Positions 1 through 64,000 of a DNA stretch of 64,000 nt are shown here, piece after piece (within the stretch, counting starts at the first letter, position 1; the number at the start of each line of letters is the position of its first letter). The notes under the pieces are model-generated. The model saw nothing but the letters and a program-made list of their open reading frames with translations. It was not told where the DNA came from and did no database searches. Location: NCBI GenBank assembly GCA_020852715.1, contig JADZAE010000075.1, forward strand, positions 23,960 through 87,959, in the 5' to 3' direction. The translations under genes were made by a program, and so were the position numbers. The DNA comes from Deltaproteobacteria bacterium (lineage in GTDB: Bacteria; Bdellovibrionota_C; UBA2361; SZUA-149; JADZAE01).

Positions 1-191
1 ACATTATGAAATGCCGACAAGTAACCTCCAGCGTTCACATAAGACTTTAAATCAACCATGCCCTCAAGGCAAAGGTCAAAGCGTTTTAACTCGTAATATA
101 CAGCCATCAGCTGCACAAAATGCATTGATAATAATGCACTCTGACTAAATTTGGGACAAGGGTAGTCTATTTTGAGTTTTACTTTAGCCAT
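1..191 (-). CDS. Partial ORF running off the window start, unknown function (MAKVKLKIDYPCPKF...)
   Basis: The open frame on the minus strand has its ATG at 189-191 and continues beyond position 1. No domain was recognised. Confidence 0.3.
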   Translation of the reverse strand, partial: MAKVKLKIDYPCPKFSQSALLSMHFVQLMAVYYELKRFDLCLEGMVDLKSYVNAGGYLSAFHN

Positions 192-726
192 TTCGCGACG
201 TTCGACATCACCTAAAAGCGTCGCTATTTTTTTTAAATAACTCACGCTGACAACATTCGAGGGTTCAGCACTAGAATATTGGTAAGAAGTTAATAATAAA
301 TCTCACTGCTCTTTGAGCCGCGACTTTAGCTCCGGCTTAAGGGCCGAACAAAGAGCTTGATTCCAAAGTATAAATATCTGCTCAAATTTCCTTTCAGATT
401 TAACTGCGAAAATACTCTGTTCTGCTGTGAGGAAAGATAAAGCCTTAACTGCCTACTTCGTTGCGCCCAACATGAGAAGCGGTTTAATAGCTATTGCTGT
501 GGTAAAAAATATTGATCTCCCCTTATTGGTAGTATCAGCAAAGCTACCATCAGATTTCTGCTTGCCTATCAGCCAGTCAGCGGCATAATCAAACATAGCC
601 TTTATCCAATTTGTTGTTTCGAGAATTCATTATTTATACTTTCCTTTCGCCAGCAGTTGGCTCTCAATAACATAAGGGGCCATTGTCGCACGATGCTTAT
701 TTTTCATGCTAAAGCCTTAATTATCG

Positions 727-1536
727 CTTATGAAAATTGCTTTGATCATTTCCGGAATGTCCCGAACTTATAAACAGGCGTATGCCTCAATTTCTAAATA
801 TTTAATTCCGGATCTGGATTGCGATATTTACCTGCATAGCTAGAACATTGAAGGCAATATCACTTTTGCCTTAGAGGGCGATAAAGTGCAGAAAGGCGTT
901 ACGTGCGATTATACGACCACGGAAGACGAGCTAATTGCGGCCTATCATCCAAAAAAAATTATAGTCGAGCCATTTGCTCCTTTTGAGCAGGCCCATCAAG
1001 AAGTATCTGAAGGTTTAGCTAAGTTTAGTATTAGAAAATTTATCTCGATATTTTTGCAGTGACACAAAGTGAAACAAAACTTTGCTATGCTTGAGAATCC
1101 CGCGGATTATGATTTTATTATCCGCACACGCTTTGATTTAAAAATGTGTAATCCTTTCCCTTGGAAATTATTTTTAGGTAGCAAAAGGCTGCGCGGTAGC
1201 TTATGTTTTACCGAAATGCTTCAATATGGTTTTGATACGCTAAATTGCCAGGTTTGCGATCCGATTGCTATTGCTAATCCATATTACATGGATATCTATT
1301 CTTCGCTTTATGATGAAATGATGAACAATACTTATGCTCATCTTTACGAGGCGACCAAACCCGAGCTCTCCTCAGAATTTCTTTTAGCTTGGCATTTAAG
1401 GACAAATCATGTTCCGACTGTGGTATTACCCTTTAATTTTCAAATTGTCAGGCAAGAAAACCTTGCGCAAACAGCTAGCTATATCGAAACAAATAATTTC
1501 ATAAAAGAGTGGCGAGCATCTAACCCGATAAAATAG
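727..1536 (+). pseudogene. Glycosyltransferase-like (WavE/capsule-type) gene interrupted by in-frame TAG (838-840) and TGA (1060-1062)
   Basis: A single reading frame runs MKIALIISGMSRTYK...*...*...VKQNFAMLEN... through both stops. The 1069-1536 ORF in the track is in the same frame. Confidence 0.5.
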
Positions 1537-1537
1537 C

Positions 1538-2583
1538 ATGAAAAACAGCGATATTCTAACAATAATTATCCCTCTCATTAACGCGCATTCGTGCGCGAAT
1601 CTACTTACTTCTCTTAGTCAACAAACAAACTCTTCTTTTGCACTGATCATTATTGGCAATACGACTGAAATAGATAAAACGCTCCTCATTCATTATCGAG
1701 ATTGTAAAATTCTTCCATCTTCCGCTTCCACAATGAGCGCACTACTAGCTGAGGGCCTGGGTTACAGTTACACTGCTTATAGTACATCGCTTTTGCCAAT
1801 ATTTTATATAGCCTCTACTTTTGTAGCTAAAACCCTGGAGGCAATCGCTTCTAGTAAAAATAACTTCGACACACTCATGCCTGATCATGCGGTAATTGAA
1901 AATGATTGCTCAATGAAATATATCATCAAAAACGAGCATCTTGAGTACCGTGACCTGATCACAAATTTTAGTTTGTTTCCTTCCCTGATCAGTAAAACCA
2001 GAAATTGGCAGTCGTTTTTGCAGCACTTTTCACATACCAATTACTATATCTAAAATTGGTATTATGCTCTGAACCAGGCGAAAACTGCCGTACTGCTTCT
2101 TCTATCTGAGATGTTGCTATACCACCCGGAGCAACCTTTGAGCATAAGCTTTTATCTTATCAAAACAAGGAAGAGTTAAAGGCATTTGCTTTTGCTGATT
2201 TAGCAAAAAAATGCCTTTGCTCTAATCTGGATTTATATACTCGTGCTAATTATCTACTATCTGTTGCTTACTCCATTAATAACTCCAATCCATTTATTAC
2301 CTATATGTTAGCTTGCGTACGGGCTTTACTTAACAAAAAAGATGACGCCATAAAGATTATCGATAGTTTTCCTTTGAATTTAATTGAGAAAAAAGCTAGA
2401 GTTATTGAATCTATCATCACTTCTATTAATAATCTTTGCGCGAATAAAGCCAAAGGATTAAATAGTCTTGTCTTAAATGAAGAAGAACTTGGCGAACACG
2501 CCAATTGCCATGAATTTTTAGTATCACTCGAGAGAAGAACTTCAAGTTATCCGGATCCCTTAACTATAAATGACAAGGAATAG
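1538..2583 (+). pseudogene. GT2 glycosyltransferase with C-terminal TPR-like region, disrupted by an in-frame TAA and one frameshift
   Basis: The N-terminal IIIPLINAH... is a GT2-type start. The frame stays open after TAA at 2051-2053. A TPR-like helical segment continues to 2583 in another frame (…LCSNLDLYTRANYLLSVAYS…MLACVRALLNKKDDAIK…). Confidence 0.45.
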
Positions 2584-2586
2584 CTT

Positions 2587-3303
2587 ATGCCAACCGTAAC
2601 AAATAAACACATCTTAGACGTAGTCGGTGCCTTAACTAAAGAGCAATGGTATCTTTGGCTTCGCTATGGCTTAAATAATCGTCCTTACGAAACTCCTCCT
2701 ATTGTTGTGGAATACCCTGAGCTTGTTGTCTTACGTGGTGTTTATTTGCGTGAGTTGGCTGTTATGGCCCAAGCAAAGACTTTTTTGGAAATAGGAACTG
2801 CTCGCGGCTATCAAGCAATGAGCTGGGCAGATTATCTAAATTCCCAGCGCCTTATGGATGGTATCGTTTACACATTTGATATCGATGCTATGGATAAACG
2901 TATCTATAAGACACCGATGACAGGAGATCAGGTTTTTACCAGATCTGAACTATGGGAAAGCGAGGCTTGTGCTCGTTTTATCTGCTTTACGGACAGAACA
3001 AAGCAAAGCATTTCACAAACGATTAAACATAAAATTGATATGAGCTATATCGACGGACAACACGAGGAAGCACCGGTGATCGAAGATTTTGCCGAAGTCT
3101 TACCTTTTCTTCATCAAGATAGCATTGTTGTGTTCGATGATTGCGATGAACGCTTTTCCGGGGTGCAGAAGGCAGTTGCCGCTATTGCCGAGAAACTTCA
3201 AGCCCCGTATGAAATAGTTTCGTTTGAGCCTGCTGGTTACAAAATCGCCGTCATGCGTCTGGCTAATTGCGCCATTAAAGCTAATTTACCCAAGCGCAAC
3301 TAG
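2587..3303 (+). CDS. Class I SAM-dependent O-methyltransferase (CmcI/TylF-like, sugar-modifying)
   Basis: Motifs FLEIGTARGYQ and YIDGQHEE are typical of family 3 O-methyltransferases. Intact ORF. Confidence 0.7.
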   Translation: MPTVTNKHILDVVGALTKEQWYLWLRYGLNNRPYETPPIVVEYPELVVLRGVYLRELAVMAQAKTFLEIGTARGYQAMSWADYLNSQRLMDGIVYTFDIDAMDKRIYKTPMTGDQVFTRSELWESEACARFICFTDRTKQSISQTIKHKIDMSYIDGQHEEAPVIEDFAEVLPFLHQDSIVVFDDCDERFSGVQKAVAAIAEKLQAPYEIVSFEPAGYKIAVMRLANCAIKANLPKRN

Positions 3304-4076
3304 TTTTCCTGCTTTTCGCAGCTTTGACTATAATGCTGATGCTCTTCACTGTAGCCATGCATATTTAAGTGCGCTTCCTGATCACTTTTTTGTTCTAATG
3401 TCTGCGCAACGCTTAATACCTTACCACTAATCATTTCCTTACTTAGGCGGTGCAGCATGGTTTTGCCCAAATAAAAAAGCAGCAGGCTATAAGGATAGTG
3501 AAGCAGAGCCGCGATATTTAAAAATATTAGCGCGGTCAATATCTCTACTTTTTGCTGGTCAAGTTTAGAGACTTTTAGCCAATCTTTGAGATAATTTTCG
3601 CAATCAACTGAGTTCTGCTTACGGAGAAAATTGAATTCGATCACATTTAATCTATTGTTCTCATGGATCTTATTATCGTGAATCAATTCATGACAAATAA
3701 TAAAGCCGTGATTTAGCTTGGCCAGATCATAATACAGATCTCCATACTCGTAGATTCCCGCAAATTCCTGCCGTCAATCAAGAAGCGTAAAAGGCATTTA
3801 AGCTGTTCCACCGTTGACTAGAATATTCTCAAAATGAAGGTCTCCATGAAAGCGCACAGGCGACCCTTTGGCAATATATTCCCAATCAAGGCTATCGAGA
3901 ATAGTGCTGATCATTGGCACATGAACACCATTAATAATTTCCTCGGCATCAATCCGCTCATATCTAGTAAAAAACCGTTTAACTCGCTGGTAAGTTTTAT
4001 CTCGATAAAATTTAAGACAACTACTTTGAAAATTGGCACCTTGCTCAGCTACCAACTCTTTTTTCTGCCAAAAACC
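3300..4076 (-). pseudogene. APH/choline-kinase-like kinase domain (C-terminal half of the fused gene), interrupted by in-frame TAG, TAA and TGA
   Basis: The frame is the same as ORF 4077-5060: ...FFLECM*GFWQKKEL...[47 protein letters not shown].... It carries the Brenner motif HGDLHxxN, and the TGA sits where the conserved Trp of the LIDWE motif is expected. Confidence 0.6.
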
Positions 4077-5009
4077 CTACATACATTCGAGAAAGAATCG
4101 AAACGTAAACACGGACGGCATCTTAGAAAACACCTCGCTTTCGATTAAATTATAGCTATACATGTTCTCGGTTTGCGCGGTAATCTGCGGCACATAATTT
4201 CCTAAATACTTTGTGCGCTCCACCCGATCAGCAATGAATTTTTTATTAACTGAGTATTTTATTACCTTATTATTAACAAACCAGATCGCTTCATCCTCCT
4301 TTTCTAAAATATTATAACTCTCAGCGGCGCAGTTAAAATGCTCACGCGCACGATTTAAGGCTTCCAAATTCCCACTATCATACCAATCAAATTCCCGCTC
4401 TCCTATTCCCTGCGAAATTAAAAACTTCAGTCCATAGCTTTCCCCGATTTCAATGGAGCCTTCATTTTTCCCCTCTTCCATTGCCTGCCAAAAAGCCTGA
4501 TAATCCTTGATTCCCGCCAGTCCAATGTAAGGAGAAACATCACCGCTCGCCCCTTTCGAACAAATCTCTTTTACCAGACCACCTTCTTTAATTATCGAAC
4601 GATACGGGGACGTATCTTCCACCTGACAATAATGCCCCATCCAAATCTCTTCAGGCTCGGGGATAGATTCTGTGACCAGAGTATCATTGTAACAAAATAT
4701 AAAAGGGCACTGTAAAACATCTTTTGCACAAAGTAGCGAATATCCTAACCCACTTCCTTCCCCCTCGTATCGATCAACGTTGACAAAAGTAAATTTTCGA
4801 TCGGGATAAACCATTTGCAAAAAACCCATCACTGTTTCTTTCTTGTAGCCTATGGGAATAACGAGCTCGATATCAACCGGAAATTTTTCAATCACATAGG
4901 AGATGGCCGGCTTGTTGCCTATACTAACCAGTGCTTTCTTCACGTGTTTAGAAAGAGTCTTTAACCTTGCTTCTAACCCAGCAGTAGGAATAACAACTTT
5001 ATATTTCAT
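4077..5009 (-). CDS. Sugar-phosphate/phosphocholine nucleotidyltransferase domain (LicC/MurU-like), N-terminal half of a nucleotidyltransferase-kinase fusion
   Basis: KVVIPTAGLEARLKTL...KALVSIGNKPAI is the NTP-transferase signature. The likely start is MKYKVV at 5009. Alternative upstream starts are ATG at 5054 and TTG at 5060. Confidence 0.6.
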   Translation of the reverse strand: MKYKVVIPTAGLEARLKTLSKHVKKALVSIGNKPAISYVIEKFPVDIELVIPIGYKKETVMGFLQMVYPDRKFTFVNVDRYEGEGSGLGYSLLCAKDVLQCPFIFCYNDTLVTESIPEPEEIWMGHYCQVEDTSPYRSIIKEGGLVKEICSKGASGDVSPYIGLAGIKDYQAFWQAMEEGKNEGSIEIGESYGLKFLISQGIGEREFDWYDSGNLEALNRAREHFNCAAESYNILEKEDEAIWFVNNKVIKYSVNKKFIADRVERTKYLGNYVPQITAQTENMYSYNLIESEVFSKMPSVFTFRFFLECM

Positions 5010-5034
5010 AATATTAACCTTTTTAAACCCTGCA

Positions 5035-5377
5035 CTAAACTCGATTATAAGCATCAGCAATGCGCACTACATCTTCAAGCTGTGACGTCGAGCTTTCTAA
5101 ATATATAGAGTCCTCTAGCGACTCCATCTGGGACACTATAAATGGCTCAATTGTAATACAATCCCCGGCTACCAGGTCTTTCTGCTCTAAGGTATCCGCT
5201 GACTTCCCAATGTAAAGGTGTAGCGTTCCACTGAGAACATAAACGGTCTCTTTTTTTTTGCTCGTGATATTGAATGCTACACTTGTGCCCCTTATTCATG
5301 GTCAGTCTTTTAACTACATATTCGTTATTGTGCTCGAGCAATTCTTCCCGGCCCCATGGTTTCTCTGTAATTTTCAT
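5035..5377 (-). pseudogene. Small cupin (sugar isomerase/epimerase-like) with a frameshift in a 9-nt homopolymer (T9 on the plus strand, 5251-5259)
   Basis: The N-terminus is MKITEKPWGRE...GHKCSIQYHEQKK. Deleting one A from the A9 tract restores ...KKETVYVLSGTLHLYIGKSADTLEQKDLVAGDCITIEP...AYNRV*, a complete cupin. Confidence 0.6.
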
Positions 5378-5521
5378 AATGCCTCTTTTTTGAATTGATC
5401 ACATTAAAAGCGTTTAAGTATTTTATCAGCTTTTGTTCAATTGCTGACTTTAGAAAATCATCTAATGAAAATTTAAATTTGCGGGAAAGATACTCTTTGG
5501 CATCTTCTTTGATTTTTCGCG

Positions 5522-6559
5522 CTAGAGAATGGGGAAAATATAATATCCACAGATAATAGCTTTTTCGACGGCCGAAAGATTGCTCCCTTTAGCTTGCCAT
5601 TTTATCCAGCGGCCAGAATCAACGGCTAATTTTATAAATGCGTTAAAGGATTCGCTCAGTCCATATAGATTGAGGCAATATAGCAGAGCCTGAGTTTCCG
5701 CCACCCCTAATTCCCGAGCAATATTGGAGGCATGTATCTCTATACCGGGTCTAAGTAACAGGGCCTCATCGGGTAAATAATCAGTATTATATTCCTTCAG
5801 TAAGATTGTGCGTTGATTACAAATGTCTAGTGTCTTTTTATTATTATCTCGTAAACTTTGAACAGACTCGTAATCAGTAAGCTCTAAATTAAAGGCACCA
5901 ACATTACGCGTTTCAACAACTTTTGTTACGGTTTAAGCCACTACAAAAGTGGGCCGCGGATATTTATGTTGGCGACAGAATAAGTCAACTTTCTCTAAAA
6001 AATAAGCAAAGTGCTCGTGACATAGATACCCGCCTGATTGCTCTTCCGTGCCTAATTCAAATTCTATTGTCTTGTTATGTTGCTCAGCAAAGGAAACACA
6101 ATAAGAGTATAGCTCAAAAAGTCTGTCAAGAACGATATCTAAATCAAAATCTCGAGCATCGGAACTAATACTAGGGTCGATGTGAATAAATGAAAAGTCA
6201 GATAGTATATCCTCCTCATATGATTTCTTTGCCGTTGCTATAGCTTCTTCTGTGGCTAACTTTTGTTCATTAGCTCCTTGCCATGGACCACCATGGTCAC
6301 GAGCCATAAAAAGACATGGGCTAGCTAAAGATTTCACATAATCACTGAATTCTTCCGTGGAATAATTTTCTACATATCCTCCACCTAACTCTTGCGCATC
6401 AATCTGCCGTCGGCTAGCAATTAGAATCATCGGAATTTTATGATGGGCAGAAATTTGAGTACAAATATCAATGCTGTTTCTGCTCATTGGACCAAGGTAC
6501 GGCAAGGTGCAACGATTGGCCGCTATATAGCTACGAATGTATTCTCCTAGACTCCCCAT
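5522..6559 (-). pseudogene. GatZ/KbaZ-family (tagatose-bisphosphate aldolase accessory / tagatose-6-P kinase-like) gene with an in-frame TAA at 5933-5935
   Basis: IASRRQIDAQELGGGY...ARDHGGPW aligns to GatZ EATSNQVNQFGGYTG...GGDHLGPN. ORFs 5933-6559 and 5522-5704 are in the same frame, separated by TAA. Confidence 0.5.
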
Positions 6560-6594
6560 TTGCCACTAACCTTTATTGATAAGTTTGGTAGTTG

Positions 6595-7073
6595 TCACGG
6601 GTCATGAGGTTGGAAGAACTTTTCTAGAACGTGCAAACACGCTTCAGATACAGCACCATGACTGCCACTCGATTTTATTACATAAGAGGCAAATGGTTTG
6701 CTTACGGCATGAACATTAGCCGGAGCGATGGAGTAGCCGACTTCACGAAAAACATAGTGATCTAAAATGCCATCGCCCATATAGATGACACTCTTTGCTT
6801 CCCAATGTCTTTGATCCAATCTATGCGTTTGATTGTGCTGACAAGTTCCAGCGGAAATTTCATATCATCAACTACGCGCGCTTTGGTGATATCAAAACCT
6901 CTATGGTCCCCGGTGATAAAATGTATTTCTAAGTAAGGCTTGATTAGGCAAAGTGCATCATGGTCATCAGAGCCAAAAACTTTCATCACTTTGCCTTCTT
7001 TGATGTAATAGAAACGACCGTCGGTCAAAACGCCATCAACATCAAAGACAAATATTTTTGGCTCTACCTTCAT
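6595..7073 (-). pseudogene. KdsC-like HAD phosphatase (Kdo-8-P phosphatase family), frameshifted
   Basis: The N-terminal FVFDVDGVLTDG and C-terminal YMGDGILD...SSGSHGAVSEACLHVL segments match KdsC. They lie in different frames and overlap at 6762-6819. Confidence 0.55.
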
Positions 7074-7187
7074 AAAGACCTCTTAAAACCCTGTACTCGT
7101 TTGGATGACTTCCATGGCATAAGGATACCTGCTTATGCATCTATCTTGCTTCAACTTAAATAAAACTAAAATTGCCTTATTGTATCG

Positions 7188-7324
7188 TACGCAAGAAGTT
7201 AGTTGAACGGCATATTACTAAGTAATTAAGTTTTGCGTGCGGTATAAAGAAAAGCAAGGATGCTTTTCGCGGAAGCGAAACCCCGATTCGCGTCCGTAAA
7301 TGCCCATAAATAAGCCATTGATGG
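7188..7324 (-). repeat. Rep-A leader element, copy 3 (reverse orientation), ending about 115 bp upstream of the kdsC-like start
   Basis: The reverse complement matches 12312-12464 (GCCATCCATGGCTTCATTAAGAGCA...CGAATCGGGGTTTCGC...ATACCGCAC...GTGCGGTAT). Confidence 0.7.
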
Positions 7325-7440
7325 CCTATTTATGAGCAAAATGAAACTAAGCCCCATCCGGGCGGATTTTGCGAAGCAAAATCATGGGGCAGAAACTAAG
7401 CCTTCACATATTTAGTCGTTTTCGATTAGGAAATGTCAGA
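7325..7440 (+). repeat. Rep-B element, copy 1
   Basis: It shares the core ...TTTTGCGAAGCAAAA..ATGGGG...GACTAAGCCTTCACA..TTAGTCGTTT.CGAT with 28782-28865 and 38358-38440. Confidence 0.65.
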
Positions 7441-7636
7441 TTAATCATTAGTATTTTTATAATAGCGTTATTTGATTGCAATTTTTAACCATGTGAAGGT
7501 TTATCCATTTGCTTAGGGCAATGACAAAATGAATGCGCTATGGGTTTCTGCTCATATACTATGTATTAAAAATGGAAACTTATTGCATATTATATCATCC
7601 AAATTAACACTGCAGTGGAGGTTAAAAAGGAAACTA

Positions 7637-8527
7637 ATGAATAGGCCAATGAAGATATTAACTTTTTATGATGTCCAAGGTTGGGCCTGGTGGCACCGTT
7701 CCCACCATATTCAAGAAAATCTTTCTCCAGCCTTCCAATTGGATATCAAGCAAGACAAGGAAAAGTATAATCCCCTAGATTATGATATCGTCATGATCTT
7801 TGATTATTATTTTTTAACTTTAGATCATTTTACAGTACCGCCGCCGGATCGCTTGCTCATCGGCTGCAGCAACTCCCGATTAATAGATGAAATGATTTAT
7901 GTAGTTGAACAAAGCCACTGCTTGGCCGGTTTCATGAACAACTTTGGCGATTACAAAAAGATGACCGGACATCCCAATTACTTTTGCTGTCAAAACGGAG
8001 TAGATACCAGTCTATTCTATCCGCCTGCGCAACGGCCGGAAAAGTTTAAAGCTTGCTGGGTTGGCAGTCTTAACTCGATGTGTAACAAAGGCGGTGATCT
8101 AATCAAGGCCGCATGTGAAAAGGCCGGGGTGGAATTGATTTGCGTGGGAGTTGATCCCCGCTATGACAAGCTCCTCTCTCACGATCAGCTACGTGAGCAA
8201 GCATATCACCACGCTTCCGTCTTAATCTGCGCATCGGAATTTGAAGGCACCCCAAATCCAGCCTTAGAAGCTATGGCCTGCGGCGTCCCTGTTATTTCCA
8301 CCCGAGTAGGCAACATGCCGGAGCTTATTCGTGAAGGATACAACGGTATTTTAGTCAACCGTAGCGTTGACGAAATCGCTGACGCTATCAGAGTCATTGC
8401 CGCATTAGATAAGGAAACCTTAGCCATTAACTGTCGCCAATCAATCGAAAATGGTTGGACTTGGAAGCAACAAACAAAAAAGTATGAGACAATGTTTACA
8501 ACACTAGCAGCACGACGTGGCTTATAA
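7637..8527 (+). CDS. Glycosyltransferase family 1 (GT4-type)
   Basis: EFEGTPNPALEAMACGVPVIST is the E-X7-E motif. AAGGAA lies 4 nt before the ATG at 7637. The track ORF starts at 7529. Confidence 0.75.
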   Translation: MNRPMKILTFYDVQGWAWWHRSHHIQENLSPAFQLDIKQDKEKYNPLDYDIVMIFDYYFLTLDHFTVPPPDRLLIGCSNSRLIDEMIYVVEQSHCLAGFMNNFGDYKKMTGHPNYFCCQNGVDTSLFYPPAQRPEKFKACWVGSLNSMCNKGGDLIKAACEKAGVELICVGVDPRYDKLLSHDQLREQAYHHASVLICASEFEGTPNPALEAMACGVPVISTRVGNMPELIREGYNGILVNRSVDEIADAIRVIAALDKETLAINCRQSIENGWTWKQQTKKYETMFTTLAARRGL

Positions 8528-8556
8528 GAAACATCATAACGGGGTAAGTTAAAATC

Positions 8557-10056
8557 ATGACACTTTCAACACAGCCGAAAATAAGACAGTATCCCTGCGC
8601 AACGCTCTGTGACATTTCTGATTTTTTAGTACCACGAAACTCCGCATATTTAAAGATATGCAAACCAGGATTTACCCTCTCTACAAAAAGACGGCAGTGG
8701 GAATGGAACTTTATTGCCGAAAGTGCAGAAAACCTGGGGCTACTGGATGGAACAAAAATAGTGATGGGGGTAGGCACTGGTAACGAACCTCTGCTATTCT
8801 TTTTCGCTCGAACCTGCGCCGATGTGTTAGGTTCGGATCTTTATTCCGCAGATACAGATTGGAGTGTGGCGCGTTTTGAAAAGCATGAACAAATCTATAA
8901 TAGCGCTCCCTTTGATTTTCCCAAGGAAAGATTACATTTTGTCAATGCTGACATGAGGAAACTGCCGGTCGAGGATAATAGCTATGACTTTGTATGGTCC
9001 ACATCAACTATTGAGCATCCGGCATCCGCGCGTGAAGTTTACATGGCAATACAGGAAATGCTACGCGTCGTTAAGCCCGGTGGCTATGTTTTATTCACTA
9101 CTGAATACTGCGTTAGCGAGCCGCCCTATTTTCTACCGCACTTAAATACCCTAGACCCGTATTTATTCGGTAAGTATTTTTATAACAATCAGGGATTTGA
9201 AATAATCGGCGATGTCGATTTAGAATTTAACTGGCAGTCTATTACCAATGATATTTCGCTAAGAAGAAATGTTCCAATACCGTATTATAAACATTTTGAT
9301 CAGTTACAGTTTTATGCTCCGCAGAGCATAGTGCAAAGCTTAGGGTTTTCGTTGGTCGTACCAATTGGCATGGTTCTTCGCAAAATTGAAGGGAAAATGA
9401 AATCATGGGATAATTTAGGTCTCCCTCAGGTCTATCTGGATTATGCTAGCGCCGCGGAGGCATTTGACGAAAAAGAATTTAATAAATGTTATTCGTTAAT
9501 TATCAATTACGGTTTACACAACAGCCAAAGTCTCCCGCTGCAGTTTTATGCTCAGTTGGCTACCTTAATTTTACGAGCTAAGCTGGAAATAGGAAATCCG
9601 TATGACAATGAGGCGCTGCAAGTATATCAAAATGTTATTCAGCGTATCCCTTATGGATTACATCAGGATGCTGATCTACTTGATATCCTGGCCTATTACG
9701 CTTCCGGTATGGATAATAAGGAAGTCAGCTCTGAACTGTTATATTTGGTTGTTAATTCTACATCTTCCATTGCCCCTCATGCTATTTCTTGCTCACTAAG
9801 ACGAATGGAAATTCTCGCACAGCTGGGAAAAGAGGAGGAAGGAATTAATTTTGTAATCACTACCTATGGTGCCTATCTCAGCGAGGAAAAGGCTTCTGTC
9901 CCCTTTGCTAATATCATGCAAGAGATTATAAATAAATCTGCAACAAATCCTCTTTATCAAAAATTGCGTGAACGCTTAAAAGATTTACTCGAGAATCAAG
10001 TTAAAACAAGACGGCAAGAGTTAGCGGCTTTTGAACAAGCAACGAATAAGTATTAG
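8557..10056 (+). CDS. Class I SAM-dependent methyltransferase with a C-terminal TPR-like helical domain
   Basis: VMGVGTGNEPL...DNSYDFVWSTSTIEH...VVKPGGYVLF is a Methyltransf_11/23 fold. About 250 aa of helical repeats follow. Confidence 0.7.
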   Translation: MTLSTQPKIRQYPCATLCDISDFLVPRNSAYLKICKPGFTLSTKRRQWEWNFIAESAENLGLLDGTKIVMGVGTGNEPLLFFFARTCADVLGSDLYSADTDWSVARFEKHEQIYNSAPFDFPKERLHFVNADMRKLPVEDNSYDFVWSTSTIEHPASAREVYMAIQEMLRVVKPGGYVLFTTEYCVSEPPYFLPHLNTLDPYLFGKYFYNNQGFEIIGDVDLEFNWQSITNDISLRRNVPIPYYKHFDQLQFYAPQSIVQSLGFSLVVPIGMVLRKIEGKMKSWDNLGLPQVYLDYASAAEAFDEKEFNKCYSLIINYGLHNSQSLPLQFYAQLATLILRAKLEIGNPYDNEALQVYQNVIQRIPYGLHQDADLLDILAYYASGMDNKEVSSELLYLVVNSTSSIAPHAISCSLRRMEILAQLGKEEEGINFVITTYGAYLSEEKASVPFANIMQEIINKSATNPLYQKLRERLKDLLENQVKTRRQELAAFEQATNKY

Positions 10057-10213
10057 TTCCATTAATACTGTCCTCTCAACCATGTCTTAGCCAATTCAGC
10101 GTTATAATTTCTGGTCATGCTCAGCATGCCCCTACATCGTATCGCGGTTATTCATGCGGATGAAAATGTCGTGGCTACTGGGCTTATTATGAAGGAATAT
10201 GATTGGGCCCTTG

Positions 10214-12106
10214 CTATTGCTGCATGTAATCCTGTTTGTGATCAAGCAAATGTCTCCAGGCTTCCACCGTTTTATGCGCTACGTTATCCCAGGTAAAAAA
10301 TTTCGAGCGTTCATAACCGCGTTCAACCAAATCAGCCCTTAGCGTCTCATTAAACATCAGCGCAGTCATCGCTTCCACTAAATCCTCATATCTTCCCGGT
10401 TCAACATAAATGACACAATCGCCACCTACTTCCGGAATGGATCCGCGCGGGGAAGTTATAACTGCGCAGCGTTTGGCCATTGCTTCTAAGACCGGGAAAC
10501 CAAACCCTTCATATTCTGAGGGGAAAAGCAGTCCAGCTGCTCCTGCGTATAAGCACTCCAGCTCCTCTCGGCTTACGAAATCCGTAAACACAACTTCCTT
10601 GACCTCTTCTTTTTTTAGAACGTCTTGAAAAGTTACTTTATAAGGATCGTCTTTGATGCTGCCCGCGACAGCTAACATCGGTGGAAGAATTTTATCAGAA
10701 TCAGCAAATGTTCGATATAATGCTCGAGCGGATCTTAAGACAAATTCAAAGTTCTTATGCGGATCACAGGCGCCGACAGTAAGAAAATACGGTGGTCGTA
10801 AATTAAATTTCTTTAAAACATCTGCTATCTCCTGGGGCGTATAAATTCGTGGTTTATCCGGCTGATTTAGGCCGGCCATAATTACCGCAATTTTATTCGG
10901 ATCAACTCCACCATACCTGATTACATCCTGTCTAGTGCAATCAGAGATTGCCAGAATCTGAGTATTTGAGCTTATCACTTGTTCTAATCTTGAACGATAT
11001 GCGACTTTATTATCTTCTGGCCACTGATCATAGTGGTAATGCGCAGAAACCAAGGGAATTAAATCATAAAAAATTGACGAGGTTGGTAAATGATCGATGC
11101 AACGAAACGGAGAATCAAAGTTTGTTAAGATGGCCATCGGATCCAAAACGAAATAGAGATCGGAATCGGGGCGTGTTTTAGCGCTAAAAAATCCAAATTC
11201 AAATGCCTCTTGGGGTAAATGTTTACGTATTTGCTGGATTGGTGCGCGGGGCTCTACATAAAGCTTGAAACGAAAATTGGGGTATAGTTTATTTATTGTC
11301 TTTAGCAAGTTTACCGCATAATGCCCGATACCGCGTGATATCGATCCCCCAAATGCAAATGTTCGTGCATCAACAGCAATATGCAAGTTCTTCATTACTG
11401 ACATCTGCCAGGCAATTGTTTCAGCATTTGGCCAAACAAAAGTACTTTGCCCGACATCCAAAGAATTGCCTACCGGGATTACTTTCTCCAAACCAGCATC
11501 AGAAAAGGTGAGCAGATGCTCCTTCAAAGTTCCGCCTTTATTTTTTATTTTCTTAATATGTTCAATGAGCGATTTGATTAAGTTTTCTTCTTCCGAGAAG
11601 ATAATCTCTAATGTTTTCGTGGCCAAACCGTTCACCGCTATATAAGTCAAATCTTCCGAGCGGATTGACAGTTGCTGCCACTGTGCTTCATGATAAGGTG
11701 AAATAACTAGCGGGCAGCTGTGTCCATCAACTACTTTTAATATTTGTTCATCCCAAGCTTTAGAAAATGTCGCGCCAGGCTGAAGGAATACTACTAAATC
11801 ATCATTTTGTATCCAATTTAATTGGCCCAAAATATGATTATATATGGCACAAATGCTTTGCGTGGATTCGCTACGCATAAAGCCTTCCGTAAATTCCTCT
11901 AGTTGCTGGAGCCATTCTGTTGTGCCATCGCTGGAGCCATTATCAATCAAGATTAAATTATATGGACAGTAGGCACTGTGATAGAAAGATTCTAAAGTAT
12001 CGGCTAATTTCATCAGACAGTTTGTCGCCACCAAGACAATGGTTAGACGGCGACGCTTTTGCAGCATTTCTTTAACCGCCTGTAGTGAGAATGGTATCTT
12101 ATTCAT
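10214..12106 (-). CDS. Bifunctional glycosyltransferase (N-terminal GT2 domain + C-terminal GT1/GT4 domain)
   Basis: LTIVLVATNC...ILIDNGSSDGT is GT2. The C-terminal FPSEYEGFGFPVLEAMAKRCAVITS is the GT4 E-X7-E motif. Confidence 0.75.
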   Translation of the reverse strand: MNKIPFSLQAVKEMLQKRRRLTIVLVATNCLMKLADTLESFYHSAYCPYNLILIDNGSSDGTTEWLQQLEEFTEGFMRSESTQSICAIYNHILGQLNWIQNDDLVVFLQPGATFSKAWDEQILKVVDGHSCPLVISPYHEAQWQQLSIRSEDLTYIAVNGLATKTLEIIFSEEENLIKSLIEHIKKIKNKGGTLKEHLLTFSDAGLEKVIPVGNSLDVGQSTFVWPNAETIAWQMSVMKNLHIAVDARTFAFGGSISRGIGHYAVNLLKTINKLYPNFRFKLYVEPRAPIQQIRKHLPQEAFEFGFFSAKTRPDSDLYFVLDPMAILTNFDSPFRCIDHLPTSSIFYDLIPLVSAHYHYDQWPEDNKVAYRSRLEQVISSNTQILAISDCTRQDVIRYGGVDPNKIAVIMAGLNQPDKPRIYTPQEIADVLKKFNLRPPYFLTVGACDPHKNFEFVLRSARALYRTFADSDKILPPMLAVAGSIKDDPYKVTFQDVLKKEEVKEVVFTDFVSREELECLYAGAAGLLFPSEYEGFGFPVLEAMAKRCAVITSPRGSIPEVGGDCVIYVEPGRYEDLVEAMTALMFNETLRADLVERGYERSKFFTWDNVAHKTVEAWRHLLDHKQDYMQQ

Positions 12107-12233
12107 TGTGTTGCTGGCTCAACCATTTTAACTAAGCTCCACACCGGAGTAGCTGATAATTTAGACAATTACTTATAAGTATTTGATGCGATTTAGATCA
12201 GTAAAGTTGCAAAGTAGATACCATTACTAAAAA

Positions 12234-12464
12234 CTAAATTAACTTTTGAGCTGAAAAGCATAAATGCTTTCTATCTTTGTCCTAAGGTAATGGTATATTT
12301 TTGTTCGGCTCTTACTTCAGCCATCCATGGCTTCATTAAGAGCATTTTCGGAGGCGAATCGGGGTTTCGCCCCCGAGGAAACCATCCTTGGTTTCCTCCA
12401 TACCGCACTCAAAAATAGTATTACCTAGTAAAGCATCGTTTAATTTAGTTTTTGTGTGCGGTAT
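12234..12464 (+). repeat. Rep-A composite element, copy 1: palindromic operator, extended -10-like box, then structured leader ending in a 16-bp inverted-repeat hairpin
   Basis: The sequence is AAATTAACTTTTGAGCTGAAAAGCATAAATGCTTTCTATC..TGGTATATT..GCCATCCATGGCTTC...ATACCGCACTCAAAAA...TTTTTGTGTGCGGTAT. It ends 109 bp before the ATG at 12573. Confidence 0.8.
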
Positions 12465-12572
12465 ATAACGACTATTGCCATAATATCACTAGCAAATATC
12501 CGATTTGCTAAATTTGAATCAACTCACCTTAGAAATTAATCTTATTAAACAGACAATTATCCAGGGGAAGCA

Positions 12573-15029
12573 ATGAGCAATTTAATGTCATTTATTATTT
12601 GTACTGACTCCTACTATCAGGAAGCCGAGTTAGTCAGTGTACTGATTTCCAGTCAGCAGCAAAGCATAGCCGATTTAGAGGTTATCTGTTTGTGCGACAA
12701 TGATCGTTTGGCCGAGCTTAAAAACATTGCCGCCGACTTCACTGTTCCCGTCAATATTATTTTGACCGATGGAAAAAATGCGAACCAAGGCAAAAATTTG
12801 GCCCTGAAACAAGCTCAGGGAGAATATATTGTTATCCTTGAGCGAGGTTATTTCCCTCAACCTGACTGCTGTAAAAGAATCATAGAAATCTTTCGCAATA
12901 ACCCAACAATTGGAATGATCTACTCATCCACAGATATTATCGGTTCTGACCCTAGTGATCCAAATAGAACGTTTACCTGTCTGCGAGAAACTCCCGGGCC
13001 GCTAATCAAAGCTAACATCCTTTACCGGCCTTTTTTTCCTGCACATACAGCTTTCAAAAAATCGTTATTGCGTCCAGAGATAACCTTTTCCGACCGCATG
13101 AATGACGCCAATAGAATTTTCTTCAACTCCTTATTTATTGAAGCAAGAGAACAAGCTTTTTATCATTCACGGCCTTTGTTTAAAAAATATGTAACGCAGC
13201 TTGATCTGATTAACGATGTCCAGTCCAGCAATCATTTATCTTTGGTCGATTCTGTTAGAAATTGTCCCGGACTGTATTCCCCGGAATTGTATCAGGGATA
13301 TGAAACTTTCCAGCAATTATTTAAGGATAGTATGAGCAAACCGCTGCTCATTTATATTCCTCAGCCGAAAATTGGTGCTGATAATCTTATTGGTGAGGCT
13401 TCATGGCGCTACATTCAATGCATTTATGACATTTGGGATTTCATAATTCTCCAAGTTCCGATCAGTGACCCAGAACAAATGATTGATGGTTTGGTTAATG
13501 GCATGTTTTATTCTCGCTTTTACACTCAGAATATCGATGATACACTCAATCGTATTTGTTCCTTCGGAAAAAAAATTGTCCTAATAGCCGAAGAAAATCC
13601 TGCCCTTTTGATGGCTTCTAAAACCCGCCATCAAGTTATTGTAAGAATACTCTGCACGGCCAATCCTTTTACCTATGAGGATTTTGATCAAATAGATTTG
13701 GTGATCAAGGCCAGCGAATATACCCCGGTTCAGCTAAACAACACAGCATGCTTAGATACATCAATTCGCGAACTAACTGGCGATCCGGCGGTTCAAAGTG
13801 CCCTTGCGCAGCTATTTTATGAAAAAGAAAGTGAGCGCGATACAAATTTAAAAGCATTGGCTCTAAAACTAAAGACAGCTAAACAATATTTGCGTAATTA
13901 TAAAGCCCCTAACCAGGACGAACTTTCATTATCGGTCATTATTGGTTGTCGCAATGTCCAACTGGAATGCCTAGAACGCTGCGTAGCCTCGTTACGTCAG
14001 CAAGATCACGTCTCGGCTATTGACATCATTTTATCTGACTATGGATCAGATAATCTTCACAGGGAGGAGTTAAAAGCTTTAGCCGATCGCTACCAGGCAA
14101 AGCATGTCTATACACCTTCGACGAACTGTTGGTCTCGTTCGATTGCGCTTAATATTGGTATCCAATCAGCAACTAAAAAATGGGTGTTAACAACCGACGC
14201 CGATATGCTTTTTAGTCGCGGTTTTATCTCGATGCTCTCGGCCTATCTTAAAGCTTTCGGCGAAAAGTGCGTATTCTATGCACAACCTTTAAAGCTACTA
14301 CCGGTGCGATTGCCCAAGGATTGGAACAACAGCCTTTATGATCAATATGCACAACGAAGTTGGCTCTTTGACAAAATCGGCAAAGGTGGCTGTCAGGTAG
14401 CGACACGAGAACTATTAATGAAGGTACGCGGCTTTAACGAGATTTATTCCGTTTGGGGTCAAGAAGATCACGATATGTATGAGCGCCTAGGCTGGGCCGG
14501 GCTAGAACGAGTATGGATTGAACCCTGCTGGTATCTGCATCAATGGCATCTGTCGAATATTAACTACGCCGCAGCTAACAACGCCAATACCGAAGCTTAC
14601 TTAGAGTTAAAAAAGATTCCCAAAGTAATAGTCAACCGTCCGTTTTGGGGAAAAAGTTCACCAGCAGCTTTCATGAAAGCGCAAAATTCACATACTTCGT
14701 TTGCTTCTACCGGGCTTAATAAAAATGACTTGGAAAGAGACATTCTCGAAAATGATTTTGATCCTGTAATGCAGAAACAAATTCTTACCGGTATTGTTCG
14801 GACACTCATTGAACTTGAGCAGTACGGTTCAGCATTACAAACGCTGGAAGATATCTGTCAGCTTGATAGCCGAGATTATGAGGCGTTTACTCTCAGGGCC
14901 CAAATTACTTCCATGTTAGGCGATCACTGTTTTGCCCGAATTCTTATCGATCAGGCTTTGGAAGCTAATTCTTATCACCAGCAGGCTCTTGATCTGAGTA
15001 ATATGTTAATCCAGCGCTACGGATTATAG
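12573..15029 (+). CDS. Tandem GT2 glycosyltransferase (two GT2 domains) with a C-terminal TPR domain
   Basis: The two GT2 cores are VICLCDNDRL...EYIVILERG and LSVIIGCRN...ILSDYGSDN...TTDADMLF. The C-terminal region (ILTGIVRTLIELEQYGSALQTLEDICQLD...) is TPR-like. Confidence 0.75.
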   Translation: MSNLMSFIICTDSYYQEAELVSVLISSQQQSIADLEVICLCDNDRLAELKNIAADFTVPVNIILTDGKNANQGKNLALKQAQGEYIVILERGYFPQPDCCKRIIEIFRNNPTIGMIYSSTDIIGSDPSDPNRTFTCLRETPGPLIKANILYRPFFPAHTAFKKSLLRPEITFSDRMNDANRIFFNSLFIEAREQAFYHSRPLFKKYVTQLDLINDVQSSNHLSLVDSVRNCPGLYSPELYQGYETFQQLFKDSMSKPLLIYIPQPKIGADNLIGEASWRYIQCIYDIWDFIILQVPISDPEQMIDGLVNGMFYSRFYTQNIDDTLNRICSFGKKIVLIAEENPALLMASKTRHQVIVRILCTANPFTYEDFDQIDLVIKASEYTPVQLNNTACLDTSIRELTGDPAVQSALAQLFYEKESERDTNLKALALKLKTAKQYLRNYKAPNQDELSLSVIIGCRNVQLECLERCVASLRQQDHVSAIDIILSDYGSDNLHREELKALADRYQAKHVYTPSTNCWSRSIALNIGIQSATKKWVLTTDADMLFSRGFISMLSAYLKAFGEKCVFYAQPLKLLPVRLPKDWNNSLYDQYAQRSWLFDKIGKGGCQVATRELLMKVRGFNEIYSVWGQEDHDMYERLGWAGLERVWIEPCWYLHQWHLSNINYAAANNANTEAYLELKKIPKVIVNRPFWGKSSPAAFMKAQNSHTSFASTGLNKNDLERDILENDFDPVMQKQILTGIVRTLIELEQYGSALQTLEDICQLDSRDYEAFTLRAQITSMLGDHCFARILIDQALEANSYHQQALDLSNMLIQRYGL

Positions 15030-15071
15030 CTACTAGAGGGCTAGGGATTTTCTATACCACTCCCAAGAAAT

Positions 15072-15491
15072 AAATTAACTTTTAAGCTGAAAAGCATAAA
15101 TGCTTTCTATCTTCGTCCTATGGGAATGGTACATTTTTGTTTCGCTCTTAATCCTAAAAAAATCAGTCGAGGCGATAGGAAGCCTCAAAAAAATAAAAAA
15201 TCGCGCCCACTTACCTTAGAATTTGAAAATTACCAGCGGGTGGCGCGATTTTTTATTTTTTTGAGGGCTACCTAAAGAGATTCACTGAGTTTTTGGGATT
15301 GATAAAACGGCTACTGCCGTTTTTAGGTTAATTTAGCCATCCATGGCTTCATTAAGAGCAGATGCGGGAGCGAATCAGGGTTTCGCTCCCGAAGAAAGCA
15401 TCCTTGCTTTCCTTTATACCGTACACAAAAATAGTATTACCTGGTAAAGCACCGTTCAAGGTCTTTGTTTCAACTTTTTTGTGTACGGTAT
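15072..15491 (+). repeat. Rep-A composite element, copy 2, carrying a ~185-bp insertion (15150-15333) that holds a terminator cassette
   Basis: Identical blocks are AAATTAACTTTTAAGCTGAAAAGCATAAATGCTTTCTATC and GCCATCCATGGCTTCATTAAGAGCA...ATACCGTACACAAAAA...TTTTTTGTGTACGGTAT. The element ends 146 bp before the ATG at 15637. Confidence 0.8.
15236..15330. terminator. Repeated terminator cassette (hairpins AAAAAATCGCGCCCAC/GTGGCGCGATTTTTT and AAAACGGCTACTGCCGTTTTT), also present at the window end
   Basis: These are GC stem-loops flanked by A/T runs on both sides. The reverse complement matches 63928-64000. Confidence 0.6.
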
Positions 15492-15636
15492 AAATATTAC
15501 GCCTTTGATTGGGCTCGCGTCTCATTATTGTTCAATAGTAAATTCTTGCGGCAATATAAACAGAATGCTAGTAATTCCTATCGGCCCTTAGTTAAATAGA
15601 TAGCCTACTAATATGACATTTTTACCTGGTTGTTAA

Positions 15637-17214
15637 ATGAGCTCGTTAATCGCATTGGAGATAGAAAAGGGAAACATCGCTTTTGTTAAAGCCTATTCCT
15701 CCAATGACGGCCAATTTCTCGTATCTGAAATAGGTTCGCTTCCTCTTCCGCCGGAAGATCTTCCCGAGGAAAATTTAACAGCAAATGGGGAAACGGTGGA
15801 GACCTCTACGGAAAGCATCATTCCCGAATCTACCATTGATGACGAATCTAGCGAAGAAGATAGCCTACCTTTTGATTTAACCATCGCCCCGGCTCTTGTT
15901 GCTGATGGTTTTTTGGGCGTAATCAATCACGAATTTGTATCTACGCATAATATTAGCTTACCCTTCGGAGACAGAAAAAAAATAGAGCAGGTGGCACCAC
16001 TACAAATTCAGGATGTCGTGCCCTTTGATATCGATGACTACATTCTCGATACGATAATTTCCAGCGGACAGGATAATGTTTACGACATCTGTGCTGCCTT
16101 AGCTCCAAGTTTTCAAATTCGGAGCATGCTTCAATCGTTACGGCATTTGCAAATCAATCCTAAAATTATCTCGACCAAAGCATCGGCCGTCTCCGCTTGG
16201 TCAACCTTTTTTCCGGAAGTAATCAGCAGCAACGGGCATTTGCTATCCTTTACCGAGAAAAGCTTCTTTGACTGCCTTTATGTTAACGGCCAACTACAGT
16301 TAATGCGCGAGGTTGATTTCCCCAAAAAAACGCTTGATTTAAAATTTGTGGCCACACAACTTTTGATGACTAATGCTAAATATGCTCGCGATAACAAGGT
16401 AACAATCTCCGATGCTTATTTATTGGGGCACAAAGATCTTGCCTATCAACTTAGCACTATGACAAAAGGCCGGGTCATCTCCTTGGATTTATCCGAATAT
16501 TATAAGGTTTCCTCGGATCTTAATGTTAATGGAGATAATTATGCTTGGGCACTGGGGTTGATGCTTCATGAAAACATCAGGGGGAAAAAAACAGCGCTCA
16601 TTAATTTTCGCCGTGGCCCTTTTGCTTACAAGCAATTCTTTACTGACATCATTAACGCCGCAAAAGAACAAATAGATTATTATTTTTATGCTGTGGCCGC
16701 TGTTGCTATTTGGATTTTCATTTCCATTTACACCACATCATTAGCGTTAGCCAAAATCAACGAGACAATCGATGAGCGAATGAAGCAGGTGTTACCTAAT
16801 GAATTTATTGATGAGGGCAAAGAAATTACTTTACTTTCGCGCAAACTAGAGACGATAAACGATGAGCTCAAGGATTTAGGGCCACCAACAACAATTACCA
16901 CGTTAGAATCAATTTTATTACTTTCATCAATTATCACCAAAGAAGTCGATACAAAAATTGAGACCCTAAGCATCGGTCCAGCCGGAATTCTTTTTCAGGG
17001 TTCGGTATCGGACTTAGCCAAGATTGGCAAATTACAATCGATACTGGAAAACAATCGAAGCCGGTTTTGTGAGGTAAAAGAGGACTCTTGCAAAATTAGT
17101 GTCGAACCAAAGGGACAACTTCCCGGTTCAAATAGAACAAAATTTTCCGCAGAAATCGTCACGATGGACTTAAAAGATAAGGGATTAGAACGGAATAACA
17201 ATGAATTGGAGTAA
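15637..17214 (+). CDS. GspL / PilM-PilN-like inner-membrane platform protein (actin-like cytoplasmic domain, one TM helix, periplasmic coiled-coil domain), divergent
   Basis: The N-terminus MSSLIALEIEKGNIAFVKA...EIGSLPLPP resembles PilM (LLGIDISSTSVKLL...VEPLPP). A TM helix lies near residue 345 (YFYAVAAVAIWIFISIY). An acidic low-complexity insert follows the N-terminus. Confidence 0.45.
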   Translation: MSSLIALEIEKGNIAFVKAYSSNDGQFLVSEIGSLPLPPEDLPEENLTANGETVETSTESIIPESTIDDESSEEDSLPFDLTIAPALVADGFLGVINHEFVSTHNISLPFGDRKKIEQVAPLQIQDVVPFDIDDYILDTIISSGQDNVYDICAALAPSFQIRSMLQSLRHLQINPKIISTKASAVSAWSTFFPEVISSNGHLLSFTEKSFFDCLYVNGQLQLMREVDFPKKTLDLKFVATQLLMTNAKYARDNKVTISDAYLLGHKDLAYQLSTMTKGRVISLDLSEYYKVSSDLNVNGDNYAWALGLMLHENIRGKKTALINFRRGPFAYKQFFTDIINAAKEQIDYYFYAVAAVAIWIFISIYTTSLALAKINETIDERMKQVLPNEFIDEGKEITLLSRKLETINDELKDLGPPTTITTLESILLLSSIITKEVDTKIETLSIGPAGILFQGSVSDLAKIGKLQSILENNRSRFCEVKEDSCKISVEPKGQLPGSNRTKFSAEIVTMDLKDKGLERNNNELE

Positions 17215-17740
17215 GATACTAAACTCTTTTACGAACCTGAATAAAAGGGAACGCCTATTTGTGGTCATCGCTTCCGCCGGCGTCGTATTTTTTGTCCTCT
17301 TCACCCTGAGTGATTATTTATATTCGCTTGGTGACCAAAAGGTCGAGATTGCAAAAAGGCGCGATGAGTTAAAGCAAATAAGCCGCTTATTGCAGGTTTA
17401 TCAGGCACGACAGACTCGTCATAAAATGGTTTTAGATATGCTTGCTCAATCGCAAATAAGTGCCGAACAAGCCTACAGTAACCTTGATAACATTGTAAAA
17501 AAAATCGGGTCTGAGAAATATGATCTTAAGCCTAAAGGTGAAGCTAAAAGACGTGGCGCTGATTATGAAGCCAAAGATTATACTTTAAAAATATCTTCAT
17601 TAAAAAGAGAACAGCTAGTAAATCTTCTTTTTGAAATCGAACAAAGCAAGGGCCTATTTCTAAAAAAGGTCGATATTCTTAGCCGGGCCGGGGGTAATTT
17701 TGAGGCCACCTTGGAGATTTACAGTATTACAAAATCTTAG
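17201..17740 (+). CDS. GspM/PilO-like protein (N-terminal TM + periplasmic domain)
   Basis: 179 aa with a single TM helix (LFVVIASAGVVFFVLF). It overlaps the upstream gene by 14 nt, consistent with an operon. Confidence 0.4.
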   Translation: MNWSKILNSFTNLNKRERLFVVIASAGVVFFVLFTLSDYLYSLGDQKVEIAKRRDELKQISRLLQVYQARQTRHKMVLDMLAQSQISAEQAYSNLDNIVKKIGSEKYDLKPKGEAKRRGADYEAKDYTLKISSLKREQLVNLLFEIEQSKGLFLKKVDILSRAGGNFEATLEIYSITKS

Positions 17741-17751
17741 GTTACGTTCTA

Positions 17752-18639
17752 ATGCTCAAGCAGCGAAAACTATATTTTCTGATAGCTGTTTTGTTCGGCT
17801 TGTTTTTATTTTCGGCTTTGATCGTTCGTCAAAGCGGACTTTCTTTATATCAATCGCTAAAGGATTCAGCTAGCGCACAGGATACGCAGTTTTCTGGATC
17901 TACCCCTACTTTCTCCCTGCCGTTAGTCTTTAAAATTGAGAACCTAATTGTTTCATTACCAACTAAACCAATACGTCTACCAATTGAGCTTAAGAATAAT
18001 AAACTTCGGCTATCTTTACTGAACCTGCTTTTAGCGCGAGTGCGCGCTAGTTCCAATTCCGATTTTTATGAAGGAAAGGTAATTGGAGAAATAACCGGCC
18101 CGTCGTTTTCAGCTCCCGACAATTTCATGCTTAAGGGATCTAATATTTTGCTTGAACAATATCCGCTTTTACAAATGCTTAGATTAAGTGGCAAACTGGG
18201 CTTTGAACTTGAGGTTAATCAAGTGTTGGTTAAGAAGATAAAACAAAATAATTTTCGGCTAGAGGCCGAAATTAACGAGGGGTCTTATCAAGGGAATTAT
18301 AAGATTCAAGGACTTTTTCCTATTCCTAGCATAAAAACTTATAACCTCAAGTTATCAGCTAGTGGAAAAGGTCGCTTTAGCACGCTAAAACTCTTAGACT
18401 TCAGATCGGATTTAGGCGACGTTAAGGTCAAGGGGACAGCGAATTTTAGTGAAGATTATCACAAGCTAAATGGCAGCATCTCTGGTAAAATCACCCTGAC
18501 TCCGAAGGGCCAAAAAGAATTAGGAGACTATTTGAGAATGGCAGCAAAAAGCTCCCCCTCTGAATCCGGGGATGGATATGATTTCAACATTATGTTTGAT
18601 GAAAAAAAGATCACCGATTTTACTGTAACTCCGGAATAG
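17752..18639 (+). CDS. GspN-like (or GspC-like) membrane-anchored periplasmic protein
   Basis: 295 aa with an N-terminal TM helix. Its position after the L and M homologues follows the canonical gspL-gspM-gspN order. No PDZ domain was recognised. Confidence 0.3.
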   Translation: MLKQRKLYFLIAVLFGLFLFSALIVRQSGLSLYQSLKDSASAQDTQFSGSTPTFSLPLVFKIENLIVSLPTKPIRLPIELKNNKLRLSLLNLLLARVRASSNSDFYEGKVIGEITGPSFSAPDNFMLKGSNILLEQYPLLQMLRLSGKLGFELEVNQVLVKKIKQNNFRLEAEINEGSYQGNYKIQGLFPIPSIKTYNLKLSASGKGRFSTLKLLDFRSDLGDVKVKGTANFSEDYHKLNGSISGKITLTPKGQKELGDYLRMAAKSSPSESGDGYDFNIMFDEKKITDFTVTPE

Positions 18640-18684
18640 TTTAGCAATACTTATAACTTTAGATAGAAAAGATTAGGCAGTAAT

Positions 18685-19368
18685 ATGGAAATAAATTTAT
18701 CATTGTTTCTGGTTATCGTAGTTGTCGTTTTAATTGTGGGCTGCTTGGCTATTATTAAACTACCAAAGTTCCTTTCCCATATCATCGCTCGACATATTAC
18801 CAAAGACGCTGGTGACCTGGGAGCAGCAATAGTAGAATTAGATGACATAATTAACGATCTGCGTTCTCGCTTAGCTAAGATGGTGCCCAATCAACAATAC
18901 GAGGAAATTAAAGCGAAAATTCCACAAATGGAAACCCAGCTTAAAACATTGCAAAACACTCTTGCCCAAGTGGAAAGAGAGCTGGCTACACAAAAAGGAA
19001 TAATTAATAATAAGGAATCTCTACATAACGAAATCAAAAAGGGACGAGCAGAAAGTATAAAATTAGCCGACGAGTTGATTGCTAACAAAGAGATTTTATT
19101 AAATGAAATGAGTCTTCTCCAGGATCAGTTAGCCGATTCCAAGGCTCAGTTAGACTCCTTAAATGAAGAAGTGGAGCTTACTGATGCACAAAAATCTGCT
19201 TTGGCTGATATCAAAACATCTTTAGATTCGACAGTAGGACAGTTAAACGAACTAGCCGTGGCTTACGGCCAAATCTCGAAGAGCTTCGTTACCCTAGAAG
19301 GACAATACAAAGAATTAGAGAAAGAATATCGTAGGTTAATTGAAGTCGAACTGAGCCGCCACCAGTAG
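18685..19368 (+). CDS. Membrane-anchored coiled-coil protein of unknown function
   Basis: An N-terminal TM helix (LSLFLVIVVVVLIVGCLAII) is followed by about 170 aa of heptad-rich sequence. Confidence 0.4.
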   Translation: MEINLSLFLVIVVVVLIVGCLAIIKLPKFLSHIIARHITKDAGDLGAAIVELDDIINDLRSRLAKMVPNQQYEEIKAKIPQMETQLKTLQNTLAQVERELATQKGIINNKESLHNEIKKGRAESIKLADELIANKEILLNEMSLLQDQLADSKAQLDSLNEEVELTDAQKSALADIKTSLDSTVGQLNELAVAYGQISKSFVTLEGQYKELEKEYRRLIEVELSRHQ

Positions 19369-19475
19369 AGCCTACCCGGACCAGTCAGAATCTTGCCTTT
19401 TTCTAATGAATCTGGTATTAAATGCCCCGCGCTTGGATGTCCAAGCAGAAATAAAAACCTATATAAATAAAAGCT

Positions 19476-19757
19476 ATGCAGAAGGTTAAAAGAAATCTGA
19501 TTTCCAAATCTGAGTACGCTGTACTTAACAACCTGAATCAAAAATATCATTACAACAAGCTAAACCCTGTATCCGATATAAGTCAGATCTCCATTGAAAC
19601 TGGAATTCGTAATAATGACGAAGTATTACGTGCCCTTTATACACTTGAAGGGAAAAGCCTTGTTTCCCCCGAACCGAAAGGGTCGTTTACGAGCAATATC
19701 TGGAAAATTACAGATATTGGACTTAAGGCTGTAGAGCTAGTCGAGCAGCAAAAGTAA
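19476..19757 (+). CDS. Small winged-helix-like putative DNA-binding protein
   Basis: 93 aa. ISIETGIRNNDEVLRALYTLEGKSLVS...WKITDIGLKAVE looks like a wHTH. Weak. Confidence 0.3.
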   Translation: MQKVKRNLISKSEYAVLNNLNQKYHYNKLNPVSDISQISIETGIRNNDEVLRALYTLEGKSLVSPEPKGSFTSNIWKITDIGLKAVELVEQQK

Positions 19758-19824
19758 TGAGCTTTCTCGATTTCGGCTGACCACTGAGTCAAACTTCGCG
19801 GGTCGAGAGCGTTAATAATTGATT

Positions 19825-21159
19825 TCAGCCAATGTGGTGCTGCAATTCTTGGACAAGCTTATAGTTATCCGAATGACCTGTCATGCGGGCTCTCAATTTC
19901 CCCTGTAACGGCCGGCCTATCAGGAACAAATCCCCTATCGCATCAAGTATCTTATGGCGTGCCAATTCTTCCGGGAAACGTAATTCTGTATTGATTACTT
20001 TATCTTCTCCAATCAAGATAAAATTATTAAGACGTCCACCAGCAGCTAACCCGGCCTTTTGCAGTTTTTCGATATCTTTCATGAAGCCAAATGTACGTGC
20101 CGGAGCTATCTCCGATTTAAAGGTATCTTTGCCATTGAGCTTAAACTCGAAAAGCAGACGTCCTACCGGAGCGGGGTAAATTAACTCATATACGATAGTT
20201 AACCCGTCCTCCGCAGAAGGCTCTAAGCATAGGCTTTCTCCCATTTTGGCCTCGGAGAAATTTAATTCTATCTTCTCCTGCACAGCCAACTCGAACCACT
20301 GACCACCCTGCTCAACGATGCCAATCTCATCAAGCCTGTTACAAATTGTGCTTCCCGAGCCATCAAAAATGGGGACTTCATCATTACATTTAACCAACAG
20401 ATTGGTAATGCGATAAGCGTGTAGCACCGCCATTAAGTGTTCAATCGTTGATACTGTGGCACGATTAGAGCTAAGTGCTGTAGCAAATGCAGTTGTATCA
20501 ACATAATCAACAAATGCCGGAATGGTCTGGGTTTCCCCAATTTTTGAAAAATGGATACCGGAATTTATCGGTAGCGGTTCAAGTACCAATCCGCTTTTCT
20601 GACCGGAGTGTAGACACTGCCCATATAATATTGTGCTTTTAGCAATAGTTCTTTGCCCAAGATTTTTCCCCTTCCATCCGGTGGATAAAACACCACGGTG
20701 ATTCAACAAGCCTAACTTGCCAGAATCATCACCGGATAAATTAATTTCTTTGTGCTTGTTACGTTTCTTCTCTAACGCACGCGAGGCAGAAAATATTACA
20801 CTTTCAATATCAAAGGGTTTTTCGATAAAGTCAAACGCACCGCGTTTCGTGGCTTCTAATGCATTGGAAATAGTGGCGTGACCGGAAATCATGATCACTT
20901 CCGTATCTGGAGAGACCTGTTTAATTTTTTCTAAGGTCTCCACGCCATCCCAACCGGGCATCCAAATATCTAAAAAAACAAGATCAGGATTGTGTTTTTT
21001 AACAGCTTCCAGAGCTGCCTGGCCATCATGAGCGGATAGTGTATCATAACTTTCATCGCGCAGAACACTACTTAGAGAGGTGCAAATACTATCCTCGTCA
21101 TCGACAACTAAAATCAACGGCATTTTTATTTCTGTGGAAGCATTTTCCAGTCTATCCAT
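19825..21159 (-). CDS. lpxC: Response-regulator receiver (NtrC-type REC) domain fused to UDP-3-O-acyl-N-acetylglucosamine deacetylase LpxC
   Basis: The REC domain runs ILVVDDEDS...VFLDIWMPGWDG...IMISGHAT...FDFIEKPFD, with D, S/T and K all present. The LpxC part has TILYGQCLHSGQKSGLVLEPLP, ARTFGFMKDIEKLQKAGLAAGG and HKILDAIGDLFL. GAGG lies 5 nt before the ATG at 21159. Confidence 0.8.
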   Translation of the reverse strand: MDRLENASTEIKMPLILVVDDEDSICTSLSSVLRDESYDTLSAHDGQAALEAVKKHNPDLVFLDIWMPGWDGVETLEKIKQVSPDTEVIMISGHATISNALEATKRGAFDFIEKPFDIESVIFSASRALEKKRNKHKEINLSGDDSGKLGLLNHRGVLSTGWKGKNLGQRTIAKSTILYGQCLHSGQKSGLVLEPLPINSGIHFSKIGETQTIPAFVDYVDTTAFATALSSNRATVSTIEHLMAVLHAYRITNLLVKCNDEVPIFDGSGSTICNRLDEIGIVEQGGQWFELAVQEKIELNFSEAKMGESLCLEPSAEDGLTIVYELIYPAPVGRLLFEFKLNGKDTFKSEIAPARTFGFMKDIEKLQKAGLAAGGRLNNFILIGEDKVINTELRFPEELARHKILDAIGDLFLIGRPLQGKLRARMTGHSDNYKLVQELQHHIG

Positions 21160-21173
21160 GTTACCTCACTCCA

Positions 21174-22487
21174 TTACTTAGTTAGCCCAAAAATCTCTCT
21201 GACGTGGTTGGAATATACTATTGTTTGGGATCTCTCCGGACCAATAGAAAAACCCGATAAAGAACAGCCCATGTATTGTTCAATTTTTTGCAAGTATGTT
21301 TGTGCATTTACCGGCAGATCAAACAAAGAAGTAGCTTTACTGATGTCTTCCTTCCAACCGAGAAATTCCTCATATACTACTTGCACTTTCTCTAAATCGG
21401 TATCCCAATCCGGTTCCACCATTGTTCGACCTTGATATTCATAATGCGTAGCGACTTTTAAAATATCAATTCCGGTTAAAACATCCAATTTGGTTAACAA
21501 TATACTATCAACCCCATTTAAGCGAATAGCGCGACGAAGAAGGGGCAAATCAATCCAACCACAGCGACGAGGGCGTCCCGTCACCGTACCAAATTCATTA
21601 CCCGTAGTCCTAATCTGATCACCGGTTTTGCCCATCTCCTCGGTTGGAAACGGCCCGCCCCCTACTCTTGTACAATAGGCCTTAGAGATTCCCAATACAT
21701 AATCAATGGACTTAGTTCCAATTCCGGCACTAACGCAAGCTTCCGGAGCAATCGTGTGGGAAGATGTAACAAAAGGATAAGTGCCATGCGCAACATCCAA
21801 TAACGTGCCCTGCGCCCCTTCAAAAACAATTGTTTTCTTTGCTGCTATCGCCGCAGTAAGCTCGCGGCTGACGTCGCAAACAAATGGTCTAAGTTTTTGT
21901 GCAATCTGGAGTAACTGCTCTATCTGCTCTTGCGCATTAATATCAAAATTAGTTTCTAAAACTTTACTGCAATATTCCTTGGCATGTTTAATATTACGCT
22001 CAACCAGCGCCCGTAGTTTCGCCTGATCAAATAGATCGCAGACTCTAATCCCGTGACGTCCAACACTGTCCTCATAAGCAGGACCAATCCCCTTTCGTGT
22101 CGTCCCTATCTTTTTCGCGCCACGTTGATTTTCCCGCGCTTCATCAATAGCTTGATGATAAGGCAATATGAGCTGAACTTCAGGAGCAAGCTTCAACCTA
22201 TTTGGCTTTATCTCAATGCCGGTCTTTTCAATGTCCGCGATTTCACTAAGAAAAGCCCAGGGATTTACCACAACGGAGCTTGCTAAAAGACAACAAACAT
22301 TTTCTCTTAAAATACCGGAAGGGATTAGTCGTAAGGCGAATTTTTTACCATCAACAACGACAGTGTGGCCGGCGTTATTTCCACCCTGAAAACGCACCAC
22401 GTATTGGGCATTTTGTGTTAAATAATCTACTACTTTGCCTTTACCTTCATCGCCCCATTGAATGCCGACTATAACACCTACAGACAT
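21174..22487 (-). CDS. purA: Adenylosuccinate synthetase
   Basis: QWGDEGKGK and GIGPAYEDS match, and the full-length alignment is good. Confidence 0.9.
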   Translation of the reverse strand: MSVGVIVGIQWGDEGKGKVVDYLTQNAQYVVRFQGGNNAGHTVVVDGKKFALRLIPSGILRENVCCLLASSVVVNPWAFLSEIADIEKTGIEIKPNRLKLAPEVQLILPYHQAIDEARENQRGAKKIGTTRKGIGPAYEDSVGRHGIRVCDLFDQAKLRALVERNIKHAKEYCSKVLETNFDINAQEQIEQLLQIAQKLRPFVCDVSRELTAAIAAKKTIVFEGAQGTLLDVAHGTYPFVTSSHTIAPEACVSAGIGTKSIDYVLGISKAYCTRVGGGPFPTEEMGKTGDQIRTTGNEFGTVTGRPRRCGWIDLPLLRRAIRLNGVDSILLTKLDVLTGIDILKVATHYEYQGRTMVEPDWDTDLEKVQVVYEEFLGWKEDISKATSLFDLPVNAQTYLQKIEQYMGCSLSGFSIGPERSQTIVYSNHVREIFGLTK

Positions 22488-22508
22488 GCTATTCCTGTAA
22501 ATCAGCTA

Positions 22509-22847
22509 TCACTTATCTTTCTCCGTCACGCGCATTTTTTCTTTTTCTTCGTCAGAGTAACCAACGGCGACTTTCTCATTTAAAGCGACATAATCTTTCC
22601 ATTGATCAGGCATATCTTCATCTTCAAATATAGCCTCTACCGGACACTCTGGTTCACAGGCCCCGCAATGAATGCATTCATCAGGATTGATAATGAGCAT
22701 ACCAATATCCCCGGCGGTTTTCGGGGCCTTTCCTGTTTTCGTGTTTAACTCTTCATTGGGATAGTTATAGAAGCAGTCCACAGGACACACTTCCACACAT
22801 GAACGATCTTTAGATCCAATACATGGCGCAGCGATTACATAAGGCAT
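22509..22847 (-). CDS. fdxA: FdxA-type (7Fe-like) ferredoxin with a ~20-aa insertion
   Basis: [19 protein letters not shown] ... [14 protein letters not shown] match, with an [17 protein letters not shown] loop inserted. Confidence 0.75.
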
Positions 22848-22872
22848 ATGAACTCCAACGTTATAGTAAATT

Positions 22873-22946
<74 letters not shown>

Positions 22947-23026
22947 ATAAAGACTTAACTCTCAATGGACTCATAGCTACTGCCATATAATAGTTAATAA
23001 ATAAATAGCAGTTTTTTGGTAGCTTA

Positions 23027-24067
23027 TTATTTTTTATATGCCTTGACCGCCGAACGTAGCGGCGCCGGATAACCTTCAATAGTTTTGCAACTATCGTTTT
23101 TATCCAGATAATCAGCCAGACTTTTCACCGATCCATAACAAGTAGAACGTTGCTCGGCTGTTGTAAGTTGCACTTCCGAAAATATTTGAGCATCAACAAA
23201 TCCTGATCGTTCCAACCATGCCTTAATACACTGTGCAGATGGGAGATAATATACATTTCTCATTTGAGCGTAGCGATCGAAAGGGAATAAAGCAAGAGGT
23301 AAATCAGAACTAATTCCCTGACTTTCGACTATAATCAGACCACCGCTAGCCATAGAGTCATAGATATTTCTCAGCATCTCTAGCGGATCTTTCTGATGAT
23401 AGATAATCCCCATACAAAGAACCACATCAAAAAATTGAGGAAACAGATTTATGTCTTCTACGCCTAGGCGTAAAAAAGATAACCTTTTATCTAACAAATA
23501 CTTTTGCGCTAAATGATAAGCGAAGTAAAAACTTTCATATGGTTCAAAACCGACAATAGATTCCGGGTCTAAGGATAGAGCCCTAAACATATAGTAACCG
23601 TTACCACATCCAAGGTCGGCAATTTTTTTACCACGGATATTTTGCAGTTCCGGCACTATGCGTGCCCATTTCATATCGCTACGCCATTCCGCATCCACTT
23701 CTTCTCCAAAATATCGAAATGGCCCTTTGCGCCAGGGCTTTAGTTGGAGAAGCACTTGGATTAAAGCCTTCTGTTCCTCGGCCGTTAAGTCTCCCTCATT
23801 GCCAATAGAAACAATGGACTGGAGATAATCATGATTACAGGAATTACGGGCATTAAGTAGAGAACCATCAGGCAAAGCAGAAAAACTCTCCAATAGATGG
23901 TCCCAAATACCGCGGCCTAAATCATTAACTAAGGGCAAAGCTTTTGCGACAATGGCATCATAATCCAATTGATCATGGTATTTGAGTAGCAAATTAAAAT
24001 CATCGATAATTTGATTTCCTAGGTTAGCGAGCAGCTTTTGGTTGATGTCATTATTGATTAAAGCCAT
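23027..24067 (-). CDS. cmoB: tRNA U34 carboxymethyltransferase
   Basis: LKPWRKGPF and ADLGCGNGYY are CmoB signatures. The length matches. Confidence 0.85.
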   Translation of the reverse strand: MALINNDINQKLLANLGNQIIDDFNLLLKYHDQLDYDAIVAKALPLVNDLGRGIWDHLLESFSALPDGSLLNARNSCNHDYLQSIVSIGNEGDLTAEEQKALIQVLLQLKPWRKGPFRYFGEEVDAEWRSDMKWARIVPELQNIRGKKIADLGCGNGYYMFRALSLDPESIVGFEPYESFYFAYHLAQKYLLDKRLSFLRLGVEDINLFPQFFDVVLCMGIIYHQKDPLEMLRNIYDSMASGGLIIVESQGISSDLPLALFPFDRYAQMRNVYYLPSAQCIKAWLERSGFVDAQIFSEVQLTTAEQRSTCYGSVKSLADYLDKNDSCKTIEGYPAPLRSAVKAYKK

Positions 24068-24238
24068 AAAAATTCAAAAATAGTGAAGGGATACGTTTAA
24101 ACGGTGTCCTTCCGCGGATATCAGCACGCGATCAACGGTATCATGTTAGCAGTTTACAAAGTTAAGCAAACTACTTAATATCCTGATAGCCTTGAGCAGC
24201 GAATATTGCTTGTTAGGGGTTAACAACAAGAGTCTTTA

Positions 24239-24901
24239 TTGTCAAAAACGCACTTTCCGCTAAGGGACGGCTTTCCTATGCATTTAAGGTCATCGCTTAT
24301 TTGTATCTTCGCTATGCTTATAGTCTTCCTCTATGGTTATAAGGGCAATGCTATTTATTCTTTTGCGTCAAAAACGCTCGGTAATGTTCCTACTCAGGTG
24401 ATGACCTACGCCAATTCAGCGCTCTCGGCAGTAGGTCTTTCCAAAACTGAACCGGAATCCACGACCACTGAGATAAAACAACCTCCGTCAACGAAGCCTT
24501 TTGCTCAACAGAAACCCAATGTAGCTGAAAACCGTTTTTCTAATCTGCATGGTACTCCCCCCAAGAACGCAGCTGATAAACAAGGGTTATATTTTGATCG
24601 CTTACGCGAGCAGCTTCGCGAAAGACAAGCAACCGCCAGTGAAGATGAGATGATGGATAACGAACCGGAAGAAGATACCCCACAGGATAACGACGAAACG
24701 GTTGAACCGGTTGCTGATCCATATGCACAATTTAAGAGACCGGCAGAAGCCAACAATCAAAATCCCCAACCTTTTATTGATGCCGAGGACACAGAACCTG
24801 AAGAACTTCAAGAAGATACAGAACCAGACATGGAACCGGAAACAGGAGACGATGAGGTGCAAGAAGAGCCTATCGATAATATAGAAAATGAAGATCTATA
24901 G
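24239..24901 (+). CDS. Membrane-anchored protein with a long disordered acidic (D/E-rich) C-terminal tail
   Basis: A TM helix (LICIFAMLIVFLYGY) is followed by a low-complexity acidic tail ending ...DDEVQEEPIDNIENEDL. Confidence 0.4.
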   Translation: MSKTHFPLRDGFPMHLRSSLICIFAMLIVFLYGYKGNAIYSFASKTLGNVPTQVMTYANSALSAVGLSKTEPESTTTEIKQPPSTKPFAQQKPNVAENRFSNLHGTPPKNAADKQGLYFDRLREQLRERQATASEDEMMDNEPEEDTPQDNDETVEPVADPYAQFKRPAEANNQNPQPFIDAEDTEPEELQEDTEPDMEPETGDDEVQEEPIDNIENEDL

Positions 24902-24918
24902 TCAATCAGGAGAAAATT

Positions 24919-25380
24919 ATGTTTAAAAAACTATCCGGCTTGAGCCACGATGAGATTCGCTTGGATGTTGATAGCAGCGGAAATCCTACCGAAGAAGATT
25001 TGTTAATTGCCACCGGTGTATTGCTGCTACAAATGGCCGGCAGCGATTCCGATTACGCGGCTGAAGAGGTAAAAGCTATTTTCGCCATCATGAAAAATGA
25101 ATTCAATATCCTAGATAATGACGTTAAGCACTTCTTAGGTCAGGCTAATCAACTAAGAAACGACAAGGCCCGAATTGATGAGTTCGTTCAAGTAATCAAT
25201 ACACATTTTTCCACAAAACAACGTATTCGTGTTTTAGCTATGCTCTGGCGAGTAATTTTGGCGGACGGTAAAGTTGATAAATTTGAAACTAACTTTGCTA
25301 TAAAAATGAAGTTTTCTTTAATGCTTACTGACCAAGAAGCAGAACAAGCCAGACAACTAGCATTACAAAAAATGGTCTAA
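24919..25380 (+). CDS. TerB-family (tellurite-resistance TerB-like) protein
   Basis: The length and helical pattern fit TerB (LLIATGVLLLQMAGSDSDYAAEEVKAIF...). Moderate. Confidence 0.5.
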   Translation: MFKKLSGLSHDEIRLDVDSSGNPTEEDLLIATGVLLLQMAGSDSDYAAEEVKAIFAIMKNEFNILDNDVKHFLGQANQLRNDKARIDEFVQVINTHFSTKQRIRVLAMLWRVILADGKVDKFETNFAIKMKFSLMLTDQEAEQARQLALQKMV

Positions 25381-25385
25381 ATATA

Positions 25386-25444
25386 CCTTACACAAAAAGT
25401 TTGAACGGTGTCTTACTGGGTATTACTATTTTTGTGTGCGGTAT
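25386..25444 (-). repeat. Partial Rep-A hairpin copy (CCTTACACAAAAA...TTTTTGTGTGCGGTAT) between convergent genes
   Basis: Its loop is the reverse complement of the copy-2 loop (ATAGTAATACCCAGTAAGACACCGTTCAAAC). Confidence 0.6.
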
Positions 25445-25470
25445 AAAATACATTGCCGAAGAGTACATAA

Positions 25471-25497
25471 GAAAGGGGGCTAACCGCCCCCTTTCTT
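25471..25497. terminator. Rho-independent terminator hairpin (AAGGGGGC-TAAC-CGCCCCCTTTCTTT)
   Basis: A GC-rich perfect stem is followed by a T-run on the minus-strand reading, 20 bp beyond the glgA-like stop. Confidence 0.7.
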
Positions 25498-25516
25498 TAT
25501 CGCCTATTTCTTTCGA

Positions 25517-28189
25517 TTAGGCGCGAGTATTGTTCACGACATCTACTCTACCCCGCAAGAAAGGATATTTACTACCATCTGATAACACGCCGGCAATATG
25601 CTGAAAAACCGCTAGATACCGAGGTATGCGGTGGCTCCAATCATGCTCAGCATGAGCAGCTTCTAACATCAATGATCGGCGAAAATCTGTGCTTCGAGTT
25701 CTTTCGATTGCCCAACAAATCGTATTACGTAACGCTGTGCTGGAATAATCATCAAACAAGAATCCATTGCCTTTACCCGTCTGATCATTAAAGCGATTCA
25801 AGGTAGCCGAAATACCGCCGACATTTCTAGCGATAACTAAATTTCCCGCAGCCAAGGCCTCAAGCTGGGTTAATCCACCCGGTTCAAACCGCGAAGGCAT
25901 TAATGCAAAATCACTGGCTGTAAACACCTCCATAGCAAAGTCATGCGGCATAAAATCAAATATGCCTACTACTCTGCCCGGGAAGCAGCGGCGCAAGTGA
26001 TCGACCATGCCACAAAAATGTTCAGACATATTATCACCATCAACACGTGGCCCGGCAACAATGATCTGCGTATCGCCAAAACGCCTGAGCATATATTCCA
26101 TTACGCTGCAGTTATCTCCCGCAGCATTACCCATCAGTAGCTGAATCCCTTTTTGTTCGACCAATCGACCAACAAGAGAAAGAACTATTTTATTGCCATC
26201 CTGATGCAAGCCAAAATTCTTTTGCATACGAATTTTTGCTGCGTTCTTGTAGCTTAGAAGCTGTTCAAAATAATGCGCTGCATCTTCTGAGCTACCTGCG
26301 GTTACCGTGCGACCAAGATCACGTAAAGCACCTTTCCCTATACGTGTTACAACACGGCGTAAGTCGCGCTGATCAACCCCATTGCTGATACCAAACAAGG
26401 CGTCGCGTTGTTTCCAAATTAAATGGCTTAATCCATCGCTGCCTTCATTGGATAATAACTGTTGTGCATAAGGTTTACTAACTGCGATTACCGCTCCATT
26501 TAAGTGATGAATGGCGGCGGCCGTCATGTTAAAGAAATTTTTCTGATTTGGATCCATCAATCCTTCATAATGGATCGGGTTTAATTCCAACATCGGAAAC
26601 AGACTCTGATTATCATGATGATTGGGGAATCTGCCATGATAATCACGGCCACAATTATGAATTAAGTGAATGGTTTTACAACCACGCAGTTGGTCATTCT
26701 CGCTGTATCTTTGATCAAGCTTTAAGAAAACGGGAATCAAAGCACCGATCCAGTCATTTGACAAGATCAGCTGCGGCTTAATACCATAGGTAGGATTTTT
26801 CATCACCTCCAAGGCACCGCGACAGAGGAAAATTGCACGACGCAATTGCTCATCACCAAGTAAACGCGGATAGAGACGATCTGCGTAGCGACAATGACGA
26901 ATCAAAACAACACGAATCAGTCCGCGCTCAGCAATATAAATATTGGCTCTTACTGAATGCGGCTGTTGTGCCCATTGAGTGGTATTAGCTCTATGCGTTG
27001 GACCAAAAGGGATTTCAATTTCACCGGCATATTTTGGACGAACCAATTCACCGTTAATCATCACCCCCCGACGTAAAGTTGTCTGCGCATCGGCGTGCTT
27101 ATTCCCTTGATTTTGCTCATAAAGCGGGCCAATAAAAGTAACGGGAATTTGGCTTGCTGAAAAGGCATTAAGAAATCCTTCCATTACCTGTGCAATGCCA
27201 CCGAATGTCGCTTGCGGTCCTTCGGGTGATACTAAGACTACTTCACCGACACCGATATTATTGATCGCCGCCGCCAGCACGTTAGCACGCTCTGCCTCTT
27301 TAGATCCGGCGACTGAAGCTGATTGGCGCTTTAAGGCCTCATCATATACTCGCCCCAAAGACTCACAAAGCTTTTCGTTATCTTTAGTCGCCTCAAAAAG
27401 GATTCGGCTTAAATCACGCTTTGGACCATTAAGATACATTTCATGAACTTGGCTCTCCAGCTGACGATAATTGTGAATCTGTCTAACAATCAGCTGCGTG
27501 GCATCAAAGAAATGCTTTTCCCTGACCACGTGTGTCCTTTCAAATAATTCACGGCTATCTTCGTTGATGCGAAATTTCGCATCATGGGTAAAACCATTTC
27601 CCTGCCAAATTTCCTTACCATCACGTGTATCGCGAGCATAACAAGTAGCTCCATACCAACCACGCCTTAAAGGTGGTAAAGACTTTTTAACGTAATAATG
27701 GCCCTCTTCGATGGTGACAATATCATCGGCGGTAATAGACAAATCTTCCCAATTTTCGGGAATATCATCATAGCTACCCCAGCGAACAATCAATTCGGTT
27801 TTACTGAAAATATCTTTATCAATGAAAAAATTTATGTAGTAAATAGCGTCGCTGCCACTGACATTAACATGTCCGTGATCTTCAAAGCGAAAGGCTTCCC
27901 TTAACGCGGGCAAAGCTTTAACGGGCTTTACTCGTTTCCGAGTTAAGGCGCTAATATTGCTTTCTAGCTCGTTCTCGCCTTCAATTACCTTATCAACTAT
28001 GATCTTTACGATTTTCTTTTCGGTAATCGAATCTACTAACGGAGAATCCTCATACATTGCCTTAAGCAAATTCGTATTAACGTGGATATCCTTCTCTATA
28101 ACCTTCGCCGTATTTTCTTGCTTAGACGGATTAAATTCGTTTACGCAAATTGTAATGGCCATGAATTCCTCAAAAATGGCATTCGACAA
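25517..28189 (-). CDS. glgA: Glycogen/starch synthase (GT5) with a ~290-aa N-terminal extension (possible carbohydrate-binding module)
   Basis: The C-terminal FALMPSRFEPGGLTQLEALAAGNLVIARNVGGISATL is the GT5 signature. The KTGGL box is replaced by ATFGGI. Confidence 0.7.
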   Translation of the reverse strand: MSNAIFEEFMAITICVNEFNPSKQENTAKVIEKDIHVNTNLLKAMYEDSPLVDSITEKKIVKIIVDKVIEGENELESNISALTRKRVKPVKALPALREAFRFEDHGHVNVSGSDAIYYINFFIDKDIFSKTELIVRWGSYDDIPENWEDLSITADDIVTIEEGHYYVKKSLPPLRRGWYGATCYARDTRDGKEIWQGNGFTHDAKFRINEDSRELFERTHVVREKHFFDATQLIVRQIHNYRQLESQVHEMYLNGPKRDLSRILFEATKDNEKLCESLGRVYDEALKRQSASVAGSKEAERANVLAAAINNIGVGEVVLVSPEGPQATFGGIAQVMEGFLNAFSASQIPVTFIGPLYEQNQGNKHADAQTTLRRGVMINGELVRPKYAGEIEIPFGPTHRANTTQWAQQPHSVRANIYIAERGLIRVVLIRHCRYADRLYPRLLGDEQLRRAIFLCRGALEVMKNPTYGIKPQLILSNDWIGALIPVFLKLDQRYSENDQLRGCKTIHLIHNCGRDYHGRFPNHHDNQSLFPMLELNPIHYEGLMDPNQKNFFNMTAAAIHHLNGAVIAVSKPYAQQLLSNEGSDGLSHLIWKQRDALFGISNGVDQRDLRRVVTRIGKGALRDLGRTVTAGSSEDAAHYFEQLLSYKNAAKIRMQKNFGLHQDGNKIVLSLVGRLVEQKGIQLLMGNAAGDNCSVMEYMLRRFGDTQIIVAGPRVDGDNMSEHFCGMVDHLRRCFPGRVVGIFDFMPHDFAMEVFTASDFALMPSRFEPGGLTQLEALAAGNLVIARNVGGISATLNRFNDQTGKGNGFLFDDYSSTALRNTICWAIERTRSTDFRRSLMLEAAHAEHDWSHRIPRYLAVFQHIAGVLSDGSKYPFLRGRVDVVNNTRA

Positions 28190-28744
28190 GCATTAATGCT
28201 ATTTCGGAAATGCTGCAAGCTCTGCCGTTAAGAACTCAGTAGCGAATTTGCTTCATGAACCACAACAAACGCAACATCCCACTTCTTCAATCTGACAGTG
28301 CAAAGCAACTCTTTCCTTACTACCCAACGAACTTATAGACGCGCTTTTCAAACCAAAGGGTTCAAAAAAATGCCTATTGAATAAGAAAAAAGTTATCGCA
28401 CCAACTTCGACTACCCCCAGCTAAACAAGGTCAGAAAACTCGAGCATCGTTCCCATAAAAAACCAGTATTTCCTTAGGGCGGATACTACGTTAGTTTGTT
28501 TGCAAACAAAATAGCATTTACAAAACTTTTACATCTTTTTGTTACAAAAACCGACCTCTAGCTGTCAACATGATAGTCCTTAGTTCTTGTACTCACAGAT
28601 TTAGAGAGAATTAAGATCCCTAACTGCGATGGCAATCTATTACCTTTACTTCGGTAGTAATAGCTGGGTGTAAAGTTAAGCTCTCTAAATAGCTATCATT
28701 TAAGCCTTAAGAGGGTTTTAATGTATCCGTTCACGACCTTTACT

Positions 28745-28937
28745 GAGTTTCTATTCAAAAGCCTCCAGAGGAAGCAAGTTTTGCGAAGCAAAACTATGGA
28801 GGGGACGAAGACTAAGCCTTCACAAGATTAGTTGTTTCCGATTATAAAACGACAATAAATAACTATAAATGTTCATATTTGCAATACCTCAGGAACGCTA
28901 TTAGTAATAATCCGTGAAGGCTTACGTTTTAGCTTCG
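28745..28937 (+). repeat. Rep-B element, copy 2 (with distal inverted repeat TAAGCCTTCACAAG / CCGTGAAGGCTTAC)
   Basis: It matches 38316-38520 over about 190 bp and contains the hairpin GTTTTGCGAAGCAAAAC. Confidence 0.75.
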
Positions 28938-29191
28938 TTATCCACAGCTTTACAAATTATATGATTGCTCAAGCGCCAAGCTTTAGTTAATTAAGCCGAA
29001 AGTCTAGCTGGGGATAGCAACATATCTTCCTTAGCGGGATAAGTTATTTAATAAAACAAGGGTATTTGCATATATGCTAATCGATAGTATTTATTGGGCT
29101 TCCCTGATCAAGAATGGCTAATCTGGGAAAGCTTAGTTTTTAGTGATGCACAGCTTTTCCTTCAGAAATATTTGAACTTATTAGGTTATTT

Positions 29192-30562
29192 ATGACAAAC
29201 AAACTAAGACTTGCCAGTTTGAAAAATTGTTCCCCCAGGTTAATTAAAGCAAATTTAGAATTTCCTCGTTTCTTGAAAGTCTTCGTTATCTTTGTTTTAT
29301 CTCTGCTCTTGTGCTTGCTCATCGCATGCCCCGACCAATCTTTGGCTGAAACTAGAAAGAAAAACACCTCACAGCAAAAACCCGTTAAAAGCGCTAAAAA
29401 ACAGCAGAATGTAAAGACGGTGAAACGTAGCACCAAGGCGGCTAAAGCCGCCAAAGCCAATGAGGAAAATATAAAGCGCCTCACCTCCAATGAAGTCGCT
29501 TCCAGCTGTCGATCAAGTATCCTCATCAACGCCGATAACGGAGAAGTCATTTTTGAAGAAAATTCTGCCGAGTCATTACCGCCGGCATCAATGATAAAAA
29601 TGATGACTGTGTATGTAGTAATGAAAAAAATCGAATCCGGGCAAGCTCATCTTGATGACAAAATAACCGTCTCTCCCCATGCCTCGAAGATAGGAGGTTC
29701 GCAAGTTTACTTAAAACAAGGGGAACAATTTACGCTCGAAGAGTTACTAGAGGCTGTCATCGTACAAAGTGCCAATGATGCTGCCACCGTAATTGCTGAG
29801 CACTTAGCTGGTGATGTATCCGGTTTTGTGACAATGATGAATGAAGAAGCAAAATTGCTAGGCTTAAAGAACACTATAATAAGAACTCCGCATGGCCTAC
29901 CTCCGGCAAAGTATCAAGAGCCGGATTTAACGTCTGCAAAAGATTTAGCTGCTATGGGAGCAGCTCTTATCAAGCGTTTCCCGGCTGTAATTGCTTACAC
30001 ATCTAAGCTCACTTCCACTTTCCGCAACGGCTCATTTACGATGACTAGTAGCAACCATTTATTAAAAACGTTTCCCGGCTGTGATGGTCTTAAAACAGGT
30101 TATACAATACAGGCCGGGTTTGGCGTAACAGCCACTGCCAAACGTGACGGGGTAAGAATGATTGCCGTGGTAATGGGTTGCGATAACGGGAAAAAACGCT
30201 TTAATGAAACGGCCCGCTTACTAAATATTGGTTTTAGTCATTATCGCTCAGTCAAAATTGTTCAGGCCGGTAAGTCAGCAAAGGCTGTTGTCCCGGTAAA
30301 ACATGGGGAGAATGCCCAAACTTCATTAATTACCGCTACTGACCTGACTGTCACTACGAAGGCTGCTGACACTGAGAAAATTGTGGAAAGAGAGGATACC
30401 TGCAATGAGCTGGAAGCTCCTGTAAAAAAAGGAACTAGCTGTGGCTCAATTACCTATTTAATAGGAGACACCGAGATCGGCAAGGTAAGCTTGATTGTTC
30501 CCCAAGATATTCCTGCACTTAAAGGTTACGGGAAAATTTTGCGAGCACTTAACGTGAAGTAA
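29192..30562 (+). CDS. dacC: D-alanyl-D-alanine carboxypeptidase (PBP5/6, peptidase S11) with a Lys-rich N-terminal extension
   Basis: The SxxK (SMIKMMT), SxN (SANDAA) and KTG (LKTGYT) motifs are present. A signal peptide and a ~60-aa K-rich low-complexity segment precede the catalytic domain. Confidence 0.8.
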   Translation: MTNKLRLASLKNCSPRLIKANLEFPRFLKVFVIFVLSLLLCLLIACPDQSLAETRKKNTSQQKPVKSAKKQQNVKTVKRSTKAAKAAKANEENIKRLTSNEVASSCRSSILINADNGEVIFEENSAESLPPASMIKMMTVYVVMKKIESGQAHLDDKITVSPHASKIGGSQVYLKQGEQFTLEELLEAVIVQSANDAATVIAEHLAGDVSGFVTMMNEEAKLLGLKNTIIRTPHGLPPAKYQEPDLTSAKDLAAMGAALIKRFPAVIAYTSKLTSTFRNGSFTMTSSNHLLKTFPGCDGLKTGYTIQAGFGVTATAKRDGVRMIAVVMGCDNGKKRFNETARLLNIGFSHYRSVKIVQAGKSAKAVVPVKHGENAQTSLITATDLTVTTKAADTEKIVEREDTCNELEAPVKKGTSCGSITYLIGDTEIGKVSLIVPQDIPALKGYGKILRALNVK

Positions 30563-30564
30563 CC

Positions 30565-31257
30565 CTATTCATTTAAGTAATTAATCAGCGACTTAAAAAA
30601 CATTAGCCCGTCAGTAAGCCCAAGCAAGGAATCTGTAGCTAAATCGATTCTGGGCATCAGACCCAAAACATTACCTTCCTTGTTGGTTACGCCGGCCAAA
30701 GAGTGCAGCGAACTTAGAAAACCATTGTATAAATCTACTTCGCCATATTGATCATAATATCGCAGAGCCACACGCTTGGCGTCTTCTAAATCTTTAATCG
30801 TTCTTTTATCTGTATAAAAGGACCCATAATAGCAGGCCATCGGCAGCCGCATCATTGTGTCTTCAGGTATATACTTAGTGAAGGGGCTGCCATGGCTTTC
30901 TACTCGCACATTGGCCTCTTCATTACAGAACTTCATGCTTGGATTTTGCAATAAAACACCTGGCAAAATTCCTATCTCGCAAAGAATTTGAAAACCATTT
31001 CCAATCCCCAAAACCGGCTTGCCATCATTAGCATAGCGTTTAACCAATCCTGTTACCGGGGTGCCTTTAACCAGCGCCCCCGGACGTAAATAATCGCCAA
31101 AAGAAAAACCACCGGGAATAATAATCGCAGCTGCTTCTTTGGCCGACTCGGCTCGATAATTGAGCAAAAAAGCATCCTGATCCAAATTTTTAAGGATGCG
31201 AACGACCTCCGCTGATGAATTTGATCCGGGAAAATCGACAACTGCAATCTTAGCCAT
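30565..31257 (-). CDS. purQ: Phosphoribosylformylglycinamidine synthase subunit PurQ (glutaminase)
   Basis: MAKIAVVDFPGSN...; a GATase-type catalytic Cys region is present. Adjacent to purS. Confidence 0.85.
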   Translation of the reverse strand: MAKIAVVDFPGSNSSAEVVRILKNLDQDAFLLNYRAESAKEAAAIIIPGGFSFGDYLRPGALVKGTPVTGLVKRYANDGKPVLGIGNGFQILCEIGILPGVLLQNPSMKFCNEEANVRVESHGSPFTKYIPEDTMMRLPMACYYGSFYTDKRTIKDLEDAKRVALRYYDQYGEVDLYNGFLSSLHSLAGVTNKEGNVLGLMPRIDLATDSLLGLTDGLMFFKSLINYLNE

Positions 31258-31259
31258 AA

Positions 31260-31508
31260 CTATTTTTTCTCTTCGAAGAGAACAGTAAAATTCTCAATAT
31301 CAGGATTAATCAATAAACGATCGCACATTTGGCTAATACGCTCACGCGTCCCCTCTTGATCCGCTGATTCGATATCTAGCTCTATTAACTTGCCAATTCT
31401 GGCAGCACGCACTTCGGCAAAACCAAGCTCTACCAACCGTTGCTTTAAAACTCTGCCGGCAGCATCGATAACATCTTCGTTTAAACGAATAAGTACATTG
31501 GCTTTCAT
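31260..31508 (-). CDS. purS: Phosphoribosylformylglycinamidine synthase subunit PurS
   Basis: 82 aa, PurS-like, immediately upstream of purQ. Confidence 0.8.
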   Translation of the reverse strand: MKANVLIRLNEDVIDAAGRVLKQRLVELGFAEVRAARIGKLIELDIESADQEGTRERISQMCDRLLINPDIENFTVLFEEKK

Positions 31509-31641
31509 AAATCATTCCTTTTCTTCCACTAGGAAATTTTAAGCAAAACACTAAATCACTACATATAACGGTTAATTCATAACTGGGCTTTAATCCTAAG
31601 ACAAGAAACATTTCCCCTTAAATAGGGGAAATGCCTAGTTC

Positions 31642-32499
31642 TCAGTTCTGGCCAACGACTTGGGCATATAAAGTCTCACTGACTAACTCAATTTCCGAAC
31701 GGCCACTAAGCTCGGCAACTGAGAACAGCTCTGTGGCTACCGCTACTCCGGCCACAACAAAATTCGGCTTAGCCTTGACCTCTCCCCAGGCACGATGAAA
31801 TTCTTCGACAACCAATTCCGGGGTATTTGATTTCTCGCTGATATGCGCCGCTACGACAATCTGCAAGCGGCAATTTTCCTCAGCTCCGATTTCGGCTACC
31901 AAAGACGCCGCACACTGATTACTTAAATGGCCTTTATTGCCTTTGATTCGCTGTTTCAGTTCCCAAGGATAAGCACATTCTAAAAGCATATCCGGATCAT
32001 GATTAAACTCTAAAACCAAAGCATCAGCAGCAGCCAAATAGTGTTTTAATGTACTGCTCACCCGCCCGACATCCGTAACTACGACCAACGACTGCTCTCC
32101 CAACGTAATTTTATACCCTACCGGGTCAATAGCATCGTGATCGATACTGAAAGCCTCAATTTCAAAATCTGCAATATTAAATGCTGCTCCCTTCTCCACT
32201 TCCACAGCATTTACATTTGACCAAGAGTAATTATCTTGAATCACACTTAGAGTATTAGAATTAACATAAACAGGAATCTCGTATTTTTTTGCCAGTTTTG
32301 CCACACCGGACACATGGTCACCATGCTCATGAGTGATCAAAATGCCAGCAATATCTTCTGTCCGAGCACCGAGCCCTTCTATTCTTTTTGTCGCCTCGCG
32401 TAGGCTCAAGCCGCAGTCAACCAGAACAGATTTCTGTCCATCAGAGACAAAAGTGCCATTTGCTTTGCTGCCGCTTGACAATACAGAAAAATACAGCAT
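31642..32499 (-). CDS. MBL-fold metallo-hydrolase
   Basis: HEHGDH is the HxHxDH motif. The N-terminal VLVDCG pattern fits. Confidence 0.7.
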   Translation of the reverse strand: MLYFSVLSSGSKANGTFVSDGQKSVLVDCGLSLREATKRIEGLGARTEDIAGILITHEHGDHVSGVAKLAKKYEIPVYVNSNTLSVIQDNYSWSNVNAVEVEKGAAFNIADFEIEAFSIDHDAIDPVGYKITLGEQSLVVVTDVGRVSSTLKHYLAAADALVLEFNHDPDMLLECAYPWELKQRIKGNKGHLSNQCAASLVAEIGAEENCRLQIVVAAHISEKSNTPELVVEEFHRAWGEVKAKPNFVVAGVAVATELFSVAELSGRSEIELVSETLYAQVVGQN

Positions 32500-32590
32500 G
32501 TTATTTGCTATTCCTTTATTCTCTTTTTCTTTTAAAGCCGCTATAGGACTAATCTATCCAAAGCAAAAAGGCAATTTATTTTAAACAGCA

Positions 32591-33208
32591 ATGAAATATC
32601 GATTATTCTTATTTAGTTTATTTTGCATAACCAATATTGCGGTTGCGCAACAAACGTGTATGCCACCTACTATCACTGAAGAATTAGAAAAAGTAATTGC
32701 TTCGGCTAACCCCTTTTACAATTCGATTAATGCTCAAGGATCTTTAAGTTACGAATCCCAACGATTGCTTGCTGAGGCGCAGATTTTAAAACAAACCCAC
32801 ACAGCAAAAAGCAAATGCACCGATTCCTGTCTCCTGGCAAAAGATGTTGATATTTTATTCACTACTGTTCCTAATAAATTACAAAGCAATTATGCTGAGA
32901 GAAATAAATGCTTAGAGATGCAGAATAAAACAACAGCATCTCCTTTCTTATTTACTCCCGAATCATTTGAAGACACTGAGGCCTTCGGGGCCTGGTTTTC
33001 AGACTTTTCCCGCGGTAACGGCCAGGATGGGAAAAAGCTATACGAACTCTGCCCGGGTGCTTGCAGCCCCCGTTACAGCACACTGATTAGGCCAATAAAC
33101 CAAAAGCTAAAAGCTGAGGTAAGCGTCATTTGCGGAGAAGCCCGCGATAAAATGGATAATAAATATCAGCTAGGAATTGCCTTACAGTGGACATGCCGAC
33201 GGCAGTAA
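32591..33208 (+). CDS. Secreted Cys-containing protein of unknown function
   Basis: It has an N-terminal signal peptide (MKYRLFLFSLFCITNIAVAQQ). No homology was recognised. Confidence 0.4.
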   Translation: MKYRLFLFSLFCITNIAVAQQTCMPPTITEELEKVIASANPFYNSINAQGSLSYESQRLLAEAQILKQTHTAKSKCTDSCLLAKDVDILFTTVPNKLQSNYAERNKCLEMQNKTTASPFLFTPESFEDTEAFGAWFSDFSRGNGQDGKKLYELCPGACSPRYSTLIRPINQKLKAEVSVICGEARDKMDNKYQLGIALQWTCRRQ

Positions 33209-33402
33209 CCTTGTAAACGTAGCTAATCAGTGCTAAAGCCCGTTGTTCTTTCTAAAAGCATTTCTAGTGTAGATCCGAGACTTTCTCTCCTAGACACAAG
33301 ACTCAAATCGAACTGATCGAGGAAATCTTCTGTGTAGGAGGAAGGCATTTAGGTTTTTCGGGGCCTTGCACTGGTCAAAAATATTTCCGAAAGGAGGCTA
33401 AA

Positions 33403-34035
33403 ATGGAGACAGCATTACCCTCTCCTTTCGTAGCCGCAAACGGCATCAAATTGTTTCACATAGAAAACAATGTTTACCTTAGCTTAGAGACTGAGGAGAG
33501 CAATAAGTGGTATCGCTGCGTCCTTGAAAAAAGCTATCATGGTTCATGCGGAGTTGATGAAAAAGGTCACTCTATCCCTATTTGGGAGGAGACTATCAAC
33601 CTCATTAGGGATAATGAACCGCTGGTTGTCAATTCTGGTCCCAAAGTTGAGTCTATGCAATTTGTCCAAGGTGATGTTGATAATATTATTTTTTGGGCCT
33701 GGCACTGCCGTAAAGACAAACTCTTTGTTTCAGCCCTGCGCCTGCATGGCGATGTAGAAAAAGGAGCTCGCATCGCGAGGATATTCGGACAACTTATCGC
33801 AGCTTGCATCACCTTGATTGTTATTACTTTCCTTGGCCTGTCGAACTTTTATTTGTACCTACAAGCCATTCCTTACGGACTGGGTAATATTGGCGCCTGG
33901 ACATTTACGACCTGCTTATTTTTGTTTTTGCAGTTTTTTTTGGGCGAGACATTTCAAATAAGAGCATTGATGCTTTATGCTCAGAACTTTTGGCTTGTAG
34001 AGCAGGAGGGTCGCCCTGTTTTTATTCCAATATAA
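33403..34035 (+). CDS. Membrane protein of unknown function (soluble N-domain + 2 C-terminal TM helices)
   Basis: The hydrophobic C-terminus is IAACITLIVITFLGL...WTFTTCLFLFLQFFLG. Confidence 0.35.
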   Translation: METALPSPFVAANGIKLFHIENNVYLSLETEESNKWYRCVLEKSYHGSCGVDEKGHSIPIWEETINLIRDNEPLVVNSGPKVESMQFVQGDVDNIIFWAWHCRKDKLFVSALRLHGDVEKGARIARIFGQLIAACITLIVITFLGLSNFYLYLQAIPYGLGNIGAWTFTTCLFLFLQFFLGETFQIRALMLYAQNFWLVEQEGRPVFIPI

Positions 34036-34205
34036 AACTCTGCCGACCTATTGGTTTTGTCGCTGCGGGACAGCATTTATGTCCCGCAGCAGAAACGGTT
34101 TGATGCCTTCTCCGCAAAAAGTTTACTTTCCCGGTAAATTGACCATTAAAAGAAAACACTCCTGACTTTTTATCTGTTGTCTTAAGTAAGCGGCCGGCCT
34201 AAGGG

Positions 34206-35924
34206 TTACCATCCGCCACCACCGCCGCCGCCTCCTCCGCCTCCAGAACTACCACCTGAACCACTACTACGGCCGGGAGCATTACCCGCAGCAATAATTG
34301 CATTACTTAAGTTTACCCCAATGGCTTTATCCACAAAGTCAGCCGAACTCCAAATGCCATTTCCAATATGCCAACCAGGATGATAGTGCGAAAAATCCTT
34401 CCCCTGAGCTATTAAACTAGCTTCAAATTTTTTCGTCCAGTTAGAAGCTACATCCAAAGCTACTGCATAAGGCAGATGCTTTTCAAACATCTCAGTAGTA
34501 ATATTTTCGGCTTTAGCTAAGGCTATATCTTGAGACTCGGCAGTAGCTAAATACATTTTATAACCTTCGATGTGATCCATCAACGCACGGCCTTCCACTG
34601 TCGGAGTTTTTAGCAAATACAAAAACAACGCTGTTAGAGCTGCTCCCAAAGGTAAAAATAATGCTAGAACTACCGGTAGAGAATCCGATTGCAAAGCAAA
34701 CGTGAGCCCAACAAGCCCAAGGGCAGCAATCGTCGGCGGAATCACATATTGATAATTCAAAGCAAATATTTTCTCTTTGTAGTTGTCCCTTAAGGTGTTT
34801 TTTAATATCCGGCGCACACTATAAAAAATACGGTGATTTTCGTTACTCGGTTTAAGTATGATCATATCTTGATTAGCAAACAAAGTCGTCCAAATCATGT
34901 TCTCAACATCAGATAGCTTACTTAGCTCACCCTCTTTTCTCTTTAACAGAATATTAGTTTGATCAAATAAGCCTCCAAGCTTAGCCTCAGTATGTTCTGA
35001 AATCTCAATAAAACCTTTAATGGCTAGCTGCGAAATTGCCGCCAGGAGGCACTTATTATGGTACCCCATCGACATTATATATTTCACCGCCGCCGGCTCT
35101 AATTGCTCCGGCGCCTCATACTGTGGGATTATCGTTCCTTTCTTCGGATCTCTCCCCACTTTCCTCCAAACCACTAAATAATAGATAGCTAAAACAATGA
35201 CGAGCAACAGGGCAAAAGCAACTCCTTCAAAAACCGGACTAGCCGGACTGGATTGGCTGATATTGCCTTTAGGCCAGCTAACAAAGACGGTTAAACCCTC
35301 GTGTGCTCGCAATGGTGCTGTCGTTTCAAATTGAATGATATTCGAAGCCAATAGACGCGCTGAATAGTTACTTCCGCGCACTTCCTGCGGCCCGGTAAAC
35401 GCCTTATAATCATTAATTTTTATCTCTGTCGGTAATGTAATTCTTGCATAAGCGTATCTAATTGGGAAAATCCAACCCGTGCCTACTGTGTTAAAATATA
35501 ATTCATCATGATCAGCAAAATACCCCAATTGTCTGTTTGTCTTAAAAACTAGCTCATAAGAATATATCCCTTTGGCCAAATAAACCTTGGCATCTCCGAT
35601 ATACACTCGCGTTCCATTGCTTATTGACTCCGTATGCCACTTTTCACTTTGTCCATCCCGTTTAACTGAGAGAACTTTAAAATCAACCGAAATAGTATGG
35701 CCACTGCCATCTTGGTATTTTGTCGGAAAATCGCGATAAATACCCCGCTTAATATCAACCTGTTGACAGTTGACCTTAATCTTTTCAGTAATTATCAGCT
35801 CTCCGTTTTTTTGCACCTCGATTTCTGAGCCATAAGATAATATCTCCTCAATCTGAGCAGCAGCAGAAGAGACAAGCAAGCTGGCAGAAAGGATTAATAG
35901 TCCAAAAAATAATTGTATTTTCAT
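34206..35924 (-). CDS. DUF2207-family membrane protein with a Gly-rich C-terminal tail
   Basis: It has a signal peptide, TM helices and a C-terminal GRSSGSGGSSGGGGGGGGGGGW tail. It is paired with a LemA gene, as is typical for the family. Confidence 0.7.
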   Translation of the reverse strand: MKIQLFFGLLILSASLLVSSAAAQIEEILSYGSEIEVQKNGELIITEKIKVNCQQVDIKRGIYRDFPTKYQDGSGHTISVDFKVLSVKRDGQSEKWHTESISNGTRVYIGDAKVYLAKGIYSYELVFKTNRQLGYFADHDELYFNTVGTGWIFPIRYAYARITLPTEIKINDYKAFTGPQEVRGSNYSARLLASNIIQFETTAPLRAHEGLTVFVSWPKGNISQSSPASPVFEGVAFALLLVIVLAIYYLVVWRKVGRDPKKGTIIPQYEAPEQLEPAAVKYIMSMGYHNKCLLAAISQLAIKGFIEISEHTEAKLGGLFDQTNILLKRKEGELSKLSDVENMIWTTLFANQDMIILKPSNENHRIFYSVRRILKNTLRDNYKEKIFALNYQYVIPPTIAALGLVGLTFALQSDSLPVVLALFLPLGAALTALFLYLLKTPTVEGRALMDHIEGYKMYLATAESQDIALAKAENITTEMFEKHLPYAVALDVASNWTKKFEASLIAQGKDFSHYHPGWHIGNGIWSSADFVDKAIGVNLSNAIIAAGNAPGRSSGSGGSSGGGGGGGGGGGW

Positions 35925-36448
35925 AAGCTGACCTTGGGTGCTTCTTTTTCTGTGGCTAACGTTAATTCAAAAAATGGCGAGATTTGATGATGACTGATAC
36001 CGGCAACAAGGTTACTAGGAAAGCTCTCAATGAGAGTATTATAATTGCGCACACAACCATTGTAATAACGACGGGCACTTTCCAAATCATCTTCGATCTC
36101 AACCAAGCTGGTTTGCAATTGAATAAAATTCTGGCTTGCTTTTAAGTCCGGATAGGCTTCGGCCAAAGCAAAGATCTGCTTGAAGCTGTTTGTTAAATTA
36201 TTTTCTATCTGTGCCGCTTCCTGCAAATTGCCCGCGCGCGCAAGCGCCCCATCTTTAAAAGTGCTGCTTTCATGCTTAGTATATCCTTTAACACTCTCCA
36301 CTAAAGTAGGCAGCAAGTCATGGCGCTTCTTTAGCTGTACATCAACATCACTCCAAGCCTCATTATATAAATTTTTAAATTTGACGAGTTTATTAGAGAC
36401 GTAAACAAAGTAAGCTACGATTAAGACAATGATAATCAAAAAAAGCAT
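35921..36448 (-). CDS. lemA: LemA family protein
   Basis: N-terminal TM + ...RHDLLPTLVESVKGYTKHESS...RRYYNGCVRNYN is the LemA signature. Confidence 0.8.
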   Translation of the reverse strand: MLFLIIIVLIVAYFVYVSNKLVKFKNLYNEAWSDVDVQLKKRHDLLPTLVESVKGYTKHESSTFKDGALARAGNLQEAAQIENNLTNSFKQIFALAEAYPDLKASQNFIQLQTSLVEIEDDLESARRYYNGCVRNYNTLIESFPSNLVAGISHHQISPFFELTLATEKEAPKVSL

Positions 36449-36670
36449 ATTAAGAATTTTCCTTGCTAAAATTGGACATTTAGTCTGTTAACCATAAGTC
36501 ACGGTTTTCATATCCTAAGACCACTACTTTTGTATGTCTCGAAATTAAGGATCCGGCTTGGCGTTTTCTTGGTCTATCCGCCTTTCTGTTCACTTCCAAA
36601 ACGCCCTTATCGCACTCTCCATAAATAAGCTAATTTATGCTCGGAAAAGACTTTGGATTTTTATTCGCTG

Positions 36671-36700
36671 CTCTTAAGGGATGGTATTTTTTGTTTGGCT
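36671..36700 (+). repeat. Fragment of the Rep-A promoter-like module (CTCTTAAGGGATGGTATTTTTTGTTTGGCT)
   Basis: It matches the Rep-A block TCCTAAGGTAATGGTATATTTTTGTTCGGCTCTT. Confidence 0.45.
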
Positions 36701-36801
36701 ATCAATAACATTTACGAAGACAAAGATGTTTCAGGTGCGAAGTGGAAATTATTATCTTACAGAAGGATAAGTGATGTTATTTTAGGGAACTAAACGCGAA
36801 A

Positions 36802-36839
36802 TCGCCCCCTAAACTGATATCTTGCTGTTTAGGGGGCGA
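36802..36839. terminator. Strong rho-independent terminator (13-bp perfect stem TCGCCCCCTAAAC / GTTTAGGGGGCGA)
   Basis: A perfect inverted repeat with a 12-nt loop lies just downstream of the minus-strand gene ending at 36864. Confidence 0.7.
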
Positions 36840-36863
36840 TCTGCAAACTTTATTTAAGCTTCC

Positions 36864-38165
36864 TTAAGTTAAAGCTGCGCCGCAAGCTGCATTAGCACTA
36901 TTGATTATATTTGATATAAGCACCTTAGCTTTAGCTGCAGTTGCTGTGTGAACATTGCCACGTATTTGCGAATAAGACCTTCCGATGCTCATGAAGTATT
37001 CACACCATACCACTCTAGACATGATATCAGGTCCACCTACTCCCGAAATATCACATGACTTACTGTAAGTTGATGTATAGGTAGTGAGGTAAGAACTTGA
37101 GCTTGGAGCAATTCCGGAGCAGGCATTATAAGTATTCTCTCCTCTCCAATTATTCCGAACATTTGGGCCCAAATCATTCCATTGCTCTTCAGCATTCTCC
37201 AAAGCTGAGATACTGCTTGAGTTACCATTAAATGAATAAACGCAGTCATTGCCTATAGTGCGAACGTAGCTTATAATATCACGCGAGCAGCTAAAGCCAA
37301 CTTGTGGATCTAGAAACTCATATGTAGTGACTCGACGAAAACCTAGCTTTACCACGGCCGATTCCGGCACACGCACTTGAGCAGAATCAACTTTTCTAAG
37401 AACATGTGCTACCAAAGTCCCTGCTGAATTCAACTTCGTAAGACTAGCTTCTGACTTAAATGGCAGAAGAATAGCACCTGTCGTGGCATTTATGATTTCG
37501 CCTTCCTCGCAATTCTCCTTGGCCATTGCTAAAACTGATCCATAATCTTCCACAGTCTGAAATAGCTTATCTCCTTCTTGCAAGCACTTATCACACATCG
37601 GAGAAGTTCCTGACTTAAGAGCTAATTTTTGCTGTAATAGTTTAGCTGCCGTAAGGTTATTAGTAAAAGTAGTTAAACCAGTAACAGCAAGTGGGTGAGC
37701 AATATTCAAGGGAGGATACTCTCTTAACTGACCCAAAGGTTTTAATGCCACCACCGGAGAAATATTGGGGCTATAACTAGCATATGTCCTTGCCGTTGGA
37801 CGATAAGGCTTCAATTATGTGCTGATGTTATATGCTAGCATGTAAATATCCAATTCCAAATCACGAAATCCCCTATCTGATTTTTGATAAGATTTTACCT
37901 TCCAAGTTTGGAGAGTGGTATTAAAATAAATATCCGAGTCCTTAGCAAAAACGATAGACACATCCTTACCGTTATAAAAAGCAACTCTACCCGGTAAGAG
38001 CGCATTATACGCGGGGCACATAGCCACAGCAAAAGAGCAAGTTGCACTTCCTACAGTTAGAACAGTATTAAAGCAGGCTCGAAAATTGGGGATAACATAG
38101 GGAGCGGGAGTGGCAGTTTGGGCAGATGCCGCAGAAAACATCGAAAGAGCCAATGTTGCTCCCAA
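36864..38165 (-). pseudogene. Secreted protein of unknown function with a single in-frame TAA (37815-37817)
   Basis: ORFs 37815-38165 and 36864-37814 share one frame (...YNIST*LKPYRPTART...). There is a signal-peptide-like N-terminus (...LGATLALSMFSAASA/QTA). The start codon is uncertain: TTG at 38165, with an open frame upstream. Confidence 0.5.
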
Positions 38166-38315
38166 ACCAACAGTTCGTAAACTTTTTAATATGGAAGTGT
38201 GGGGATATTTCTTTTTACCTCTTTAATAACCTTCATTAATAAGCCAAACCAAACCTCATAACCTGGAGATACCTTGACTAATCAGGCCTTCCGGCTCAAC
38301 TGCTTCGGTAAAATG

Positions 38316-38520
38316 AATCCATTCACGATTTTTACTGAGTTTCTATCCAAAAGCCCCAAGAGGGGGCAAGTTTTGCGAAGCAAAACTATGGGGGGATGAA
38401 GACTAAGCCTTCACAAGATTAGTCGTTTCCGATGAGGAAACGTCAATAAAATTAAAAATATCCATTTTTTATAATACCCCCAAATTTTTAATAAATCTTA
38501 TCCCGTGAAGGCTTACGGTA
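38316..38520 (+). repeat. Rep-B element, copy 3
   Basis: It matches 28745-28937. Confidence 0.75.
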
Positions 38521-38639
38521 AAATTTAAAATGACAACTTAGCCTAAGCTTTTCCGCCACTTACCCCAAGACAGTGCAACCTCCTTCGCACACAAGTAAAG
38601 CTTGGTTATGATTTTTCAAACGCACATAATTAATCGTGG

Positions 38640-39190
38640 CAGACACGAAGTGGGAACGTGCGCAGCGTGAGTGTTTCAAAAAGAATCTAGCGCCAGCTTC
38701 ACGAACTTCCAAATTGCCAAGGCGTTTTTATGGAACGCGGACCCACATTGAGAGCGAGAGCGAACAACTGGGTCGCCTACGCTACAAAGGCACACGATGG
38801 TTGGCGGAACCACAAACCACGCTTGCCGGCATTCTCACCGCCGGCGACCCAGACTCGGCTACGCCGAGGTCATGGGTCGCGTTCCACAGCGTATGCGGAA
38901 TTTTCACTCGTCCATGGCGCTTACACGTTACGCACAAAATAATTCGGATCTTTTTCGAGTCGCGATGGCCAACGACAAAATTGCCCGAAATCGCACCCAG
39001 CTTATGTTTAGGAGAAGAGCAAGTTTGAGCCGGAGACTAGGAAGACAAGCGGCGAGCCCCAATCGGAAGCCTCCGAGCGGCTTCCGGCCCTGTAACTCTT
39101 CATACCTAACGCTAGTAAATTAAAACAAGCTCACAAACTCCCACAGTGTAGGAAACTACATGCGGAGCCGCGCAGTCTGACAGCGTATCC
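38640..39190. repeat. Rep-C: GC-rich (about 55% by eye) MITE-like element, copy A, with terminal inverted repeats TGGAACGCGGACCCA ... TGGGTCGCGTTCCA
   Basis: The island contrasts with the AT-rich flank and carries only spurious overlapping ORFs. Its conserved ends are shared with 48840-49200. Confidence 0.6.
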
Positions 39191-39209
39191 GGCCAAAATT
39201 GCTCTTCTC

Positions 39210-41957
39210 CTAGCGACGCAGCATTTTTTCGATCGCTACTACCGGCAAAATAATCATTCCCATCAAGGCCGCCATCCCCCAATCCTTTAAATCAATGGGG
39301 GTGGTGGAAAATATCTTACTCATCCACGGTAGGTAAATCACAGCGGCTTGCGCGAGAAGCACCCCGAGAATACCGAGGTAGATTGTCCAGTTGCTAAGTA
39401 AACCTATTTCCAAAACGGAGTTTTTTAAGGAGCGACAGTTGAGCATGTAAAATATCTGGAACATGATGACTGTGGTTAGCGCCATAGTTTGAGCTTTGGA
39501 GAGGGCTATTTTGGAATCCATGCCTAGTTGCTGAGCGCTGGAGTACTCCATCTTAAAAAGGACGATTGCGCCGATGGTCATTAAAATCGAAGCGATAATA
39601 GTGCGGGTGACAAGGAACTTATTAAAAATAGGAGCGTTGGGGCTACGTGGATGGCGAGTCATGATGTCCGGCTCCATGTGCTCAAAAGCTAAGGGCAAGG
39701 CAAGAGCCACTGTCATAATCAGGTTAATCCATAATAGCTGTGCGGGCTGCATGGGAAGCAGTAAGTCCTTGGTGGCAAAGTCAAAGGGGAAGAAAATCAC
39801 GGCATAAACCAAAATAAGAGCAAGACCAATGTTGGTGGGAAGAACAAAGGCGAGAGATTTGATTAAGTTATCATAAACGCGACGGCCTTCTTCGACGGCG
39901 GCGGTGATAGTGGCAAAGTTATCGTCGGTAAGCACGATGTCGGCAGCAGCTTTGGATACGGAGGTGCCGGTAATGCCCATGGCCACGCCGATGTTAGCTT
40001 GTTTAAGAGCGGGAGCGTCGTTGACGCCATCGCCTGTCATGGCGGCAATGTGGTTGTTTTTCTGAAGCGCAGAAACTAGCCTTAGTTTGTGCTCAGGCGC
40101 GACGCGGGCAAAAACATTGGTTTCGTCAACGATGTGGCGAAGCTGTTCGTTGTCAGCTTGTTCAATCTGCGCGCCGGTGACAACAGTATGATCTTTGATT
40201 AAGCCTAGCTGAATACCAATAGCTTGAGCGGTTAGGCGGTGGTCACCGGTTATCATCTTTACTGTCACACCGGCGGCTTGGCATTCTTTAATGGCCGCAA
40301 TCGCTTCTTGGCGTGGAGGATCTATCATGCCGACCAGCCCCAGAAATACGATTTCGTCCTTGATGTCAGGCATATCCAAAGACTTCTTGGTAGAAGCAAA
40401 GCGCTTCTCAGCAATGGCCAAAACGCGCATACCGATAGAAGCCATGGTTTCGATACCGGAGAGCACGCGCCTTTCATCTATGGCTTGGCCGTCAGCGAAG
40501 AAGCGGCAGCGCTTTAGAATAACTTCAGGAGCGCCTTTAACAAAAGCGACAGCTTCGCCATTTGGGTCTTGGACAAATGTTGCCATAAATTGGTTTTCGG
40601 ATTCAAAGGGGATAGCGTCAATCAGGCGATACGAGGAGCGCAGCTGCTCAGCGACCAATCCTAGTTTTCGTGCGGCTACGACAAGCGCAGCCTCTGTCGG
40701 ATCGCCTGTTATCGTCCAGCTTTGCCTGTCTTGAATCAAAGTTGAATCGTTACAAACAGTCGCTGCTGTAAGTAGGCGCTCTAGGTATGGAGGCTTTATT
40801 GTCAGCACTTGTTCGGCAGAGAGGATATCGCCTACCGGCTCATAGCCCACGCCCTTAAATTCATAAGACCCTGAAGGCGTCCAAACGGACTGAACTGTCA
40901 TCTCGTTTTTGGTAAGCGTGCCTGTTTTGTCTGAGCAAATAACAGTAGTGCTACCCAGGGTTTCTACGGCCGGGAGCTTACGCACAATGGCTTTTCTTTT
41001 AGCCATTCTCTGCACGCCCACGCCCAGAGCAATAGTCATAATAGCGGGAAGCCCTTCGGGGATAGCGGCGACAGCTAAGGCCACAGCGAAAATCATCATT
41101 TCGATTAGCGCCTTATCCAGCGGAAAGCCGTTTGCTGTTACGCGAAAGGTTCCGACGGCTACGATTAAAATGGTGATAACCAAGATAGCAAAAGTTATAT
41201 ATTTAGCGACGACCTTTAGCGACGAGGTAAGTGGCGTTTCTAAATTAACTGCTTCGTTAAGTAAGCGCGAGATTTTCCCTAGTTCTGTGCGCATGCCCGT
41301 GCCCGTAACCACAGCCATAGCGGTGCCGTAAGTTACCATGGTGCCGCTAAATACCATGCACAGCCTATCGCCTATGCCCGCATCTTCCCTCACCGCGTGA
41401 ATATTCTTCTGCGCCGGCACAGATTCTCCTGTCAGCGCCGCTTCTTCGACTTGCAAATTTTTATGTGACACAAGGCGCATATCGGCTGGAACCCTATCGC
41501 CGGAAGTAAGCATGACAATATCGCCGGGCACTAATTCGGCAGCGGGCAGGGTAATCTTGTGCCCGTCCCGAATAACCGTTGTGTTTTCAGGCACCATCTC
41601 GATAAGCGCTTCAATCGCTTTACCTGCTTTAAACTCTTGAATGAAGCCAATAATCGAATTGAGTATGACAACGGCCAACACAGTAGAGCCGTCAATCAGC
41701 TTTCCCAGGGCCATGGCTAAAGCCGCTGAACCCAGCAGCACCCAAATGAGCGGGCTATTGATTTGCCGCCAAAGTAAGACCAAGGGGCTGTCTCCTTTTG
41801 CGCGCGGAATTGAGTTTGGCCCATACTCGCCGCGGCGCTCAACAACTTCGGCCTCAGTAAGCCCGGAAAGACTAACCCTCAATTGCTTTAGAACTTCTTC
41901 CACGCCTAAAGCGAACCAGCATAAGCCTTCAGTTTTGGATTTCACATCATTGACCAC
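39210..41957 (-). CDS. P-type cation-transporting ATPase (type IIA, Ca2+/PacL-like)
   Basis: TGES, DKTGTLT and GDGVNDAPAL motifs are present, with about 10 TM helices. Confidence 0.85.
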   Translation of the reverse strand: MVNDVKSKTEGLCWFALGVEEVLKQLRVSLSGLTEAEVVERRGEYGPNSIPRAKGDSPLVLLWRQINSPLIWVLLGSAALAMALGKLIDGSTVLAVVILNSIIGFIQEFKAGKAIEALIEMVPENTTVIRDGHKITLPAAELVPGDIVMLTSGDRVPADMRLVSHKNLQVEEAALTGESVPAQKNIHAVREDAGIGDRLCMVFSGTMVTYGTAMAVVTGTGMRTELGKISRLLNEAVNLETPLTSSLKVVAKYITFAILVITILIVAVGTFRVTANGFPLDKALIEMMIFAVALAVAAIPEGLPAIMTIALGVGVQRMAKRKAIVRKLPAVETLGSTTVICSDKTGTLTKNEMTVQSVWTPSGSYEFKGVGYEPVGDILSAEQVLTIKPPYLERLLTAATVCNDSTLIQDRQSWTITGDPTEAALVVAARKLGLVAEQLRSSYRLIDAIPFESENQFMATFVQDPNGEAVAFVKGAPEVILKRCRFFADGQAIDERRVLSGIETMASIGMRVLAIAEKRFASTKKSLDMPDIKDEIVFLGLVGMIDPPRQEAIAAIKECQAAGVTVKMITGDHRLTAQAIGIQLGLIKDHTVVTGAQIEQADNEQLRHIVDETNVFARVAPEHKLRLVSALQKNNHIAAMTGDGVNDAPALKQANIGVAMGITGTSVSKAAADIVLTDDNFATITAAVEEGRRVYDNLIKSLAFVLPTNIGLALILVYAVIFFPFDFATKDLLLPMQPAQLLWINLIMTVALALPLAFEHMEPDIMTRHPRSPNAPIFNKFLVTRTIIASILMTIGAIVLFKMEYSSAQQLGMDSKIALSKAQTMALTTVIMFQIFYMLNCRSLKNSVLEIGLLSNWTIYLGILGVLLAQAAVIYLPWMSKIFSTTPIDLKDWGMAALMGMIILPVVAIEKMLRR

Positions 41958-42149
41958 AGAATCACCCTCAAATAAAAATTTTTGCTGACTATAGCAGAGG
42001 AGAAGCGTTTTAAGAAATAGCCTTATTTGAGATAAAGTAAACGAATTGGGCGCTGCGCCAACTGGAGCAGAAAAGCAAAACGCCCCGGCATAGATGATTT
42101 CTTACTATGCCGAGGCGTTTTACAGGGAAATTAAGTGAGCTCTTTTAGC

Positions 42150-44750
42150 CTAGTCCTCAAATCCCTTTGGCGCTATTTTGGATTTCTTAATTGCCCAAAC
42201 AACTAAGCCGATACAAACTACCACAACAGCAATCCAAACTCCGTCAATGCCCTTAGTCTGCATAGCAAGGACAGGTGCGAAGTCATTCTGCAACTCAGCT
42301 GGCAATGCGCGCACACCAGCTTTTACTGTATCCACGACCTTCTTGTCATAAGCAATCATCAAAGGCACACCCAGCACCGACACCATATTCATTACTTTTA
42401 ACAGTGGATTTACGGCTGGTCCTGCCGTATCCTTCAACGGATCGCCTACCGTGTCGCCGGTAACAGCCGCTTTATGCTTTTCGCTACCTTTACCTGTGTT
42501 CTTCTCTAAGTCGCGCGGTTCATCTTCGACCATCTTCTTGGCATTATCCCAAGAACCGCCGGAGTTACACATAAAAGAAGCCATGAGCTGACCGACAACA
42601 ATTGAGCCACCGAGGAAACCGGCTAAGCCAATAGGGCCTAGTAAGTAACCAACGCCAATCGGCATAAGCACGCCAAGCATAGCCGGTCCGACTAACTCTT
42701 TTTGTGCCGAGCCTGTGCAAATATCTACTACGCGGCCGTAATCCGGTTTCTTGGTGCCTGCCCAGATTTCTTTGTCGCGGAACTGCACACGGCATTCTTT
42801 CACAATTAAGAACGCAGCTCTACCAACAGCACGAATTAACATGGAGCTAAACATCATCGGAACAGCACCACCGATTAGCATACCGATTAGCAGCTTTGGA
42901 TCGGAAATGCTCAGTAAGCCCGCTACCCTTTCAAAAAGGTCAATAGGCAAAGGCTTATCTTCGCTGCCACCGCCAGAGCCGATAACTGTAATAAAAGAAG
43001 CAAACAAAGACACAGCAGCAATTACCGCTGAACCAATGGCCACACCTTTAGTAACAGCTTTAGTGGTATTACCTACAGCGTCAAGGTCAGCTAAGATTTG
43101 GCGCGACTCCTTATATTTAGCTTCGCCCATCTCTTCCTTTTCAAAGCCCATCTCAGCAATACCGTTTGCGTTATCGGCCACAGGACCAAAAACGTCCATG
43201 GATATGGTGTTACCGGTTAAGGTCAACATACCGATACCGCACATAGCCACGCCATAAGCAATGAAGATAGCGTTTGTGCCGGCATAAATACCAACGGAAG
43301 CAAAGATAGCTATACAAAGCGCAATCGCTGTCCAAACAGCCGACTCATAGCCAACAGAAAAGCCTTCGATAATCGCTGTGCCATGGCCGGTTTCGCATGA
43401 ACGTTGAACGCCTTTAGTCGGCGAATACTCTGTGCCTGTAAAATACTCAGTGATGCGATTAAGCGCTATGCAAAGTATAATACCGATAAAGCAAGTATAA
43501 GCAGGGCGCATGTCTAAGCCAACTTGACCAAAATTCGCCCAGTAACCAAGACTTGCAATACTGTCCCAAGCACCTTGGCTGAGCTGACCAAGAGCAACCA
43601 TGCCTTGATCAAAGCGCAGATAGAAAGCGCCTAAAATCATGAAGCCAACTACTGATATCAATGAACCTAGGATAAAGCCTTTGTTAATCTGCTTTAGAGC
43701 TTCGGCTACATTTCCCTTATCTCCGGCACGTACTGTGTATGTGCTGATAATAGAACCAAACACACCGATAGCACGAACAAGTAGTGGGAAAATTACGCCT
43801 TTGTGACCAAAAGAAGCATAGCCTAAAATCATGGCCGCAACGATAGTTACCTCATAAGACTCGAAAATATCAGCCGCCATACCAGCGCAATCGCCAACAT
43901 TATCACCAACGTTATCCGCAATCGTAGCAGCATTACGCGGGTCATCTTCGGGGATATCCTTTTCGATTTTACCAACTAAGTCAGCACCGACGTCAGCAGC
44001 CTTGGTGTAAATTCCACCACCCACGCGCATGAATAGCGCCAGCAAAGTGCCGCCAAAACCAAAGCCCAACAGAGCTTCGTAAGCGCGCTCACCGTAAACC
44101 ATAAAAATCAAAGTGCCACCTAGTAAGCCTAAGCCGTCGGTGAGCATACCGGTAATTGTTCCTGTGCGGTACCCGAGCATTAACGCGCGACCGAACCCAA
44201 CTCGCGCACCAGCGGCTACGCGTAAGTTACCTGCCGTAGCTAAACGCATCCCAACAAAACCAACCAAGCCGGAGAAAATAGCGCCCATTAAAAATGCCCC
44301 CGCACGCCCAAGTGCAAATGGGTCATTTATACCAAGCGGAGATGACATAGCCTTGGAAAAGAAAAGAATAAAAACAAGAGCTACGATAAGATAAGCAACT
44401 GTAGTCAGCTGCTTTCTTAGATAAGCATCAGCGCCCTCACGAACAGCAGCTGCAATATCTTGCATTTTCTTTGTGCCGGTGTCCGCTCTGTAAACTTGGC
44501 CAACCAGCATCCACGCATAAAGAAGCGCGCAGATGGCTACGACCACGCAAATAATCAACCCTGTCTTTTCATAGCCCAAGAAATGGGGGCTAGTAAAAAC
44601 TGAGAAATATTCAAAGTGATGCTCTGCGCCTGTGCTCGCACCGGCAATGCCGGACAGCATGCTTGTTCCAAACAATCCGCCAAACATCAACATTAATGTA
44701 AAGAGCGCCCAAGAAGGTAACCCTTTTCGTTGATTGCTATTATTATTCAT
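42150..44750 (-). CDS. hppA: Membrane-bound H+-translocating pyrophosphatase, K+-independent type
   Basis: It aligns to V-PPases over its full length. The GNTTKA motif carries the Lys that marks K+-independent enzymes. The likely start is MNNNS (GGAG 6 nt upstream). It has N- and C-terminal extensions with an extra predicted TM helix. Confidence 0.85.
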   Translation of the reverse strand: MNNNSNQRKGLPSWALFTLMLMFGGLFGTSMLSGIAGASTGAEHHFEYFSVFTSPHFLGYEKTGLIICVVVAICALLYAWMLVGQVYRADTGTKKMQDIAAAVREGADAYLRKQLTTVAYLIVALVFILFFSKAMSSPLGINDPFALGRAGAFLMGAIFSGLVGFVGMRLATAGNLRVAAGARVGFGRALMLGYRTGTITGMLTDGLGLLGGTLIFMVYGERAYEALLGFGFGGTLLALFMRVGGGIYTKAADVGADLVGKIEKDIPEDDPRNAATIADNVGDNVGDCAGMAADIFESYEVTIVAAMILGYASFGHKGVIFPLLVRAIGVFGSIISTYTVRAGDKGNVAEALKQINKGFILGSLISVVGFMILGAFYLRFDQGMVALGQLSQGAWDSIASLGYWANFGQVGLDMRPAYTCFIGIILCIALNRITEYFTGTEYSPTKGVQRSCETGHGTAIIEGFSVGYESAVWTAIALCIAIFASVGIYAGTNAIFIAYGVAMCGIGMLTLTGNTISMDVFGPVADNANGIAEMGFEKEEMGEAKYKESRQILADLDAVGNTTKAVTKGVAIGSAVIAAVSLFASFITVIGSGGGSEDKPLPIDLFERVAGLLSISDPKLLIGMLIGGAVPMMFSSMLIRAVGRAAFLIVKECRVQFRDKEIWAGTKKPDYGRVVDICTGSAQKELVGPAMLGVLMPIGVGYLLGPIGLAGFLGGSIVVGQLMASFMCNSGGSWDNAKKMVEDEPRDLEKNTGKGSEKHKAAVTGDTVGDPLKDTAGPAVNPLLKVMNMVSVLGVPLMIAYDKKVVDTVKAGVRALPAELQNDFAPVLAMQTKGIDGVWIAVVVVCIGLVVWAIKKSKIAPKGFED

Positions 44751-44948
44751 TTTCATCTCCAATCGTTTAGGAAAATACAAAGTAAAAATCCTTAAGGTTT
44801 GCCAGCTGCGCTTAGACAAAACTTGTAGGGGTAGCTTTGCACTTGAATAGACTAAACCGTCAATAGAATAATTAACTAAGGCGTGAGGATAGATTAGTTA
44901 AGCACAATTACTATAACTAAGATGAACCACAGAAGAAATAAACAAAAC

Positions 44949-45476
44949 CTAACATGAGGGTTCTACTACTTCAGCATGGTGAGCTTCATGCTTTTTATTT
45001 CTTAGCCTTACCGCAGACCAATACTGCAGCTTCCGTACAACAAACGCTACAAACTCAATGACCAAAAAAGCCATAAACCCGGCAAAAGCGATACCCGGAT
45101 GATTAAAACCGCAGCCCATACCGATAGCGCCAGCGAGCCAAATCAAAGCTGCCGTAGTAATCCCCTCAACATGATTGCCGGTTTTGAAAATCACACCGCC
45201 ACCCACAAAGCCGATACCAGTAACAATCTGCGCAGCGACTCTAGTCACGTCATGTGGATTGCTACCACCAGCCATACCTTCCATGGACAATATAGTATAG
45301 AGGCAGCTACCAGTGGCGATAATGGCAAAAGTCCTATAGGAAGCCACTTTTTTATGCCAACCGCGCTCAGCACCAATAATCAAACCAAAAACAACGGCAA
45401 GCATAATCTGCTTAACATAAGCCTGTATGAGAATAGGCTCACCAAATAAATAAATAGTCGAATCTATAAAACCCAT
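44949..45476 (-). CDS. mgtC: MgtC/SapB family membrane protein
   Basis: GLIIGAERGWHKKVASYRTF is the MgtC signature. Confidence 0.75.
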   Translation of the reverse strand: MGFIDSTIYLFGEPILIQAYVKQIMLAVVFGLIIGAERGWHKKVASYRTFAIIATGSCLYTILSMEGMAGGSNPHDVTRVAAQIVTGIGFVGGGVIFKTGNHVEGITTAALIWLAGAIGMGCGFNHPGIAFAGFMAFLVIEFVAFVVRKLQYWSAVRLRNKKHEAHHAEVVEPSC

Positions 45477-45484
45477 ATCCCCTC

Positions 45485-46423
45485 TTATCTTGAGGCTATT
45501 TGACGCGCATAATGAGCCGCCCCTACTAATCCGATATCGTCATGGCTAATCAATTTAACCGGCATCATCGCAAGAACGCTGTGATAAGCTGAGGATCGGC
45601 AGAAGGTTTCAATAAATAAAGGATTATTTACCAAAAGGGGATTTTTAGCCGCCAGTCCGCCAGAAATGTACAGTCCGCCGGTGGCTAAAACATCAAGTGC
45701 AAAATTTCTAGCCGCCACCGCATAGAGTTTCGTCGCGATATGAAAAGTTTCGGATTTTCCATCTAAATGAAGGGCAACTTCTGTGGGAGTGAGCTGTTTC
45801 CCTGTCACGAACTCGTGAATCAAAGAGAGCCCCGAACCCGACACCAAGTGCTCCATCACCACATAAGGGGCATTAAGTTTTTGCCTGACAAATTCCTGAA
45901 GCTCAAACTCTTCCTTCGTCTCAGAAACAAAATTGACATGGCCGCCTTCACAAGGGAAAGCCCGCCGGATACCATTAGTGTCACTTATGACAAATGCTTT
46001 ACCCAGTCCCGTGCCCGCACCAATCACCGCCGCAGTTCCCGACTCCGCAGCCCTGCCAGCTTGAATCTCAATCGTCTCTTGCGCATTTACGCTGCCATAA
46101 GCCTGAGCCACAAAATCATTAATTAGCTCAACGCGTGCAGAGCGAGGAAACTTTTCCAAATCAATCACACAATCAGCATTAGTTAGCTTACAATATTTCC
46201 CACCAATAATCGGCCCCGCCACAGCTAATGCTACAAAGTCATAATTAGGCCACGACAACTCCGCACAACTCTCTATCAGCTCCAGCAAATCCTCACTTGA
46301 CCTAATACCGGCTGTCGGCAGATTGACCAACTTACTCAAAACCGGAAACTCTTCGGTTCCAACCGTAAACTCCCCCAAACGCAGATTAGTCCCACCAATA
46401 TCACCAGCTAAAATTCTCATCAT
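45485..46423 (-). CDS. glk: Glucokinase
   Basis: The N-terminus ILAGDIGGTNLRLG fits the Glk family (PF02685). Confidence 0.8.
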   Translation of the reverse strand: MMRILAGDIGGTNLRLGEFTVGTEEFPVLSKLVNLPTAGIRSSEDLLELIESCAELSWPNYDFVALAVAGPIIGGKYCKLTNADCVIDLEKFPRSARVELINDFVAQAYGSVNAQETIEIQAGRAAESGTAAVIGAGTGLGKAFVISDTNGIRRAFPCEGGHVNFVSETKEEFELQEFVRQKLNAPYVVMEHLVSGSGLSLIHEFVTGKQLTPTEVALHLDGKSETFHIATKLYAVAARNFALDVLATGGLYISGGLAAKNPLLVNNPLFIETFCRSSAYHSVLAMMPVKLISHDDIGLVGAAHYARQIASR

Positions 46424-46689
46424 TTTCTCATCCAGTTATTACTCAGCAGCAAGCAACGGCATCTATTGATACATAAAACTTTCTTTCTCAGCTGGCAATC
46501 AGAAAGGCAGAACACCAAGGACAGGAAACAGGAAAGTAAATCAATAATCACAACAAGAATTGAAGCAAAATTGACATTATCTATCGCAAAATGGATTAAA
46601 ACTTATCCCCTTACATAAAGAGAAAACAAAAATCGCCCTCAAGCGCTCATTGAAAGATAATAAGTTTGGAGGTTATCCCTGAGAAGGTT

Positions 46690-47340
46690 GTAATAAAGAT
46701 ATCAGAACCAATAAAGATTGAACCATCTTCAGCTCCTCCGTCAGTAATGTCTCCGTCCCAATTAAAGTCAACGTTGTCACCACTATCAAGCTTCCCTATT
46801 AAGTTAATCCCCCATTAGGAGCAACAATTACAGACCTGCCCAAGTCATTGCCATATTGTGTCACTCTTTTGGCATATTCCCAATTTCCCGCTGAATCAAA
46901 AACGCTTACAAAAGCACCTGCTCCACTATTACTTTCCGCACCACCATCAGTATAATCACCATCGCCGTTCATATCAGCATTGCCAGTAATAGAACCCGTA
47001 ACAATAACAGAATTTGCAGAATTCACGGCTACCCCATATCCAATATCTGCACCTGTCCCTCCTAAGCGTTTAGCCCATTGCCTTGAGCCCGCGGAACTAA
47101 ATACCGAAATGAAGGCATCAGTGTCGGCATATCCCGTAGAACTCTCAGCCCCCACCAGCTGCGCTAGCATCACCGTTCATATCTGCCGCACCACTTACCT
47201 TACCAGCAACCATTATATTTCCAGCGACATCTACTGAAACAGCATTGGCATAATCGGCACTTGTGCTACCTAAACGCCTTGCCCAGCGCCAAACAGCGCC
47301 GGAATCAAACACTGTCACAAAAGCAATGAGCATATTGCGC
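46690..47340 (-). pseudogene. Fragments of a beta-propeller (SBBP-repeat) protein gene, multiply disrupted
   Basis: WAKRLGGTGADIGYGVAVNSANSVIVTG and WRWARRLGSTSADYANAVSVDVAGNIMVAG are SBBP repeats. They are split over several frames. Confidence 0.45.
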
Positions 47341-48802
47341 TTATGCCTGATGGTAGTGGCAATGTCGGTATCGGCACAACAGACCCGCTACAACAGCTAG
47401 CGCTAAGCAAATCAATTAGGCTAGAAGAAACTACAGCGTCTGATATTGGGGTTGTGTATAAGGGGAGCAATCGTTTCATTCATGACTTCCGAGCTTAGGA
47501 AACTGATGGCCAAAATATATTTGTTGGTCTTAACACTGGTAATTTCACATTGACCGGAACGATGAACCAGAGTGACAGTAGTTACAACACCGCGCTCGGT
47601 TATAGTGCTCTTACCGCTCTAGAAACAGGAAGCTATAATACCGCAATTGGGCATACTGCATTAACAGCTAATACTACTGGAACTGATAACACAGCTATCG
47701 GTGCAATGGCTCTTGGTATAAATACGGAAGGAGCAGCGAATGTGGCTATTGGATCGGGGGCTTTATCCTTAGTAACAACAGGGTCAGATAATGAGGCCAT
47801 CGGTACTGGCACGGGAGCAAACTTAGTAAGTGGCTCTAACAACACTTTTATCGACAAGCAAGCGGGGGTAGAGATTAACGGTTCGGGAAACGTTTTTATT
47901 GGTTACAGCGCCGGATTTTACGAGACAGGAAGCAATAAACTGTTCATCGACGCACCCTTACGACTAGGCCGCTAATCTATGGCGACTTTAGCACCGATAG
48001 GTTAATTATTAATAACACCATACAGCTCGGTAGCAATAGTGCTGACGGAAGTTTTACAATATTCTCAGAGCAAGGAGGAACCGATTATACTGTTGCCTTT
48101 TCTCCTCATGCTACAATGACGCAAAACGTAACTTATACATTGCCGGCGAATGATGGCGATGCGGGACAAGTATTACAGACAGATGGTAGTGGATCTCTGA
48201 GCTGGGCAACAGCAGCCTCGACGGCGCATGATCATAATGCTAACTATATTGCCTCGCTTGCTCATAATCACGATACGAACTATGCAGCCGCAGCACACGC
48301 TCACTCCGATTATTTAACGTCATTGGCACATAATCATGATGCTGAATATATCACGTCTTTAGCTCACGATCACGATAGCGATTATGTCGCCGCAGCGCAT
48401 GCTCACTCTGATTACTTGAGCTCGCTGGCACATAATCACAGTGGGGATAACTCACTTCCTTAGCACATAACCACGCCGCTGATTATTTGGCTAAAGGCGG
48501 GGACACAATGACAAGAAGCTTGACCTTCTCCGGTGTGGGAGGTTCCTTATGCGATTACTATCCGTAACATAAAAGTCCTTACTGTCGGCGGCTTTGACGA
48601 AACAGATAGTAATGGTGGAACTGTTGTCGCCGTGGATAGCGACATTACTGCTACTGCCGGCACTAGAGCTTCGGACGACGGATCGCTTACTAACCCGACA
48701 ATCGCCGCCAACAATAATGTCTATTGGCATACAACTTCGATCTTCGGCTCACCAACCACTATTATTGTAACTTTCTACGACACAGTTGATTCCGTGAACT
48801 AA
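47340..48802 (+). pseudogene. Phage tail-fibre-like gene remnant (NTAIG repeats, YTLPANDGDAGQVLQTDGSGSLSW motif, His-rich SLAHNHDxxY repeats), frameshifted at least twice
   Basis: ORFs 47550-47975, 48116-48463 and 48533-48802 are contiguous in shifted frames. The motifs are characteristic of tail-fibre / short-fibre proteins. Confidence 0.5.
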
Positions 48803-48839
48803 TCAGCTAGTCCGTAATCTAATCATACGTTTTTATGGT

Positions 48840-49200
48840 TAGGGCACGTGCAACGCTTAAGTCTTATGGCCAATTCTCCGATGCGTGTATTTATTGCTGT
48901 TAAAGAGATCTCACGAACTTGTAAATAACCGTTGCGTTTTTGTGGAGCGCGACCCATCTGGGAGCGGCAGCGGACAGTAGGTCGCCTACGTGTCGGTTTC
49001 CCAATGGCCTTAAGGTGTGAGGCGGCTAGGGCCGAGAAATGCTTTTTTTACGCGATCCTCAGGCAACCCAGTCGCTCCGCAACATGGTTCGCGTTCCACA
49101 GGTACCACGACTCTTGTTGCATTAGCCCACTTTATCCCAAAATAAAAATCCGATATTCTTAATGGGCAACTTGTGTATAAGACTCCCGTGCAACGTATTC
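48840..49200. repeat. Rep-C GC-rich MITE-like element, copy B
   Basis: It shares with copy A the conserved left end (TGGAGCGCGACCCA...GAGCGGCAGCGGACAGTAGGTCGCCTACG) and right end (CATGGTTCGCGTTCCACAG), plus the flanking TCACGAACTT block. Confidence 0.6.
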
Positions 49201-49360
49201 CTACAACATAGCATCGTAATTTAGAAGTTTTGTAATTTGTGTATAATACTTTGCTCGTCTATACTCCTTTTGCTCACAAACAAATACCTCAAGGCTAGAT
49301 GTAGGCAAGCAAAGATAAATTTGCTATTGTCAGCAGAGATAGAAATTTAATTAAAAAGAC

Positions 49361-49675
49361 ATGACAAACCCTTTTTCCGAACATAAAGAAGATACTTTAG
49401 TTGAAGATGAAATCGAAACTAAAGAGCCGAGTATGTATAAAGTCATTTTATTAAATGATAATTATACGACTATGGATTTTGTGGTCTTGGTTTTAGAACA
49501 GATTTTTAAGAAAATGCCTGCAGAAGCACAGCAAATAATGCTTAATGTTCATGAGCAAGGTGCAGGACTGGCGGGAATTTACACAAAAGATGTAGCGGAA
49601 ACAAAGGTTGCTTTAGTTCATAAATTCGCCCGGGACAGAGAGTTTCCGCTTAAATGCACAATGGAGGCAGTTTAG
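49361..49675 (+). CDS. clpS: ATP-dependent Clp protease adaptor ClpS
   Basis: YKVILLNDNYTTMDFVVLVLEQIF is the ClpS core. It sits immediately upstream of clpA. Confidence 0.85.
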   Translation: MTNPFSEHKEDTLVEDEIETKEPSMYKVILLNDNYTTMDFVVLVLEQIFKKMPAEAQQIMLNVHEQGAGLAGIYTKDVAETKVALVHKFARDREFPLKCTMEAV

Positions 49676-51946
49676 ATGTTTAATCAAGAACTAGAATGGA
49701 CCCTGATTGCGGCAGAACGTGAAGCTCAAAGCCGCGGGCATGAATGCGTATGCGCCGAGCATTTGTTATTTGCGCTGTTACATAACAACGAAGCGCTGGG
49801 TGTATTGGCAGAGTTGAGTGCCGATGTGGATCTATTAAAACAACAGTTGGAAGAGTTTTTTACCACTAAACTAGAGATTCTCCCGCCGCAAAAACAAACT
49901 CAAGTCTACTACAGCATGGGCTACGAACGGATAATAAATCGAGCAATTTTGCACAGCAAATATTCGAACTCAGAGAATATTACTGCCGGGGATATTTTGA
50001 TCGCTCTGCTTAATGAAGCAGAAAGCCATGCTGTGTTTTTTCTACAAGCGCAAGGGATAACGAAGCTCGCAGTGCTAGAAACTATCTCCCATAGAGATTT
50101 GGAAACTCCCGGCTTCAAAAACACGAAAGCTGAGGAAGATAAGGCTACCAACAACAAAGCTAGCACCACTGCGAGCATCGACGATTATTTAACTAACTTG
50201 GTAGCTAAAGCCAAAGAAGGGAAACTAGATCCGCTCATTGGACGCGATGAAGAGATTTCTCGTCTTGTCCATATACTGTGCCGACGAAACAAAAATAATC
50301 CGCTCTTGGTAGGCGATCAAGGCGTTGGAAAAACTGCCGTAGCCGAGGGTCTCGCTATACGCATAGCTGAGAAACAAGTTCCGGAGCGCTTGTTTTTCTC
50401 TCTCATATTTTCACTGGATTTAGGGGCGATTTTAGCAGGCACAAAATATCGTGGCGATTTTGAAGCGCGTATCAAAAAAGTAATCAAGCATTTGGAGCAA
50501 ATTCCTAACGCAATTCTTTTTATTGATGAGATACACACTATCATTGGAGCTGGCTCTACTTCCGGCGGAACTTTAGATGCAGCGAATATGTTAAAGCCCG
50601 TTTTAACTAATGGAGAGATACGGGTTATTGGCAGCACTACTTACGAAGAATACAAAAATCACTTTCAAAAGGATCGTGCTTTGGCCCGACGCTTCTCTAA
50701 AATTGATATCAATGAGCCTTCTGTTTCGGAAACAGTGAAAATTCTTCAAGGATTAAAATCCCGCTTTGAAGAGCATCATCATGTTACTTACCCTGACGCA
50801 GCAATTAGTGCCGCCGCCGAGCTGGCGGCTAAATATATTAATGACAGATTTTTGCCGGACAAAGCCATTGATATAGTTGACGAGGCTGGGGCCGAGGTAA
50901 GCTTGGCGGCTAAAGGTTCTGAAGAGCAGGAAGTAAGCATAGAGCAAATTGAGAAAGTTATTGCAAAAATTGCCAAAATACCAACCAAGACAGTCAGCAC
51001 TTCGGATAAAGAAAAGCTGGTTGTCTTGGAGCAAGAGCTACGCAATGTTATCTTTGGCCAAGACGAAGCCTTAGCCGTCCTCTGCAAAGCAATACGCAGG
51101 TCGCGTTCTGGTTTGGGTAGCGAGGGCAAACCAATTGGCTCATTTTTGTTTGCCGGCCCCACCGGCGTGGGCAAAACCGAAGTGGCCAAACAGTGTGCGA
51201 AAGTTTTGGGATTAGATCTGCTACGCTTTGATATGAGCGAATATATGGAAAAGCATGCGGTCAGCCGCTTAGTGGGAGCTCCTCCCGGATATGTTGGGTA
51301 TGAGCAGGGCGGATTGCTCACGGATGCTATTATCCGAACCCCTTACACAGTGTTACTGTTAGATGAAATCGAAAAGGCTCATCCGGATATTTATAATATT
51401 CTTCTGCAGGTAATGGATCACGCCACGCTTACTGATACAAACGGGCGCAAAGCAGATTTTCGTAATGTAATTATATTTATGACGACCAATGTGGGTTCGG
51501 AAGAAATGTATGGTCAGGCTATCGGTTTTGCTACCGGCGGCACAACGGTGGGTCAGGGAAAAATTGATAAGGCGTTTCGACCGGAGTTTCGCAATCGCTT
51601 AACGGCAATAGTGAAATTTAATCCGCTTTCAACAAAAGTGGTGGAACAAGTAGTCGATAAATTTATTACTGAAATAGATGTCCAGTTGGGGTCTAAAAAT
51701 TCAACCATTTCAATTAGCGGTGCTGCGCGTTCCTGGTTGGCTCAAAATGGATTTAGCAACGAATTTGGAGCTCGTTCGCTATATCGCTTGATTCAGAAAG
51801 AAATCCAAGATCCCTTAGCCGACAGCTTGCTATTTGGGGAGTTGACCCAGGGAGGAAGCGTGTACGTGGATATAGTAGGTGGTAAAATCAACTTAAACTT
51901 TAGTAAAAAATGCGATAACCCCATGCCTACATTAGTAACTACTTGA
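49676..51946 (+). CDS. clpA: ATP-dependent Clp protease ATP-binding subunit ClpA
   Basis: Two AAA+ modules are present (GDQGVGKT, GPTGVGKT), with a Clp N-domain. The clpS-clpA synteny is preserved. Confidence 0.9.
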   Translation: MFNQELEWTLIAAEREAQSRGHECVCAEHLLFALLHNNEALGVLAELSADVDLLKQQLEEFFTTKLEILPPQKQTQVYYSMGYERIINRAILHSKYSNSENITAGDILIALLNEAESHAVFFLQAQGITKLAVLETISHRDLETPGFKNTKAEEDKATNNKASTTASIDDYLTNLVAKAKEGKLDPLIGRDEEISRLVHILCRRNKNNPLLVGDQGVGKTAVAEGLAIRIAEKQVPERLFFSLIFSLDLGAILAGTKYRGDFEARIKKVIKHLEQIPNAILFIDEIHTIIGAGSTSGGTLDAANMLKPVLTNGEIRVIGSTTYEEYKNHFQKDRALARRFSKIDINEPSVSETVKILQGLKSRFEEHHHVTYPDAAISAAAELAAKYINDRFLPDKAIDIVDEAGAEVSLAAKGSEEQEVSIEQIEKVIAKIAKIPTKTVSTSDKEKLVVLEQELRNVIFGQDEALAVLCKAIRRSRSGLGSEGKPIGSFLFAGPTGVGKTEVAKQCAKVLGLDLLRFDMSEYMEKHAVSRLVGAPPGYVGYEQGGLLTDAIIRTPYTVLLLDEIEKAHPDIYNILLQVMDHATLTDTNGRKADFRNVIIFMTTNVGSEEMYGQAIGFATGGTTVGQGKIDKAFRPEFRNRLTAIVKFNPLSTKVVEQVVDKFITEIDVQLGSKNSTISISGAARSWLAQNGFSNEFGARSLYRLIQKEIQDPLADSLLFGELTQGGSVYVDIVGGKINLNFSKKCDNPMPTLVTT

Positions 51947-52119
51947 TATATATAGCAAATAAAAATACTTAATATTGATATAGATTATTAAGTAAACAGC
52001 CAGAAATGCCGAGTTTAGTACTAGGAAATGCGAGAATTAGAAGTTTACTAACGGGAAATAAGGACCAATAGAAAACAGCTACGGTTTTTTATCTGATCCT
52101 TCAAGCAGGGATAAGGCTT

Positions 52120-52938
52120 ATGGCAATTACTATAAACAATAATATTCCTTCGTTACAGGCTAACCGTCAGATCAATAAACAATCTAAAGAAATCGGCGAT
52201 AGCTTTGATAAGTTATCGAGCGGGTTAAGAATCAATAAGGCCTCGGCTGATCCGGCAGGGTTAGCGGTGGCTTTAGATTTATTAGCAACCGCCGACATTA
52301 GCTCTGTGGCCTCACGAAATATCAGTGATGGGGTATCGCTCACCGCTATTGCCGACGGCGCACTTGAGAGCGCCGGAGAAATCACGGGTCGCATGTCCGA
52401 GTTGGCAACGCAAGCCGCTAACGGCACATTAAGTGATGAGCAGCGGACTGCTCTCAACAATGAATATCAGCAGCTAAAAAGTGAACTTGATCGTATCGCG
52501 CAAACAACCGAATTCAACGATCAAAAACTCTTGGCTCAAGATAATACTATCAGTTTACAAGCAGGAACTTCGGGGAATGGCAGCTCTCAAGTAGTTCTCA
52601 GTTTGCCCGGAGTTTCCTCTTCTAGTTTGGGTATGCCAGCCAACATATCTTCGCAGGCTAATGCACAATCGGCGATAGATCAAATCGCTACAGCTAGAGA
52701 TAATATATCCCAAGCAAGGGGGGCAATTGGTGCCTCGGCTAGCCGTTTTGAAACAGCGTATAACAATCTGCAAACTTCGGAAATTAACCAGAGAGAGGCA
52801 GCTAGCCGCATTAGAGACGTCGATGTCGCACAAGAAAGTTCTAATCTGGTAGCCAATCGTATTAGAGAACAGATGTCGGCAGCAATGAGTTCACAAGCCA
52901 ATTTACTGCCAAATCTGGCGCTAAAACTGTTAGGTTAG
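52120..52938 (+). CDS. fliC: Flagellin (short, D0/D1-only type, 272 aa)
   Basis: The N-terminal LSSGLRINKASADPAGLAVA...SRNISDGVSL matches the flagellin N-domain (RINSAKDDAAGQAIA...SRNANDGIS). The C-terminal SRIRDVDVAQESSNLVANRI...SQANLLPNLALKLL matches the flagellin C-domain. Confidence 0.75.
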   Translation: MAITINNNIPSLQANRQINKQSKEIGDSFDKLSSGLRINKASADPAGLAVALDLLATADISSVASRNISDGVSLTAIADGALESAGEITGRMSELATQAANGTLSDEQRTALNNEYQQLKSELDRIAQTTEFNDQKLLAQDNTISLQAGTSGNGSSQVVLSLPGVSSSSLGMPANISSQANAQSAIDQIATARDNISQARGAIGASASRFETAYNNLQTSEINQREAASRIRDVDVAQESSNLVANRIREQMSAAMSSQANLLPNLALKLLG

Positions 52939-53837
52939 CTGTTAAGCGTTGCTAGTTTCTTTGTGCAGATTACTCCATTCCCACTATCGTTATAGTTGAC
53001 GCTGTCGAATATCTTTGAAATAAGCACAATTCCGCGGCCACTAAATTTGCCCTCATTGGCAATTTCCTGTGCCGTAGTTCGGTAAGCACGCCAATTAAAT
53101 CCTTTGCCCGAATCGTGAATAATACAGGTTAGAAGGTCCTCGGCTAATTCTATTTTAACTTTGATAACTTTGTTTTCTCGTTCAGCAATGCGACTTTGCT
53201 CGGTGACAAATTCATCAAATTTTCCCGCCTCGCACAAACTAGTTTTAGTTTCATAATCAATACCTAAATTCCCATGCTCCAGCGAATTGCGCAGTAGCTC
53301 TTGAATACCAAGCTCTATTCTTGCCAGCTCCGATCCGATACAGGCAGAAGTCAAAAAATTAGAAATAATAGCTCCTCCATGCCTAATGGCTTCCACCGAG
53401 CTTTTTAAGACCATTTCTAAATGAGCGCTGTTAAATAAATGAGCATGAAACTTTTTGCTGCTGCGCCGAGCAATTATATTGCAAAAACGAGATACGACGA
53501 GGAACAATTCGTCTTCGCTTATCGGGCGCGGAATAAAATCACTTGCTCCCGCTTTAAGACAATTAATAATTTTTTCATCCTGATATCTACCCGTGACCAC
53601 GATTAAAACTTCGCGATTTTCATAGCATAAGACGCGGATAAAATCCTCAGTAGATAAATTTTGTGGACGGGTATCAACTATTACTATTTGGGGGAATTGC
53701 TTCTTGTAGTAGCTAAGCGCATCAGTAGTGGTAGTGGCGCTCATCACATTACTGCAAGTTCGAGCAAGCACGGCACCGGCTACGGCACTGTCATGAGCAT
53801 CTAAACCAACAATTAAAGCTCTTATTGTTTCATCCAT
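52935..53837 (-). CDS. Atypical receiver domain fused to an RsbW/SpoIIAB-like GHKL serine-kinase (HATPase_c_2) domain
   Basis: The REC-like N-terminus (VIVDTRPQ...) has the conserved Lys replaced by Arg. The C-terminus has the N-box ELLRNSLEHGN, the G1 box DSGKGF and the G2 box GRGIVLI. Confidence 0.6.
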   Translation of the reverse strand: MDETIRALIVGLDAHDSAVAGAVLARTCSNVMSATTTTDALSYYKKQFPQIVIVDTRPQNLSTEDFIRVLCYENREVLIVVTGRYQDEKIINCLKAGASDFIPRPISEDELFLVVSRFCNIIARRSSKKFHAHLFNSAHLEMVLKSSVEAIRHGGAIISNFLTSACIGSELARIELGIQELLRNSLEHGNLGIDYETKTSLCEAGKFDEFVTEQSRIAERENKVIKVKIELAEDLLTCIIHDSGKGFNWRAYRTTAQEIANEGKFSGRGIVLISKIFDSVNYNDSGNGVICTKKLATLNS

Positions 53838-54019
53838 CGCCGCCTCTCTTTTCTAACCGGCAATACCTTTCAATTAGGCTTGTTTGATCATTTAGCCATA
53901 GGTTTAGATGAACATCGGTGCGCAATAGTTTCAACAGCAAATCATCGATTAAATTTCATTTCGTGCTAAGCATAATAATCTATGGATTATTAAAATATGC
54001 CTAGATTTAGAGAAAATGA

Positions 54020-54093
54020 TCGGGGTGAGAGGATTTGAACCTCCGACTCCTTGATCCCAAATCAAGTGCGCTACCAGGCTGCGCTACACCCCG
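54020..54093 (-). tRNA. tRNA-Pro (TGG), no encoded CCA
   Basis: The reverse complement CGGGGTGTAGCGCAGCCTGGTAGCGCACTTGATTTGGGATCAAGGAGTCGGAGGTTCAAATCCTCTCACCCCGA folds as a cloverleaf with anticodon TGG. Confidence 0.85.
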
Positions 54094-54215
54094 TAAATAA
54101 AACTTCAGGCGTCAAAGAAAGCGCCCCTATCTATTCAAAGCTATATAAATTGTCAAATTAACACTGTTTTTATTGGGGAAGATTGGGGATCTTCTGATGG
54201 AAAAGAGATATCAAA

Positions 54216-55397
54216 TCACGACTTAACTAGGGGAAATTTTATCTCAACTATAGTGCCCCCATCCTCTGGAGTATGAAAGTGGATGAATCCATTGTTAAGT
54301 ATTAGGTATTTGCTAACTATCGCTAGCCCCAAACCACATCCTTGCTGCTCTTTGGTTTCTCTATCGATCTGAGTGAACATTCCACATACTTCATTAACTG
54401 CAGAAGCTGATATTCCCTGACCATGATCTCGGATGAATAAAGAGGCATCTTCGGAAGTTGCTTGTATATTTAATTCAATAGAACCTGAGCGACCACCAAA
54501 CTTTAGGGCATTGGATAATAAACGATGAATAACTTCTGATATCTGTGGTTCACATACCATAATATGAAATTTAATACTTTTATCAAAGATTGGCTGGCTG
54601 ATGCGTTGAAAATCTTTAACCGCAATCTCATCTTCAAATGACCTCATCGAACGTTGCAGCAATTCTACAAAATTAATTTCCTTTTTATAGCGCTTAGCAA
54701 CTATCTCTGCATGACCGGAGTCGATTTGTTGAATAGTAATAAAATCTTCAACTAGGTGCTGTAGGCGCTGCCCACCGTGTTGTATTGATTCTATCAAGTC
54801 AAATAATACTTTGCGATCCAACTTATCTAATTGATCACGTAATAACTCAGTGCCGGTATTCACCGCTACGAGCGGTGTCCTAAATTCATGCGATAAAGTG
54901 TGAATAACCCGTTTTCGGAAGCTTTCCATGCGATGATCTAATATGCCATGAAACTCTTCAGATCTTTTTAATTTTCCACGAACTAGGCTTAATAGATCCT
55001 GCGTGTCGAATGGTTTAAACATATACTCATCGATGCCCAATTCCTGCGCTTCCCTTACCTTTTCCGAGTCAGTGACTCCTGTTAAGAAAATGAAGGGGAT
55101 CTGTGCTAATTCGTGGCTCTTCCGCAAAAGCTGATGTAAGGCACCACCATCTTCATTGGGCATTACGATGTCGGATATTATTAGATCAGGAATCATGGAG
55201 TTAAGAATTTGGCGAGCTTCATCAACGCTGGTGGAGGTGACTACTTCATAGCCATGGTGAACCAATATATCCTTGATCACTGAGAGGATAGGAAGATCAT
55301 CATCCACGACAAGAATACGGTAGCTCTTTTTTTGCTCCGCTTGTCCTTGATCACCATTGATTTGAAAACTACTAGGATGCAACTTCTTAACTTCCAA
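54216..55397 (-). CDS. Hybrid sensor kinase: N-terminal receiver + HisKA + HATPase_c, no recognisable sensor domain
   Basis: The REC domain is ILVVDDDLPIL...DLIISDIVMP...KPF. The H-box is LSHEFRTPL, the N-box RLLSNALKFG, and G1/G2 are RDHGQGI/GCGLGLAIV. Confidence 0.8.
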   Translation of the reverse strand: MEVKKLHPSSFQINGDQGQAEQKKSYRILVVDDDLPILSVIKDILVHHGYEVVTSTSVDEARQILNSMIPDLIISDIVMPNEDGGALHQLLRKSHELAQIPFIFLTGVTDSEKVREAQELGIDEYMFKPFDTQDLLSLVRGKLKRSEEFHGILDHRMESFRKRVIHTLSHEFRTPLVAVNTGTELLRDQLDKLDRKVLFDLIESIQHGGQRLQHLVEDFITIQQIDSGHAEIVAKRYKKEINFVELLQRSMRSFEDEIAVKDFQRISQPIFDKSIKFHIMVCEPQISEVIHRLLSNALKFGGRSGSIELNIQATSEDASLFIRDHGQGISASAVNEVCGMFTQIDRETKEQQGCGLGLAIVSKYLILNNGFIHFHTPEDGGTIVEIKFPLVKS

Positions 55398-55662
55398 AAA
55401 CTACGCAAACTTCAAATATACGGACGGAGCCTATAGCTATAGCCGTATAAGATTTATCGACTAAAAAATGTATCCACTTAAGAGAGAAGTTTAAATTAGA
55501 GGTCAAATTACAATTGTTGGCTATTTTTATAACTAGCTGTTATTCCTCAATAAACAGCATTTTATTATTATTTTGGTCATTGTTGGCTTCCTTTAATCAT
55601 ATATTGCTGGTAGCTGAGAAGGCTCGATTAGAGGACTTGAGACGTATTGAATGGGGGAGGAT

Positions 55663-56580
55663 ATGAAGATTGCTGGTGTGTTTCCAGGGCAGGGTTCGCA
55701 GAAAATAGGAATGGGGAAAGAGCTCTTTGAAGAGAGTGGGTTAGCTAAAGAACTGTTCAAGCGAGCAGATAATGCATTGGACTTTTCTTTAAGCTCTCTA
55801 TGTTTTAATGGCCCCGAAGAAACGCTTCGATTAACGGAAAACACGCAGCCTGCCCTACTTGTCGTTTCGTATATAGCTTACAAATTAGCGGAAATTGAAC
55901 TTAGCTGCGCGGCTGGCCATAGCTTAGGAGAGTATTCAGCGCTACTGGCCGCCGATGTGTTCGATTTTGAGGATGCTGTTACTTTAGTCCATAAACGTGG
56001 TCGCTATATGCAGGATGCCGTTCCTCCTGGAGCTGGTAAGATGGTTGCCGTAATGGGTCCAACAGAAGCGCAAATTCGTGGCGTTATTGCTGAAATTTCA
56101 TCGGGCACTGTAGAAATCGCCAATCTTAATTCACCCGGTCAAACCGTCATTGCCGGCGATATCGTAGGCATAGATACTTTTATCAATTTGGCTCCTTCGA
56201 TTAATGCAAAGGTTATTCCGCTAAATGTTAGCGCGCCATTTCACTGCCGCTTGATGCAGCCGGCCGCCGACAAATTAGCCAAGGATCTTGATAAAATCAT
56301 ATTTAGAGATCCTAAATTCCCTGTTTACTCGAATGTCTCAGCAACTATCATTAAGACCGGAGACGAAGCCAGAAAATATCTTAAGGAGCAAGTATGTTCT
56401 TCTGTTCGTTGGACGGATTTATTTGTTAACATGTGCAATGAACAGAGCATCACTCATACCATAGAGTTCGGCCCGAGCGGAGTGCTTACAAAGCTAATCA
56501 AAAGAATCAATGAAAATATTGTTCGTTGCGAAATATCTGATACTCAAACACTTGCTAAAACCAAGCAGGAATTGATCTAA
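55663..56580 (+). CDS. fabD: Malonyl CoA-ACP transacylase
   Basis: FPGQGSQKIGMG and GHSLGEYSAL are FabD signatures. Confidence 0.9.
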   Translation: MKIAGVFPGQGSQKIGMGKELFEESGLAKELFKRADNALDFSLSSLCFNGPEETLRLTENTQPALLVVSYIAYKLAEIELSCAAGHSLGEYSALLAADVFDFEDAVTLVHKRGRYMQDAVPPGAGKMVAVMGPTEAQIRGVIAEISSGTVEIANLNSPGQTVIAGDIVGIDTFINLAPSINAKVIPLNVSAPFHCRLMQPAADKLAKDLDKIIFRDPKFPVYSNVSATIIKTGDEARKYLKEQVCSSVRWTDLFVNMCNEQSITHTIEFGPSGVLTKLIKRINENIVRCEISDTQTLAKTKQELI

Positions 56581-56849
56581 GAGCCACAACGACTAAAGTT
56601 TCACACATCTAAGCCTTCCCAGATCGGGTGAGAAATACTGATTACTATATTAGTAATGGTTTTCTTGTCTTAAATTTACCCCGCAAGGCCTAAGGATGCT
56701 CCCTTGTAAATATTTTAATTCCATTAATTTCAGGTAGATAGCTCGTAAAAATTTTACCGGCCAAGAGTATCCACCTTCTAGCTGATGCCCATAACATGGG
56801 TGCTGCAGCAGGTCATTGATTGGGGGAGGTTCTTTAACTTAATACTTTT

Positions 56850-57425
56850 ATGAAAACCTTATCTAATATTTTATTCGTCGTCGGTTTGGGCTTTGTCTTA
56901 TTATCTTCAACTGAAGTCCAAGCGCAAAGTTCATACAAAAATGCAAAATTGGGACGTCTGCCACGATATGAATGTGATGGTAAACTTTATGCTGAGCCCT
57001 GTAAGCAAAATAAGAAAATGATTCAAAAGAAGCCAGCTCAGCCTAAAGAAAAACGTGAAAAAACCATAGATCCAGACCAAATGACAGAAGACGAAAAACA
57101 AGCACTAGCAATTAGGGAATTTGATGAACAAAGGGCGATGACGACAAAAAAGCGGGCGCTGGTGGCTGGATTTGATGAACATTTGCAGTATTATCAGAAA
57201 ACTTATAACATCCTTCCTCGCGAAGCAAAGGAAGTAAAATCTTACTGCATGGTTCCGCAAGTTACGATTCAGCAGTGCCGGGATAAATTGTCGGATGTTA
57301 AAGTTTTACTGACTGATTATGAGGTGAAGTATCACTTAAATAAGGGCGAGTATTTCCAACCATATGATAAAAAGTGGAAACAATACCGGGAGAAGAAGAA
57401 ACTTTCTCAATCACATACGTTCTAA
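56850..57425 (+). CDS. Secreted Lys-rich protein of unknown function
   Basis: It has a signal peptide (MKTLSNILFVVGLGFVLLSSTEVQA). No homology was recognised. Confidence 0.4.
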   Translation: MKTLSNILFVVGLGFVLLSSTEVQAQSSYKNAKLGRLPRYECDGKLYAEPCKQNKKMIQKKPAQPKEKREKTIDPDQMTEDEKQALAIREFDEQRAMTTKKRALVAGFDEHLQYYQKTYNILPREAKEVKSYCMVPQVTIQQCRDKLSDVKVLLTDYEVKYHLNKGEYFQPYDKKWKQYREKKKLSQSHTF

Positions 57426-58395
57426 TGTTAATGCTTACATTTTTTTTATCGCATTTATTGTTCTTATTGCTCGTATCCCGTTCTGCGCCGCTGAGAATTC
57501 CGTTAATATTGGAGAAATAGCCGATGTTTTTCCCTTCTCTGCTTATCATTTAAGCACTGCCCCAACTACGGCAAGAATAGCAGATCAAGGTAACTTTCGT
57601 CTCTCTCAACAGCTACTTATAAGCAATTCTTATACTAATGAAACACCGAGCTACTTAGTGGACATTGAGCAATACTCCTTGGTTTCCGCAATTAGATACG
57701 GCTATTCGGAAAATCTAGAAGTGGGGGCTAAATTCAATATTGATTGGCAAGGCGGTGGCTTTCTCGATCATAGTGTCAACCAGTGGCATGACTTTTTTGG
57801 ACTACCGCAAGGAGGTAGAGAAAATATCGAAGATAATCAAAACACTGTTTCCTTTCAAAATAAGAATGATGAGATCAGCAATATCGATGCTCATGGGTAT
57901 AGTTTCGGTAAATTATCTTTGGAAGCTAAATATCTACTCTCCGATTTACGGACAAAAAACACAAAAACAACTATTCACTCAATCTTGCTGTTGCCTGTGG
58001 CCAGTGATTATTATCAACAGGATAGTTTTGATATCGCTTTAGGCCCTGTTTTTGAATATCAAGCGAGTAATTTTACTATCACCTCCGGCCTTTATTACAC
58101 TTATATTAATGATACGTTTGAAGATGGTATTAAGTTTAACCAGCATCAGGTTTCTTCATTCGTTAACTTTGATATCCCCCTTTATGAAAACTTATCGTTA
58201 ACAACCTCTCTCTGGAGTGCCTCTTCTAACGTGCAAAATGTGCCCAAATTGCCTGATTACCAAACTTATTTAGATATAGCCTTGAGCTTTCCTATAAGCA
58301 CTACTAATTTTGTCGTTGGATTTCGAGAAAATCCCATTCCTGATGATGGAACAACAGACATCACCTTTTTCCTGCAAATGGCTGAGAATTTGTAA
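57364..58395 (+). CDS. Putative outer-membrane beta-barrel-like protein (start uncertain)
   Basis: The C-terminal region shows an alternating hydrophobic pattern and there is a signal-like segment FIVLIARIPFCAAENS. The ORF overlaps the preceding gene, so the true start is probably a non-ATG codon further in. Confidence 0.3.
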   Translation: MIKSGNNTGRRRNFLNHIRSNVNAYIFFIAFIVLIARIPFCAAENSVNIGEIADVFPFSAYHLSTAPTTARIADQGNFRLSQQLLISNSYTNETPSYLVDIEQYSLVSAIRYGYSENLEVGAKFNIDWQGGGFLDHSVNQWHDFFGLPQGGRENIEDNQNTVSFQNKNDEISNIDAHGYSFGKLSLEAKYLLSDLRTKNTKTTIHSILLLPVASDYYQQDSFDIALGPVFEYQASNFTITSGLYYTYINDTFEDGIKFNQHQVSSFVNFDIPLYENLSLTTSLWSASSNVQNVPKLPDYQTYLDIALSFPISTTNFVVGFRENPIPDDGTTDITFFLQMAENL

Positions 58396-58540
58396 AATAA
58401 AGAGTTTGGTCTTGCTTTAAAAGAAATTATCAACAACGCAGAATCCTCCCGTTTCTTAAAAAACAATGGATTTTGATGACAACTTAGTCTTTGAAAGTTG
58501 AGTATTATTTTTATTTACTATATATATCACGGCCTTAGTG

Positions 58541-58617
58541 CGGGGTGTAGCGCAGCCTGGTAGCGCGTACGGTTCGGGACCGTGAGGTCGGAGGTTCAAA
58601 TCCTCTCACCCCGACCA
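58541..58617 (+). tRNA. tRNA-Pro (CGG), CCA encoded
   Basis: CGGGGTGTAGCGCAGCCTGGTAGCGCGTACGGTTCGGGACCGTGAGGTCGGAGGTTCAAATCCTCTCACCCCGACCA. The backbone is nearly identical to the tRNA-Pro(TGG). Confidence 0.85.
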
Positions 58618-58739
58618 TATTTTATTCTCTGTGTTCACAACAAACGCCAAACGATTCCCTGCTACGCACTGTCAGCTGGGAAATTGTTCAATGGTGAATT
58701 GAATTGTGACACAGCATGGAAGCGCGGGATTAGGTATTT

Positions 58740-59345
58740 ATGTTTCTTCCTTTTGTATTTTTGCTGCTGGCTTTCTTTGTCGGCGCTATTCCTACTGGCT
58801 ATCTCATCGGAAAATATTACAGCATTGATATTAGAAAAGTAGGTAGCGGGAATACGGGCGCAACCAATGTCAAACGAGCATGCGGGAAGAAAGCCGGCCT
58901 TCTGACGTTGATATGTGATATATTAAAAGGCTCTTTTGCTGTTGTAATCCTATCCAATCTTTACGGAAACAGAGTCTCCCTTGCTGATGGTTCTGAATTT
59001 TCAGCATTTATTGGATTAGCCGCTATTTTAGGGCACTGTTTTTCTCCTTTCCTCGGCTTTAAAGGCGGGAAAGGAGTGGCTACTAGTTTAGGAGTCTTTC
59101 TTGTACTAAGCCCCTACTCCGCAGTTATTGCGTTAATTTGTTATGCAGTGGTAAAGAAAGGATTTGGATTTGTTTCCCTTGGCTCGCTAATTTCCGCAAT
59201 CAGTATCCCCGTCGCCAATTATTTATTTATATCTCGTTACGGCCTTAATGTCTTTTGGATATCAGTTATCGCTGCATTACTTATAATTATTCGCCACAAA
59301 GAAAATATTAGGCGTCTTCTTAATAAGGAAGAATTACGCGCCTGA
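58740..59345 (+). CDS. plsY: Glycerol-3-phosphate acyltransferase PlsY
   Basis: GSGNTGATN is the PlsY motif. The multi-TM topology fits. Confidence 0.85.
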
Positions 59346-59352
59346 TTCCTTT

Positions 59353-59565
59353 TTAAACTTTCTGCAAGGCATCAGGAACAAAGTGCGATACTGTGCCATT
59401 ATCCCAAAGGACAGTTATTGCTACCCCCGGGGGTTCAGCACCCTCTTGCTTCACTGAGGCACGCACTGTTTCAATTCTCACATTTTGCACTGTGCCCACC
59501 GGCCCATTAACGCCAGGGCGAGTTACCCGGTCCCCTTGTTTAAAAGCAACTTCAATATTTTTCAC
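59353..59565 (-). CDS. DUF2158 (YodC-like) small protein
   Basis: FKQGDRVTRPGVNGPVGTV...VLWDNGTVSHFVPDALQKV matches DUF2158. The GTG start at 59565 is preceded by GGAGGAG. Confidence 0.5.
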   Translation of the reverse strand: MKNIEVAFKQGDRVTRPGVNGPVGTVQNVRIETVRASVKQEGAEPPGVAITVLWDNGTVSHFVPDALQKV

Positions 59566-59663
59566 GTTTATATATCTCCTCCAAAACCCTACTAAGCAGG
59601 GCTTTACATCTGCTAGTGGCAAATACTATCTTAAGACAACTCTAGATAGCAATAAATCAGCTT

Positions 59664-60239
59664 ATGAACAACGGGATTTCTTATAAAATTATCAGTAGAT
59701 ATCTTGCTGCTTGCTGTTTTTTTGTAATTATTGTCGCACTTTTATGGGGACGAAAATTACAAAATACTTTTCCTGCCGGCATTGACTACTTTACTGAGCT
59801 AGGGGTTGTTTGCTTATTAAGTGTTATCATCATCGCCTACTACCATTTTCGTTATCAACTCTCCCTGGTTAGACCTTTCTTTTTGTTGTTCGTCCTAACA
59901 TTATTTTTTGCACTTATTACGTTATCGGCATATTTAGTTATTAGTATTTTCGTTCAGACCGATATTGAGCAAATGCATTTAGTTAAATATGGATTTTTTG
60001 CTTTCTTTATATTTTATGGTCACTCCTCCCCATCTAAATGGAAGCGTTTTATCGTCGCTATGTCTTTGTCCTCTTTAGTTGGAATCTCAGAAGAAGTTCT
60101 GCAAATTTGGGTTCCGGAAAGAGTTTTTGACTACAAAGATATAAGGTTTAACCTAGTCTCCTGTTTTATCGGCTCAAGTTTTGCTTTATTCTTCACACTG
60201 CTAAAAAACAAACTTGTTATGAAAATCCAGCCCAGCTAA
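59664..60239 (+). CDS. VanZ-family membrane protein
   Basis: LVGISEEVLQIWVPERVFDYKDI is the conserved EExxQ motif, with 4-5 TM helices. Confidence 0.55.
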   Translation: MNNGISYKIISRYLAACCFFVIIVALLWGRKLQNTFPAGIDYFTELGVVCLLSVIIIAYYHFRYQLSLVRPFFLLFVLTLFFALITLSAYLVISIFVQTDIEQMHLVKYGFFAFFIFYGHSSPSKWKRFIVAMSLSSLVGISEEVLQIWVPERVFDYKDIRFNLVSCFIGSSFALFFTLLKNKLVMKIQPS

Positions 60240-60527
60240 GTCATTAAAGAGGGTAATAATTTTTGCTTTCCTAGCTAGGGTTAAGATAAAAGGAACTACT
60301 CGTTTTGTTGAAATTTTGCGTTCAAGTTTAGCCGTTGACTCTCCGATTAATATTTATATCCTGAAACTTTCAGTATTTGCGTATACTTAACCAGACCCTA
60401 ACATTTTTGAAGTAAAACTACGCACATGCTCATCTAACTGAGTATAGTTAAGTTTTCGGGGGTAGGAAGGCTTCGATTATATCGATTCCCAATTGGTAGG
60501 ATTTATTAGGTTTTTTTGAGGTTAGCA

Positions 60528-61790
60528 GTGATTAACAAAAACGACAAATACTTAAAGCAAACGACTTTATATTGTTCCTTTTGCGGCAAGCACCAGGATG
60601 ATGTGCGAAAATTGGTAGCCGGTCCGAGTGTTTATATTTGTGATGAATGCGTAAGTCTTTGCAATGATATTTTAACAGAAGAGCTAGAAGTTAAGGCTGG
60701 CGAAAAAAAGCAAGGCAAGTTGTTAACGCCTCAGGAAATTAAAGATCACTTAGACCAATATATTATCGGCCAAGAACATGCCAAAAAGATTTTATCAGTT
60801 GCCGTACATAATCATTATAAGCGCATAGAGAAGGGGAGTTTAAAATTACCTGATGCAATTGAAATTCAAAAATCAAATATCCTACTTCTCGGCCCCACCG
60901 GCTCAGGAAAAACGCTTCTTGCCCAAACCTTGGCGAAACTACTAGATGTGCCTTTTACAATAGCTGATGCTACCAATTTAACCGAGGCCGGATATGTCGG
61001 CGAAGATGTCGAGAACATTATTTCCAACTTATTACAAGCTGCTGACTATGATGTCGAACGCGCGCAACGTGGCATAATATACATTGATGAGATAGATAAA
61101 ATTTCCAGAAAATCTGACAGCCCCTCTGTGACACGTGATGTTTCCGGAGAAGGAGTGCAGCAGGCATTACTAAAGATTATCGAAGGCACAGTGGCTCATG
61201 TTCCACCAAAAGGCGGACGCAAACATCCGCAGCAAGAAATGTTAGATGTGGATACTACTAACATCTTGTTTATTTGCGGCGGTGCCTTTGCCGGGCTAGA
61301 AAAGATCATTAATAAACGCATGGGTTCAAATAAGATCGGTTTTGGCGAAAATGTTGTAAAAATCAACGAGCACAAAGAAAACGCCCTTAATGAGGTTGAG
61401 ACCAAAGATTTGCTCGGTTATGGTTTGATTCCGGAATTAATCGGGCGTTTGCCAATTGTCGCTACGCTAAATGAATTAGCAGAAGCAGACCTTGTACGCG
61501 TACTTCTCGAGCCAAAAAACGCTTTAATTAAGCAGTATCAGCATCTATTTAGCTACAGCAATGTTCTGCTAAGTTTTACTGATAATGCGATTAAAGAAAT
61601 AGCTCGCCTGGCTATCAAGCGCAGTTGTGGAGCACGTGGCCTAAGGGCAATTATTGAAAACGCTATGCTGGACACCATGTTCGATATTCCAAGTAAAAAG
61701 GATATTCGTGAAGTGGTTATTTCTGACAAAGTAATAACCGGCGCAGAAAAACCATTGCTGATACCAGAAAATCAAGTAGCTAATCACTAA
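60528..61790 (+). CDS. clpX: ATP-dependent Clp protease ATP-binding subunit ClpX
   Basis: The zinc-binding region is LYCSFCGK...[13 protein letters not shown], with Walker A GPTGSGKT. The GTG start at 60528 has GAGG 6 nt upstream. No clpP is adjacent. Confidence 0.9.
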
Positions 61791-61891
61791 CTTAAGCTCA
61801 GCTATAAAAAAGTCCCCTATCGTTTCCTTCTGTATCTCGAGATGCTATAAGCTGTTCCGACTTAGCGCATTTTTTACGATGGGTTTAATAA

Positions 61892-62458
61892 ATGATTAAT
61901 TCACCAAAACTACTTCCAATTTATCCTAATCCTTGGAAAACTCTGAGCAGTAAAATTATTTACTCCAACCCCTGGATGCAGATCAGAGAAGACCAAGTGA
62001 TTAGACCTGATGGCAACTCGGGAATTTATGGGTTGGTGGAAGCGCGCACAGCAACAGGAGTAGTAGCTGTAACCGAACAAAATGAAATTATTCTTGTTGG
62101 TCAATATCGTTATCCTACCGAACGTTATTCTTGGGAAATCATTGAGGGTGGTTCTGAAAAAGGCGAATCTTCGCTCAGCGCAGCGCAAAGGGAATTAAAA
62201 GAGGAAGCAGGAATCATTGCTCAGAATTGGTTACAACTTGGCGGAGATGTACAGCTTAGTAACTGTTTTACAAACGAAATAGGACATCTTTTTCTAGCAT
62301 GTAATTTAACTTTTATTGAATCTGCGCCTGAAGGCACTGAGGTTTTAGAAGTAAGAAAAGTTACCATTGATACTTGCAGGGAAATGCTCCAAAGTGGGGA
62401 AATTGAGGACGCGATGAGCATTATTGGGCTTTACCGATATTTGGACTTAGTTCGCTAG
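61892..62458 (+). CDS. NUDIX hydrolase (ADP-ribose pyrophosphatase-like)
   Basis: The Nudix box is GGSEKGESSLSAAQRELKEEAGI. Confidence 0.75.
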   Translation: MINSPKLLPIYPNPWKTLSSKIIYSNPWMQIREDQVIRPDGNSGIYGLVEARTATGVVAVTEQNEIILVGQYRYPTERYSWEIIEGGSEKGESSLSAAQRELKEEAGIIAQNWLQLGGDVQLSNCFTNEIGHLFLACNLTFIESAPEGTEVLEVRKVTIDTCREMLQSGEIEDAMSIIGLYRYLDLVR

Positions 62459-63188
62459 GCTGCTTCTCAATTTTTTTGCTCAATTCTGCCTTATGTCGCA
62501 TACGAATGTTTAACACTTCAATCCCCAGGGAAAAGGCCATAGCAAAATACACATAATTACGATCTAAATGCTTTCCGAAGCCCTCAGCTAAGAGCAATAC
62601 CCCAACCAGTAACAAGAAAGATAAAGCTAAAATTTTCAAGGTCGGGTGGTTCTCGATAAACTTAGAAATGGTTCCGGCAAAAAATAACATTACGGTAACT
62701 GCAACAACAATCGCAGCAATCATAATGGAAATTTGCTGGGCCATGCCGATGGCCGTAATAACCGAATCCAACGAAAATACTATGTCCAAAAGCACAATCT
62801 GGATAATAACCGAGAGGAAAGTCCCCTTTTCATGCACTGGCGCCTTATGTGCTTCGTGAGCTTCTACGTTGTGGTGTATTTCCATTGTCGCCTTGGCTAA
62901 TAAAAATAAGCCCCCTAGTAGCAAGATTAAATCTCGACCGCTAATTTCTTTCCCGAGGACAGAAAATAAAGGGGCTGTCAGTTGTATCAACCATGATATA
63001 ATCAGTAATAAACCTATGCGCAAAAACATTGCTAGCCCAATGCCTAGTTGTCTGGCTCTGGTTCTGTATGGTTCTTGTAATCGCTGTGCAGTAACGGCCG
63101 TAAAAACTATATTGTCTATACCTAAAACAATTTCTATCGCTGTGAGCGATAGAAATGCACTGAGCATGTCAATTGATAAAATTTCCAT
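62421..63188 (-). CDS. terC: TerC-family integral membrane protein
   Basis: LGIDNIVFTAV... is the TerC/Alx signature, with multiple TM helices. Confidence 0.7.
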   Translation of the reverse strand: MEILSIDMLSAFLSLTAIEIVLGIDNIVFTAVTAQRLQEPYRTRARQLGIGLAMFLRIGLLLIISWLIQLTAPLFSVLGKEISGRDLILLLGGLFLLAKATMEIHHNVEAHEAHKAPVHEKGTFLSVIIQIVLLDIVFSLDSVITAIGMAQQISIMIAAIVVAVTVMLFFAGTISKFIENHPTLKILALSFLLLVGVLLLAEGFGKHLDRNYVYFAMAFSLGIEVLNIRMRHKAELSKKIEKQPSELSPNIGKAQ

Positions 63189-63278
63189 TAGTCATCCCTG
63201 CTTGTCTGGCCTGCTATTATCCGTTGCCTTACAGGAGCCAATACTGCATAAGAATTGTGCATAAGTAAAGGATCAATA

Positions 63279-63926
63279 ATGGAATATAAATATCAAATTA
63301 TCATCTATGACCTTGACAGCACCCTTATTGATTCTCAGTGGGACATTGCTGATTCTTTAGTCTATGTGTTGAACGAGCTTAAAATAAACTGCCCTGAATA
63401 TTCTCAGATAGTCATGGGGCATCGTAATGGCGCTCTTGCTTACTTAAAAACCCTGCTTACTTCCGAGGTAACTTTTGAGCGAGCGGCAATTCTTTTTAAA
63501 AAACACTTACTCGCTAACCTCACCAATAAAACATGCCCATTTCCTCACGTTACCGAAACCCTCAGCTCGCTAAGGCGCGATATTAAGCAAGTTATTCTAA
63601 CTGATAAGCCTAGCGAGTTTACTACCCCAACAATAGCTAGCCTAAAAATAGAAGGGTATTTTGATGCTATATATTCCGGAGACTCGTTTACCGAAAAGAA
63701 GCCTAGTGCTCAACCGGTGTTGGAAATTCTAACAACTTTTAATATTCCTAAAGAGAAAGCACTTATTGTCGGTGATTCAATAAAAGATATTTTATGCGGT
63801 AAAAACGCAGGTATCGATACCTGCGGAGTAACTTACGGGACTAGCGAAAGGGAGGCACTGGAAGCATTATCCCCTACTTATGTCATTGAAGATTTTGCGG
63901 AATTATCTGTGCTTGCTAGAGCTTAA
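63279..63926 (+). CDS. HAD-family hydrolase (phosphoglycolate phosphatase-like)
   Basis: IIIYDLDSTLIDS is the DxD motif I. The C-terminal GDSxxD motif is present. The start MEYKYQ is inferred. Confidence 0.7.
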   Translation: MEYKYQIIIYDLDSTLIDSQWDIADSLVYVLNELKINCPEYSQIVMGHRNGALAYLKTLLTSEVTFERAAILFKKHLLANLTNKTCPFPHVTETLSSLRRDIKQVILTDKPSEFTTPTIASLKIEGYFDAIYSGDSFTEKKPSAQPVLEILTTFNIPKEKALIVGDSIKDILCGKNAGIDTCGVTYGTSEREALEALSPTYVIEDFAELSVLARA

Positions 63927-63927
63927 A

Positions 63928-64000
63928 GCAAAAAACGGCAGTAGCCGTTTTATTAACCCTAAAAAACTCAATCTATCTCTTTAGGTAGCCCTCAAAAAAT
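63928..64000. terminator. Terminator cassette (AAAAAACGGCAGTAGCCGTTTTATT...) identical to 15236-15330 in reverse orientation
   Basis: The hairpin AACGGCAGTAGCCGTT followed by a T-run sits immediately after the HAD stop. The flanking sequence CTCTTTAGGTAGCCCTCAAAAAA is conserved. Confidence 0.65.

Follow-up and report, generated by a model that had tools for sequence, protein, structure and literature searches.

A broken glycan-biosynthesis locus rich in premature stop codons and its probable decay under neutral drift

How a contiguous run of glycan genes comes to be broken more often by in-frame stop codons than by frameshifts is the question raised by one end of a 64,000-nucleotide stretch of DNA (hereafter the window), for which an initial annotation had proposed recent inactivation under a GC-to-AT mutational bias as seen in host-restricted bacteria. 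The source is recorded at NCBI as 'Deltaproteobacteria bacterium', an uncultured, deep-branching metagenome-assembled genome (MAG). Lesion positions were determined by six-frame translation and corrected by tblastn with intact homologues. Premature stops and single-base frameshifts occupy an island of about 7 kb, at approximately 1-7073 of the window, and its features, together with one ORF farther away, are as follows.

1-707, minus strand: candidate further pseudogene, the N-terminal part of orphan ORF IT292_09935, running past the left edge of the window
730-1536, plus strand: gene 1, a 268-codon ORF of no family, with in-frame TAG (841-843) and TGA (1060-1062)
1538-2583, plus strand: gene 2, an orphan ORF set with a putative nonsense codon and a putative frameshift
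2587-3303, plus strand: intact class I SAM-dependent methyltransferase MCC6933566 (PF13578, E 6.6e-15)
3438-5006, minus strand: pseudogene of a sugar-1-phosphate nucleotidyltransferase fused to an APH-type kinase, recognised from homologues and a continuous frame with three stops
5038-5377, minus strand: pseudogene of a small cupin (mannose-6-phosphate-isomerase-like) with a +1 insertion (tblastn)
5397-6559, minus strand: pseudogene of a GatZ/KbaZ-like cassette protein with a nonsense codon and a frameshift (tblastn)
6550-7073, minus strand: pseudogene of a KdsC-like HAD phosphatase with a nonsense codon and a 1-nt deletion (tblastn)
36864-38165, minus strand: signal-peptide-bearing ORF, a candidate pseudogene interrupted by one in-frame TAA (37815-37817)

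Every lesion of the initial annotation was present where it had been placed, but the tally of seven nonsense codons to three frameshifts that it implied had missed two, and the corrected count within 727-7073 is eight to four. Five of the nonsense codons and three of the frameshifts were verified by tblastn against intact homologues, and all of these lie in a four-gene cassette comprising the KdsC-like HAD phosphatase, the GatZ-like TIM-barrel enzyme, the small cupin, and the nucleotidyltransferase-kinase fusion, in each of which the frame aligns with intact full-length homologues on both sides of each lesion.

The TAG (4077-4079), TAA (3798-3800), and TGA (3774-3776) of the fusion lie, as had been claimed, in one continuous frame, which extends to 3300, about 45 codons past the C-terminus of the homologues. 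These number 2,726 (approximately 523 aa; best identity 60-61%), and similarity to them persists past each stop, with an identity of about 57-61% when the whole protein is aligned. The homologues carry precomputed PF00483 (NTP_transferase) N-terminally and PF01636 (APH) C-terminally, thereby displaying the fusion architecture, and the alignment shows the G-x-G-x-R-L and HGDLHxxN motifs; the window copy gave no Pfam match at E<=0.001. The placing of the TGA at a conserved Trp was also borne out, the residue (W412) being Trp in 120 of 120 homologues. At 107 columns conserved to at least 97%, the fusion deviates six times, compared with a mean of 0.9 among these 120 homologues, four of which show at least five deviations, and the changes include G13E in the G-x-G-x-R-L loop of the nucleotidyltransferase in addition to the conversion of W412 into a stop. 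This excess of changes at near-invariant residues, G13E among them, argues for pseudogenes as opposed to recoded genes. For every gene of the cassette, the window copy also ranks first in the number of lineage-unique changes, in part perhaps as an outgroup effect relative to the four reference genomes.

In the cupin, the homopolymer frameshift reported at the outset was shown by tblastn to be a +1 in an A8 run, now A9 (5253-5261), where homologues read HE-x-K-x-ETVY. The TAA of the GatZ-like gene (5933-5935) was likewise recovered, at a Gln conserved in four of four homologues (CAA to TAA), but tblastn further revealed an overlooked 1-nt frameshift at TTTTCCCC, near 5535-5545; the customary stop following '...NVI' is missing, and a TAG at 5522-5524 is out of frame, a mere consequence of the frameshift. 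For the KdsC-like gene, the frameshift already described corresponds to a 1-nt deletion near 6810-6822 (AAAGA[A]CAT), but an in-frame TGA (6595-6597) had escaped attention. Both family names denote resemblance only. With the GatZ_KbaZ-like Pfam model, the window copy scores 18.4 bits and intact homologues 19-20 bits, below the cut-off of 26.7 bits (PF08013; TIGR02810, with a cut-off of 568.8 bits, was not reached either), so the protein is a distant relative of the GatZ/KbaZ family, and it has no sequence relative in PDB. The intact HAD homologue of genome L006 scores 59 bits against KdsC proper (TIGR01670, cut-off 106.95), which assigns it to the same HAD subfamily neighbourhood only.

Could such genes nevertheless be expressed, via stop-codon readthrough, recoding, or programmed frameshifting? 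The undiminished similarity of the fusion past its stops and the location of a TGA exactly at a Trp codon position would be accommodated, but the idea is scarcely credible given that TAG, TAA, and TGA all occur in frame and that each of them terminates intact genes in the window. No single decoding rule covers the in-frame stops, which fall at Trp and Gln but also at variable positions (E/D/K, K/N/D, and N/D), while three of the four cassette genes contain frameshifts and a catalytic-loop Gly has become Glu. Reassignment of a stop codon was rejected on the same usage of all three stops, and the tRNAs of the window are Cys, Pro, and Pro only, with no suppressor tRNA among them.

Towards the left edge, gene 1 does contain the TAG and TGA first reported, but its designation as 'GT-like' was not upheld, no Pfam match being obtained. 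Its C-terminal 149 aa are annotated as MCC6933563 / IT292_09950, and one remote homologue (P0122; 25% identity, pairwise BLASTP E 9e-16) aligns from residue 1 and covers both stops, with Tyr at both stop positions, giving gene 1 a weak form of the alignment across lesions seen in the cassette genes. The TAA and frame change ascribed to gene 2 were also seen, whereas its identity as a GT2 glycosyltransferase with TPR was not supported, as the Pfam search gave no match even at E<=10 and the only homologues among 1.84 billion representatives searched were its own 171-aa and 92-aa fragments. The 171-aa ORF stops at TAA 2051-2053, the same frame stays open until 2179, and a second open frame spans about 2113-2583, with the frame change lying between about 2113 and 2179. 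The IT292_09935 frame contains four stops (TAA 630-632, TGA 627-629, TAG 453-455, and TGA 303-305) in 235 codons, compared with 11-24 in the other five frames, and is possibly a further pseudogene outside 727-7073; it matched itself only in the database and nothing in Pfam or PDB. The methyltransferase is intact though embedded in the decayed stretch, which is not evidence of selection, because a 717-bp gene would escape by chance at about 2.2 lesions per kb with a probability of about 0.2.

The lesions are clustered far above chance, with approximately 12 in 5.4 kb of coding DNA and one candidate in the other 57 kb, namely the TAA at 37815-37817, correctly noted beforehand as the single stop in its ORF (for which no Pfam match was found). 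No stop-poor decayed frames were seen in the other intergenic gaps of the window, and the large ORFs at 7.5-17 kb are uninterrupted, in keeping with the description of the neighbouring cluster as intact. Within the 64-kb window the lesions are thus confined to the locus, and this clustering, together with the homology across lesions, supports the original view of a real, locus-specific pseudogenised glycan locus.

The same distribution bears on a technical explanation, in which the stops and frameshifts are assembly or consensus errors, arising where the contig has low coverage or mixes strains, and the genes themselves are intact. Glycan islands are often strain-variable, the sequence derives from a MAG, and the three verified frameshifts all lie at short base runs or doublets (A8 to A9, TTTTCCCC, and AA). 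Internal stops may arise from assembly, Cooley and Wright (2024) having shown that assembler choice (MEGAHIT yielding the most pseudogenes) and low coverage inflate the counts of internal-stop pseudogenes (PMC11017572). Eight stops would, however, demand some 165-235 miscalls in 5.4 kb, a consensus error of 3-4%, alongside a 57-kb flank that keeps its long ORFs, and, as real divergence predicts, invariant residues have undergone missense change as well; an artefact of this kind is considered very unlikely.

With the lesions taken as real, the excess of nonsense codons has to be weighed. Depending on the assumed substitution-to-indel ratio, the binomial P for this excess is 0.11-0.59 in the verified 5:3 set and 0.026-0.44 for all 12 lesions (8:4). 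The predominance of stops emphasised initially therefore stands in the count but is weak, being compatible with plausible ratios: a 2:1 excess is expected under neutral decay if substitutions outnumber indels by about 20-30:1, is mildly high at 10:1, and on its own is no sign of a special mutational process.

A localised process biased towards substitutions, whether a burst of G:C-to-A:T changes (deaminase-type or damage-driven) or, as in host-restricted bacteria, an unusually low indel rate under strong AT pressure, would make nonsense codons the dominant route of gene death at the island. It would draw on the 10:1 case, where P falls to 0.026 for 8:4 and to 0.0013 for 12:4 if the candidate upstream stops are counted, and on the slightly lower GC of the first 8 kb (0.39, compared with 0.40-0.50 in most of the window). 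Of the four stops whose ancestral codon can be inferred, two are clear G:C-to-A:T transitions (W412 to TGA in the fusion and, in the GatZ-like gene, Q to TAA), as are six of about 12 single-step missense changes at conserved sites. Roughly half is the usual range of such transitions in spontaneous bacterial mutation, and other kinds of change are represented too: in the fusion, TAG and TAA stand at columns dominated by E/D/K and K, which points to transversions (G-to-T or A-to-T), the TGA of the HAD gene (6595-6597) has no one-step ancestor among the four compared homologues, and the fusion changes N122I, H503L, and F252Y are A:T-to-T:A. The GC-to-AT spectrum put forward at first is therefore retained for two transitions but not for the other stops. 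Nor would a substitution be more likely to create a stop if every change were a G:C-to-A:T transition (4.9%, compared with 4.8% under a uniform spectrum), and the verified set stands at 5:3. Host restriction, also suggested, finds no support in the window: coding density is high across the other 57 kb, where one more ORF is a candidate nonsense pseudogene and no pseudogene load points to genome-wide AT-driven erosion. A biased process is accordingly judged unlikely, and the same low standing is given to its broader form, a substitution-heavy, indel-poor regime, local or lineage-specific, such as deaminase or oxidative damage to an island that is transcribed or was acquired horizontally, or an exceptionally low indel rate in this deep-branching lineage.

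The dead glycan-biosynthesis locus is very probably an abandoned pathway in ordinary neutral decay, with no unusual mutational process. Neutral drift would have set in across the whole gene set when the pathway ceased to be needed or a first knockout had occurred; a substitution level of about 2-4% would build up, of which about 4% would hit codons one step from a stop to give the eight nonsense codons, and decay would add four single-base frameshifts. Loss under selection, the other route suggested initially, would fit these data as well as neutral loss does. Under four mutation spectra, 3.4-4.9% of random substitutions in these codons yield a stop, so that eight stops imply approximately 3-4% neutral divergence, and it is this probability that reconciles them with the divergence of about 2% obtained from conserved sites, for an overall estimate of 2-4%. 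The description of the inactivation as 'recent' can be kept in a relative sense only, since with several genes multiply hit and this level of divergence the locus would have been drifting for some time. Ancestral codons, timing, and neutral rate are indirect estimates, because no close relative of the source was found in the collections searched (the best identity of the kinase fusion being 60-61%). Searches with exact DNA patterns gave no match, and neither did a search with the neighbouring 499-aa gene.

In Yersinia pestis, several frameshifts and point mutations, seen by comparison with Y. pseudotuberculosis, have inactivated the O-antigen cluster. The island resembles it as a contiguous glycan cluster with independent point lesions in several genes and intact flanks, and the multiple hits per gene fit neutral drift following pathway loss. 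Unlike in Y. pestis, there is no sister genome showing the intact ancestor, the host is an uncultured deep-branching MAG, and nonsense codons exceed frameshifts 2:1. Biologically, there is little surprise in another abandoned, drifting surface-glycan locus, now in an uncultured lineage without a close sequenced relative.

Attention is directed instead to the cassette, which is sometimes found near flagellin genes and occurs intact, with its order kept, in four genomes.

L003, Marinomonas colpomeniae: intact cassette, order kept
L004, Aliiglaciecola lipolytica: intact cassette, followed about 4-8 kb downstream by Maf and flagellin genes
L005: intact cassette, with a flagellin gene a few kb upstream
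L006: intact cassette, order kept

The cassette thus lies near flagellin genes in two of the four (L004 and L005). It is widespread and matches no curated family above threshold, and it would repay study more than the pseudogenes. On the model of the GmhA/HddA/GmhB/HddC heptose pathway and of AmgK-MurU, it probably makes a sugar phosphate and would then phosphorylate the anomeric carbon, with the HAD enzyme removing the distal phosphate, so that activation of the product to an NDP-sugar could supply a glycan of the surface or of flagellin.

In the first of these models, the GDP-D-glycero-alpha-D-manno-heptose pathway, the enzymes are the isomerase GmhA, the anomeric kinase HddA, the HAD phosphatase GmhB, and the nucleotidyltransferase HddC, whose activities all have counterparts in the cassette, and the HddC model weakly matches the nucleotidyltransferase domain of the cassette (NF049965, E 3.2e-7, under cut-off), although no family model reaches its cut-off in the cassette. 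It differs in that the cassette kinase is of the APH type and fused to the nucleotidyltransferase, and in that a GatZ-like protein and a cupin, in place of GmhA, are the rearranging enzymes. AmgK-MurU, an APH-fold anomeric MurNAc kinase and a MurNAc-1-phosphate uridylyltransferase, similarly pairs an APH-family kinase with an NTP-transferase for two-step sugar activation, and the MurU model matches weakly (NF045761, E 0.0012, far under cut-off). In the cassette, by contrast, the two activities are fused in a 523-aa protein, nucleotidyltransferase then kinase, and the gene has glycan or flagellin-glycosylation surroundings that include dedicated upstream enzymes. As a further resemblance to the heptose pathway, a variant cassette in genome L001 has SIS and ribulose-phosphate-epimerase genes where the others have those of the GatZ-like protein and the cupin.

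Lesion positions read from a six-frame translation of window 1-7600 bore out every lesion that the initial annotation had named for 727-7073, and a TAA at 37815-37817 was seen likewise. The affected features, the last four of which form a minus-strand cassette (5038-7073 and 3438-5006), are as follows.

730-1536, plus strand: gene 1; TAG at 841-843 and TGA at 1060-1062
1538-2583, plus strand: gene 2; TAA at 2051-2053, frame open on to 2179, second frame open from about 2113 to 2583
From 5006, minus strand: long frame of the nucleotidyltransferase-kinase fusion; TAG at 4077-4079, TAA at 3798-3800 and TGA at 3774-3776
5933-5935, minus strand: TAA in the GatZ-like frame
5253-5261, minus strand: nine-base homopolymer at which the frame of the cupin gene changes
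Near 6810-6822, minus strand: change of frame in the KdsC-like HAD phosphatase gene

When intact cassette proteins were searched against the window by tblastn, homology was found to run on past every cassette lesion. The same searches showed that the earlier list, though sound in what it named, had overlooked two lesions, namely an in-frame TGA in the HAD gene (6595-6597) and a 1-nt frameshift in the GatZ-like gene at TTTTCCCC (near 5535-5545), beyond which the reading frame differs for the final ~45 residues and the stop that normally follows "...NVI" is absent. A TAG at 5522-5524, considered as a ninth nonsense codon, was rejected as an out-of-frame product of that upstream frameshift. The tally in 727-7073 thus stands at eight nonsense codons and four frameshifts, of which five and three, respectively, are spanned by alignment to intact homologues, all within the four cassette genes. 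Each verified frameshift involves one base within a short run or doublet: A8 has become A9 in one, a T4/C4 stretch is affected in another, and AA has been reduced to A in the third. Inspection of the sequence by eye revealed no shared motif around the stops of the kind expected from methylation-type systematic error.

The intact form of the cassette was sought around the genes of four kinase-fusion homologues, plus a fifth locus (L001).

L003, Marinomonas colpomeniae: cassette at 7906-11572
L004, Aliiglaciecola lipolytica: cassette at 4819-9572
L005, metagenomic contig with the homologue P0022 (NCBI name: Sulfurimonas sp. UBA12504): cassette at 5157-9572
L006, unclassified MAG: cassette at 5953-9572

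Gene order was identical in all four, running from HAD phosphatase (174-179 aa) through GatZ-like protein (381-399 aa) and cupin (112-115 aa) to nucleotidyltransferase-kinase (523 aa), with one methyltransferase gene interposed within the block in each of L004 and L005. The L004 cassette is followed, ~4-8 kb downstream, by genes for Maf and flagellin, and L005 has a flagellin gene a few kb upstream; L001 carries SIS and ribulose-phosphate-epimerase genes in place of the GatZ-like and cupin genes. None of the four cassette proteins matched at a curated family cut-off, the GatZ-like protein had no sequence relative in the PDB, and no relevant account of a characterised counterpart turned up in a literature search. 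The order of the cassette is kept across distant bacteria, and it has the look of an uncharacterised route to an NDP-sugar. On the model of the GmhA/HddA/GmhB/HddC heptose pathway and of AmgK-MurU, the GatZ-like protein and cupin would convert a common sugar phosphate, the APH-type kinase domain would phosphorylate the anomeric carbon, the HAD enzyme would take off the distal phosphate, and the nucleotidyltransferase domain would make the NDP-sugar that goes into a surface or flagellin glycan. Once the pathway was dispensable here, or one of its genes had been hit first, all of its genes probably drifted.

Signs of relaxed constraint extend beyond the stops. In an alignment with 120 homologues, the kinase fusion deviates at six of the 107 columns conserved at >=97%, among them W412, replaced by a stop, and, in the nucleotide-binding G-x-G-x-R-L loop, G13E; homologues tested in the same way deviate at 0.9 columns on average, only four of the 120 reaching five or more. 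In five-way alignments the window copy also has the highest number of lineage-unique replacements in all four cassette genes, an excess that could in part be an outgroup effect. The kinase fusion reaches a best identity of 60-61% among 5.8 billion proteins, ClpA (49676-51946) shares no more than 56% identity with ClpA from any of 185,579 species-representative genomes, and a neighbouring 499-aa gene has no relative in those genomes; metagenome contigs held no match to either of two exact DNA patterns in which the stop codons were masked. The MAG, in which the window is annotated with locus tags from IT292_09935 and proteins from MCC6933563 onwards, therefore seems to belong to a lineage without a close sequenced relative in the species-representative collection. 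Reading of the stops as sense codons was rejected on terminator usage and tRNA content: TAG, TAA, and TGA each terminate intact genes within the window, where the only tRNAs are one for Cys and two for Pro, and an Rfam search of the window returned nothing beyond these. Moreover, homologues have Trp or Gln opposite two of the verified in-frame stops and varying residues (E/D/K, K/N/D, N/D) opposite the others, so no single decoding rule would accommodate them.

For gene 1 the one homologue is remote (25% identity) and aligns from residue 1 through both stops. Gene 2 has no homologue beyond its own two annotated fragments among 1.84 billion representatives and no Pfam match even at E<=10, so that its lesions are putative and its "GT2-TPR" label is one of two gene labels lacking support. 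Neither these two genes nor the upstream ORF gave anything in Pfam and PDB searches. On the minus strand of 1-707, one frame has only four stops in 235 codons, the other five having 11-24:

630-632, minus strand: TAA
627-629, minus strand: TGA, adjacent to the TAA
453-455, minus strand: TAG
303-305, minus strand: TGA

The frame leads into IT292_09935, an annotated orphan ORF that runs past the left window edge and matches only itself, with no homologue and no family match. It is probably another decayed gene, in which case the decay zone starts to the left of 727. The methyltransferase gene at 2587-3303, although embedded in the decayed stretch, is intact, a chance escape of ~20% at the observed lesion density. 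Abutting its 3' end, the convergent kinase-fusion frame overruns the end of all homologues by ~45 codons (3300-3437, minus strand); loss of the original stop, or a tail peculiar to this lineage, could account for the extra codons.

The predominance of nonsense codons, from which a special inactivating process had been proposed, holds as a count (8:4) and is weak as an argument for such a process. Enumeration of all single-base changes in the locus's own codons put the share that create a stop at 4.8% for a uniform spectrum, at 3.4% when transitions are favoured 2:1, at 4.6% for an illustrative bacterial spectrum, and at 4.9% when G:C-to-A:T transitions are the sole changes; the last hence does not raise the yield above uniform. 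At 3.4-4.9%, eight stops in 5.4 kb call for ~165-235 substitutions and a divergence of 3-4%, which is compatible with the value of roughly 2%, itself with a wide error, that the surplus of missense changes at conserved sites suggests. Set against the four frameshifts, that number means ~30-60 substitutions for each frameshifting indel. In mutation-accumulation studies ~10:1 substitutions to indels is usual, though the figure differs widely from one species to another, so indels are rather few here, yet in range. Against expected nonsense fractions of 0.35, 0.5, or 0.6, binomial tests gave P=0.11-0.59 for the verified 5:3, P=0.026-0.44 for 8:4, and P=0.0013-0.17 for 12:4, with the unverified upstream stops counted.

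A G:C-to-A:T pressure is at most hinted at. The ancestral residue could be read from homologue columns for four of the five verified stops, two of which, the kinase-fusion TGA (Trp in 120/120 homologues) and the GatZ-like TAA (Gln in 4/4), are G:C-to-A:T transitions. Against this, the column of the kinase-fusion TAG (E 37, D 33, K 15, Q 4) favours origin from GAG or AAG by transversion; that of its TAA, where K is dominant (48), favours AAA, and for the HAD TGA none of the four homologues compared offered a one-step ancestor. Missense changes at conserved sites that need a single step (n=~12) are likewise mixed, comprising six G:C-to-A:T transitions and three or four A:T-to-T:A transversions, and this spectrum carries no hypermutation signature.

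Past its first 7.1 kb, the window is made up of long ORFs free of interruptions, among them genes for glycosyltransferases, adenylosuccinate synthetase, a P-type ATPase, a membrane pyrophosphatase, and ClpS and ClpA, with the TAA at 37815-37817 as the one further candidate nonsense lesion; in twelve intergenic gaps checked, no frame was as stop-depleted as the decayed 1-707 frame. Low coverage and the choice of assembler can create internal-stop pseudogenes (Cooley & Wright 2024, PMC11017572), and there is a small probability that the lesions are an assembly artefact of the MAG; their clustering argues against random sequencing error, which at a ~4% stop yield would need a consensus error rate of 3-4% limited to 7 kb. 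Clustering equally argues, within these 64 kb at least, against the genome-wide erosion of a host-restricted bacterium, and several genes with more than one lesion indicate a loss that is not very recent. The region 1-7073 is an ordinary locus-specific pseudogene cluster, a further example of a known phenomenon; what the initial annotation observed stands, bar the two missed lesions and two labels, and its interpretation, namely a nonsense bias out of the ordinary, G:C-to-A:T pressure, and host restriction, is at best faintly favoured.

Elsewhere in the window, the minus-strand ORF putatively split by the single TAA at 37815-37817 (36864-38165) encodes a signal peptide and has no family match. 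GC content rises from ~0.40 to 0.45-0.50 over 38000-48000, across the genes for the SERCA/PMR1-type P-type ATPase and the membrane pyrophosphatase, possibly marking a horizontally acquired or compositionally distinct block. An 890-aa protein (25517-28189, minus strand) has a glycogen-synthase (GlgA) domain in its C-terminal half only, its N-terminal ~420 residues being without a match, and the ORF at 19825-21159 (minus strand) joins an N-terminal response-regulator receiver domain to a full LpxC deacetylase domain, an unusual fusion.

Follow-up and report, generated by a model that had tools for sequence, protein, structure and literature searches.

The minus strand of the 64,000-nucleotide stretch of DNA analyzed here (the window) carries, at 3300–7073, a pseudogenized copy of a conserved four-gene operon, the intact form of which most likely (probability about 0.7) uses a central ketose phosphate for the de novo synthesis of a nucleotide-activated (NDP-) rare sugar destined for a surface glycan. 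The four co-linear genes, located in the window by tblastn with intact homologues as queries, encode a KdsC-like HAD phosphatase, a GatZ/KbaZ-like protein, a phosphomannose isomerase (PMI)-type cupin, and a nucleotidyltransferase (NTase) fused to an APH-like kinase (Table 1). Homology to the cassette is limited to about 3400–7100 in a blastx comparison of window positions 1–13000 with the ORFs of 85 related loci, matching the 3300–7073 given in an earlier note made from the sequence alone, and tblastn with the intact homologues found the cassette just once in the 64 kb. Profile matches (Pfam/NCBIfam-type) and structure matches upheld all of the domain assignments in that note, and no search moved either the kinase or the NTase half to another family.

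Table 1 Features of the cassette and its surroundings in the window
Feature	Position	Strand	Evidence
Class I SAM methyltransferase (Methyltransf_24), intact, convergent with the cassette	2587–3303	+	Pfam 6.6e-15
NTase (about 5009–4320) and APH-like kinase (about 4305–3438) fusion pseudogene	3438–5009	-	tblastn E = 0
PMI-type cupin pseudogene, predicted sugar-phosphate aldose/ketose isomerase	5035–5377	-	tblastn 6e-22 and 3e-16
GatZ/KbaZ-like pseudogene, predicted ketose-6-phosphate C4-epimerase	5385–6559 (end ~5385)	-	tblastn 4e-105
KdsC-like HAD phosphatase pseudogene	6595–7073	-	tblastn 7073 to 6595, 3e-60
Structured intergenic repeat (~160 nt), directly 5' of the cassette, same strand	7181–7338	-	tblastx, alignment, RNAalifold
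Further repeat copy	12307–12465	+	Covariance model (four window copies in all)
Further repeat copy	15323–15492	+	Covariance model
Further repeat copy, weaker	25382–25523	-	Covariance model

The NTase-kinase fusion is encoded in 262 GTDB species, and among 80 fetched loci it neighbors a PMI-type cupin in 71, a KdsC-type phosphatase in 62, and a GatZ-like protein in 60. All four genes occur together in 56 of the 80, with the order nearly always kept, and most of the loci without the full set are cut by contig ends. The intact orthologues are thus linked across phyla rather than scattered and unlinked, and the four genes form a real operon. Intact cassettes span very different bacteria (Marinomonas, Ca. 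Ruthia, Campylobacter concisus, Prochlorococcus, SAR11, and Chlorobium) and usually lie within glycan loci, including those of Marinomonas colpomeniae and Ca. Ruthia magnifica, where the same gene order is found inside polysaccharide loci. A literature search found no paper on the four-gene cassette.

All four genes are disrupted in the window, by four in-frame stops and three frameshifts, so that the inactivation claimed in the earlier note can be ascribed to seven located lesions. The fusion is covered in one frame over residues 1–522 of 522 (61% identity, 653 bits; intact homologues, about 523 aa) and is interrupted by TAG (4077–4079), TAA (3798–3800), and TGA (3774–3776), the last of which falls on an invariant tryptophan (W409) of the DWRQ motif. 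The frame continues to 3300, about 46 codons beyond the usual end, and the window ORF 4077–5060 is, over 95% of its length, 100% identical to a 310-aa protein, annotated as hypothetical, from a metagenome-assembled genome (MAG). The GatZ-like gene (match at 6538–5534, 49% identity) has a TAA (5933–5935) in place of the invariant Q205 and a frameshift in or near a T4C4 run (5531–5538) that leaves the C-terminal ~45 aa in another frame. The cupin is split between two frames (5371–5255 at 69% identity and 5292–5038 at 46%) by a +1 frameshift within an A9 run (5251–5259), while the HAD phosphatase lies in two frames (7067–6807 at 69–75% identity and 6822–6550 at 52–55% to the Marinomonas and Ruthia proteins), with one frameshift at about 6808–6822, outside a homopolymer on inspection of the junction DNA, and a stop at 6595–6597 close to the usual C-terminus.

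Substitutions accompany the truncating lesions. Columns that are invariant in the families are altered at 4 of 84 positions in the NTase-kinase, including G13E in the GxGxRL signature, 6 of 43 in the GatZ-like protein (Q to stop, G to V, H to Y, P to R, K to R, and H to Y, including the predicted zinc-ligand change H251Y), 2 of 28 in the cupin (the motif-2 histidine to serine and an arginine to glutamine; FKIHRMEA to FIVSQMES), and 1 of 32 in the HAD phosphatase, in which the DxDG motif is intact; intact members have a median of 0 such changes, and the alterations reflect relaxed constraint. It is highly improbable that the living organism has working copies of the genes and that the lesions are consensus errors of metagenome assembly or strain mixture. 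The sequence does come from a MAG, a search for an independent assembly of the same population gave none to compare, and the frameshift in the A9 homopolymer of the cupin could be a misassembly or mark a site prone to slippage. However, base substitutions that create stop codons (one TAG, two TAA, and one TGA) account for four of the seven lesions and in two cases strike a family-invariant residue (Q205 and W409), two of the three frameshifts lie outside long homopolymers, and the predicted catalytic or ligand residues H251, the cupin histidine, and G13 have also been replaced. Other genes in the window run uninterrupted for up to 915 codons, which argues against a high rate of sequence error, and the standard code applies, with TAA, TAG, and TGA each terminating long ORFs elsewhere in the window. 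With truncating lesions in all four genes, together with H251Y, the histidine-to-serine change in the cupin, and G13E, the pathway is unable to run in the window.

The role of the GatZ-like protein, correctly placed by family in the earlier note and left blank there as to function, can now be suggested from its conserved residues. By sequence the relationship to GatZ is distant, with a score of 3.4e-4 for the window fragment against the GatZ_KbaZ-like Pfam model (under the gathering cut-off) and of only 2.8e-4 for the family profile against GatZ, and most full-length homologues carry a precomputed PF08013 annotation. The predicted structure of an intact homologue (pLDDT 90) aligns to 3TXV and 2FIQ (GatZ) with TM-scores of 0.74–0.77 and to class II aldolases with about 0.5. 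The family-invariant D82, H83, E168, and H251 align to GatZ D87, H88, E171, and H257, which have been named as catalytic (PMC11907403), and the retention of this Asp/His/Glu/His tetrad of the C4-epimerase suggests that the pathway most likely begins with an epimerization. The pairing of a GatZ/KbaZ epimerase with a HAD phosphatase also occurs in the tagatose route of E. coli (PMC11907403), though the cassette proteins form a shorter subfamily (about 381 aa, compared to 420 aa in GatZ/KbaZ) and have a biosynthetic glycan setting, whereas GatZ/KbaZ serve galactitol or GalNAc catabolism.

The remaining proteins are predicted to convert the epimerized ketose phosphate to an activated sugar. The window cupin matches PF01050 (MannoseP_isomer) just above the cut-off (24.2 bits compared to 23.6), and the intact cupin matches GMP_PMI over its isomerase end (4.4e-09). 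A PMI-type cupin and a sugar-1-phosphate NTase are likewise combined in the bifunctional GDP-mannose pyrophosphorylase/phosphomannose isomerases of the ManC/AlgA type; in the cassette, by contrast, the cupin (115 aa) has a gene of its own directly upstream of that for the NTase, and a kinase and a phosphatase take the place of a phosphomutase. Both HAD fragments match TIGR01670 (4.5e-08 and 1.8e-08) and NF007019, and an intact homologue matches the KdsC subfamily at 1.6e-20. Of 14 intact homologues of the fusion, all match APH and 10 match NTP_transferase, and the HGDLHFEN motif and the aspartate of DWRQ in the kinase half are kept in all family members.

The best match to the NTase half is LicC, both by structure (TM-score 0.83, the best target-normalized value, with MurU and RmlA-like enzymes also close) and by profile (1JYK, 1.7e-09), and small LicC-like NTases are paired with an APH/choline-kinase-fold kinase in the LicA/LicC system. 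The NTase-then-kinase order of the fusion is also that of the LicCA fusion of Treponema denticola, some sources label homologues 'choline kinase', and Ruthia has LicD-like and CTP-transferase-like genes a few genes downstream. All of this would fit the activation of phosphocholine or another phospho-alcohol to supply LPS or teichoic-acid-like polymers with a CDP-linked phospho-substituent, but such a role is quite improbable. LicC has little advantage over HddC, GalU, RmlA, or MurU as a match to the NTase half (MurU structures, TM-score 0.73–0.76). Further, the fusion almost always lies beside genes for sugar-phosphate epimerases, isomerases, and phosphatases, to which the LicA/LicC comparison offers no counterpart, and the cupin, the GatZ-like protein or its replacements (see below), and the KdsC-type phosphatase have no role in choline activation. 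The AmgK/MurU and NahK-type systems, in which a small NTase receives its substrate from an APH-fold anomeric sugar kinase, provide a further parallel. No solved kinase, choline kinases, LicA, and AmgK included, gave a significant sequence match to the kinase half, so its anomeric activity is proposed by analogy with NahK and AmgK only. The cassette differs from these systems in that AmgK/MurU salvage a free sugar (MurNAc/GlcNAc) while the cassette has its own de novo front end, and the MurU NCBIfam model scores only 16–19 bits on the cassette NTase against a cut-off of 250.

For the preferred reading, synthesis of an NDP-sugar, we infer the following route. The GatZ-like protein would act as a Zn-dependent retro-aldol/aldol C4-epimerase converting fructose-6-phosphate to tagatose-6-phosphate, and the cupin, acting like phosphomannose isomerase, would convert the ketose-6-phosphate to an aldose-6-phosphate, possibly talose-6-phosphate by stereochemical analogy, with galactose-6-phosphate as an alternative; both the talo and the galacto configuration are guesses. 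The APH-like kinase would add a phosphate to the anomeric hydroxyl and the KdsC-like phosphatase would remove the 6-phosphate, in either order, before the NTase domain would couple the sugar-1-phosphate to NMP. As the earlier note reasonably suggested, this parallels the NDP-heptose pathway (GmhA, HldE/HddA, GmhB, and HldE/HddC), as well as LicA/LicC, with non-orthologous folds. The logic of ketose-to-aldose phosphate isomerization, anomeric phosphorylation, HAD removal of the distal phosphate, and nucleotidylation of the sugar-1-phosphate is shared, as is the HldE-like fusion of kinase and NTase, and HddC is one of the solved enzymes most closely related to the NTase half. In the cassette, however, a cupin replaces the SIS-type GmhA, an APH-like kinase the ribokinase or GHMP kinase, and a KdsC-type HAD the GmhB, such that only the NTase belongs to a common family; the cassette also adds the GatZ-like step, has the domain order NTase then kinase, and probably acts on a hexose.

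There is some evidence that would fit a different product, either an activated ketose (tagatose-2,6-bisphosphate to tagatose-2-phosphate to NDP-tagatose) or a pentose or heptose, for example a heptose from sedoheptulose-7-phosphate via a C4 epimer. Epimerization of the GatZ type could in principle accept any ketose phosphate, and HddC, one of the best NTase matches, is a heptose-1-phosphate guanylyltransferase. Additionally, in six fetched loci, and also in L004 and L005, the GatZ-like protein and cupin are replaced by a 6-phospho-3-hexuloisomerase (PHI)-type SIS protein and a ribulose-phosphate-3-epimerase (RPE)-type protein, enzymes typical of pentulose and hexulose phosphates, and the methyltransferase conserved downstream of the cassette has a C-methyltransferase C-terminal domain. 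Such a product is nonetheless unlikely, as the interconversion of fructose-6-phosphate and tagatose-6-phosphate is the only activity assayed in the GatZ family (PMC11907403) and the PMI-type cupin suggests an aldose.

The conserved downstream protein (roughly 380 aa, Methyltransf_23 and Methyltransf_14) follows the cassette in 49 of the 80 loci and is absent from the window by tblastn. The methyltransferase that does lie beside the window cassette had been proposed to add an O-methylation step to the module; its three homologues are 216–234 aa long, so the 238-aa ORF is full length, in keeping with its exemption from inactivation in the earlier note. The O-methylation step does not hold, as blastx found no homologue of this gene in the 85 cassette loci and the loci of its own homologues lack the cassette, placing it outside the module. 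The repeat on the other side of the cassette folds into four hairpins with compensatory changes at 10 of 50 pairs (RNAalifold), has no Rfam match, and in the cassette-adjacent copy has about five pairs broken in the last stem.

The cassette family is an uncharacterized variant of known nucleotide-sugar logic, of which the window copy is a pseudogene remnant. The PHI/RPE variants, which again have one isomerase and one epimerase of sugar phosphates, fall in two or more distinct parts of the kinase-fusion tree and have no cupin and a much more divergent HAD, and different cassettes may make different sugars. Since the flanking glycosyltransferase and methyltransferase ORFs in the window are long and uninterrupted, the locus appears to have lost one sugar rather than to have decayed entirely.

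In a six-frame ORF listing of positions 1-12000, the stretch from 3300 to 7073 is a run of short broken ORFs on the minus strand, and is the pseudogene remnant of a cassette encoding a HAD phosphatase, a GatZ-like protein, a cupin and a nucleotidyltransferase fused to an APH-like kinase (NTase-kinase). Scanned with Pfam and NCBIfam, the fragments returned the domains listed in an earlier note made from the sequence alone, and the broken module described there was confirmed by aligning intact proteins to the window with tblastn and reading the alignments at the codon level, with seven truncating lesions in 3.7 kb and each of the four genes affected (Table). The ORF at 4077-5060 is a 100% match to a 310-aa protein, annotated as hypothetical, of a MAG and, because its hundreds of homologues in a protein search are ~523 aa long, covers only the N-terminal three fifths of the ancestral product. 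No second copy of the cassette, intact or otherwise, is present elsewhere in the 64-kb window. The NTase-kinase frame runs ~46 codons beyond the end of all homologues (3300-3437), to a stop codon (3300-3302) that overlaps the 3' end of a convergent methyltransferase gene (ending at 3303); possibly the gene's own stop codon has been lost.

Positions of the cassette remnant, its lesions and associated features, in window coordinates unless a fetched locus of a related bacterium (L number) is named
Feature	Position	Strand	Basis or remark
HAD phosphatase, KdsC type	6762-7073 and 6595-6819	-	Pfam/NCBIfam scan, both fragments
GatZ/KbaZ, weak match	5933-6559	-	Pfam/NCBIfam scan
Cupin, phosphomannose-isomerase type	5147-5377	-	Pfam/NCBIfam scan
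Sugar-1-phosphate nucleotidyltransferase	4077-5060	-	Pfam/NCBIfam scan
APH, weak match	3798-4055	-	Pfam/NCBIfam scan
HAD, extent	7073 to 6595	-	Frameshift ~6808-6822, outside any homopolymer
GatZ-like, extent	6559 to ~5385	-	TAA 5933-5935 at invariant Q205; frameshift in or near T4C4 run 5531-5538
Cupin, extent	5377 to 5035	-	+1 frameshift, A9 run 5251-5259
NTase-kinase, extent	5009 to 3438	-	One frame, 61% identity over 522 residues
NTase-kinase, lesions	TAG 4077-4079; TAA 3798-3800; TGA 3774-3776	-	TGA at invariant Trp of DWRQ
Window methyltransferase (Methyltransf_24)	2587-3303	+	Intact
Flanking long glycosyltransferase and methyltransferase ORFs	7529-8527, 8557-10056, 10214-12106, 12573-15029		
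~160-nt intergenic repeat	7181-7338	-	
~160-nt intergenic repeat	12307-12465	+	
~160-nt intergenic repeat	15323-15492	+	
~160-nt intergenic repeat	25382-25523	-	Weaker
~160-nt repeat, related contigs	L117 5764-5923; L118 1365-1524		
~100-nt module	12197-12320; L117 5650-5760		Just 5' of repeat core
~280-aa extra gene, examples	L046 5823-6647; L019 3936-4805		Within L019-L082
~380-aa methyltransferase, examples	L002 9572-10705; L009 8568-9710; L046 8570-9703		And 46 other loci
Intact four-gene cassettes, examples	L001 5906-9572; L009 4969-8578		Marinomonas colpomeniae (JACYFC010000002); Campylobacter concisus
PHI/RPE-type cassette, example	L004 453-3751		

Invariant columns were taken as those shared by 97% or more of the intact members of a family. 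The median number changed is zero for the intact members of every family, while the window copy has changed 4 of 84 in the NTase-kinase (including G13E in the GxGxRL signature), 6 of 43 in the GatZ-like protein (including H251Y, H333Y, and P276R), 2 of 28 in the cupin (including the motif-2 His to Ser) and 1 of 32 in the HAD (T to I), a pattern that fits relaxed selection after inactivation. The 50-70% sequence identity still kept to distant homologues suggests that the loss in this lineage is not ancient. Sequencing or assembly error is unlikely to be the sole cause of the lesions; while the frameshift in the A9 run of the cupin is the lesion most dependent on read-level support, four of the lesions are substitutions, two of them at family-invariant residues, and other genes in the window stay open for up to 915 codons. 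An alternative genetic code or programmed read-through was rejected, as TAA, TAG, and TGA are all represented among the four in-frame stops and each also terminates long ORFs in the window, which uses the standard code. No near-identical contig or independent assembly from this population, whether to confirm the lesions or to show an intact allele, came from an exact-protein look-up, which returned nothing, or from a metagenome scan, in which no match exceeded 66% identity.

Among GTDB species, each represented by one genome in the scan, 262 encode the NTase-kinase fusion, and from these 80 loci were fetched and their neighboring genes compared by tblastn and ORF clustering. Intact homologues of the whole module, which the earlier note proposed to seek in related genomes, were found linked: all four genes occur together in 56 of the 80 loci, and there the order is almost always HAD, GatZ-like, cupin, NTase-kinase; the remaining loci are mostly cut by contig ends, and the adjacent, co-oriented genes of the window (7073 to 3438, minus strand) have this same order. 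In Marinomonas colpomeniae and Ca. Ruthia magnifica, genes for a HAD (163-174 aa), a protein of 381 aa, and a cupin (115 aa) precede the fusion gene in the same orientation, and the cassettes sit inside polysaccharide loci. Carriers include Campylobacter concisus, Arcobacter, Wolinella, Legionellales, Chlamydiales, SAR86, Pelagibacteraceae, Prochlorococcus, Synechococcus, Chlorobium, Geobacter, Nitrotoga, Massilia, Gastranaerophilales, and Lachnospiraceae. No papers on the cassette were found in the literature on GatZ epimerases, tagatose/talose nucleotide sugars, kinase-NTase fusions, and O-antigen clusters, the sole useful find being a paper on the C4-epimerase activity of GatZ (PMC11907403).

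Several additional genes accompany the cassette. In 49 of the 80 loci, the GatZ-like and cupin genes are separated by a gene of ~280 aa without a Pfam or NCBIfam match, which cassettes of the window type lack; by eye, the N-terminus of its product is GT-A-like. Immediately after the NTase-kinase gene, likewise in 49 of the 80 loci, comes a ~380-aa methyltransferase (Methyltransf_23 with the C-methyltransferase C-terminal domain PF08484), which suggests methylation of the cassette sugar or its precursor. Further, a ~417-aa glycosyltransferase-like gene and a fused ABC exporter are frequent nearby. None of these four has a homologue in the 64-kb window, and the window copy groups with the four-gene type, as do those of Marinomonas and C. 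concisus. In a variant form (six fetched loci, L013, L018, L020, L041, L062, and L070, and contigs L004 and L005), the GatZ-like and cupin genes are replaced by a pair of the 6-phospho-3-hexuloisomerase and ribulose-phosphate-3-epimerase types (PHI/RPE), of which the SIS protein scores above the NCBIfam cut-off for 6-phospho-3-hexuloisomerase and its partner just above that for ribulose-phosphate 3-epimerase. These variants occupy at least two separate clades of the fusion-protein tree (neighbor-joining, without bootstraps), suggesting that the front end was swapped repeatedly by non-orthologous replacement. The variant-type HAD has 53% and 38% identity to the two fragments of the window HAD, compared to 69% and 55% for the HAD of Marinomonas.

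For the GatZ-like protein, the earlier note had the family right and was silent on the epimerase step. An AlphaFold model of an intact homologue (P0121; pLDDT 90.3) shows a class II aldolase-like TIM-barrel fold closest to GatZ, with the two GatZ-type structures 3TXV and 2FIQ as its top Foldseek matches (TM 0.74-0.77), compared to a TM of ~0.5 for class II aldolases. Profile scores are low, with 19.8 bits for the window fragment against a Pfam cut-off of 26.7 and ~20 bits for P0121 against NCBIfam cut-offs of 569-707; most full-length homologues carry a precomputed PF08013 match, and the family profile finds E. coli GatZ (2FIQ) at 2.8e-4, no better. Interconversion of fructose-6-P and tagatose-6-P is a demonstrated activity of GatZ and KbaZ, for which a Zn-dependent retro-aldol/aldol mechanism via Asp87, His88, Glu171, and His257 has been proposed (PMC11907403). 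In a HMMER alignment, D82, H83, E168, and H251 of the cassette protein align to GatZ D87, H88, E171, and H257, and all four are invariant in the GatZ-like family. The window copy has Tyr in place of H251 (KEYNTDY) and a TAA stop in place of the invariant Q205, and therefore fails as a functional member.

The cassette HAD is, as judged by profile score, a KdsC-related subfamily and not the KdsC equivalog, with the intact Marinomonas protein at 73.6 bits against the KdsC cut-off of 106.95 (TIGR01670/NF007019); the window HAD keeps the nucleophile motif DxDG as DVDGV. In GMP/PMI enzymes, it is the isomerase end that the intact cupin matches, and the window fragment scores 24.2 bits to PF01050 (cut-off, 23.6). 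The frameshifted window cupin lacks the motif-2 His, with Ser in place of the invariant His of FKIHRMEA, a residue predicted from cupin motifs to bind metal.

The model of the NTase-kinase (pLDDT 90.4) matches small sugar-1-P or phospho-alcohol nucleotidyltransferases, with the best target-normalised TM to LicC (0.83), followed by MurU, RmlA-like enzymes, and HddC, and sequence profiles agree; the MurU model itself scores far under its cut-off on the NTase half. Homologues share a Rossmann-like NTase fold (PF00483 type) with invariant A10, G11, G13, R15, and L16, while the window reads AGLEARL, departing from GxGxRL through Glu at G13. The C-terminal half matches APH (PF01636) in 14 of 14 members, with HGDLHFEN, DWRQ, and D408 invariant across the family. 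The window retains the HxDxxxxN catalytic-loop motif and the Asp of DWRQ within a broken ORF, with a TGA directly after that Asp and a TAA eight codons upstream. A profile of the kinase half found nothing significant amongst all PDB sequences (best E = 1.8-2.3, macrolide and hygromycin phosphotransferases), and the Foldseek list for the full-length fusion model was filled by NTase matches. Because it lacks a significant match to any solved kinase, the kinase half is assignable to none of LicA, AmgK, and NahK, and the placement among LicA, AmgK, and HddA-like kinases sought in the earlier note found no fitting subfamily in the PDB profile search. A LicA/LicC-like phospho-alcohol system is suggested by the LicC match of the NTase half and by some automatic names of homologues, but such a system leaves the constant linkage to sugar-phosphate enzymes unexplained.

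The intact cassette probably combines two sugar-phosphate enzymes, an epimerase and an isomerase, with a kinase, a phosphatase for the distal phosphate, and a nucleotidyltransferase, a proposal supported by the PHI/RPE variant, which again pairs a single isomerase with a single epimerase, both for ketose phosphates. On the most economical reading, the GatZ-like enzyme would convert fructose-6-P to tagatose-6-P and the cupin would convert tagatose-6-P to an aldose-6-P, which by analogy with fructose-6-P to mannose-6-P would be talose-6-P; anomeric phosphorylation and removal of the 6-phosphate would follow in either order, and nucleotidylation would yield the NDP-sugar. The product may instead be a ketose, a pentose, or a heptose. 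The most far-reaching interpretation, to which a probability of 0.4 is assigned, is an undescribed de novo NDP-rare-hexose route from fructose-6-P via tagatose-6-P to, for example, D-talose-6-P, then the fused kinase/NTase and a KdsC-like phosphatase, with a front end swapped for PHI/RPE more than once and a spread over SAR11, Prochlorococcus, SAR86, and Campylobacter concisus as abundant marine and host-associated carriers. On this interpretation, the window would record the recent loss of the sugar from the surface glycan of one lineage. The NDP-heptose pathway has the same step logic, whereas the cassette builds that logic from different folds; none of the four cassette proteins reaches the GmhA, HldE, or GmhB models, matches to the gmhA and HddC models being weak or on other proteins, and the likeness is in logic only. 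The cassette family is uncharacterised and varies a known logic of nucleotide-sugar activation, along the main lines drawn in the earlier note, from which the epimerase step was absent and in which the window methyltransferase was wrongly counted as a member.

That methyltransferase, an intact class I enzyme, is a neighbor only, and its membership was rejected by co-occurrence. In blastx comparisons to 85 related loci, homology to the window ends sharply at ~3400 and ~7100, and the methyltransferase has no homologue in any of them; its only three homologues in a large database, all of similar length, come from loci without the cassette. The flanking glycosyltransferase and methyltransferase ORFs are long, and decay does not extend to the entire locus. 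Long-ORF coverage of 1-8000 is low, at ~0.65 compared to 0.82 for the whole window. Coverage is also low in 1-2583, where short ORFs (886-1062, 1069-1536, 1538-2053, and 2305-2583) lack Pfam matches and may be further decayed glycan genes; the ORF at 1538-2053 begins with a GT2-like motif by eye. Low values of ~0.67-0.68 also occur at 28001-32000 and 48001-52000, which may hold RNA genes, small genes, or further pseudogenes.

A ~160-nt intergenic repeat without an Rfam match lies directly 5' of the cassette on the same strand, one of four copies in the window. It is predicted to form four hairpins, with compensatory changes at 10 of 50 pairs among only four copies, and the copy beside the cassette has ~5 broken pairs in the last stem. 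Three copies are 5' of glycan-locus operons, including the dead cassette, while the fourth (62.7 bits, weaker) is 3' of an 890-aa gene, which weakens a reading of the repeat as the operon leader of the cassette; on a related contig it lies directly 3' of a homologue of the window methyltransferase. Candidate identities for the repeat are a cis-regulatory RNA and a REP/MITE-like element. Some copies are accompanied by a second conserved module of ~100 nt, itself hairpin-like (GATACCATT...GAAAGCATAAATGCTTTC...AATGGTATA), which in the copy at 15054-15492 is split from the repeat core by an insert of ~175 nt containing a terminator-like GC hairpin and then a T run.

A 3.8-kb stretch annotated as one hypothetical protein and non-coding DNA is a dead four-gene sugar-activation operon, the loss of which probably changed the surface glycan of the organism. 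The cassette family reaches 262 species representatives, among them several bacteria that rank with the most abundant in the sea and one human-associated Campylobacter, and is an example of heptose-pathway logic rebuilt from unrelated folds. Its operon structure is tightly conserved, and it would place C4 epimerases of the GatZ type in a biosynthetic pathway.

Follow-up and report, generated by a model that had tools for sequence, protein, structure and literature searches.

The window analysed here, which is the whole stretch of 64,000 nucleotides, carries between positions 15637 and 19757 five ORFs, all intact, tightly spaced and coded on the + strand. As an earlier reading made from the sequence only had described, three consecutive genes resembling gspL, gspM and gspN are followed by genes for a coiled-coil membrane protein and a small protein. 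The gspL-like gene (15637..17214, +) encodes 525 aa, with an actin-like PilM/GspL domain, a TM helix and a periplasmic ferredoxin-like domain. The gspM-like gene (17201..17740, +), which shares its first 14 nt with the end of gspL, encodes a bitopic protein of 179 aa; the gspN-like gene, of the Leptospira type (17752..18639, +), encodes a bitopic protein of 295 aa with a periplasmic body. The fourth gene (18685..19368, +) codes for a 227-aa membrane protein made of an N-terminal TM anchor and a coiled coil of about 200 residues, and the fifth (19476..19757, +) for a small soluble protein of 93 aa, possibly a winged helix. Membrane-segment analysis found one hydrophobic segment in each of the first four proteins (residues 347-371 in L, 19-37 in M, 7-25 in N and 6-24 in the coiled-coil protein) and none in the 93-aa protein. 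Upstream, a GT2 glycosyltransferase recognised by Pfam scan (12573-15029) is separated from gspL by a 607-nt spacer. The glycosyltransferase had been anticipated, together with a regulatory module termed “Rep-A”, but the latter has to be abandoned as such: the spacer holds one copy of a hairpin-rich repeat, to which that name apparently refers. This repeat is intergenic and dispersed, the window having four or five partial copies at least, and it is not a regulator dedicated to the operon.

For the first gene, the AF2 model is of moderate confidence (pLDDT 61.7); its N-domain is actin-like, a TM helix comes next, and the C-domain is built of two alpha-beta-beta units. The single TM helix (16675..16749, +; residues 347-371, hydropathy peak 2.04) lies inside a long model helix spanning residues 346-385, and the C-domain elements (H422-432, E440-447, E450-457, H460-472, E486-494 and E501-508) are modelled at pLDDT 62-83. 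A Foldseek search with this model returned PilM as the top match (1.1e-13), along with the cytoplasmic domains of GspL proteins, namely 4pht (3.5e-9), EpsL (1yf5, 1.6e-8) and PulL (5tkw, 6.2e-9). The family profile searched against the PDB likewise found PilM (3jc8, 2.9e-14), the best PDB matches being PilM of P. aeruginosa, T. thermophilus and M. xanthus. Within the limits of a moderate-confidence model, Foldseek and profile thus both point to an actin-like cytoplasmic domain, and the same chain carries the TM helix and the periplasmic ferredoxin-like domain, which amounts to PilM fused to PilN; the GspL-like identity proposed from the PilM-like N-terminus, TM helix and periplasmic domain was, in this respect, well founded. 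The window protein has no Pfam match at E<=1, T2SSL (PF05134) included; among ten relatives, T2SSL is matched by four (best 1.3e-7) and PilM_2 by three, and distant homologues carry the source name “general secretion pathway protein L”. The protein is, thus, a putative GspL by transitive homology and context. The acidic insert noticed earlier at about residues 35-80 is real and occupies residues 35-92 of the first subdomain (15739..15912, +): these 58 residues are Pro-rich (7 Pro) and count 16 D/E and 0 K/R, residues 40-91 have a pLDDT below 50 and are modelled as disordered, and each of the five close homologues compared differs here in length and sequence.

The second protein has the layout of a GspM, with a short cytoplasmic tail rich in K/R (four K/R in the N-flank), one TM segment and a periplasmic domain, encoded directly after gspL. 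It has no Pfam match itself, T2SSM (PF04612) included, and its match to the NCBIfam model GspM_XpsM (NF040576) covers the N-terminal 59 residues only (E 3.8e-4, 20.2 bits against a cutoff of 60); the family profile found no significant match in the PDB. T2SSM is, on the other hand, matched by 10 of 11 relatives (best 2.8e-10), and identity to the M genes of related loci is 34-47%. The overlapping start and the small bitopic product had both been read correctly. As for the third protein, which had been placed in the GspN position as a further bitopic protein, it matches TIGR04411 (T2SS_GspN_Lepto) at E 4.1e-10 over nearly its full length (protein residues 4-270, model positions 4-263 of 280), with a score of 39.6 bits that is below the cutoff of 50. 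All eight family members, the window N and seven relatives, match this model at E<=0.01 (best 5.2e-20), in line with that placement. GspN is a beta-groove protein with an AsmA-like beta-taco periplasmic fold (PMC12802150), and our single-sequence AF2 model (pLDDT 37) is unusable for checking it. One has to keep in mind that, since the window L and M have no Pfam match and N is below the TIGR04411 cutoff, the three assignments depend on relatives and on a model of medium confidence.

The preference of L for PilM over GspL in both structural and profile searches, and the PilM_2 matches of some of its relatives, raise the question of a type IV pilus (PilM-PilN-PilO) or MSHA-type platform, with L as a fused PilM and PilN and with M as PilO. 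In a group of related loci (L009-L015, hereafter PBP1A-linked), a class A PBP gene also stands just upstream, an arrangement resembling that of ponA and pilM in some Gammaproteobacteria. We nevertheless hold a pilus platform to be very improbable: the relatives of M match T2SSM and not PilO; T2SSC, T2SSG, T2SSJ and a secretin bearing a type_II_gspD_N0 domain lie beside orthologues; PilM and PilN in one chain are the very definition of GspL/PulL (PMC10191384); and the third gene, with its eight out of eight TIGR04411 matches, is a GspN, which is unique to type II secretion systems (T2SS) (PMC10191384).

Pfam scans found no secretin, T2SSE, T2SSF, T2SSG or pseudopilin among the larger ORFs of the 64-kb window, and a six-frame regex for the prepilin motif G-F-T-L-I-E gave 0 matches in it, so that the statement that no secretin, ATPase, GspF or pseudopilins lie nearby holds for the whole window, that is, 64 kb of a 93-kb contig. 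Such an absence, with a window L and M that have drifted below Pfam detection, could mean that the T2SS core was lost in this lineage and that the five genes are a decaying or repurposed leftover. This is quite unlikely in our opinion, as all five ORFs are intact and tightly spaced, and the same detached five-gene block is found intact in two other loci, L017 and L018, where identity is 29-33% for L and 52-57% for the small protein; an intact block at such a distance in L argues for long-term purifying selection. In L018, the synteny of this region is conserved as a whole, the five genes being followed there by convergent REC-LpxC, purA and ferredoxin genes.

In more than 15 independent loci the genes stand in the order L-M-N, at GspL identities of 21-56%, which is more than chance would give. 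Orthologues from Bdellovibrionota MAGs and metagenomic contigs sit within complete operons of the form gspC-D-E-F-G-H/I-J-L-M-N, with 22-29% identity in GspL. L008 has T2SSC with a PDZ domain, a secretin with a type_II_gspD_N0 domain, T2SSE, T2SSF, T2SSG, pseudopilins, J, L, M and N; L006 has three pseudopilin genes, T2SSJ among them, before L-M-N; P0007 and P0008 have J-(K)-L-M-N operons; and a 151-kb contig (L023-L026) has gspD-E-F-G-H/I-J-L-M-N with the coiled-coil and small genes as its last two genes. No recognisable GspK was found between J and L in the related complete operons. Detached L-M-N sets occur in the window, L001, L003, L004, L018 and the PBP1A-linked loci. On a neighbour-joining tree of GspL, which is small and weak at its deep nodes (25-29%), detached and contiguous loci interleave: detached L001 pairs with contiguous L008 (76% bootstrap), and the PBP1A-linked loci pair with L023 (100%). 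The break between J and L appears, from this tree, to have arisen more than once.

The sequence-only reading had kept a divergent accessory system in reserve, an option left unsupported by the tree, where orthologues of both kinds, detached and contiguous, are intermixed. A paralogous accessory platform, in which the genome would have, besides, a complete T2SS operon that includes another L-M-N, and the detached set would serve another filament or specialised substrates, has to be weighed in its own right. The module is detached in many relatives, and its two extra genes are not part of the textbook T2SS; against this, the detached and in-operon versions behave on the tree like orthologues and do not form two paralogue clades, a complete operon (L023) bears the same coiled-coil and small-gene tail, none of the loci examined has two L-M-N sets, and N belongs to a T2SS-specific family. 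We, thus, consider a paralogous platform unlikely. The best reading, given the orthologues within complete operons and the interleaving on the GspL tree, is a split T2SS: the five genes are probably the distal part of a T2SS operon of the Bdellovibrionota type, separated from the other genes of the machine. The distal operon end perceived from the sequence is, thus, borne out by the fold and profile matches, by T2SSM and TIGR04411 and by the orthologues in complete operons. For this split T2SS, we infer that the gspC/D-E-F-G-pseudopilin (D-J) block lies elsewhere in the genome, and the five genes would form a transcription unit of their own, apart from it.

The last two genes had been listed as trailing genes; their position stands, but they are more than mere followers. 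Both are conserved members of the gspLMN block and follow gspN in relatives. The coiled-coil protein aligns end-to-end with proteins encoded after gspN in five other loci, and its gene follows L-M-N in L017, L018, the PBP1A-linked loci and the complete operon of L023-L026. An exhaustive search gave a tight, unannotated family of 145 cluster representatives at E<=1e-3, 132 of them of 200-240 aa (mostly about 220 aa), for which the source label “chromosome segregation ATPase” is a mislabel. In 129 of these 132 members, about 0 K/R precede the TM segment and about 3.1 K/R follow it, and the coiled-coil body is predicted to be cytoplasmic. The 93-aa protein has counterparts encoded immediately downstream of the coiled-coil gene in L017, L018 and L020, at 52-60% identity; in the complete operons L023/L024, identity to the counterpart is 33-35%. 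It has no PDB sequence match, and its family gives sub-threshold matches only (DUF505 0.0019 in four of five members, TrmB 0.048, LexA_DNA_bind 0.075), on which the wHTH label of the sequence-only reading depends; a winged helix is put forward as a possible fold. Neither gene is an obligatory neighbour, since the coiled-coil gene is missing downstream of gspN in L001 and L008, and the small gene is missing in the PBP1A-linked loci.

In this protein family, a PilM-like cytoplasmic domain allows GspL to anchor the GspE ATPase at the inner membrane, and GspL and GspM pair in the periplasm through their ferredoxin-like domains; the pseudopilus is built on the assembly platform that the two form. 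By family resemblance, the window GspL would anchor GspE in the same way, and its periplasmic domain would pair with that of GspM in such a platform. Possibly, although this is a guess, the coiled-coil and small proteins work as a pair in the cytoplasm, as accessories or regulators of the GspE/GspL face or of the expression of the machine. We would only tentatively, and with rather low confidence, regard the two as a previously unrecognised lineage-specific sub-module of the Bdellovibrionota T2SS; should this be true, the tethered coiled coil may hold or release a small DNA-binding protein, or dock onto GspE/GspL, and assembly or activity of the machine would be coupled to gene expression in a largely predatory phylum. 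This pair is the only new point, the core being ordinary; the two genes travel with gspLMN and are the sole new lead, as candidate genes for a cytoplasmic T2SS accessory not yet described. In practice, five “hypothetical proteins” of the MAG (IT292_10015 onward) can receive names, and T2SS inventories should count detached gspLMN blocks in Bdellovibrionota, where the T2SS, the likely exit route for secreted hydrolases, would otherwise look incomplete.

Compared with the canonical T2SS (Vibrio Eps, Klebsiella Pul), the block has the same L-M-N order at the operon end and the same topologies, with an L made of actin-like domain, TM helix and ferredoxin-like domain and with bitopic M and N; the resemblance extends to the model matches of L with the EpsL/PulL cytoplasmic domains and to the T2SSM matches of the M relatives. 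It differs from the canonical system in the cytoplasmic domain of L, which is nearer to full-length PilM and carries the 58-residue acidic disordered insert, in an L and M below Pfam detection, in the lack of a recognisable GspK between J and L in related complete operons and in the two extra conserved genes after N. The type IVa pilus has PilM-PilN-PilO with homologous folds, but there PilM and PilN are separate chains; no PilP/PilQ follows the window genes, and the third gene is a GspN, which the pilus lacks (PMC10191384). The window N resembles the Leptospira-type GspN almost end to end, at a score below the equivalog cutoff, and shares with the Leptospira-type, Acinetobacter and Klebsiella proteins the place after gspM and the N-terminal TM anchor. 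The T2SS of Acinetobacter and Klebsiella requires GspN specifically when lipoproteins are exported to the cell surface (PMC12802150); by analogy, a Leptospira-type GspN suggests surface lipoprotein export here as well, a role extrapolated from Gammaproteobacteria. Finally, the split modules of the lspLM type evoked by the sequence-only reading do exist: the genes of the Lsp T2SS of Legionella pneumophila are distributed over five loci, with lspL-lspM in one of their own (PMC6617341). Legionella belongs to a different phylum, has no gspN (PMC12802150) and is without coiled-coil or small partner genes, whereas here the break lies between J and L; the Legionella T2SS is nonetheless functional with L-M apart from the D/E and F-K genes, and detachment alone is, thus, compatible with one working machine.

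Five co-directional ORFs on the forward strand make up the block, in agreement with the first description: a gspL-like gene (L; 15637-17214, 525 aa), a gspM-like gene (M; 17201-17740, 179 aa) overlapping it by 14 nt, a gspN-like gene (N; 17752-18639, 295 aa), a coiled-coil protein gene (CC; 18685-19368, 227 aa) and a small gene (19476-19757, 93 aa). Gaps of 11 nt (M/N), 45 nt (N/CC) and 107 nt (CC/small) separate the later genes, and L, M, N and CC carry one hydrophobic segment each. The sequence-only reading had seen no core genes of type II secretion (T2SS) nearby, which holds for the full 64 kb: scanning the larger ORFs with Pfam brought up no core gene of T2SS or T4P, only glycosyltransferases, methyltransferases, housekeeping genes, a flagellin and the like, and the prepilin motif had 0 matches in the six frames. 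A sigma-70 scan of 14900-20000 returned fewer promoter-like sites than shuffled sequences and none upstream of gspL; we therefore claim no promoter for the block.

Upstream of the module, large genes for multidomain glycosyltransferases and methyltransferases cluster at 7529-15029; their products include an 818-aa protein, which has a TPR tail besides two GT2-like regions, and a 630-aa GT2+GT4 fusion. Large GT4 genes likewise precede gspL in the closest relative, L003. On the 3' side, the small gene faces a convergent REC-LpxC gene (19825-21159, − strand), coding for the lipid A deacetylase LpxC with a response-regulator receiver domain at its N-terminus; such a domain fusion is unusual in an essential enzyme of LPS. 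The same fusion is found in the related loci L018 (8049-9452), L019 (1224-2627) and L020 (3395-4735), and in several relatives it is convergent with the CC-small pair.

Pfam had no match for the window L, and phmmer against PDB sequences gave nothing; among ten of its relatives, four matched T2SSL and three PilM_2. The AlphaFold2 model of L, built from a five-sequence alignment and of medium confidence (pLDDT 61.7), comprises an actin-like N-terminal domain, a disordered insert, a long helix containing the TM segment (346-385) and a C-terminal domain of two alpha-beta-beta units. Searched with Foldseek against the PDB, this model retrieved PilM at the top (1e-13 to 5e-12), FtsA next, and then the cytoplasmic domains of GspL/EpsL/PulL (3.5e-9 to 1.6e-8), while a profile of ten L-family members matched M. 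xanthus PilM at 2.9e-14. By definition, GspL/PulL unites a PilM-like domain with a TM segment and periplasmic part of PilN type (PMC10191384). The acidic insert that had been noticed in L is real (residues 35-92, 16 D/E and no K/R); it is the part that is disordered in the model, and its length varies among homologues.

The window M and N also had no Pfam match. For M, the sole match was NCBIfam GspM_XpsM (3.8e-4), although 10 of 11 relatives match Pfam T2SSM (best 2.8e-10); the M-family profile found nothing significant in the PDB. N matches TIGR04411, the Leptospira-type GspN, with almost complete coverage; its E-value is 4.1e-10, but it falls under the curated cutoff. All eight family members match this model (best 5.2e-20). 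With N as query, phmmer against PDB sequences gave nothing and a word-indexed homologue search returned only N itself; its single-sequence AF2 model (pLDDT 37) was discarded.

Relatives of the window are Bdellovibrionota/Bdellovibrionales MAGs. The three-gene module is conserved, with, for example, 28%, 34% and 26% identity for L, M and N between L001 and the window, and its orthologues lie within T2SS operons. In L008, on a 529-kb Bdellovibrionales contig, it ends a GspC(PDZ)-GspD-GspE-GspF-GspG-pseudopilins-J-L-M-N series; in L023-L026 it belongs to gspD-E-F-G-H/I-J-L-M-N followed by two more genes; in L006, three pseudopilin genes, T2SSJ among them, lie immediately 5' of L. Homologues at a greater distance, which their source names “general secretion pathway protein L”, sit in J-(K)-L-M-N operons that have pseudopilin genes on their 5' side, of T2SSG type in the case of P0008. 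The contigs of P0075 and P0110 are too short to show gene context. The module is detached, as in the window, in L001, L003, L004, L018 and the group L009-L015, where it lies 3' of a class A PBP gene, beside ruvAB. On a GspL NJ tree, which like our other trees is small, detached and contiguous loci interleave, L001 grouping with L008 (76% bootstrap) and the PBP1A-linked loci with L023 (100%); the loci are accordingly orthologous, the link to the D-J block having apparently been lost on more than one occasion, and a separate paralogous system is unlikely. We rejected a T4P or MSHA platform, given the presence of GspN, which is restricted to T2SS (PMC10191384), and because the orthologues have T2SS-type genes as neighbours. 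The initial gspL-gspM-gspN assignment is supported by the fold and profile of L, the families of M and N, and the operons of their orthologues.

These loci show further particularities. No GspK-like gene is recognisable in L006 (1262-3623), L008 (8969-11497) and L023 (5936-8367), where gspL is directly 3' of a T2SSJ-type gene; in L007 and on the P0008 contig, whose operons are more distant, the K position holds a gene for 409-450 aa, that of P0008 giving a weak T2SSK match. L009-L015 form a high-GC Bdellovibrionota group in which gspL-M-N-CC is directly downstream of, and co-directional with, the PBP gene (e.g., L013, 6835-13586), whose product combines Transgly, Transpeptidase and UB2H; ruvA/ruvB and an NtrY-like kinase gene adjoin, and the complete operon L023 adjoins the same ruvAB-PBP1A neighbourhood. 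The GspE ATPases of complete operons carry an MshEN domain (L008, 4353-6062; L023, 878-2530). MshEN is presented as a c-di-GMP receptor (PMC5013675), and its presence suggests that c-di-GMP may control these T2SS.

The coiled-coil and small genes had been noted as following the module; both do follow gspN in relatives, where they are conserved members of the block and not incidental. The order L-M-N-CC-small recurs in L016/L017 and in L018, where convergent REC-LpxC, purA and ferredoxin genes complete the synteny with the window; L020 has N, crp, CC-small and REC-LpxC, and the complete gspD...N operon of L023-L026 ends with CC and small. There are exceptions: L001 and L008 have no CC after N, and the PBP1A-linked loci have no small gene. 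From end to end, the window CC aligns with the product of the gene 3' of gspN in L009 and L011-L013, and L014 also has a homologue in this position. HMMER, run exhaustively against 1.84 billion representatives, retrieved 145 homologues at E ≤ 1e-3 (72 at E ≤ 1e-10), labelled “chromosome segregation ATPase” at source and outside Pfam coverage; since 132 of the 145 are 200-240 aa long, they form a discrete family and not coiled-coil noise. Compositional noise is further rejected by the end-to-end alignment, the shared N-terminal TM and the shared position after gspN. A metagenome scan with the CC alignment added a single locus, L015, which is of the PBP1A-linked type. Among 132 family members, 129 have a TM that begins close to residue 4, is preceded by essentially no K/R and is followed by about 3.1 K/R within 15 residues, so the coiled coil is predicted to be cytoplasmic by the positive-inside rule. 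The small protein, 52-60% identical to those of L017, L018 and L020 and 33-35% to those of L023/L024, has no TM; its matches to wHTH-type families are all sub-threshold (DUF505, TrmB, LexA_DNA_bind) and its profile has no significant match in the PDB. The wHTH label is plausible but unproven.

The regulatory module “Rep-A” placed upstream of gspL did not stand as such. It is probably the hairpin-rich intergenic repeat whose long copies, 86-88% identical, lie upstream of the GT gene (12218-12480) and of gspL (15054-15150 and 15328-15459, separated by a 177-nt insertion bearing a hairpin). We rejected a regulator dedicated to the gspL operon because the repeat is dispersed across the window, with partial copies, all on the − strand, at 7203-7325, 25381-25447 and 63931-63999. 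Copies show compensatory changes in two stems, the RNA fold z-score is −6.55, and Rfam in E-value mode on 12100-15650 gave chance-level matches only; the whole looks like a REP/MITE-like element. A second intergenic family has two long copies of ~140 nt (28720-28859 and 38312-38450, 88-90% identical), a short one (7360-7443, 69-83% identical to these) and a palindrome-like core, TTTTGCGAAGCAAAA. Elsewhere, a 102-nt unit is duplicated in tandem at 48223-48426 (73% identity), within a small ORF region (48116-48463) that has no Pfam match.

By analogy with their families, the GspL cytoplasmic domain would tether the GspE ATPase, GspL and GspM would pair in the periplasm as a platform for pseudopilus assembly, and GspN, as an AsmA-like groove protein, may serve lipoprotein export to the surface, a role shown for GspN in Acinetobacter and Klebsiella (PMC12802150). 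CC and the small protein would face the cytoplasm, on the same side as GspE, the GspL cytoplasmic domain and GspF, where we tentatively suggest an accessory or regulatory role. These two genes are what our analysis adds to the first reading, their conserved tail being an undescribed variant feature of the T2SS block. The evidence supports the L-M-N core as an ordinary, divergent T2SS platform, the D-J block being assumed to lie elsewhere in the genome, and its split arrangement has a precedent: the T2SS of Legionella is divided over several loci with L-M separate (PMC6617341), just as L-M-N is detached in the window.

Follow-up and report, generated by a model that had tools for sequence, protein, structure and literature searches.

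Rep-C, a candidate promoter-coupled palindromic repeat from the intergenic regions of an uncultivated Bdellovibrio-like bacterium

Introduction

A GC-rich block that occurs twice in the intergenic DNA of an uncultivated Bdellovibrio-like bacterium raises the question of whether it is a mobile element, a structured RNA or something else. The block, here called Rep-C, lies in a window of 64,000 nt (the whole stretch of DNA that was analysed), in which the original prediction had described a GC-rich island of ~550 bp with MITE-like terminal inverted repeats and a second copy of ~360 nt, read as a non-autonomous mobile element or a structured RNA of foreign composition. Among the systems to which such a repeat can be compared are bacterial MITEs (reviewed in PMC3184786), and REPINs, in which two inverted REP units surround a less conserved spacer and form a hairpin in single-stranded DNA or mRNA, and which are mobilised by RAYT tyrosine transposases (Bertels and Rainey 2011, PMC3116915). 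The closest relatives of the ClpA protein encoded in the window come from Bdellovibrionota metagenome-assembled genomes (MAGs), and because the identity to these nearest MAGs is at most 68%, the source lineage can be regarded as poorly sampled. Here, we describe the extent, anatomy, predicted folding and relatives of Rep-C, and weigh the explanations that they allow.

Results

The genes of the window are those of an ordinary chromosome, including glycosyltransferases, purA, lpxC, an H+-pyrophosphatase, a P-type ATPase, mgtC, glucokinase, clpS-clpA, clpX and flagellin, and no transposase, RAYT/Y1, integrase or reverse transcriptase was found among its ~57 ORFs. The first copy of Rep-C (c1) is flanked by a 116-aa ORF and by the ATPase gene, both on the minus strand, and the second copy (c2) by small repeat-rich ORFs and clpS, all on the plus strand. 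The window is also rich in other structured intergenic repeat families.

Comparison of the two copies by pairwise BLASTN defined a shared unit of 191 nt in each (c1, 38699-38889; c2, 48911-49101), as the segments shared by c1 and c2 end at these positions. The 5′ segments (c1 38699-38781 versus c2 48911-48990) are 76% identical (E = 1e-11) and the 3′ segments (c1 38843-38889 versus c2 49062-49101) are 77% identical (E = 0.004), which is well above chance. The 60-70 nt between them are unalignable, in agreement with the original prediction, which had noted that the central parts differ. The proposed repeat is real, but its proposed extents of 550 and 360 nt are not, since neither 38890-39190 nor the outer parts of 48840-49200 belong to the shared sequence. 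The ends themselves had been placed correctly to within two bases: in c1 they are TGGAACGCGGACCCA at 38731-38745 and TGGGTCGCGTTCCA at 38873-38886, and they recur in c2 as TGGAGCGCGACCCA at 48943-48956 and CATGGTTCGCGTTCCACAG at 49083-49101. The GAGCG..AGCG.ACA..GGTCGCCTACG block and the string TCACGAACTT were likewise found in both copies, but of the claimed flanking block ACTCCC.TGCAACG just the ACTCCC hexamer is common, and the block is missed by BLASTN.

The 19-mer at the end of the repeat is exclusive to the two Rep-C copies in the window (shuffle expectation 0.00), and the 8-mer GCGACCCA occurs there four times, always within Rep-C and in alternating orientation (shuffle expectation 0.85). 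A search of the window using nhmmer with an arm profile detected no third copy, and the lone exception to the confinement of shared strings to the unit is a stray CGTTTTTATGG at 48828, outside the c2 unit. Even though c1 and c2 are at least seven indels apart, the lengths of the palindrome (160 nt) and of the whole unit (191 nt) are equal in both. With just two copies seen in the 64-kb window, and arms only ~76% identical, there is no sign of recent multiplication of Rep-C in the source genome.

The GC content over 38650-39100 is 55-56%, close to the ~55% estimated originally, versus 37-41% in the neighbouring intergenic DNA and 42% in the window, and the core of c2 has 59% GC. The view that this composition is foreign was not borne out, as the high GC is that of the arms of the hairpins, and the relatives described below have similar GC-rich hairpins in AT-rich intergenic DNA. 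The expectation that only short ORFs cover the element was correct: those over c1 have 70-130 aa, and a single one of 76 aa overlaps c2. No ORF is conserved across the copies, as indels shift the frames, and the c2 frame equivalent to the ATG-initiated ORF of c1 reaches a stop after 12 codons.

Each unit consists of a 32-nt module, named X, followed by a 160-nt imperfect palindrome, TGTGGA...TCCACA (Table 1). The palindrome contains two inverted arms of ~50 nt, with the consensus GGCGACCCA-loop-TGGGTCGCGTTCCACA, around the unalignable centre. All four arms could be aligned with one another by BLASTN and nhmmer as (C)GTAGGCGACCCAG - loop - CATGGGTCGCGTTCCACA, with the left arm of c1 aligning as the reverse complement and with minus-strand BLAST matches linking the arms. 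Every arm is its own hairpin, in which GCGACCCA and TGGGTCGC form an 8-bp stem with a loop of 21-23 nt, while the left and right arms of c1 together form a 14-bp closing stem. Because each arm is itself a hairpin, Rep-C could fold either into a rod, in which a large internal loop separates the 14-bp outer stem from a 9-bp inner stem, or into a four-way junction. The inner and outer helices are built from the same 8-mer, GCGACCCA, and the hairpin loops contain CGAAC(A/G)(A/G), which is similar to the -35 element of the repeat's own promoter-like module.

Table 1. Positions of the Rep-C modules and of features in the adjoining DNA, counted from the first nucleotide of the window
Feature	Position	Strand	Description
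c1 upstream module X	38699-38730	+	TCACGAACTT-N13-GCGTTTTTA; ECF-type promoter look-alike
c1 -35 and -10 elements of the look-alike	38702-38708 (cGAACTT); 38723-38726 (CGTT)	+	16 nt apart
c1 left arm	38731-38781	+	TGGAACGCGGACCCA - 23-nt loop (..GAGCGAGAGCGAACAAC) - TGGGTCGCCTACG; nhmmer E = 1.4e-10
c1 central spacer	38782-38842	+	unalignable to c2; local hairpins, e.g., GCCGGC-N9-GCCGGC
c1 right arm	38843-38889	+	GGCGACCCAG - loop - CATGGGTCGCGTTCCACAG; nhmmer E = 1e-10
GC-rich island remainder	38890-39209	.	outside the repeat; 3′ flank of P-type ATPase gene; no c2 counterpart
Inverted repeat in island remainder	39009-39027 / 39194-39212		19 nt
Hairpin in island remainder			CGGAAGCC..GGCTTCCG
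P-type ATPase ORF	39210-41957	-	
c2 upstream module X	48911-48942	+	TCACGAACTT-N13-GCGTTTTTG; GAAC 48915-48918, CGTT 48935-48938
c2 left arm	48943-48990	+	TGGAGCGCGACCCA - loop (..GAGCGGCAGCGGACAG) - TAGGTCGCCTACG; nhmmer E = 2.4e-12
c2 central spacer	48991-49061	+	unrelated to c1 spacer
c2 right arm	49062-49101	+	GGCAACCCAG - loop - CATGGTTCGCGTTCCACAG; nhmmer E = 2.7e-8

The predicted folding of both copies is far better than that of shuffled sequences, which is in accord with the structured-RNA half of the original prediction. The z-scores of the two copies are -5.1 and -4.0 for the plus strand, and -5.7 and -4.2 for the minus strand, so that the two strands fold equally well and a strand asymmetry is absent. 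When the two sequences were analysed together using RNAalifold, the closing stem alone was retained, with a covariation term of -1.75 kcal/mol, and a double change was present in 1 of the 25 consensus pairs. Three of the four 8-mers of c2 are substituted without compensation; one of these changes leaves a G.U pair on the plus strand and another a G.U pair on the minus strand. Such changes, uncompensated or pointing to opposite strands, are expected of a DNA palindrome rather than of a strand-specific RNA.

The best-conserved part of the unit is module X, TCACGAACTT-N13-GCGTTTTT(A/G), which lies outside the inverted repeat and had been overlooked in the original prediction. Its two blocks, TCACGAACTT and GCGTTTTT, are identical between c1 and c2 at 18 of 18 positions, while the spacer matches at 6 of 13 and is of equal length. 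Both copies contain cGAACTT-N14-CGTT, that is GAAC-N16-CGTT, ending 5-8 nt 5′ of the palindrome. The promoter consensus of ECF (group IV) sigma factors is GGAAC-N16-CGTT, in which the -35 element is formed by G, AAC and a T-tract, and the -10 element by CGTT (PMC7083833; PMC1540707). Module X matches this consensus at eight of nine positions with the exact spacing, and also has TT after AAC. In the window, GAAC-N16-CGTT was observed four times versus 1.3 expected, and two of the four are those of Rep-C. According to the geometry of ECF promoters, the start of transcription is predicted 5-8 nt past CGTT (PMC7083833), which places it at the very beginning of the palindrome, in the first bases of its closing stem. 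Module X therefore looks like the signature of a promoter rather than of a transposon end. A sigma-54 or sigma-70 promoter does not fit its spacing and hexamers, and the sigma-70 scan was blank at X. No gene for an ECF or other sigma factor was found in the 64-kb window, and the scan for intrinsic terminators found none after c1 or c2.

The contigs of relatives were fetched via neighbouring proteins of the window (ClpA and ATPase homologs), and 27 loci were checked for the 11-base string TGGANCGCGGAC. The only relatives of Rep-C were found in poorly sampled Bdellovibrionota metagenome bins. On the contig L008, which encodes an ATPase 81% identical to that of the window, a 244-nt palindrome (6156-6396) is located ~170 nt past the stop of the orthologous ATPase gene; the synteny is limited to the ATPase side, because on its other side the palindrome has a neighbouring gene with no homology to that in the window. 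Its 67-nt arms are 82% complementary (fold z = -13), and it has tips, TGGACCGCGAC and GTCGCGCTCCA, that agree with TGGANCGCG(G)AC of Rep-C, with an unrelated interior. Pieces of module X, TCACGAAC ... TTTTTTATGGAC, are placed inside the loop at the wrong spacing. On L021 (ClpA 60% identical, GC 37.6%), a 151-nt element was found at 4425-4575 (z = -12), in which arms of 35 nt with 97% complementarity enclose an AT-rich spacer of 81 nt. Its tips are TGGACCGCGGAC, compared to TGGAACGCGGAC in c1, and its two repeat tips are the sole places among the 27 loci where TGGANCGCGGAC occurs. Each arm of this element contains the hairpin GCGGACG-TCCT-CGTCCGC, and X is absent. The genes on its two sides are convergent, and TAATTTTTAA comes after the element.

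Two further contigs have hairpins at the site that corresponds to that of c2. On L010 (ClpA 62% identical), the sequence GAAC-N15-CGTTTTTGTGG, which is module X with a spacer shorter by one base, is followed by a different GC-rich structured stretch of 150 nt (z = -7.4); as with c2 in the window, this pair is located in the divergent region that separates clpS from the mgtC/glucokinase operon, and has the orientation of clpS. On L009 (ClpA 68% identical), a long hairpin (z = -8) at the mgtC-clpS site shares CGAGGTCG...GAACGGAAATTGCG with the L010 element, and no correctly spaced X is present. A second hairpin-doublet palindrome on L010 (12330-12730) is unrelated. A putative terminal inverted repeat on L010, AGAACGCG...CGCGTTCT, was judged spurious, as its 3′ half overlaps the stop region of a CBS-domain gene, and the match of TGGACCGCG in L024-L026 was rejected as a family member because it sits in an uncalled coding region. 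In the more distant L020 and L022-L027 the spacer between mgtC/glk and clpS is short and the element is absent, and the distant ClpA/ATPase homolog loci L020 and L022-L028 have conserved synteny and contain no further family members. An empty site was not found in the relatives.

Broader searches gave no further copies. Strict two-block scans returned seven loci from 185,579 species genomes, nine from JGI metagenomes and seven from IMG/VR, all of them chance matches in GC-rich coding DNA, and blastn against plasmid and phage collections gave no match to Rep-C. A chimeric query of seven lineage-specific proteins of the window detected no further contigs of close relatives. At the gathering thresholds of Rfam 15, the window contains three tRNAs only, and the relatives contain nothing; in E-value mode the best scores were 16.8 bits for RAGATH-11 (threshold 79.4) and 24.1 bits for Afu_203 (threshold 37). 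The original prediction had stated that tmRNA, RNase P and SRP RNA are absent, which agrees with the lack of Rfam matches and with the ARAGORN search, in which no tmRNA was detected. Neither of the outcomes that it had named as contradicting it, a housekeeping RNA of Rfam or fragments of an IS transposase gene, was seen. The target-site duplications that it had proposed to look for were not found either: up to 3 nt from the ends, none of c1, c2, L008 and L021 has a shared direct repeat of at least 3 nt, with the exception of a lone GCGT at c1, which is not present at c2.

Discussion

The resemblance of module X to a promoter makes the best reading of Rep-C that of a lineage-restricted, promoter-coupled extragenic palindromic repeat of REPIN/MITE type, probably transcribed from the plus strand, to which we would give a probability of about one half. 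According to this explanation, two inverted arms of ~50 nt would flank a spacer that is free to vary, the tips TGGANCGCG(G)AC would be kept within and between genomes while the interiors turn over fast, and the element would persist at the same intergenic sites in relatives. Plus-strand transcription is probable because the look-alike cGAAC-N16-CGTT directly adjoins the palindrome and the predicted start falls on its first bases; the product would be a rod or cruciform RNA of ~160 nt, as with ERIC and Correia repeats. We infer that Rep-C may also have propagated at the DNA level, since the recurrence of its tips on the otherwise unrelated palindromes of L008 and L021 resembles the behaviour of the ends of a MITE or REPIN family. 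The near-perfect, young-looking versions in relatives and the uncompensated decay in c2 also point to a palindromic repeat, as do the inverted-doublet layout, the building of inner and outer helices from one 8-mer, the equal folding of the two strands, and a spacer that is not conserved in sequence and apparently constrained in length. Unrelated hairpin-doublets are likewise present in intergenic DNA of L010 (12330-12730) and L009 (4350-4486), as are structured repeats in the window.

Several observations do not fit this explanation easily. The lack of target-site duplications at four elements argues against a classical cut-and-paste MITE, and the window contains two copies and no gene for a transposase, RAYT or integrase, while the strict-pattern scans of the collections returned chance matches only. 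The mobile-element half of the original prediction is in this way supported by the inverted arms and by the tips recurring in L008 and L021, and weakened by the same missing duplications, missing transposase and low copy number. Moreover, a conserved module outside the inverted repeat is not predicted by a simple terminal-inverted-repeat or REPIN model, and arms with 8-bp stems and loops of 21-23 nt are unlike the compact hairpins typical of REPs. Selection on a function could equally well account for the persistence of the element, together with X, at the same position in distant relatives. The data are compatible with both halves of the original prediction, mobile element and structured RNA, and establish neither.

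The main alternative, though less probable, is that c1 and c2 are two paralogous, immobile genes of ~160-nt sRNAs, either trans-acting or protein-binding, with cGAAC-N16-CGTT as a promoter used by an ECF (group IV) sigma factor. The closing stem would be formed by pairing of the two ends of the RNA, the left-arm loop GAGCG..AGCG.ACA would be the conserved functional part, and the centre would vary. This is consistent with the promoter-like blocks being the most conserved and the diverged spacer of X having a fixed length, with a predicted start that falls where the closing stem begins, and with a strongly folding GC-rich island in AT-rich intergenic DNA, which is typical of structured RNAs. 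Also the presence of an X-like module with a GC-rich hairpin at mgtC/glucokinase-clpS both in the window (c2) and on L010 could be explained in this way, and sRNAs dependent on ECF sigma factors exist, such as MicA and RybB of E. coli and, reportedly, GsrN of Caulobacter. On the other hand, neither copy is followed by an intrinsic terminator, the single double change among 25 pairs and the equal folding of both strands are not what an sRNA suggests, and the use of the same 8-mer in the inner and outer helices is not required by RNA function. The relatives with the same tips are near-perfect duplexes of 35-67 bp, one of them (L021) without X and the other (L008) with X misspaced and in the loop, and there is no Rfam match.

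More doubtful is a related proposal, in which X and the hairpin together would be an undescribed functional unit, namely an ECF-driven, rod-shaped RNA of ~160 nt that has long been kept at mgtC/glucokinase-clpSA, with a paralog antisense to the 3′ end of the ATPase operon. The arms would then evolve in concert, and because the CGAAC(A/G)(A/G) of the hairpin loops is similar to the unit's own -35 element, the unit could act as a stress-induced regulator, as a sigma-factor decoy, or as a distal stress promoter and leader for clpS-clpA.

It is unlikely that Rep-C is a passive 3′-end hairpin, which would serve as a terminator or mRNA stabiliser for the ATPase operon (c1 and L008), for the upstream ORFs (c2) and for the convergent genes (L021). 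REP-type hairpins do stabilise upstream mRNA, and both c1 and the L008 palindrome are located 170-320 nt past the stop of the same ATPase gene, while the position of the L021 element between convergent genes, ahead of TAATTTTTAA, would also suit such a role. However, the stem is not followed by a U-tract on either strand of either window copy, and the scan detected no terminator; the T-run of the plus strand is 5′ of the stem, and on the minus strand an A-run follows it. The conservation of module X would also be left unexplained.

Quite improbable as well is a protein-binding array acting at the DNA level, with a regulator or recombinase bound to four GCGACCCA half-sites beside the promoter, e.g., for DNA looping or promoter control. 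The four alternating occurrences of an 8-mer that is exclusive to Rep-C and adjoins a promoter-like module would agree with it, as would their spacing, ~31 bp from centre to centre within the inverted pairs and ~105 bp between the pairs, which is near whole helical turns. But in c2 the intact X contrasts with substitutions in three of the four half-sites, the outer tips, and not the four-site layout, are all that recurs on L008 and L021, and no candidate binding protein is encoded nearby in the window.

The remnant of a coding gene or of an IS transposase gene is very improbable, since the ORFs that overlap both copies are disrupted by frame-shifting indels and by the early stop in c2, a coding sequence would not be expected to be palindromic or to have an unalignable centre, and there is no plasmid or phage match. 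Several known RNA and DNA elements could be rejected: a retron ncRNA (no reverse transcriptase downstream), a TnpB, IscB or IS110 guide RNA (no adjacent nuclease or recombinase gene, no HEARO match), an integron attC site (ends unlike RYYYAAC/GTTRRRY, no integrase), 6S RNA (no Rfam 6S match at E up to 10; the near-perfect duplexes of the relatives do not fit), and a clpS leader or riboswitch, as clpS has its own extended -10 sigma-70 promoter, TTTAGA-16-TATAAT (49220-49247), downstream of c2. An IS200/IS605-derived PATE, which has subterminal hairpins and an insertion site that follows a constant tetra- or pentanucleotide, does not fit, because the arms, with loops and tails included, are inverted rather than in the same orientation, and because no conserved short target precedes the unit (AGCT|TCACG versus GATC|TCACG).

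If Rep-C is a promoter-coupled palindromic repeat, then hairpin-doublet repeats extend to a barely sampled lineage of Bdellovibrionota, and Rep-C, with palindrome and ECF-type promoter so tightly paired, would be an unusual case among them. It could then serve as a marker of intergenic repeats in annotation, and hairpin or antisense RNA induced by stress might arise from it near clpSA and the cation-ATPase operon. If the copies are instead sRNA genes, they would represent a new RNA family of an ECF regulon. Either way the practical impact is limited, as the lineage is uncultivated, the copies are a handful, and no long-standing open question is touched.

In REPINs the ends are conserved and the spacer less so, with constraints on length and on hairpin formation (PMC3116915). 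Rep-C has the same layout of inverted REP-like units around a less conserved spacer that jointly form a hairpin, and it is also similar to REPINs in its variable spacer, extragenic location, lack of target-site duplications and persistence at the same sites. The L021 element is very REPIN-like, with its 35-nt arms, internal hairpin and 81-nt AT-rich spacer. Rep-C differs from REPINs in that two diverged copies (~76%) are visible, the arm loops are long, and a promoter-like module lies outside. REPs are compact imperfect palindromes of 20-40 nt headed by a conserved GT(A/G)G, and REPINs form populations of tens to hundreds of copies beside a single-copy RAYT gene that has REPs on its flanks. 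Of the sequences comparable to such a head in Rep-C, CGTAG precedes GCGACCCA at the left arm only (minus strand), and GTGG/ATGG is present at the outer tips. To our knowledge, no RAYT has been described for this lineage.

The 14-bp closing repeat within inverted homologous arms of ~50 nt is a terminal inverted repeat as in MITEs, but since target-site duplications are absent from all four elements, Rep-C is not assigned to the classical MITEs, and we know of no related autonomous IS. The Correia elements of Neisseria and the enterobacterial ERIC/IRU elements give rise to hairpin RNAs and have promoters within or next to them, and Correia elements duplicate TA. Rep-C is like them in its size of 100-250 nt, terminal inverted repeats of the TG...CA type (TGTGGA...TCCACA), intergenic location, strong RNA hairpins, and tips conserved over differing interiors, while it differs in lacking a target-site duplication and in having its promoter-like module outside the inverted repeat rather than within it. 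With ECF-dependent sRNAs Rep-C shares the upstream consensus match and a predicted short, stable, structured RNA with no ORF, and it differs from them by the lack of a terminator and of covariation, by its near-palindromic rod, and by the lack of an ECF sigma gene in the window. Hence, Rep-C can be likened in its working to REPINs or promoter-bearing MITEs, and it may be expressed like ECF-dependent sRNAs, but on this evidence it is not assigned to any of these groups. Rather than a new kind of system, what is new in Rep-C would be its constant coupling to an ECF-type promoter, together with arms that turn over in concert while the sites are conserved.

The inverted repeat at the 3′ end of the P-type ATPase gene and neighboring repeats

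The original prediction had treated the GC-rich island at 38640-39190 as one repeated element, of which only the part that belongs to copy c1 (38699-38889) is Rep-C, the 191-nt palindromic intergenic unit. The remaining GC-rich part is accounted for by a 19-nt inverted repeat (Table) together with the hairpin that it encloses. The right arm of this repeat overlaps the P-type ATPase gene at its stop codon, and the 166 nt between the arms include the perfect hairpin CGGAAGCC-TCCGAGC-GGCTTCCG. One copy of the ~140-nt family, the hairpins of which are GCCCC..GGGGC and GTTTTGCGAAGCAAAAC, is located 250 nt upstream of c1. The comparison of this family with Rfam gave DUF3800-II RNA with 20.8 bits, which is below the gathering score of 43.2.

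Table. Structured, repeated and promoter-like features besides the two Rep-C copies
Feature	Position	Strand	Remarks
19-nt inverted repeat	39009-39027 / 39194-39212		95% complementary
~140-nt intergenic repeat family, distinct from Rep-C	38312-38450, 28720-28859, 7360-7443	+	88-90% identity
Further structured intergenic repeat family	12218-12443, 15054-15459, 7231-7349 (inverted), 25392-25447
Pair of ~40-nt segments	15257-15329 and 63926-63999		88-92% complementary, 48 kb apart
Strongly folding segment	42020-42150	minus	z about -4 versus GC-matched regression
~2.9 kb with small, repeat-rich ORFs only	46424-49360		between glucokinase/mgtC and clpS
CAACGAACTT-N13-TCAAA, sigma-E/ECF-like promoter look-alike	28327-28360	+	1-kb intergenic region 28190-29191
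Third exact CGTTTTTATGG	48828-48838	+
~400-nt palindrome	12330-12730 (contig L010)		directly downstream of clpA

Other structured segments and promoter-like blocks

The sites of the further structured family are among the strongest-folding spots of the window, and every copy contains the hairpin ATACCGCAC.CAAAAA / TTTTTGTGTGCGGTAT. The paired ~40-nt segments, within which the hairpin AAAACGGCAGTAGCCGTTTT is found, may represent one more repeat family. The minus-strand segment with strong folding is situated between the stop of the H+-pyrophosphatase gene and the start of the P-type ATPase gene; it has no match among the Rfam families.

The promoter look-alike shares its -35 block, ACGAACTT, with module X, the 32-nt ECF-sigma-type promoter look-alike that heads each Rep-C copy. 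The third CGTTTTTATGG follows the stop codon of ORF 48533-48802 at a distance of 26 nt and precedes module X of the second Rep-C copy, c2, by 83 nt. It may be a leftover of another copy; no palindrome is present downstream of it.

Comparison with relatives

In eight relatives, only 100-300 nt lie between glucokinase/mgtC and clpS, versus ~2.9 kb in the window; this ~2.9-kb stretch resembles an insertion or the decayed remains of a gene cluster. Its small ORFs, which have no match in Pfam, contain repeats of the NTAIG type and of H-N-H-D and a 102-nt tandem duplication (48223-48426); c2 is also located inside this stretch. In L010, a contig of a Bdellovibrionota relative with ClpA 62% identical to that of the window, the palindrome has 68-nt arms with 71% complementarity, and a perfect hairpin (GGGGAATTTGG / CCAAATTCCCC) forms each of its tips. 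The palindrome has no sequence relationship to Rep-C and represents a second family of hairpin doublets.
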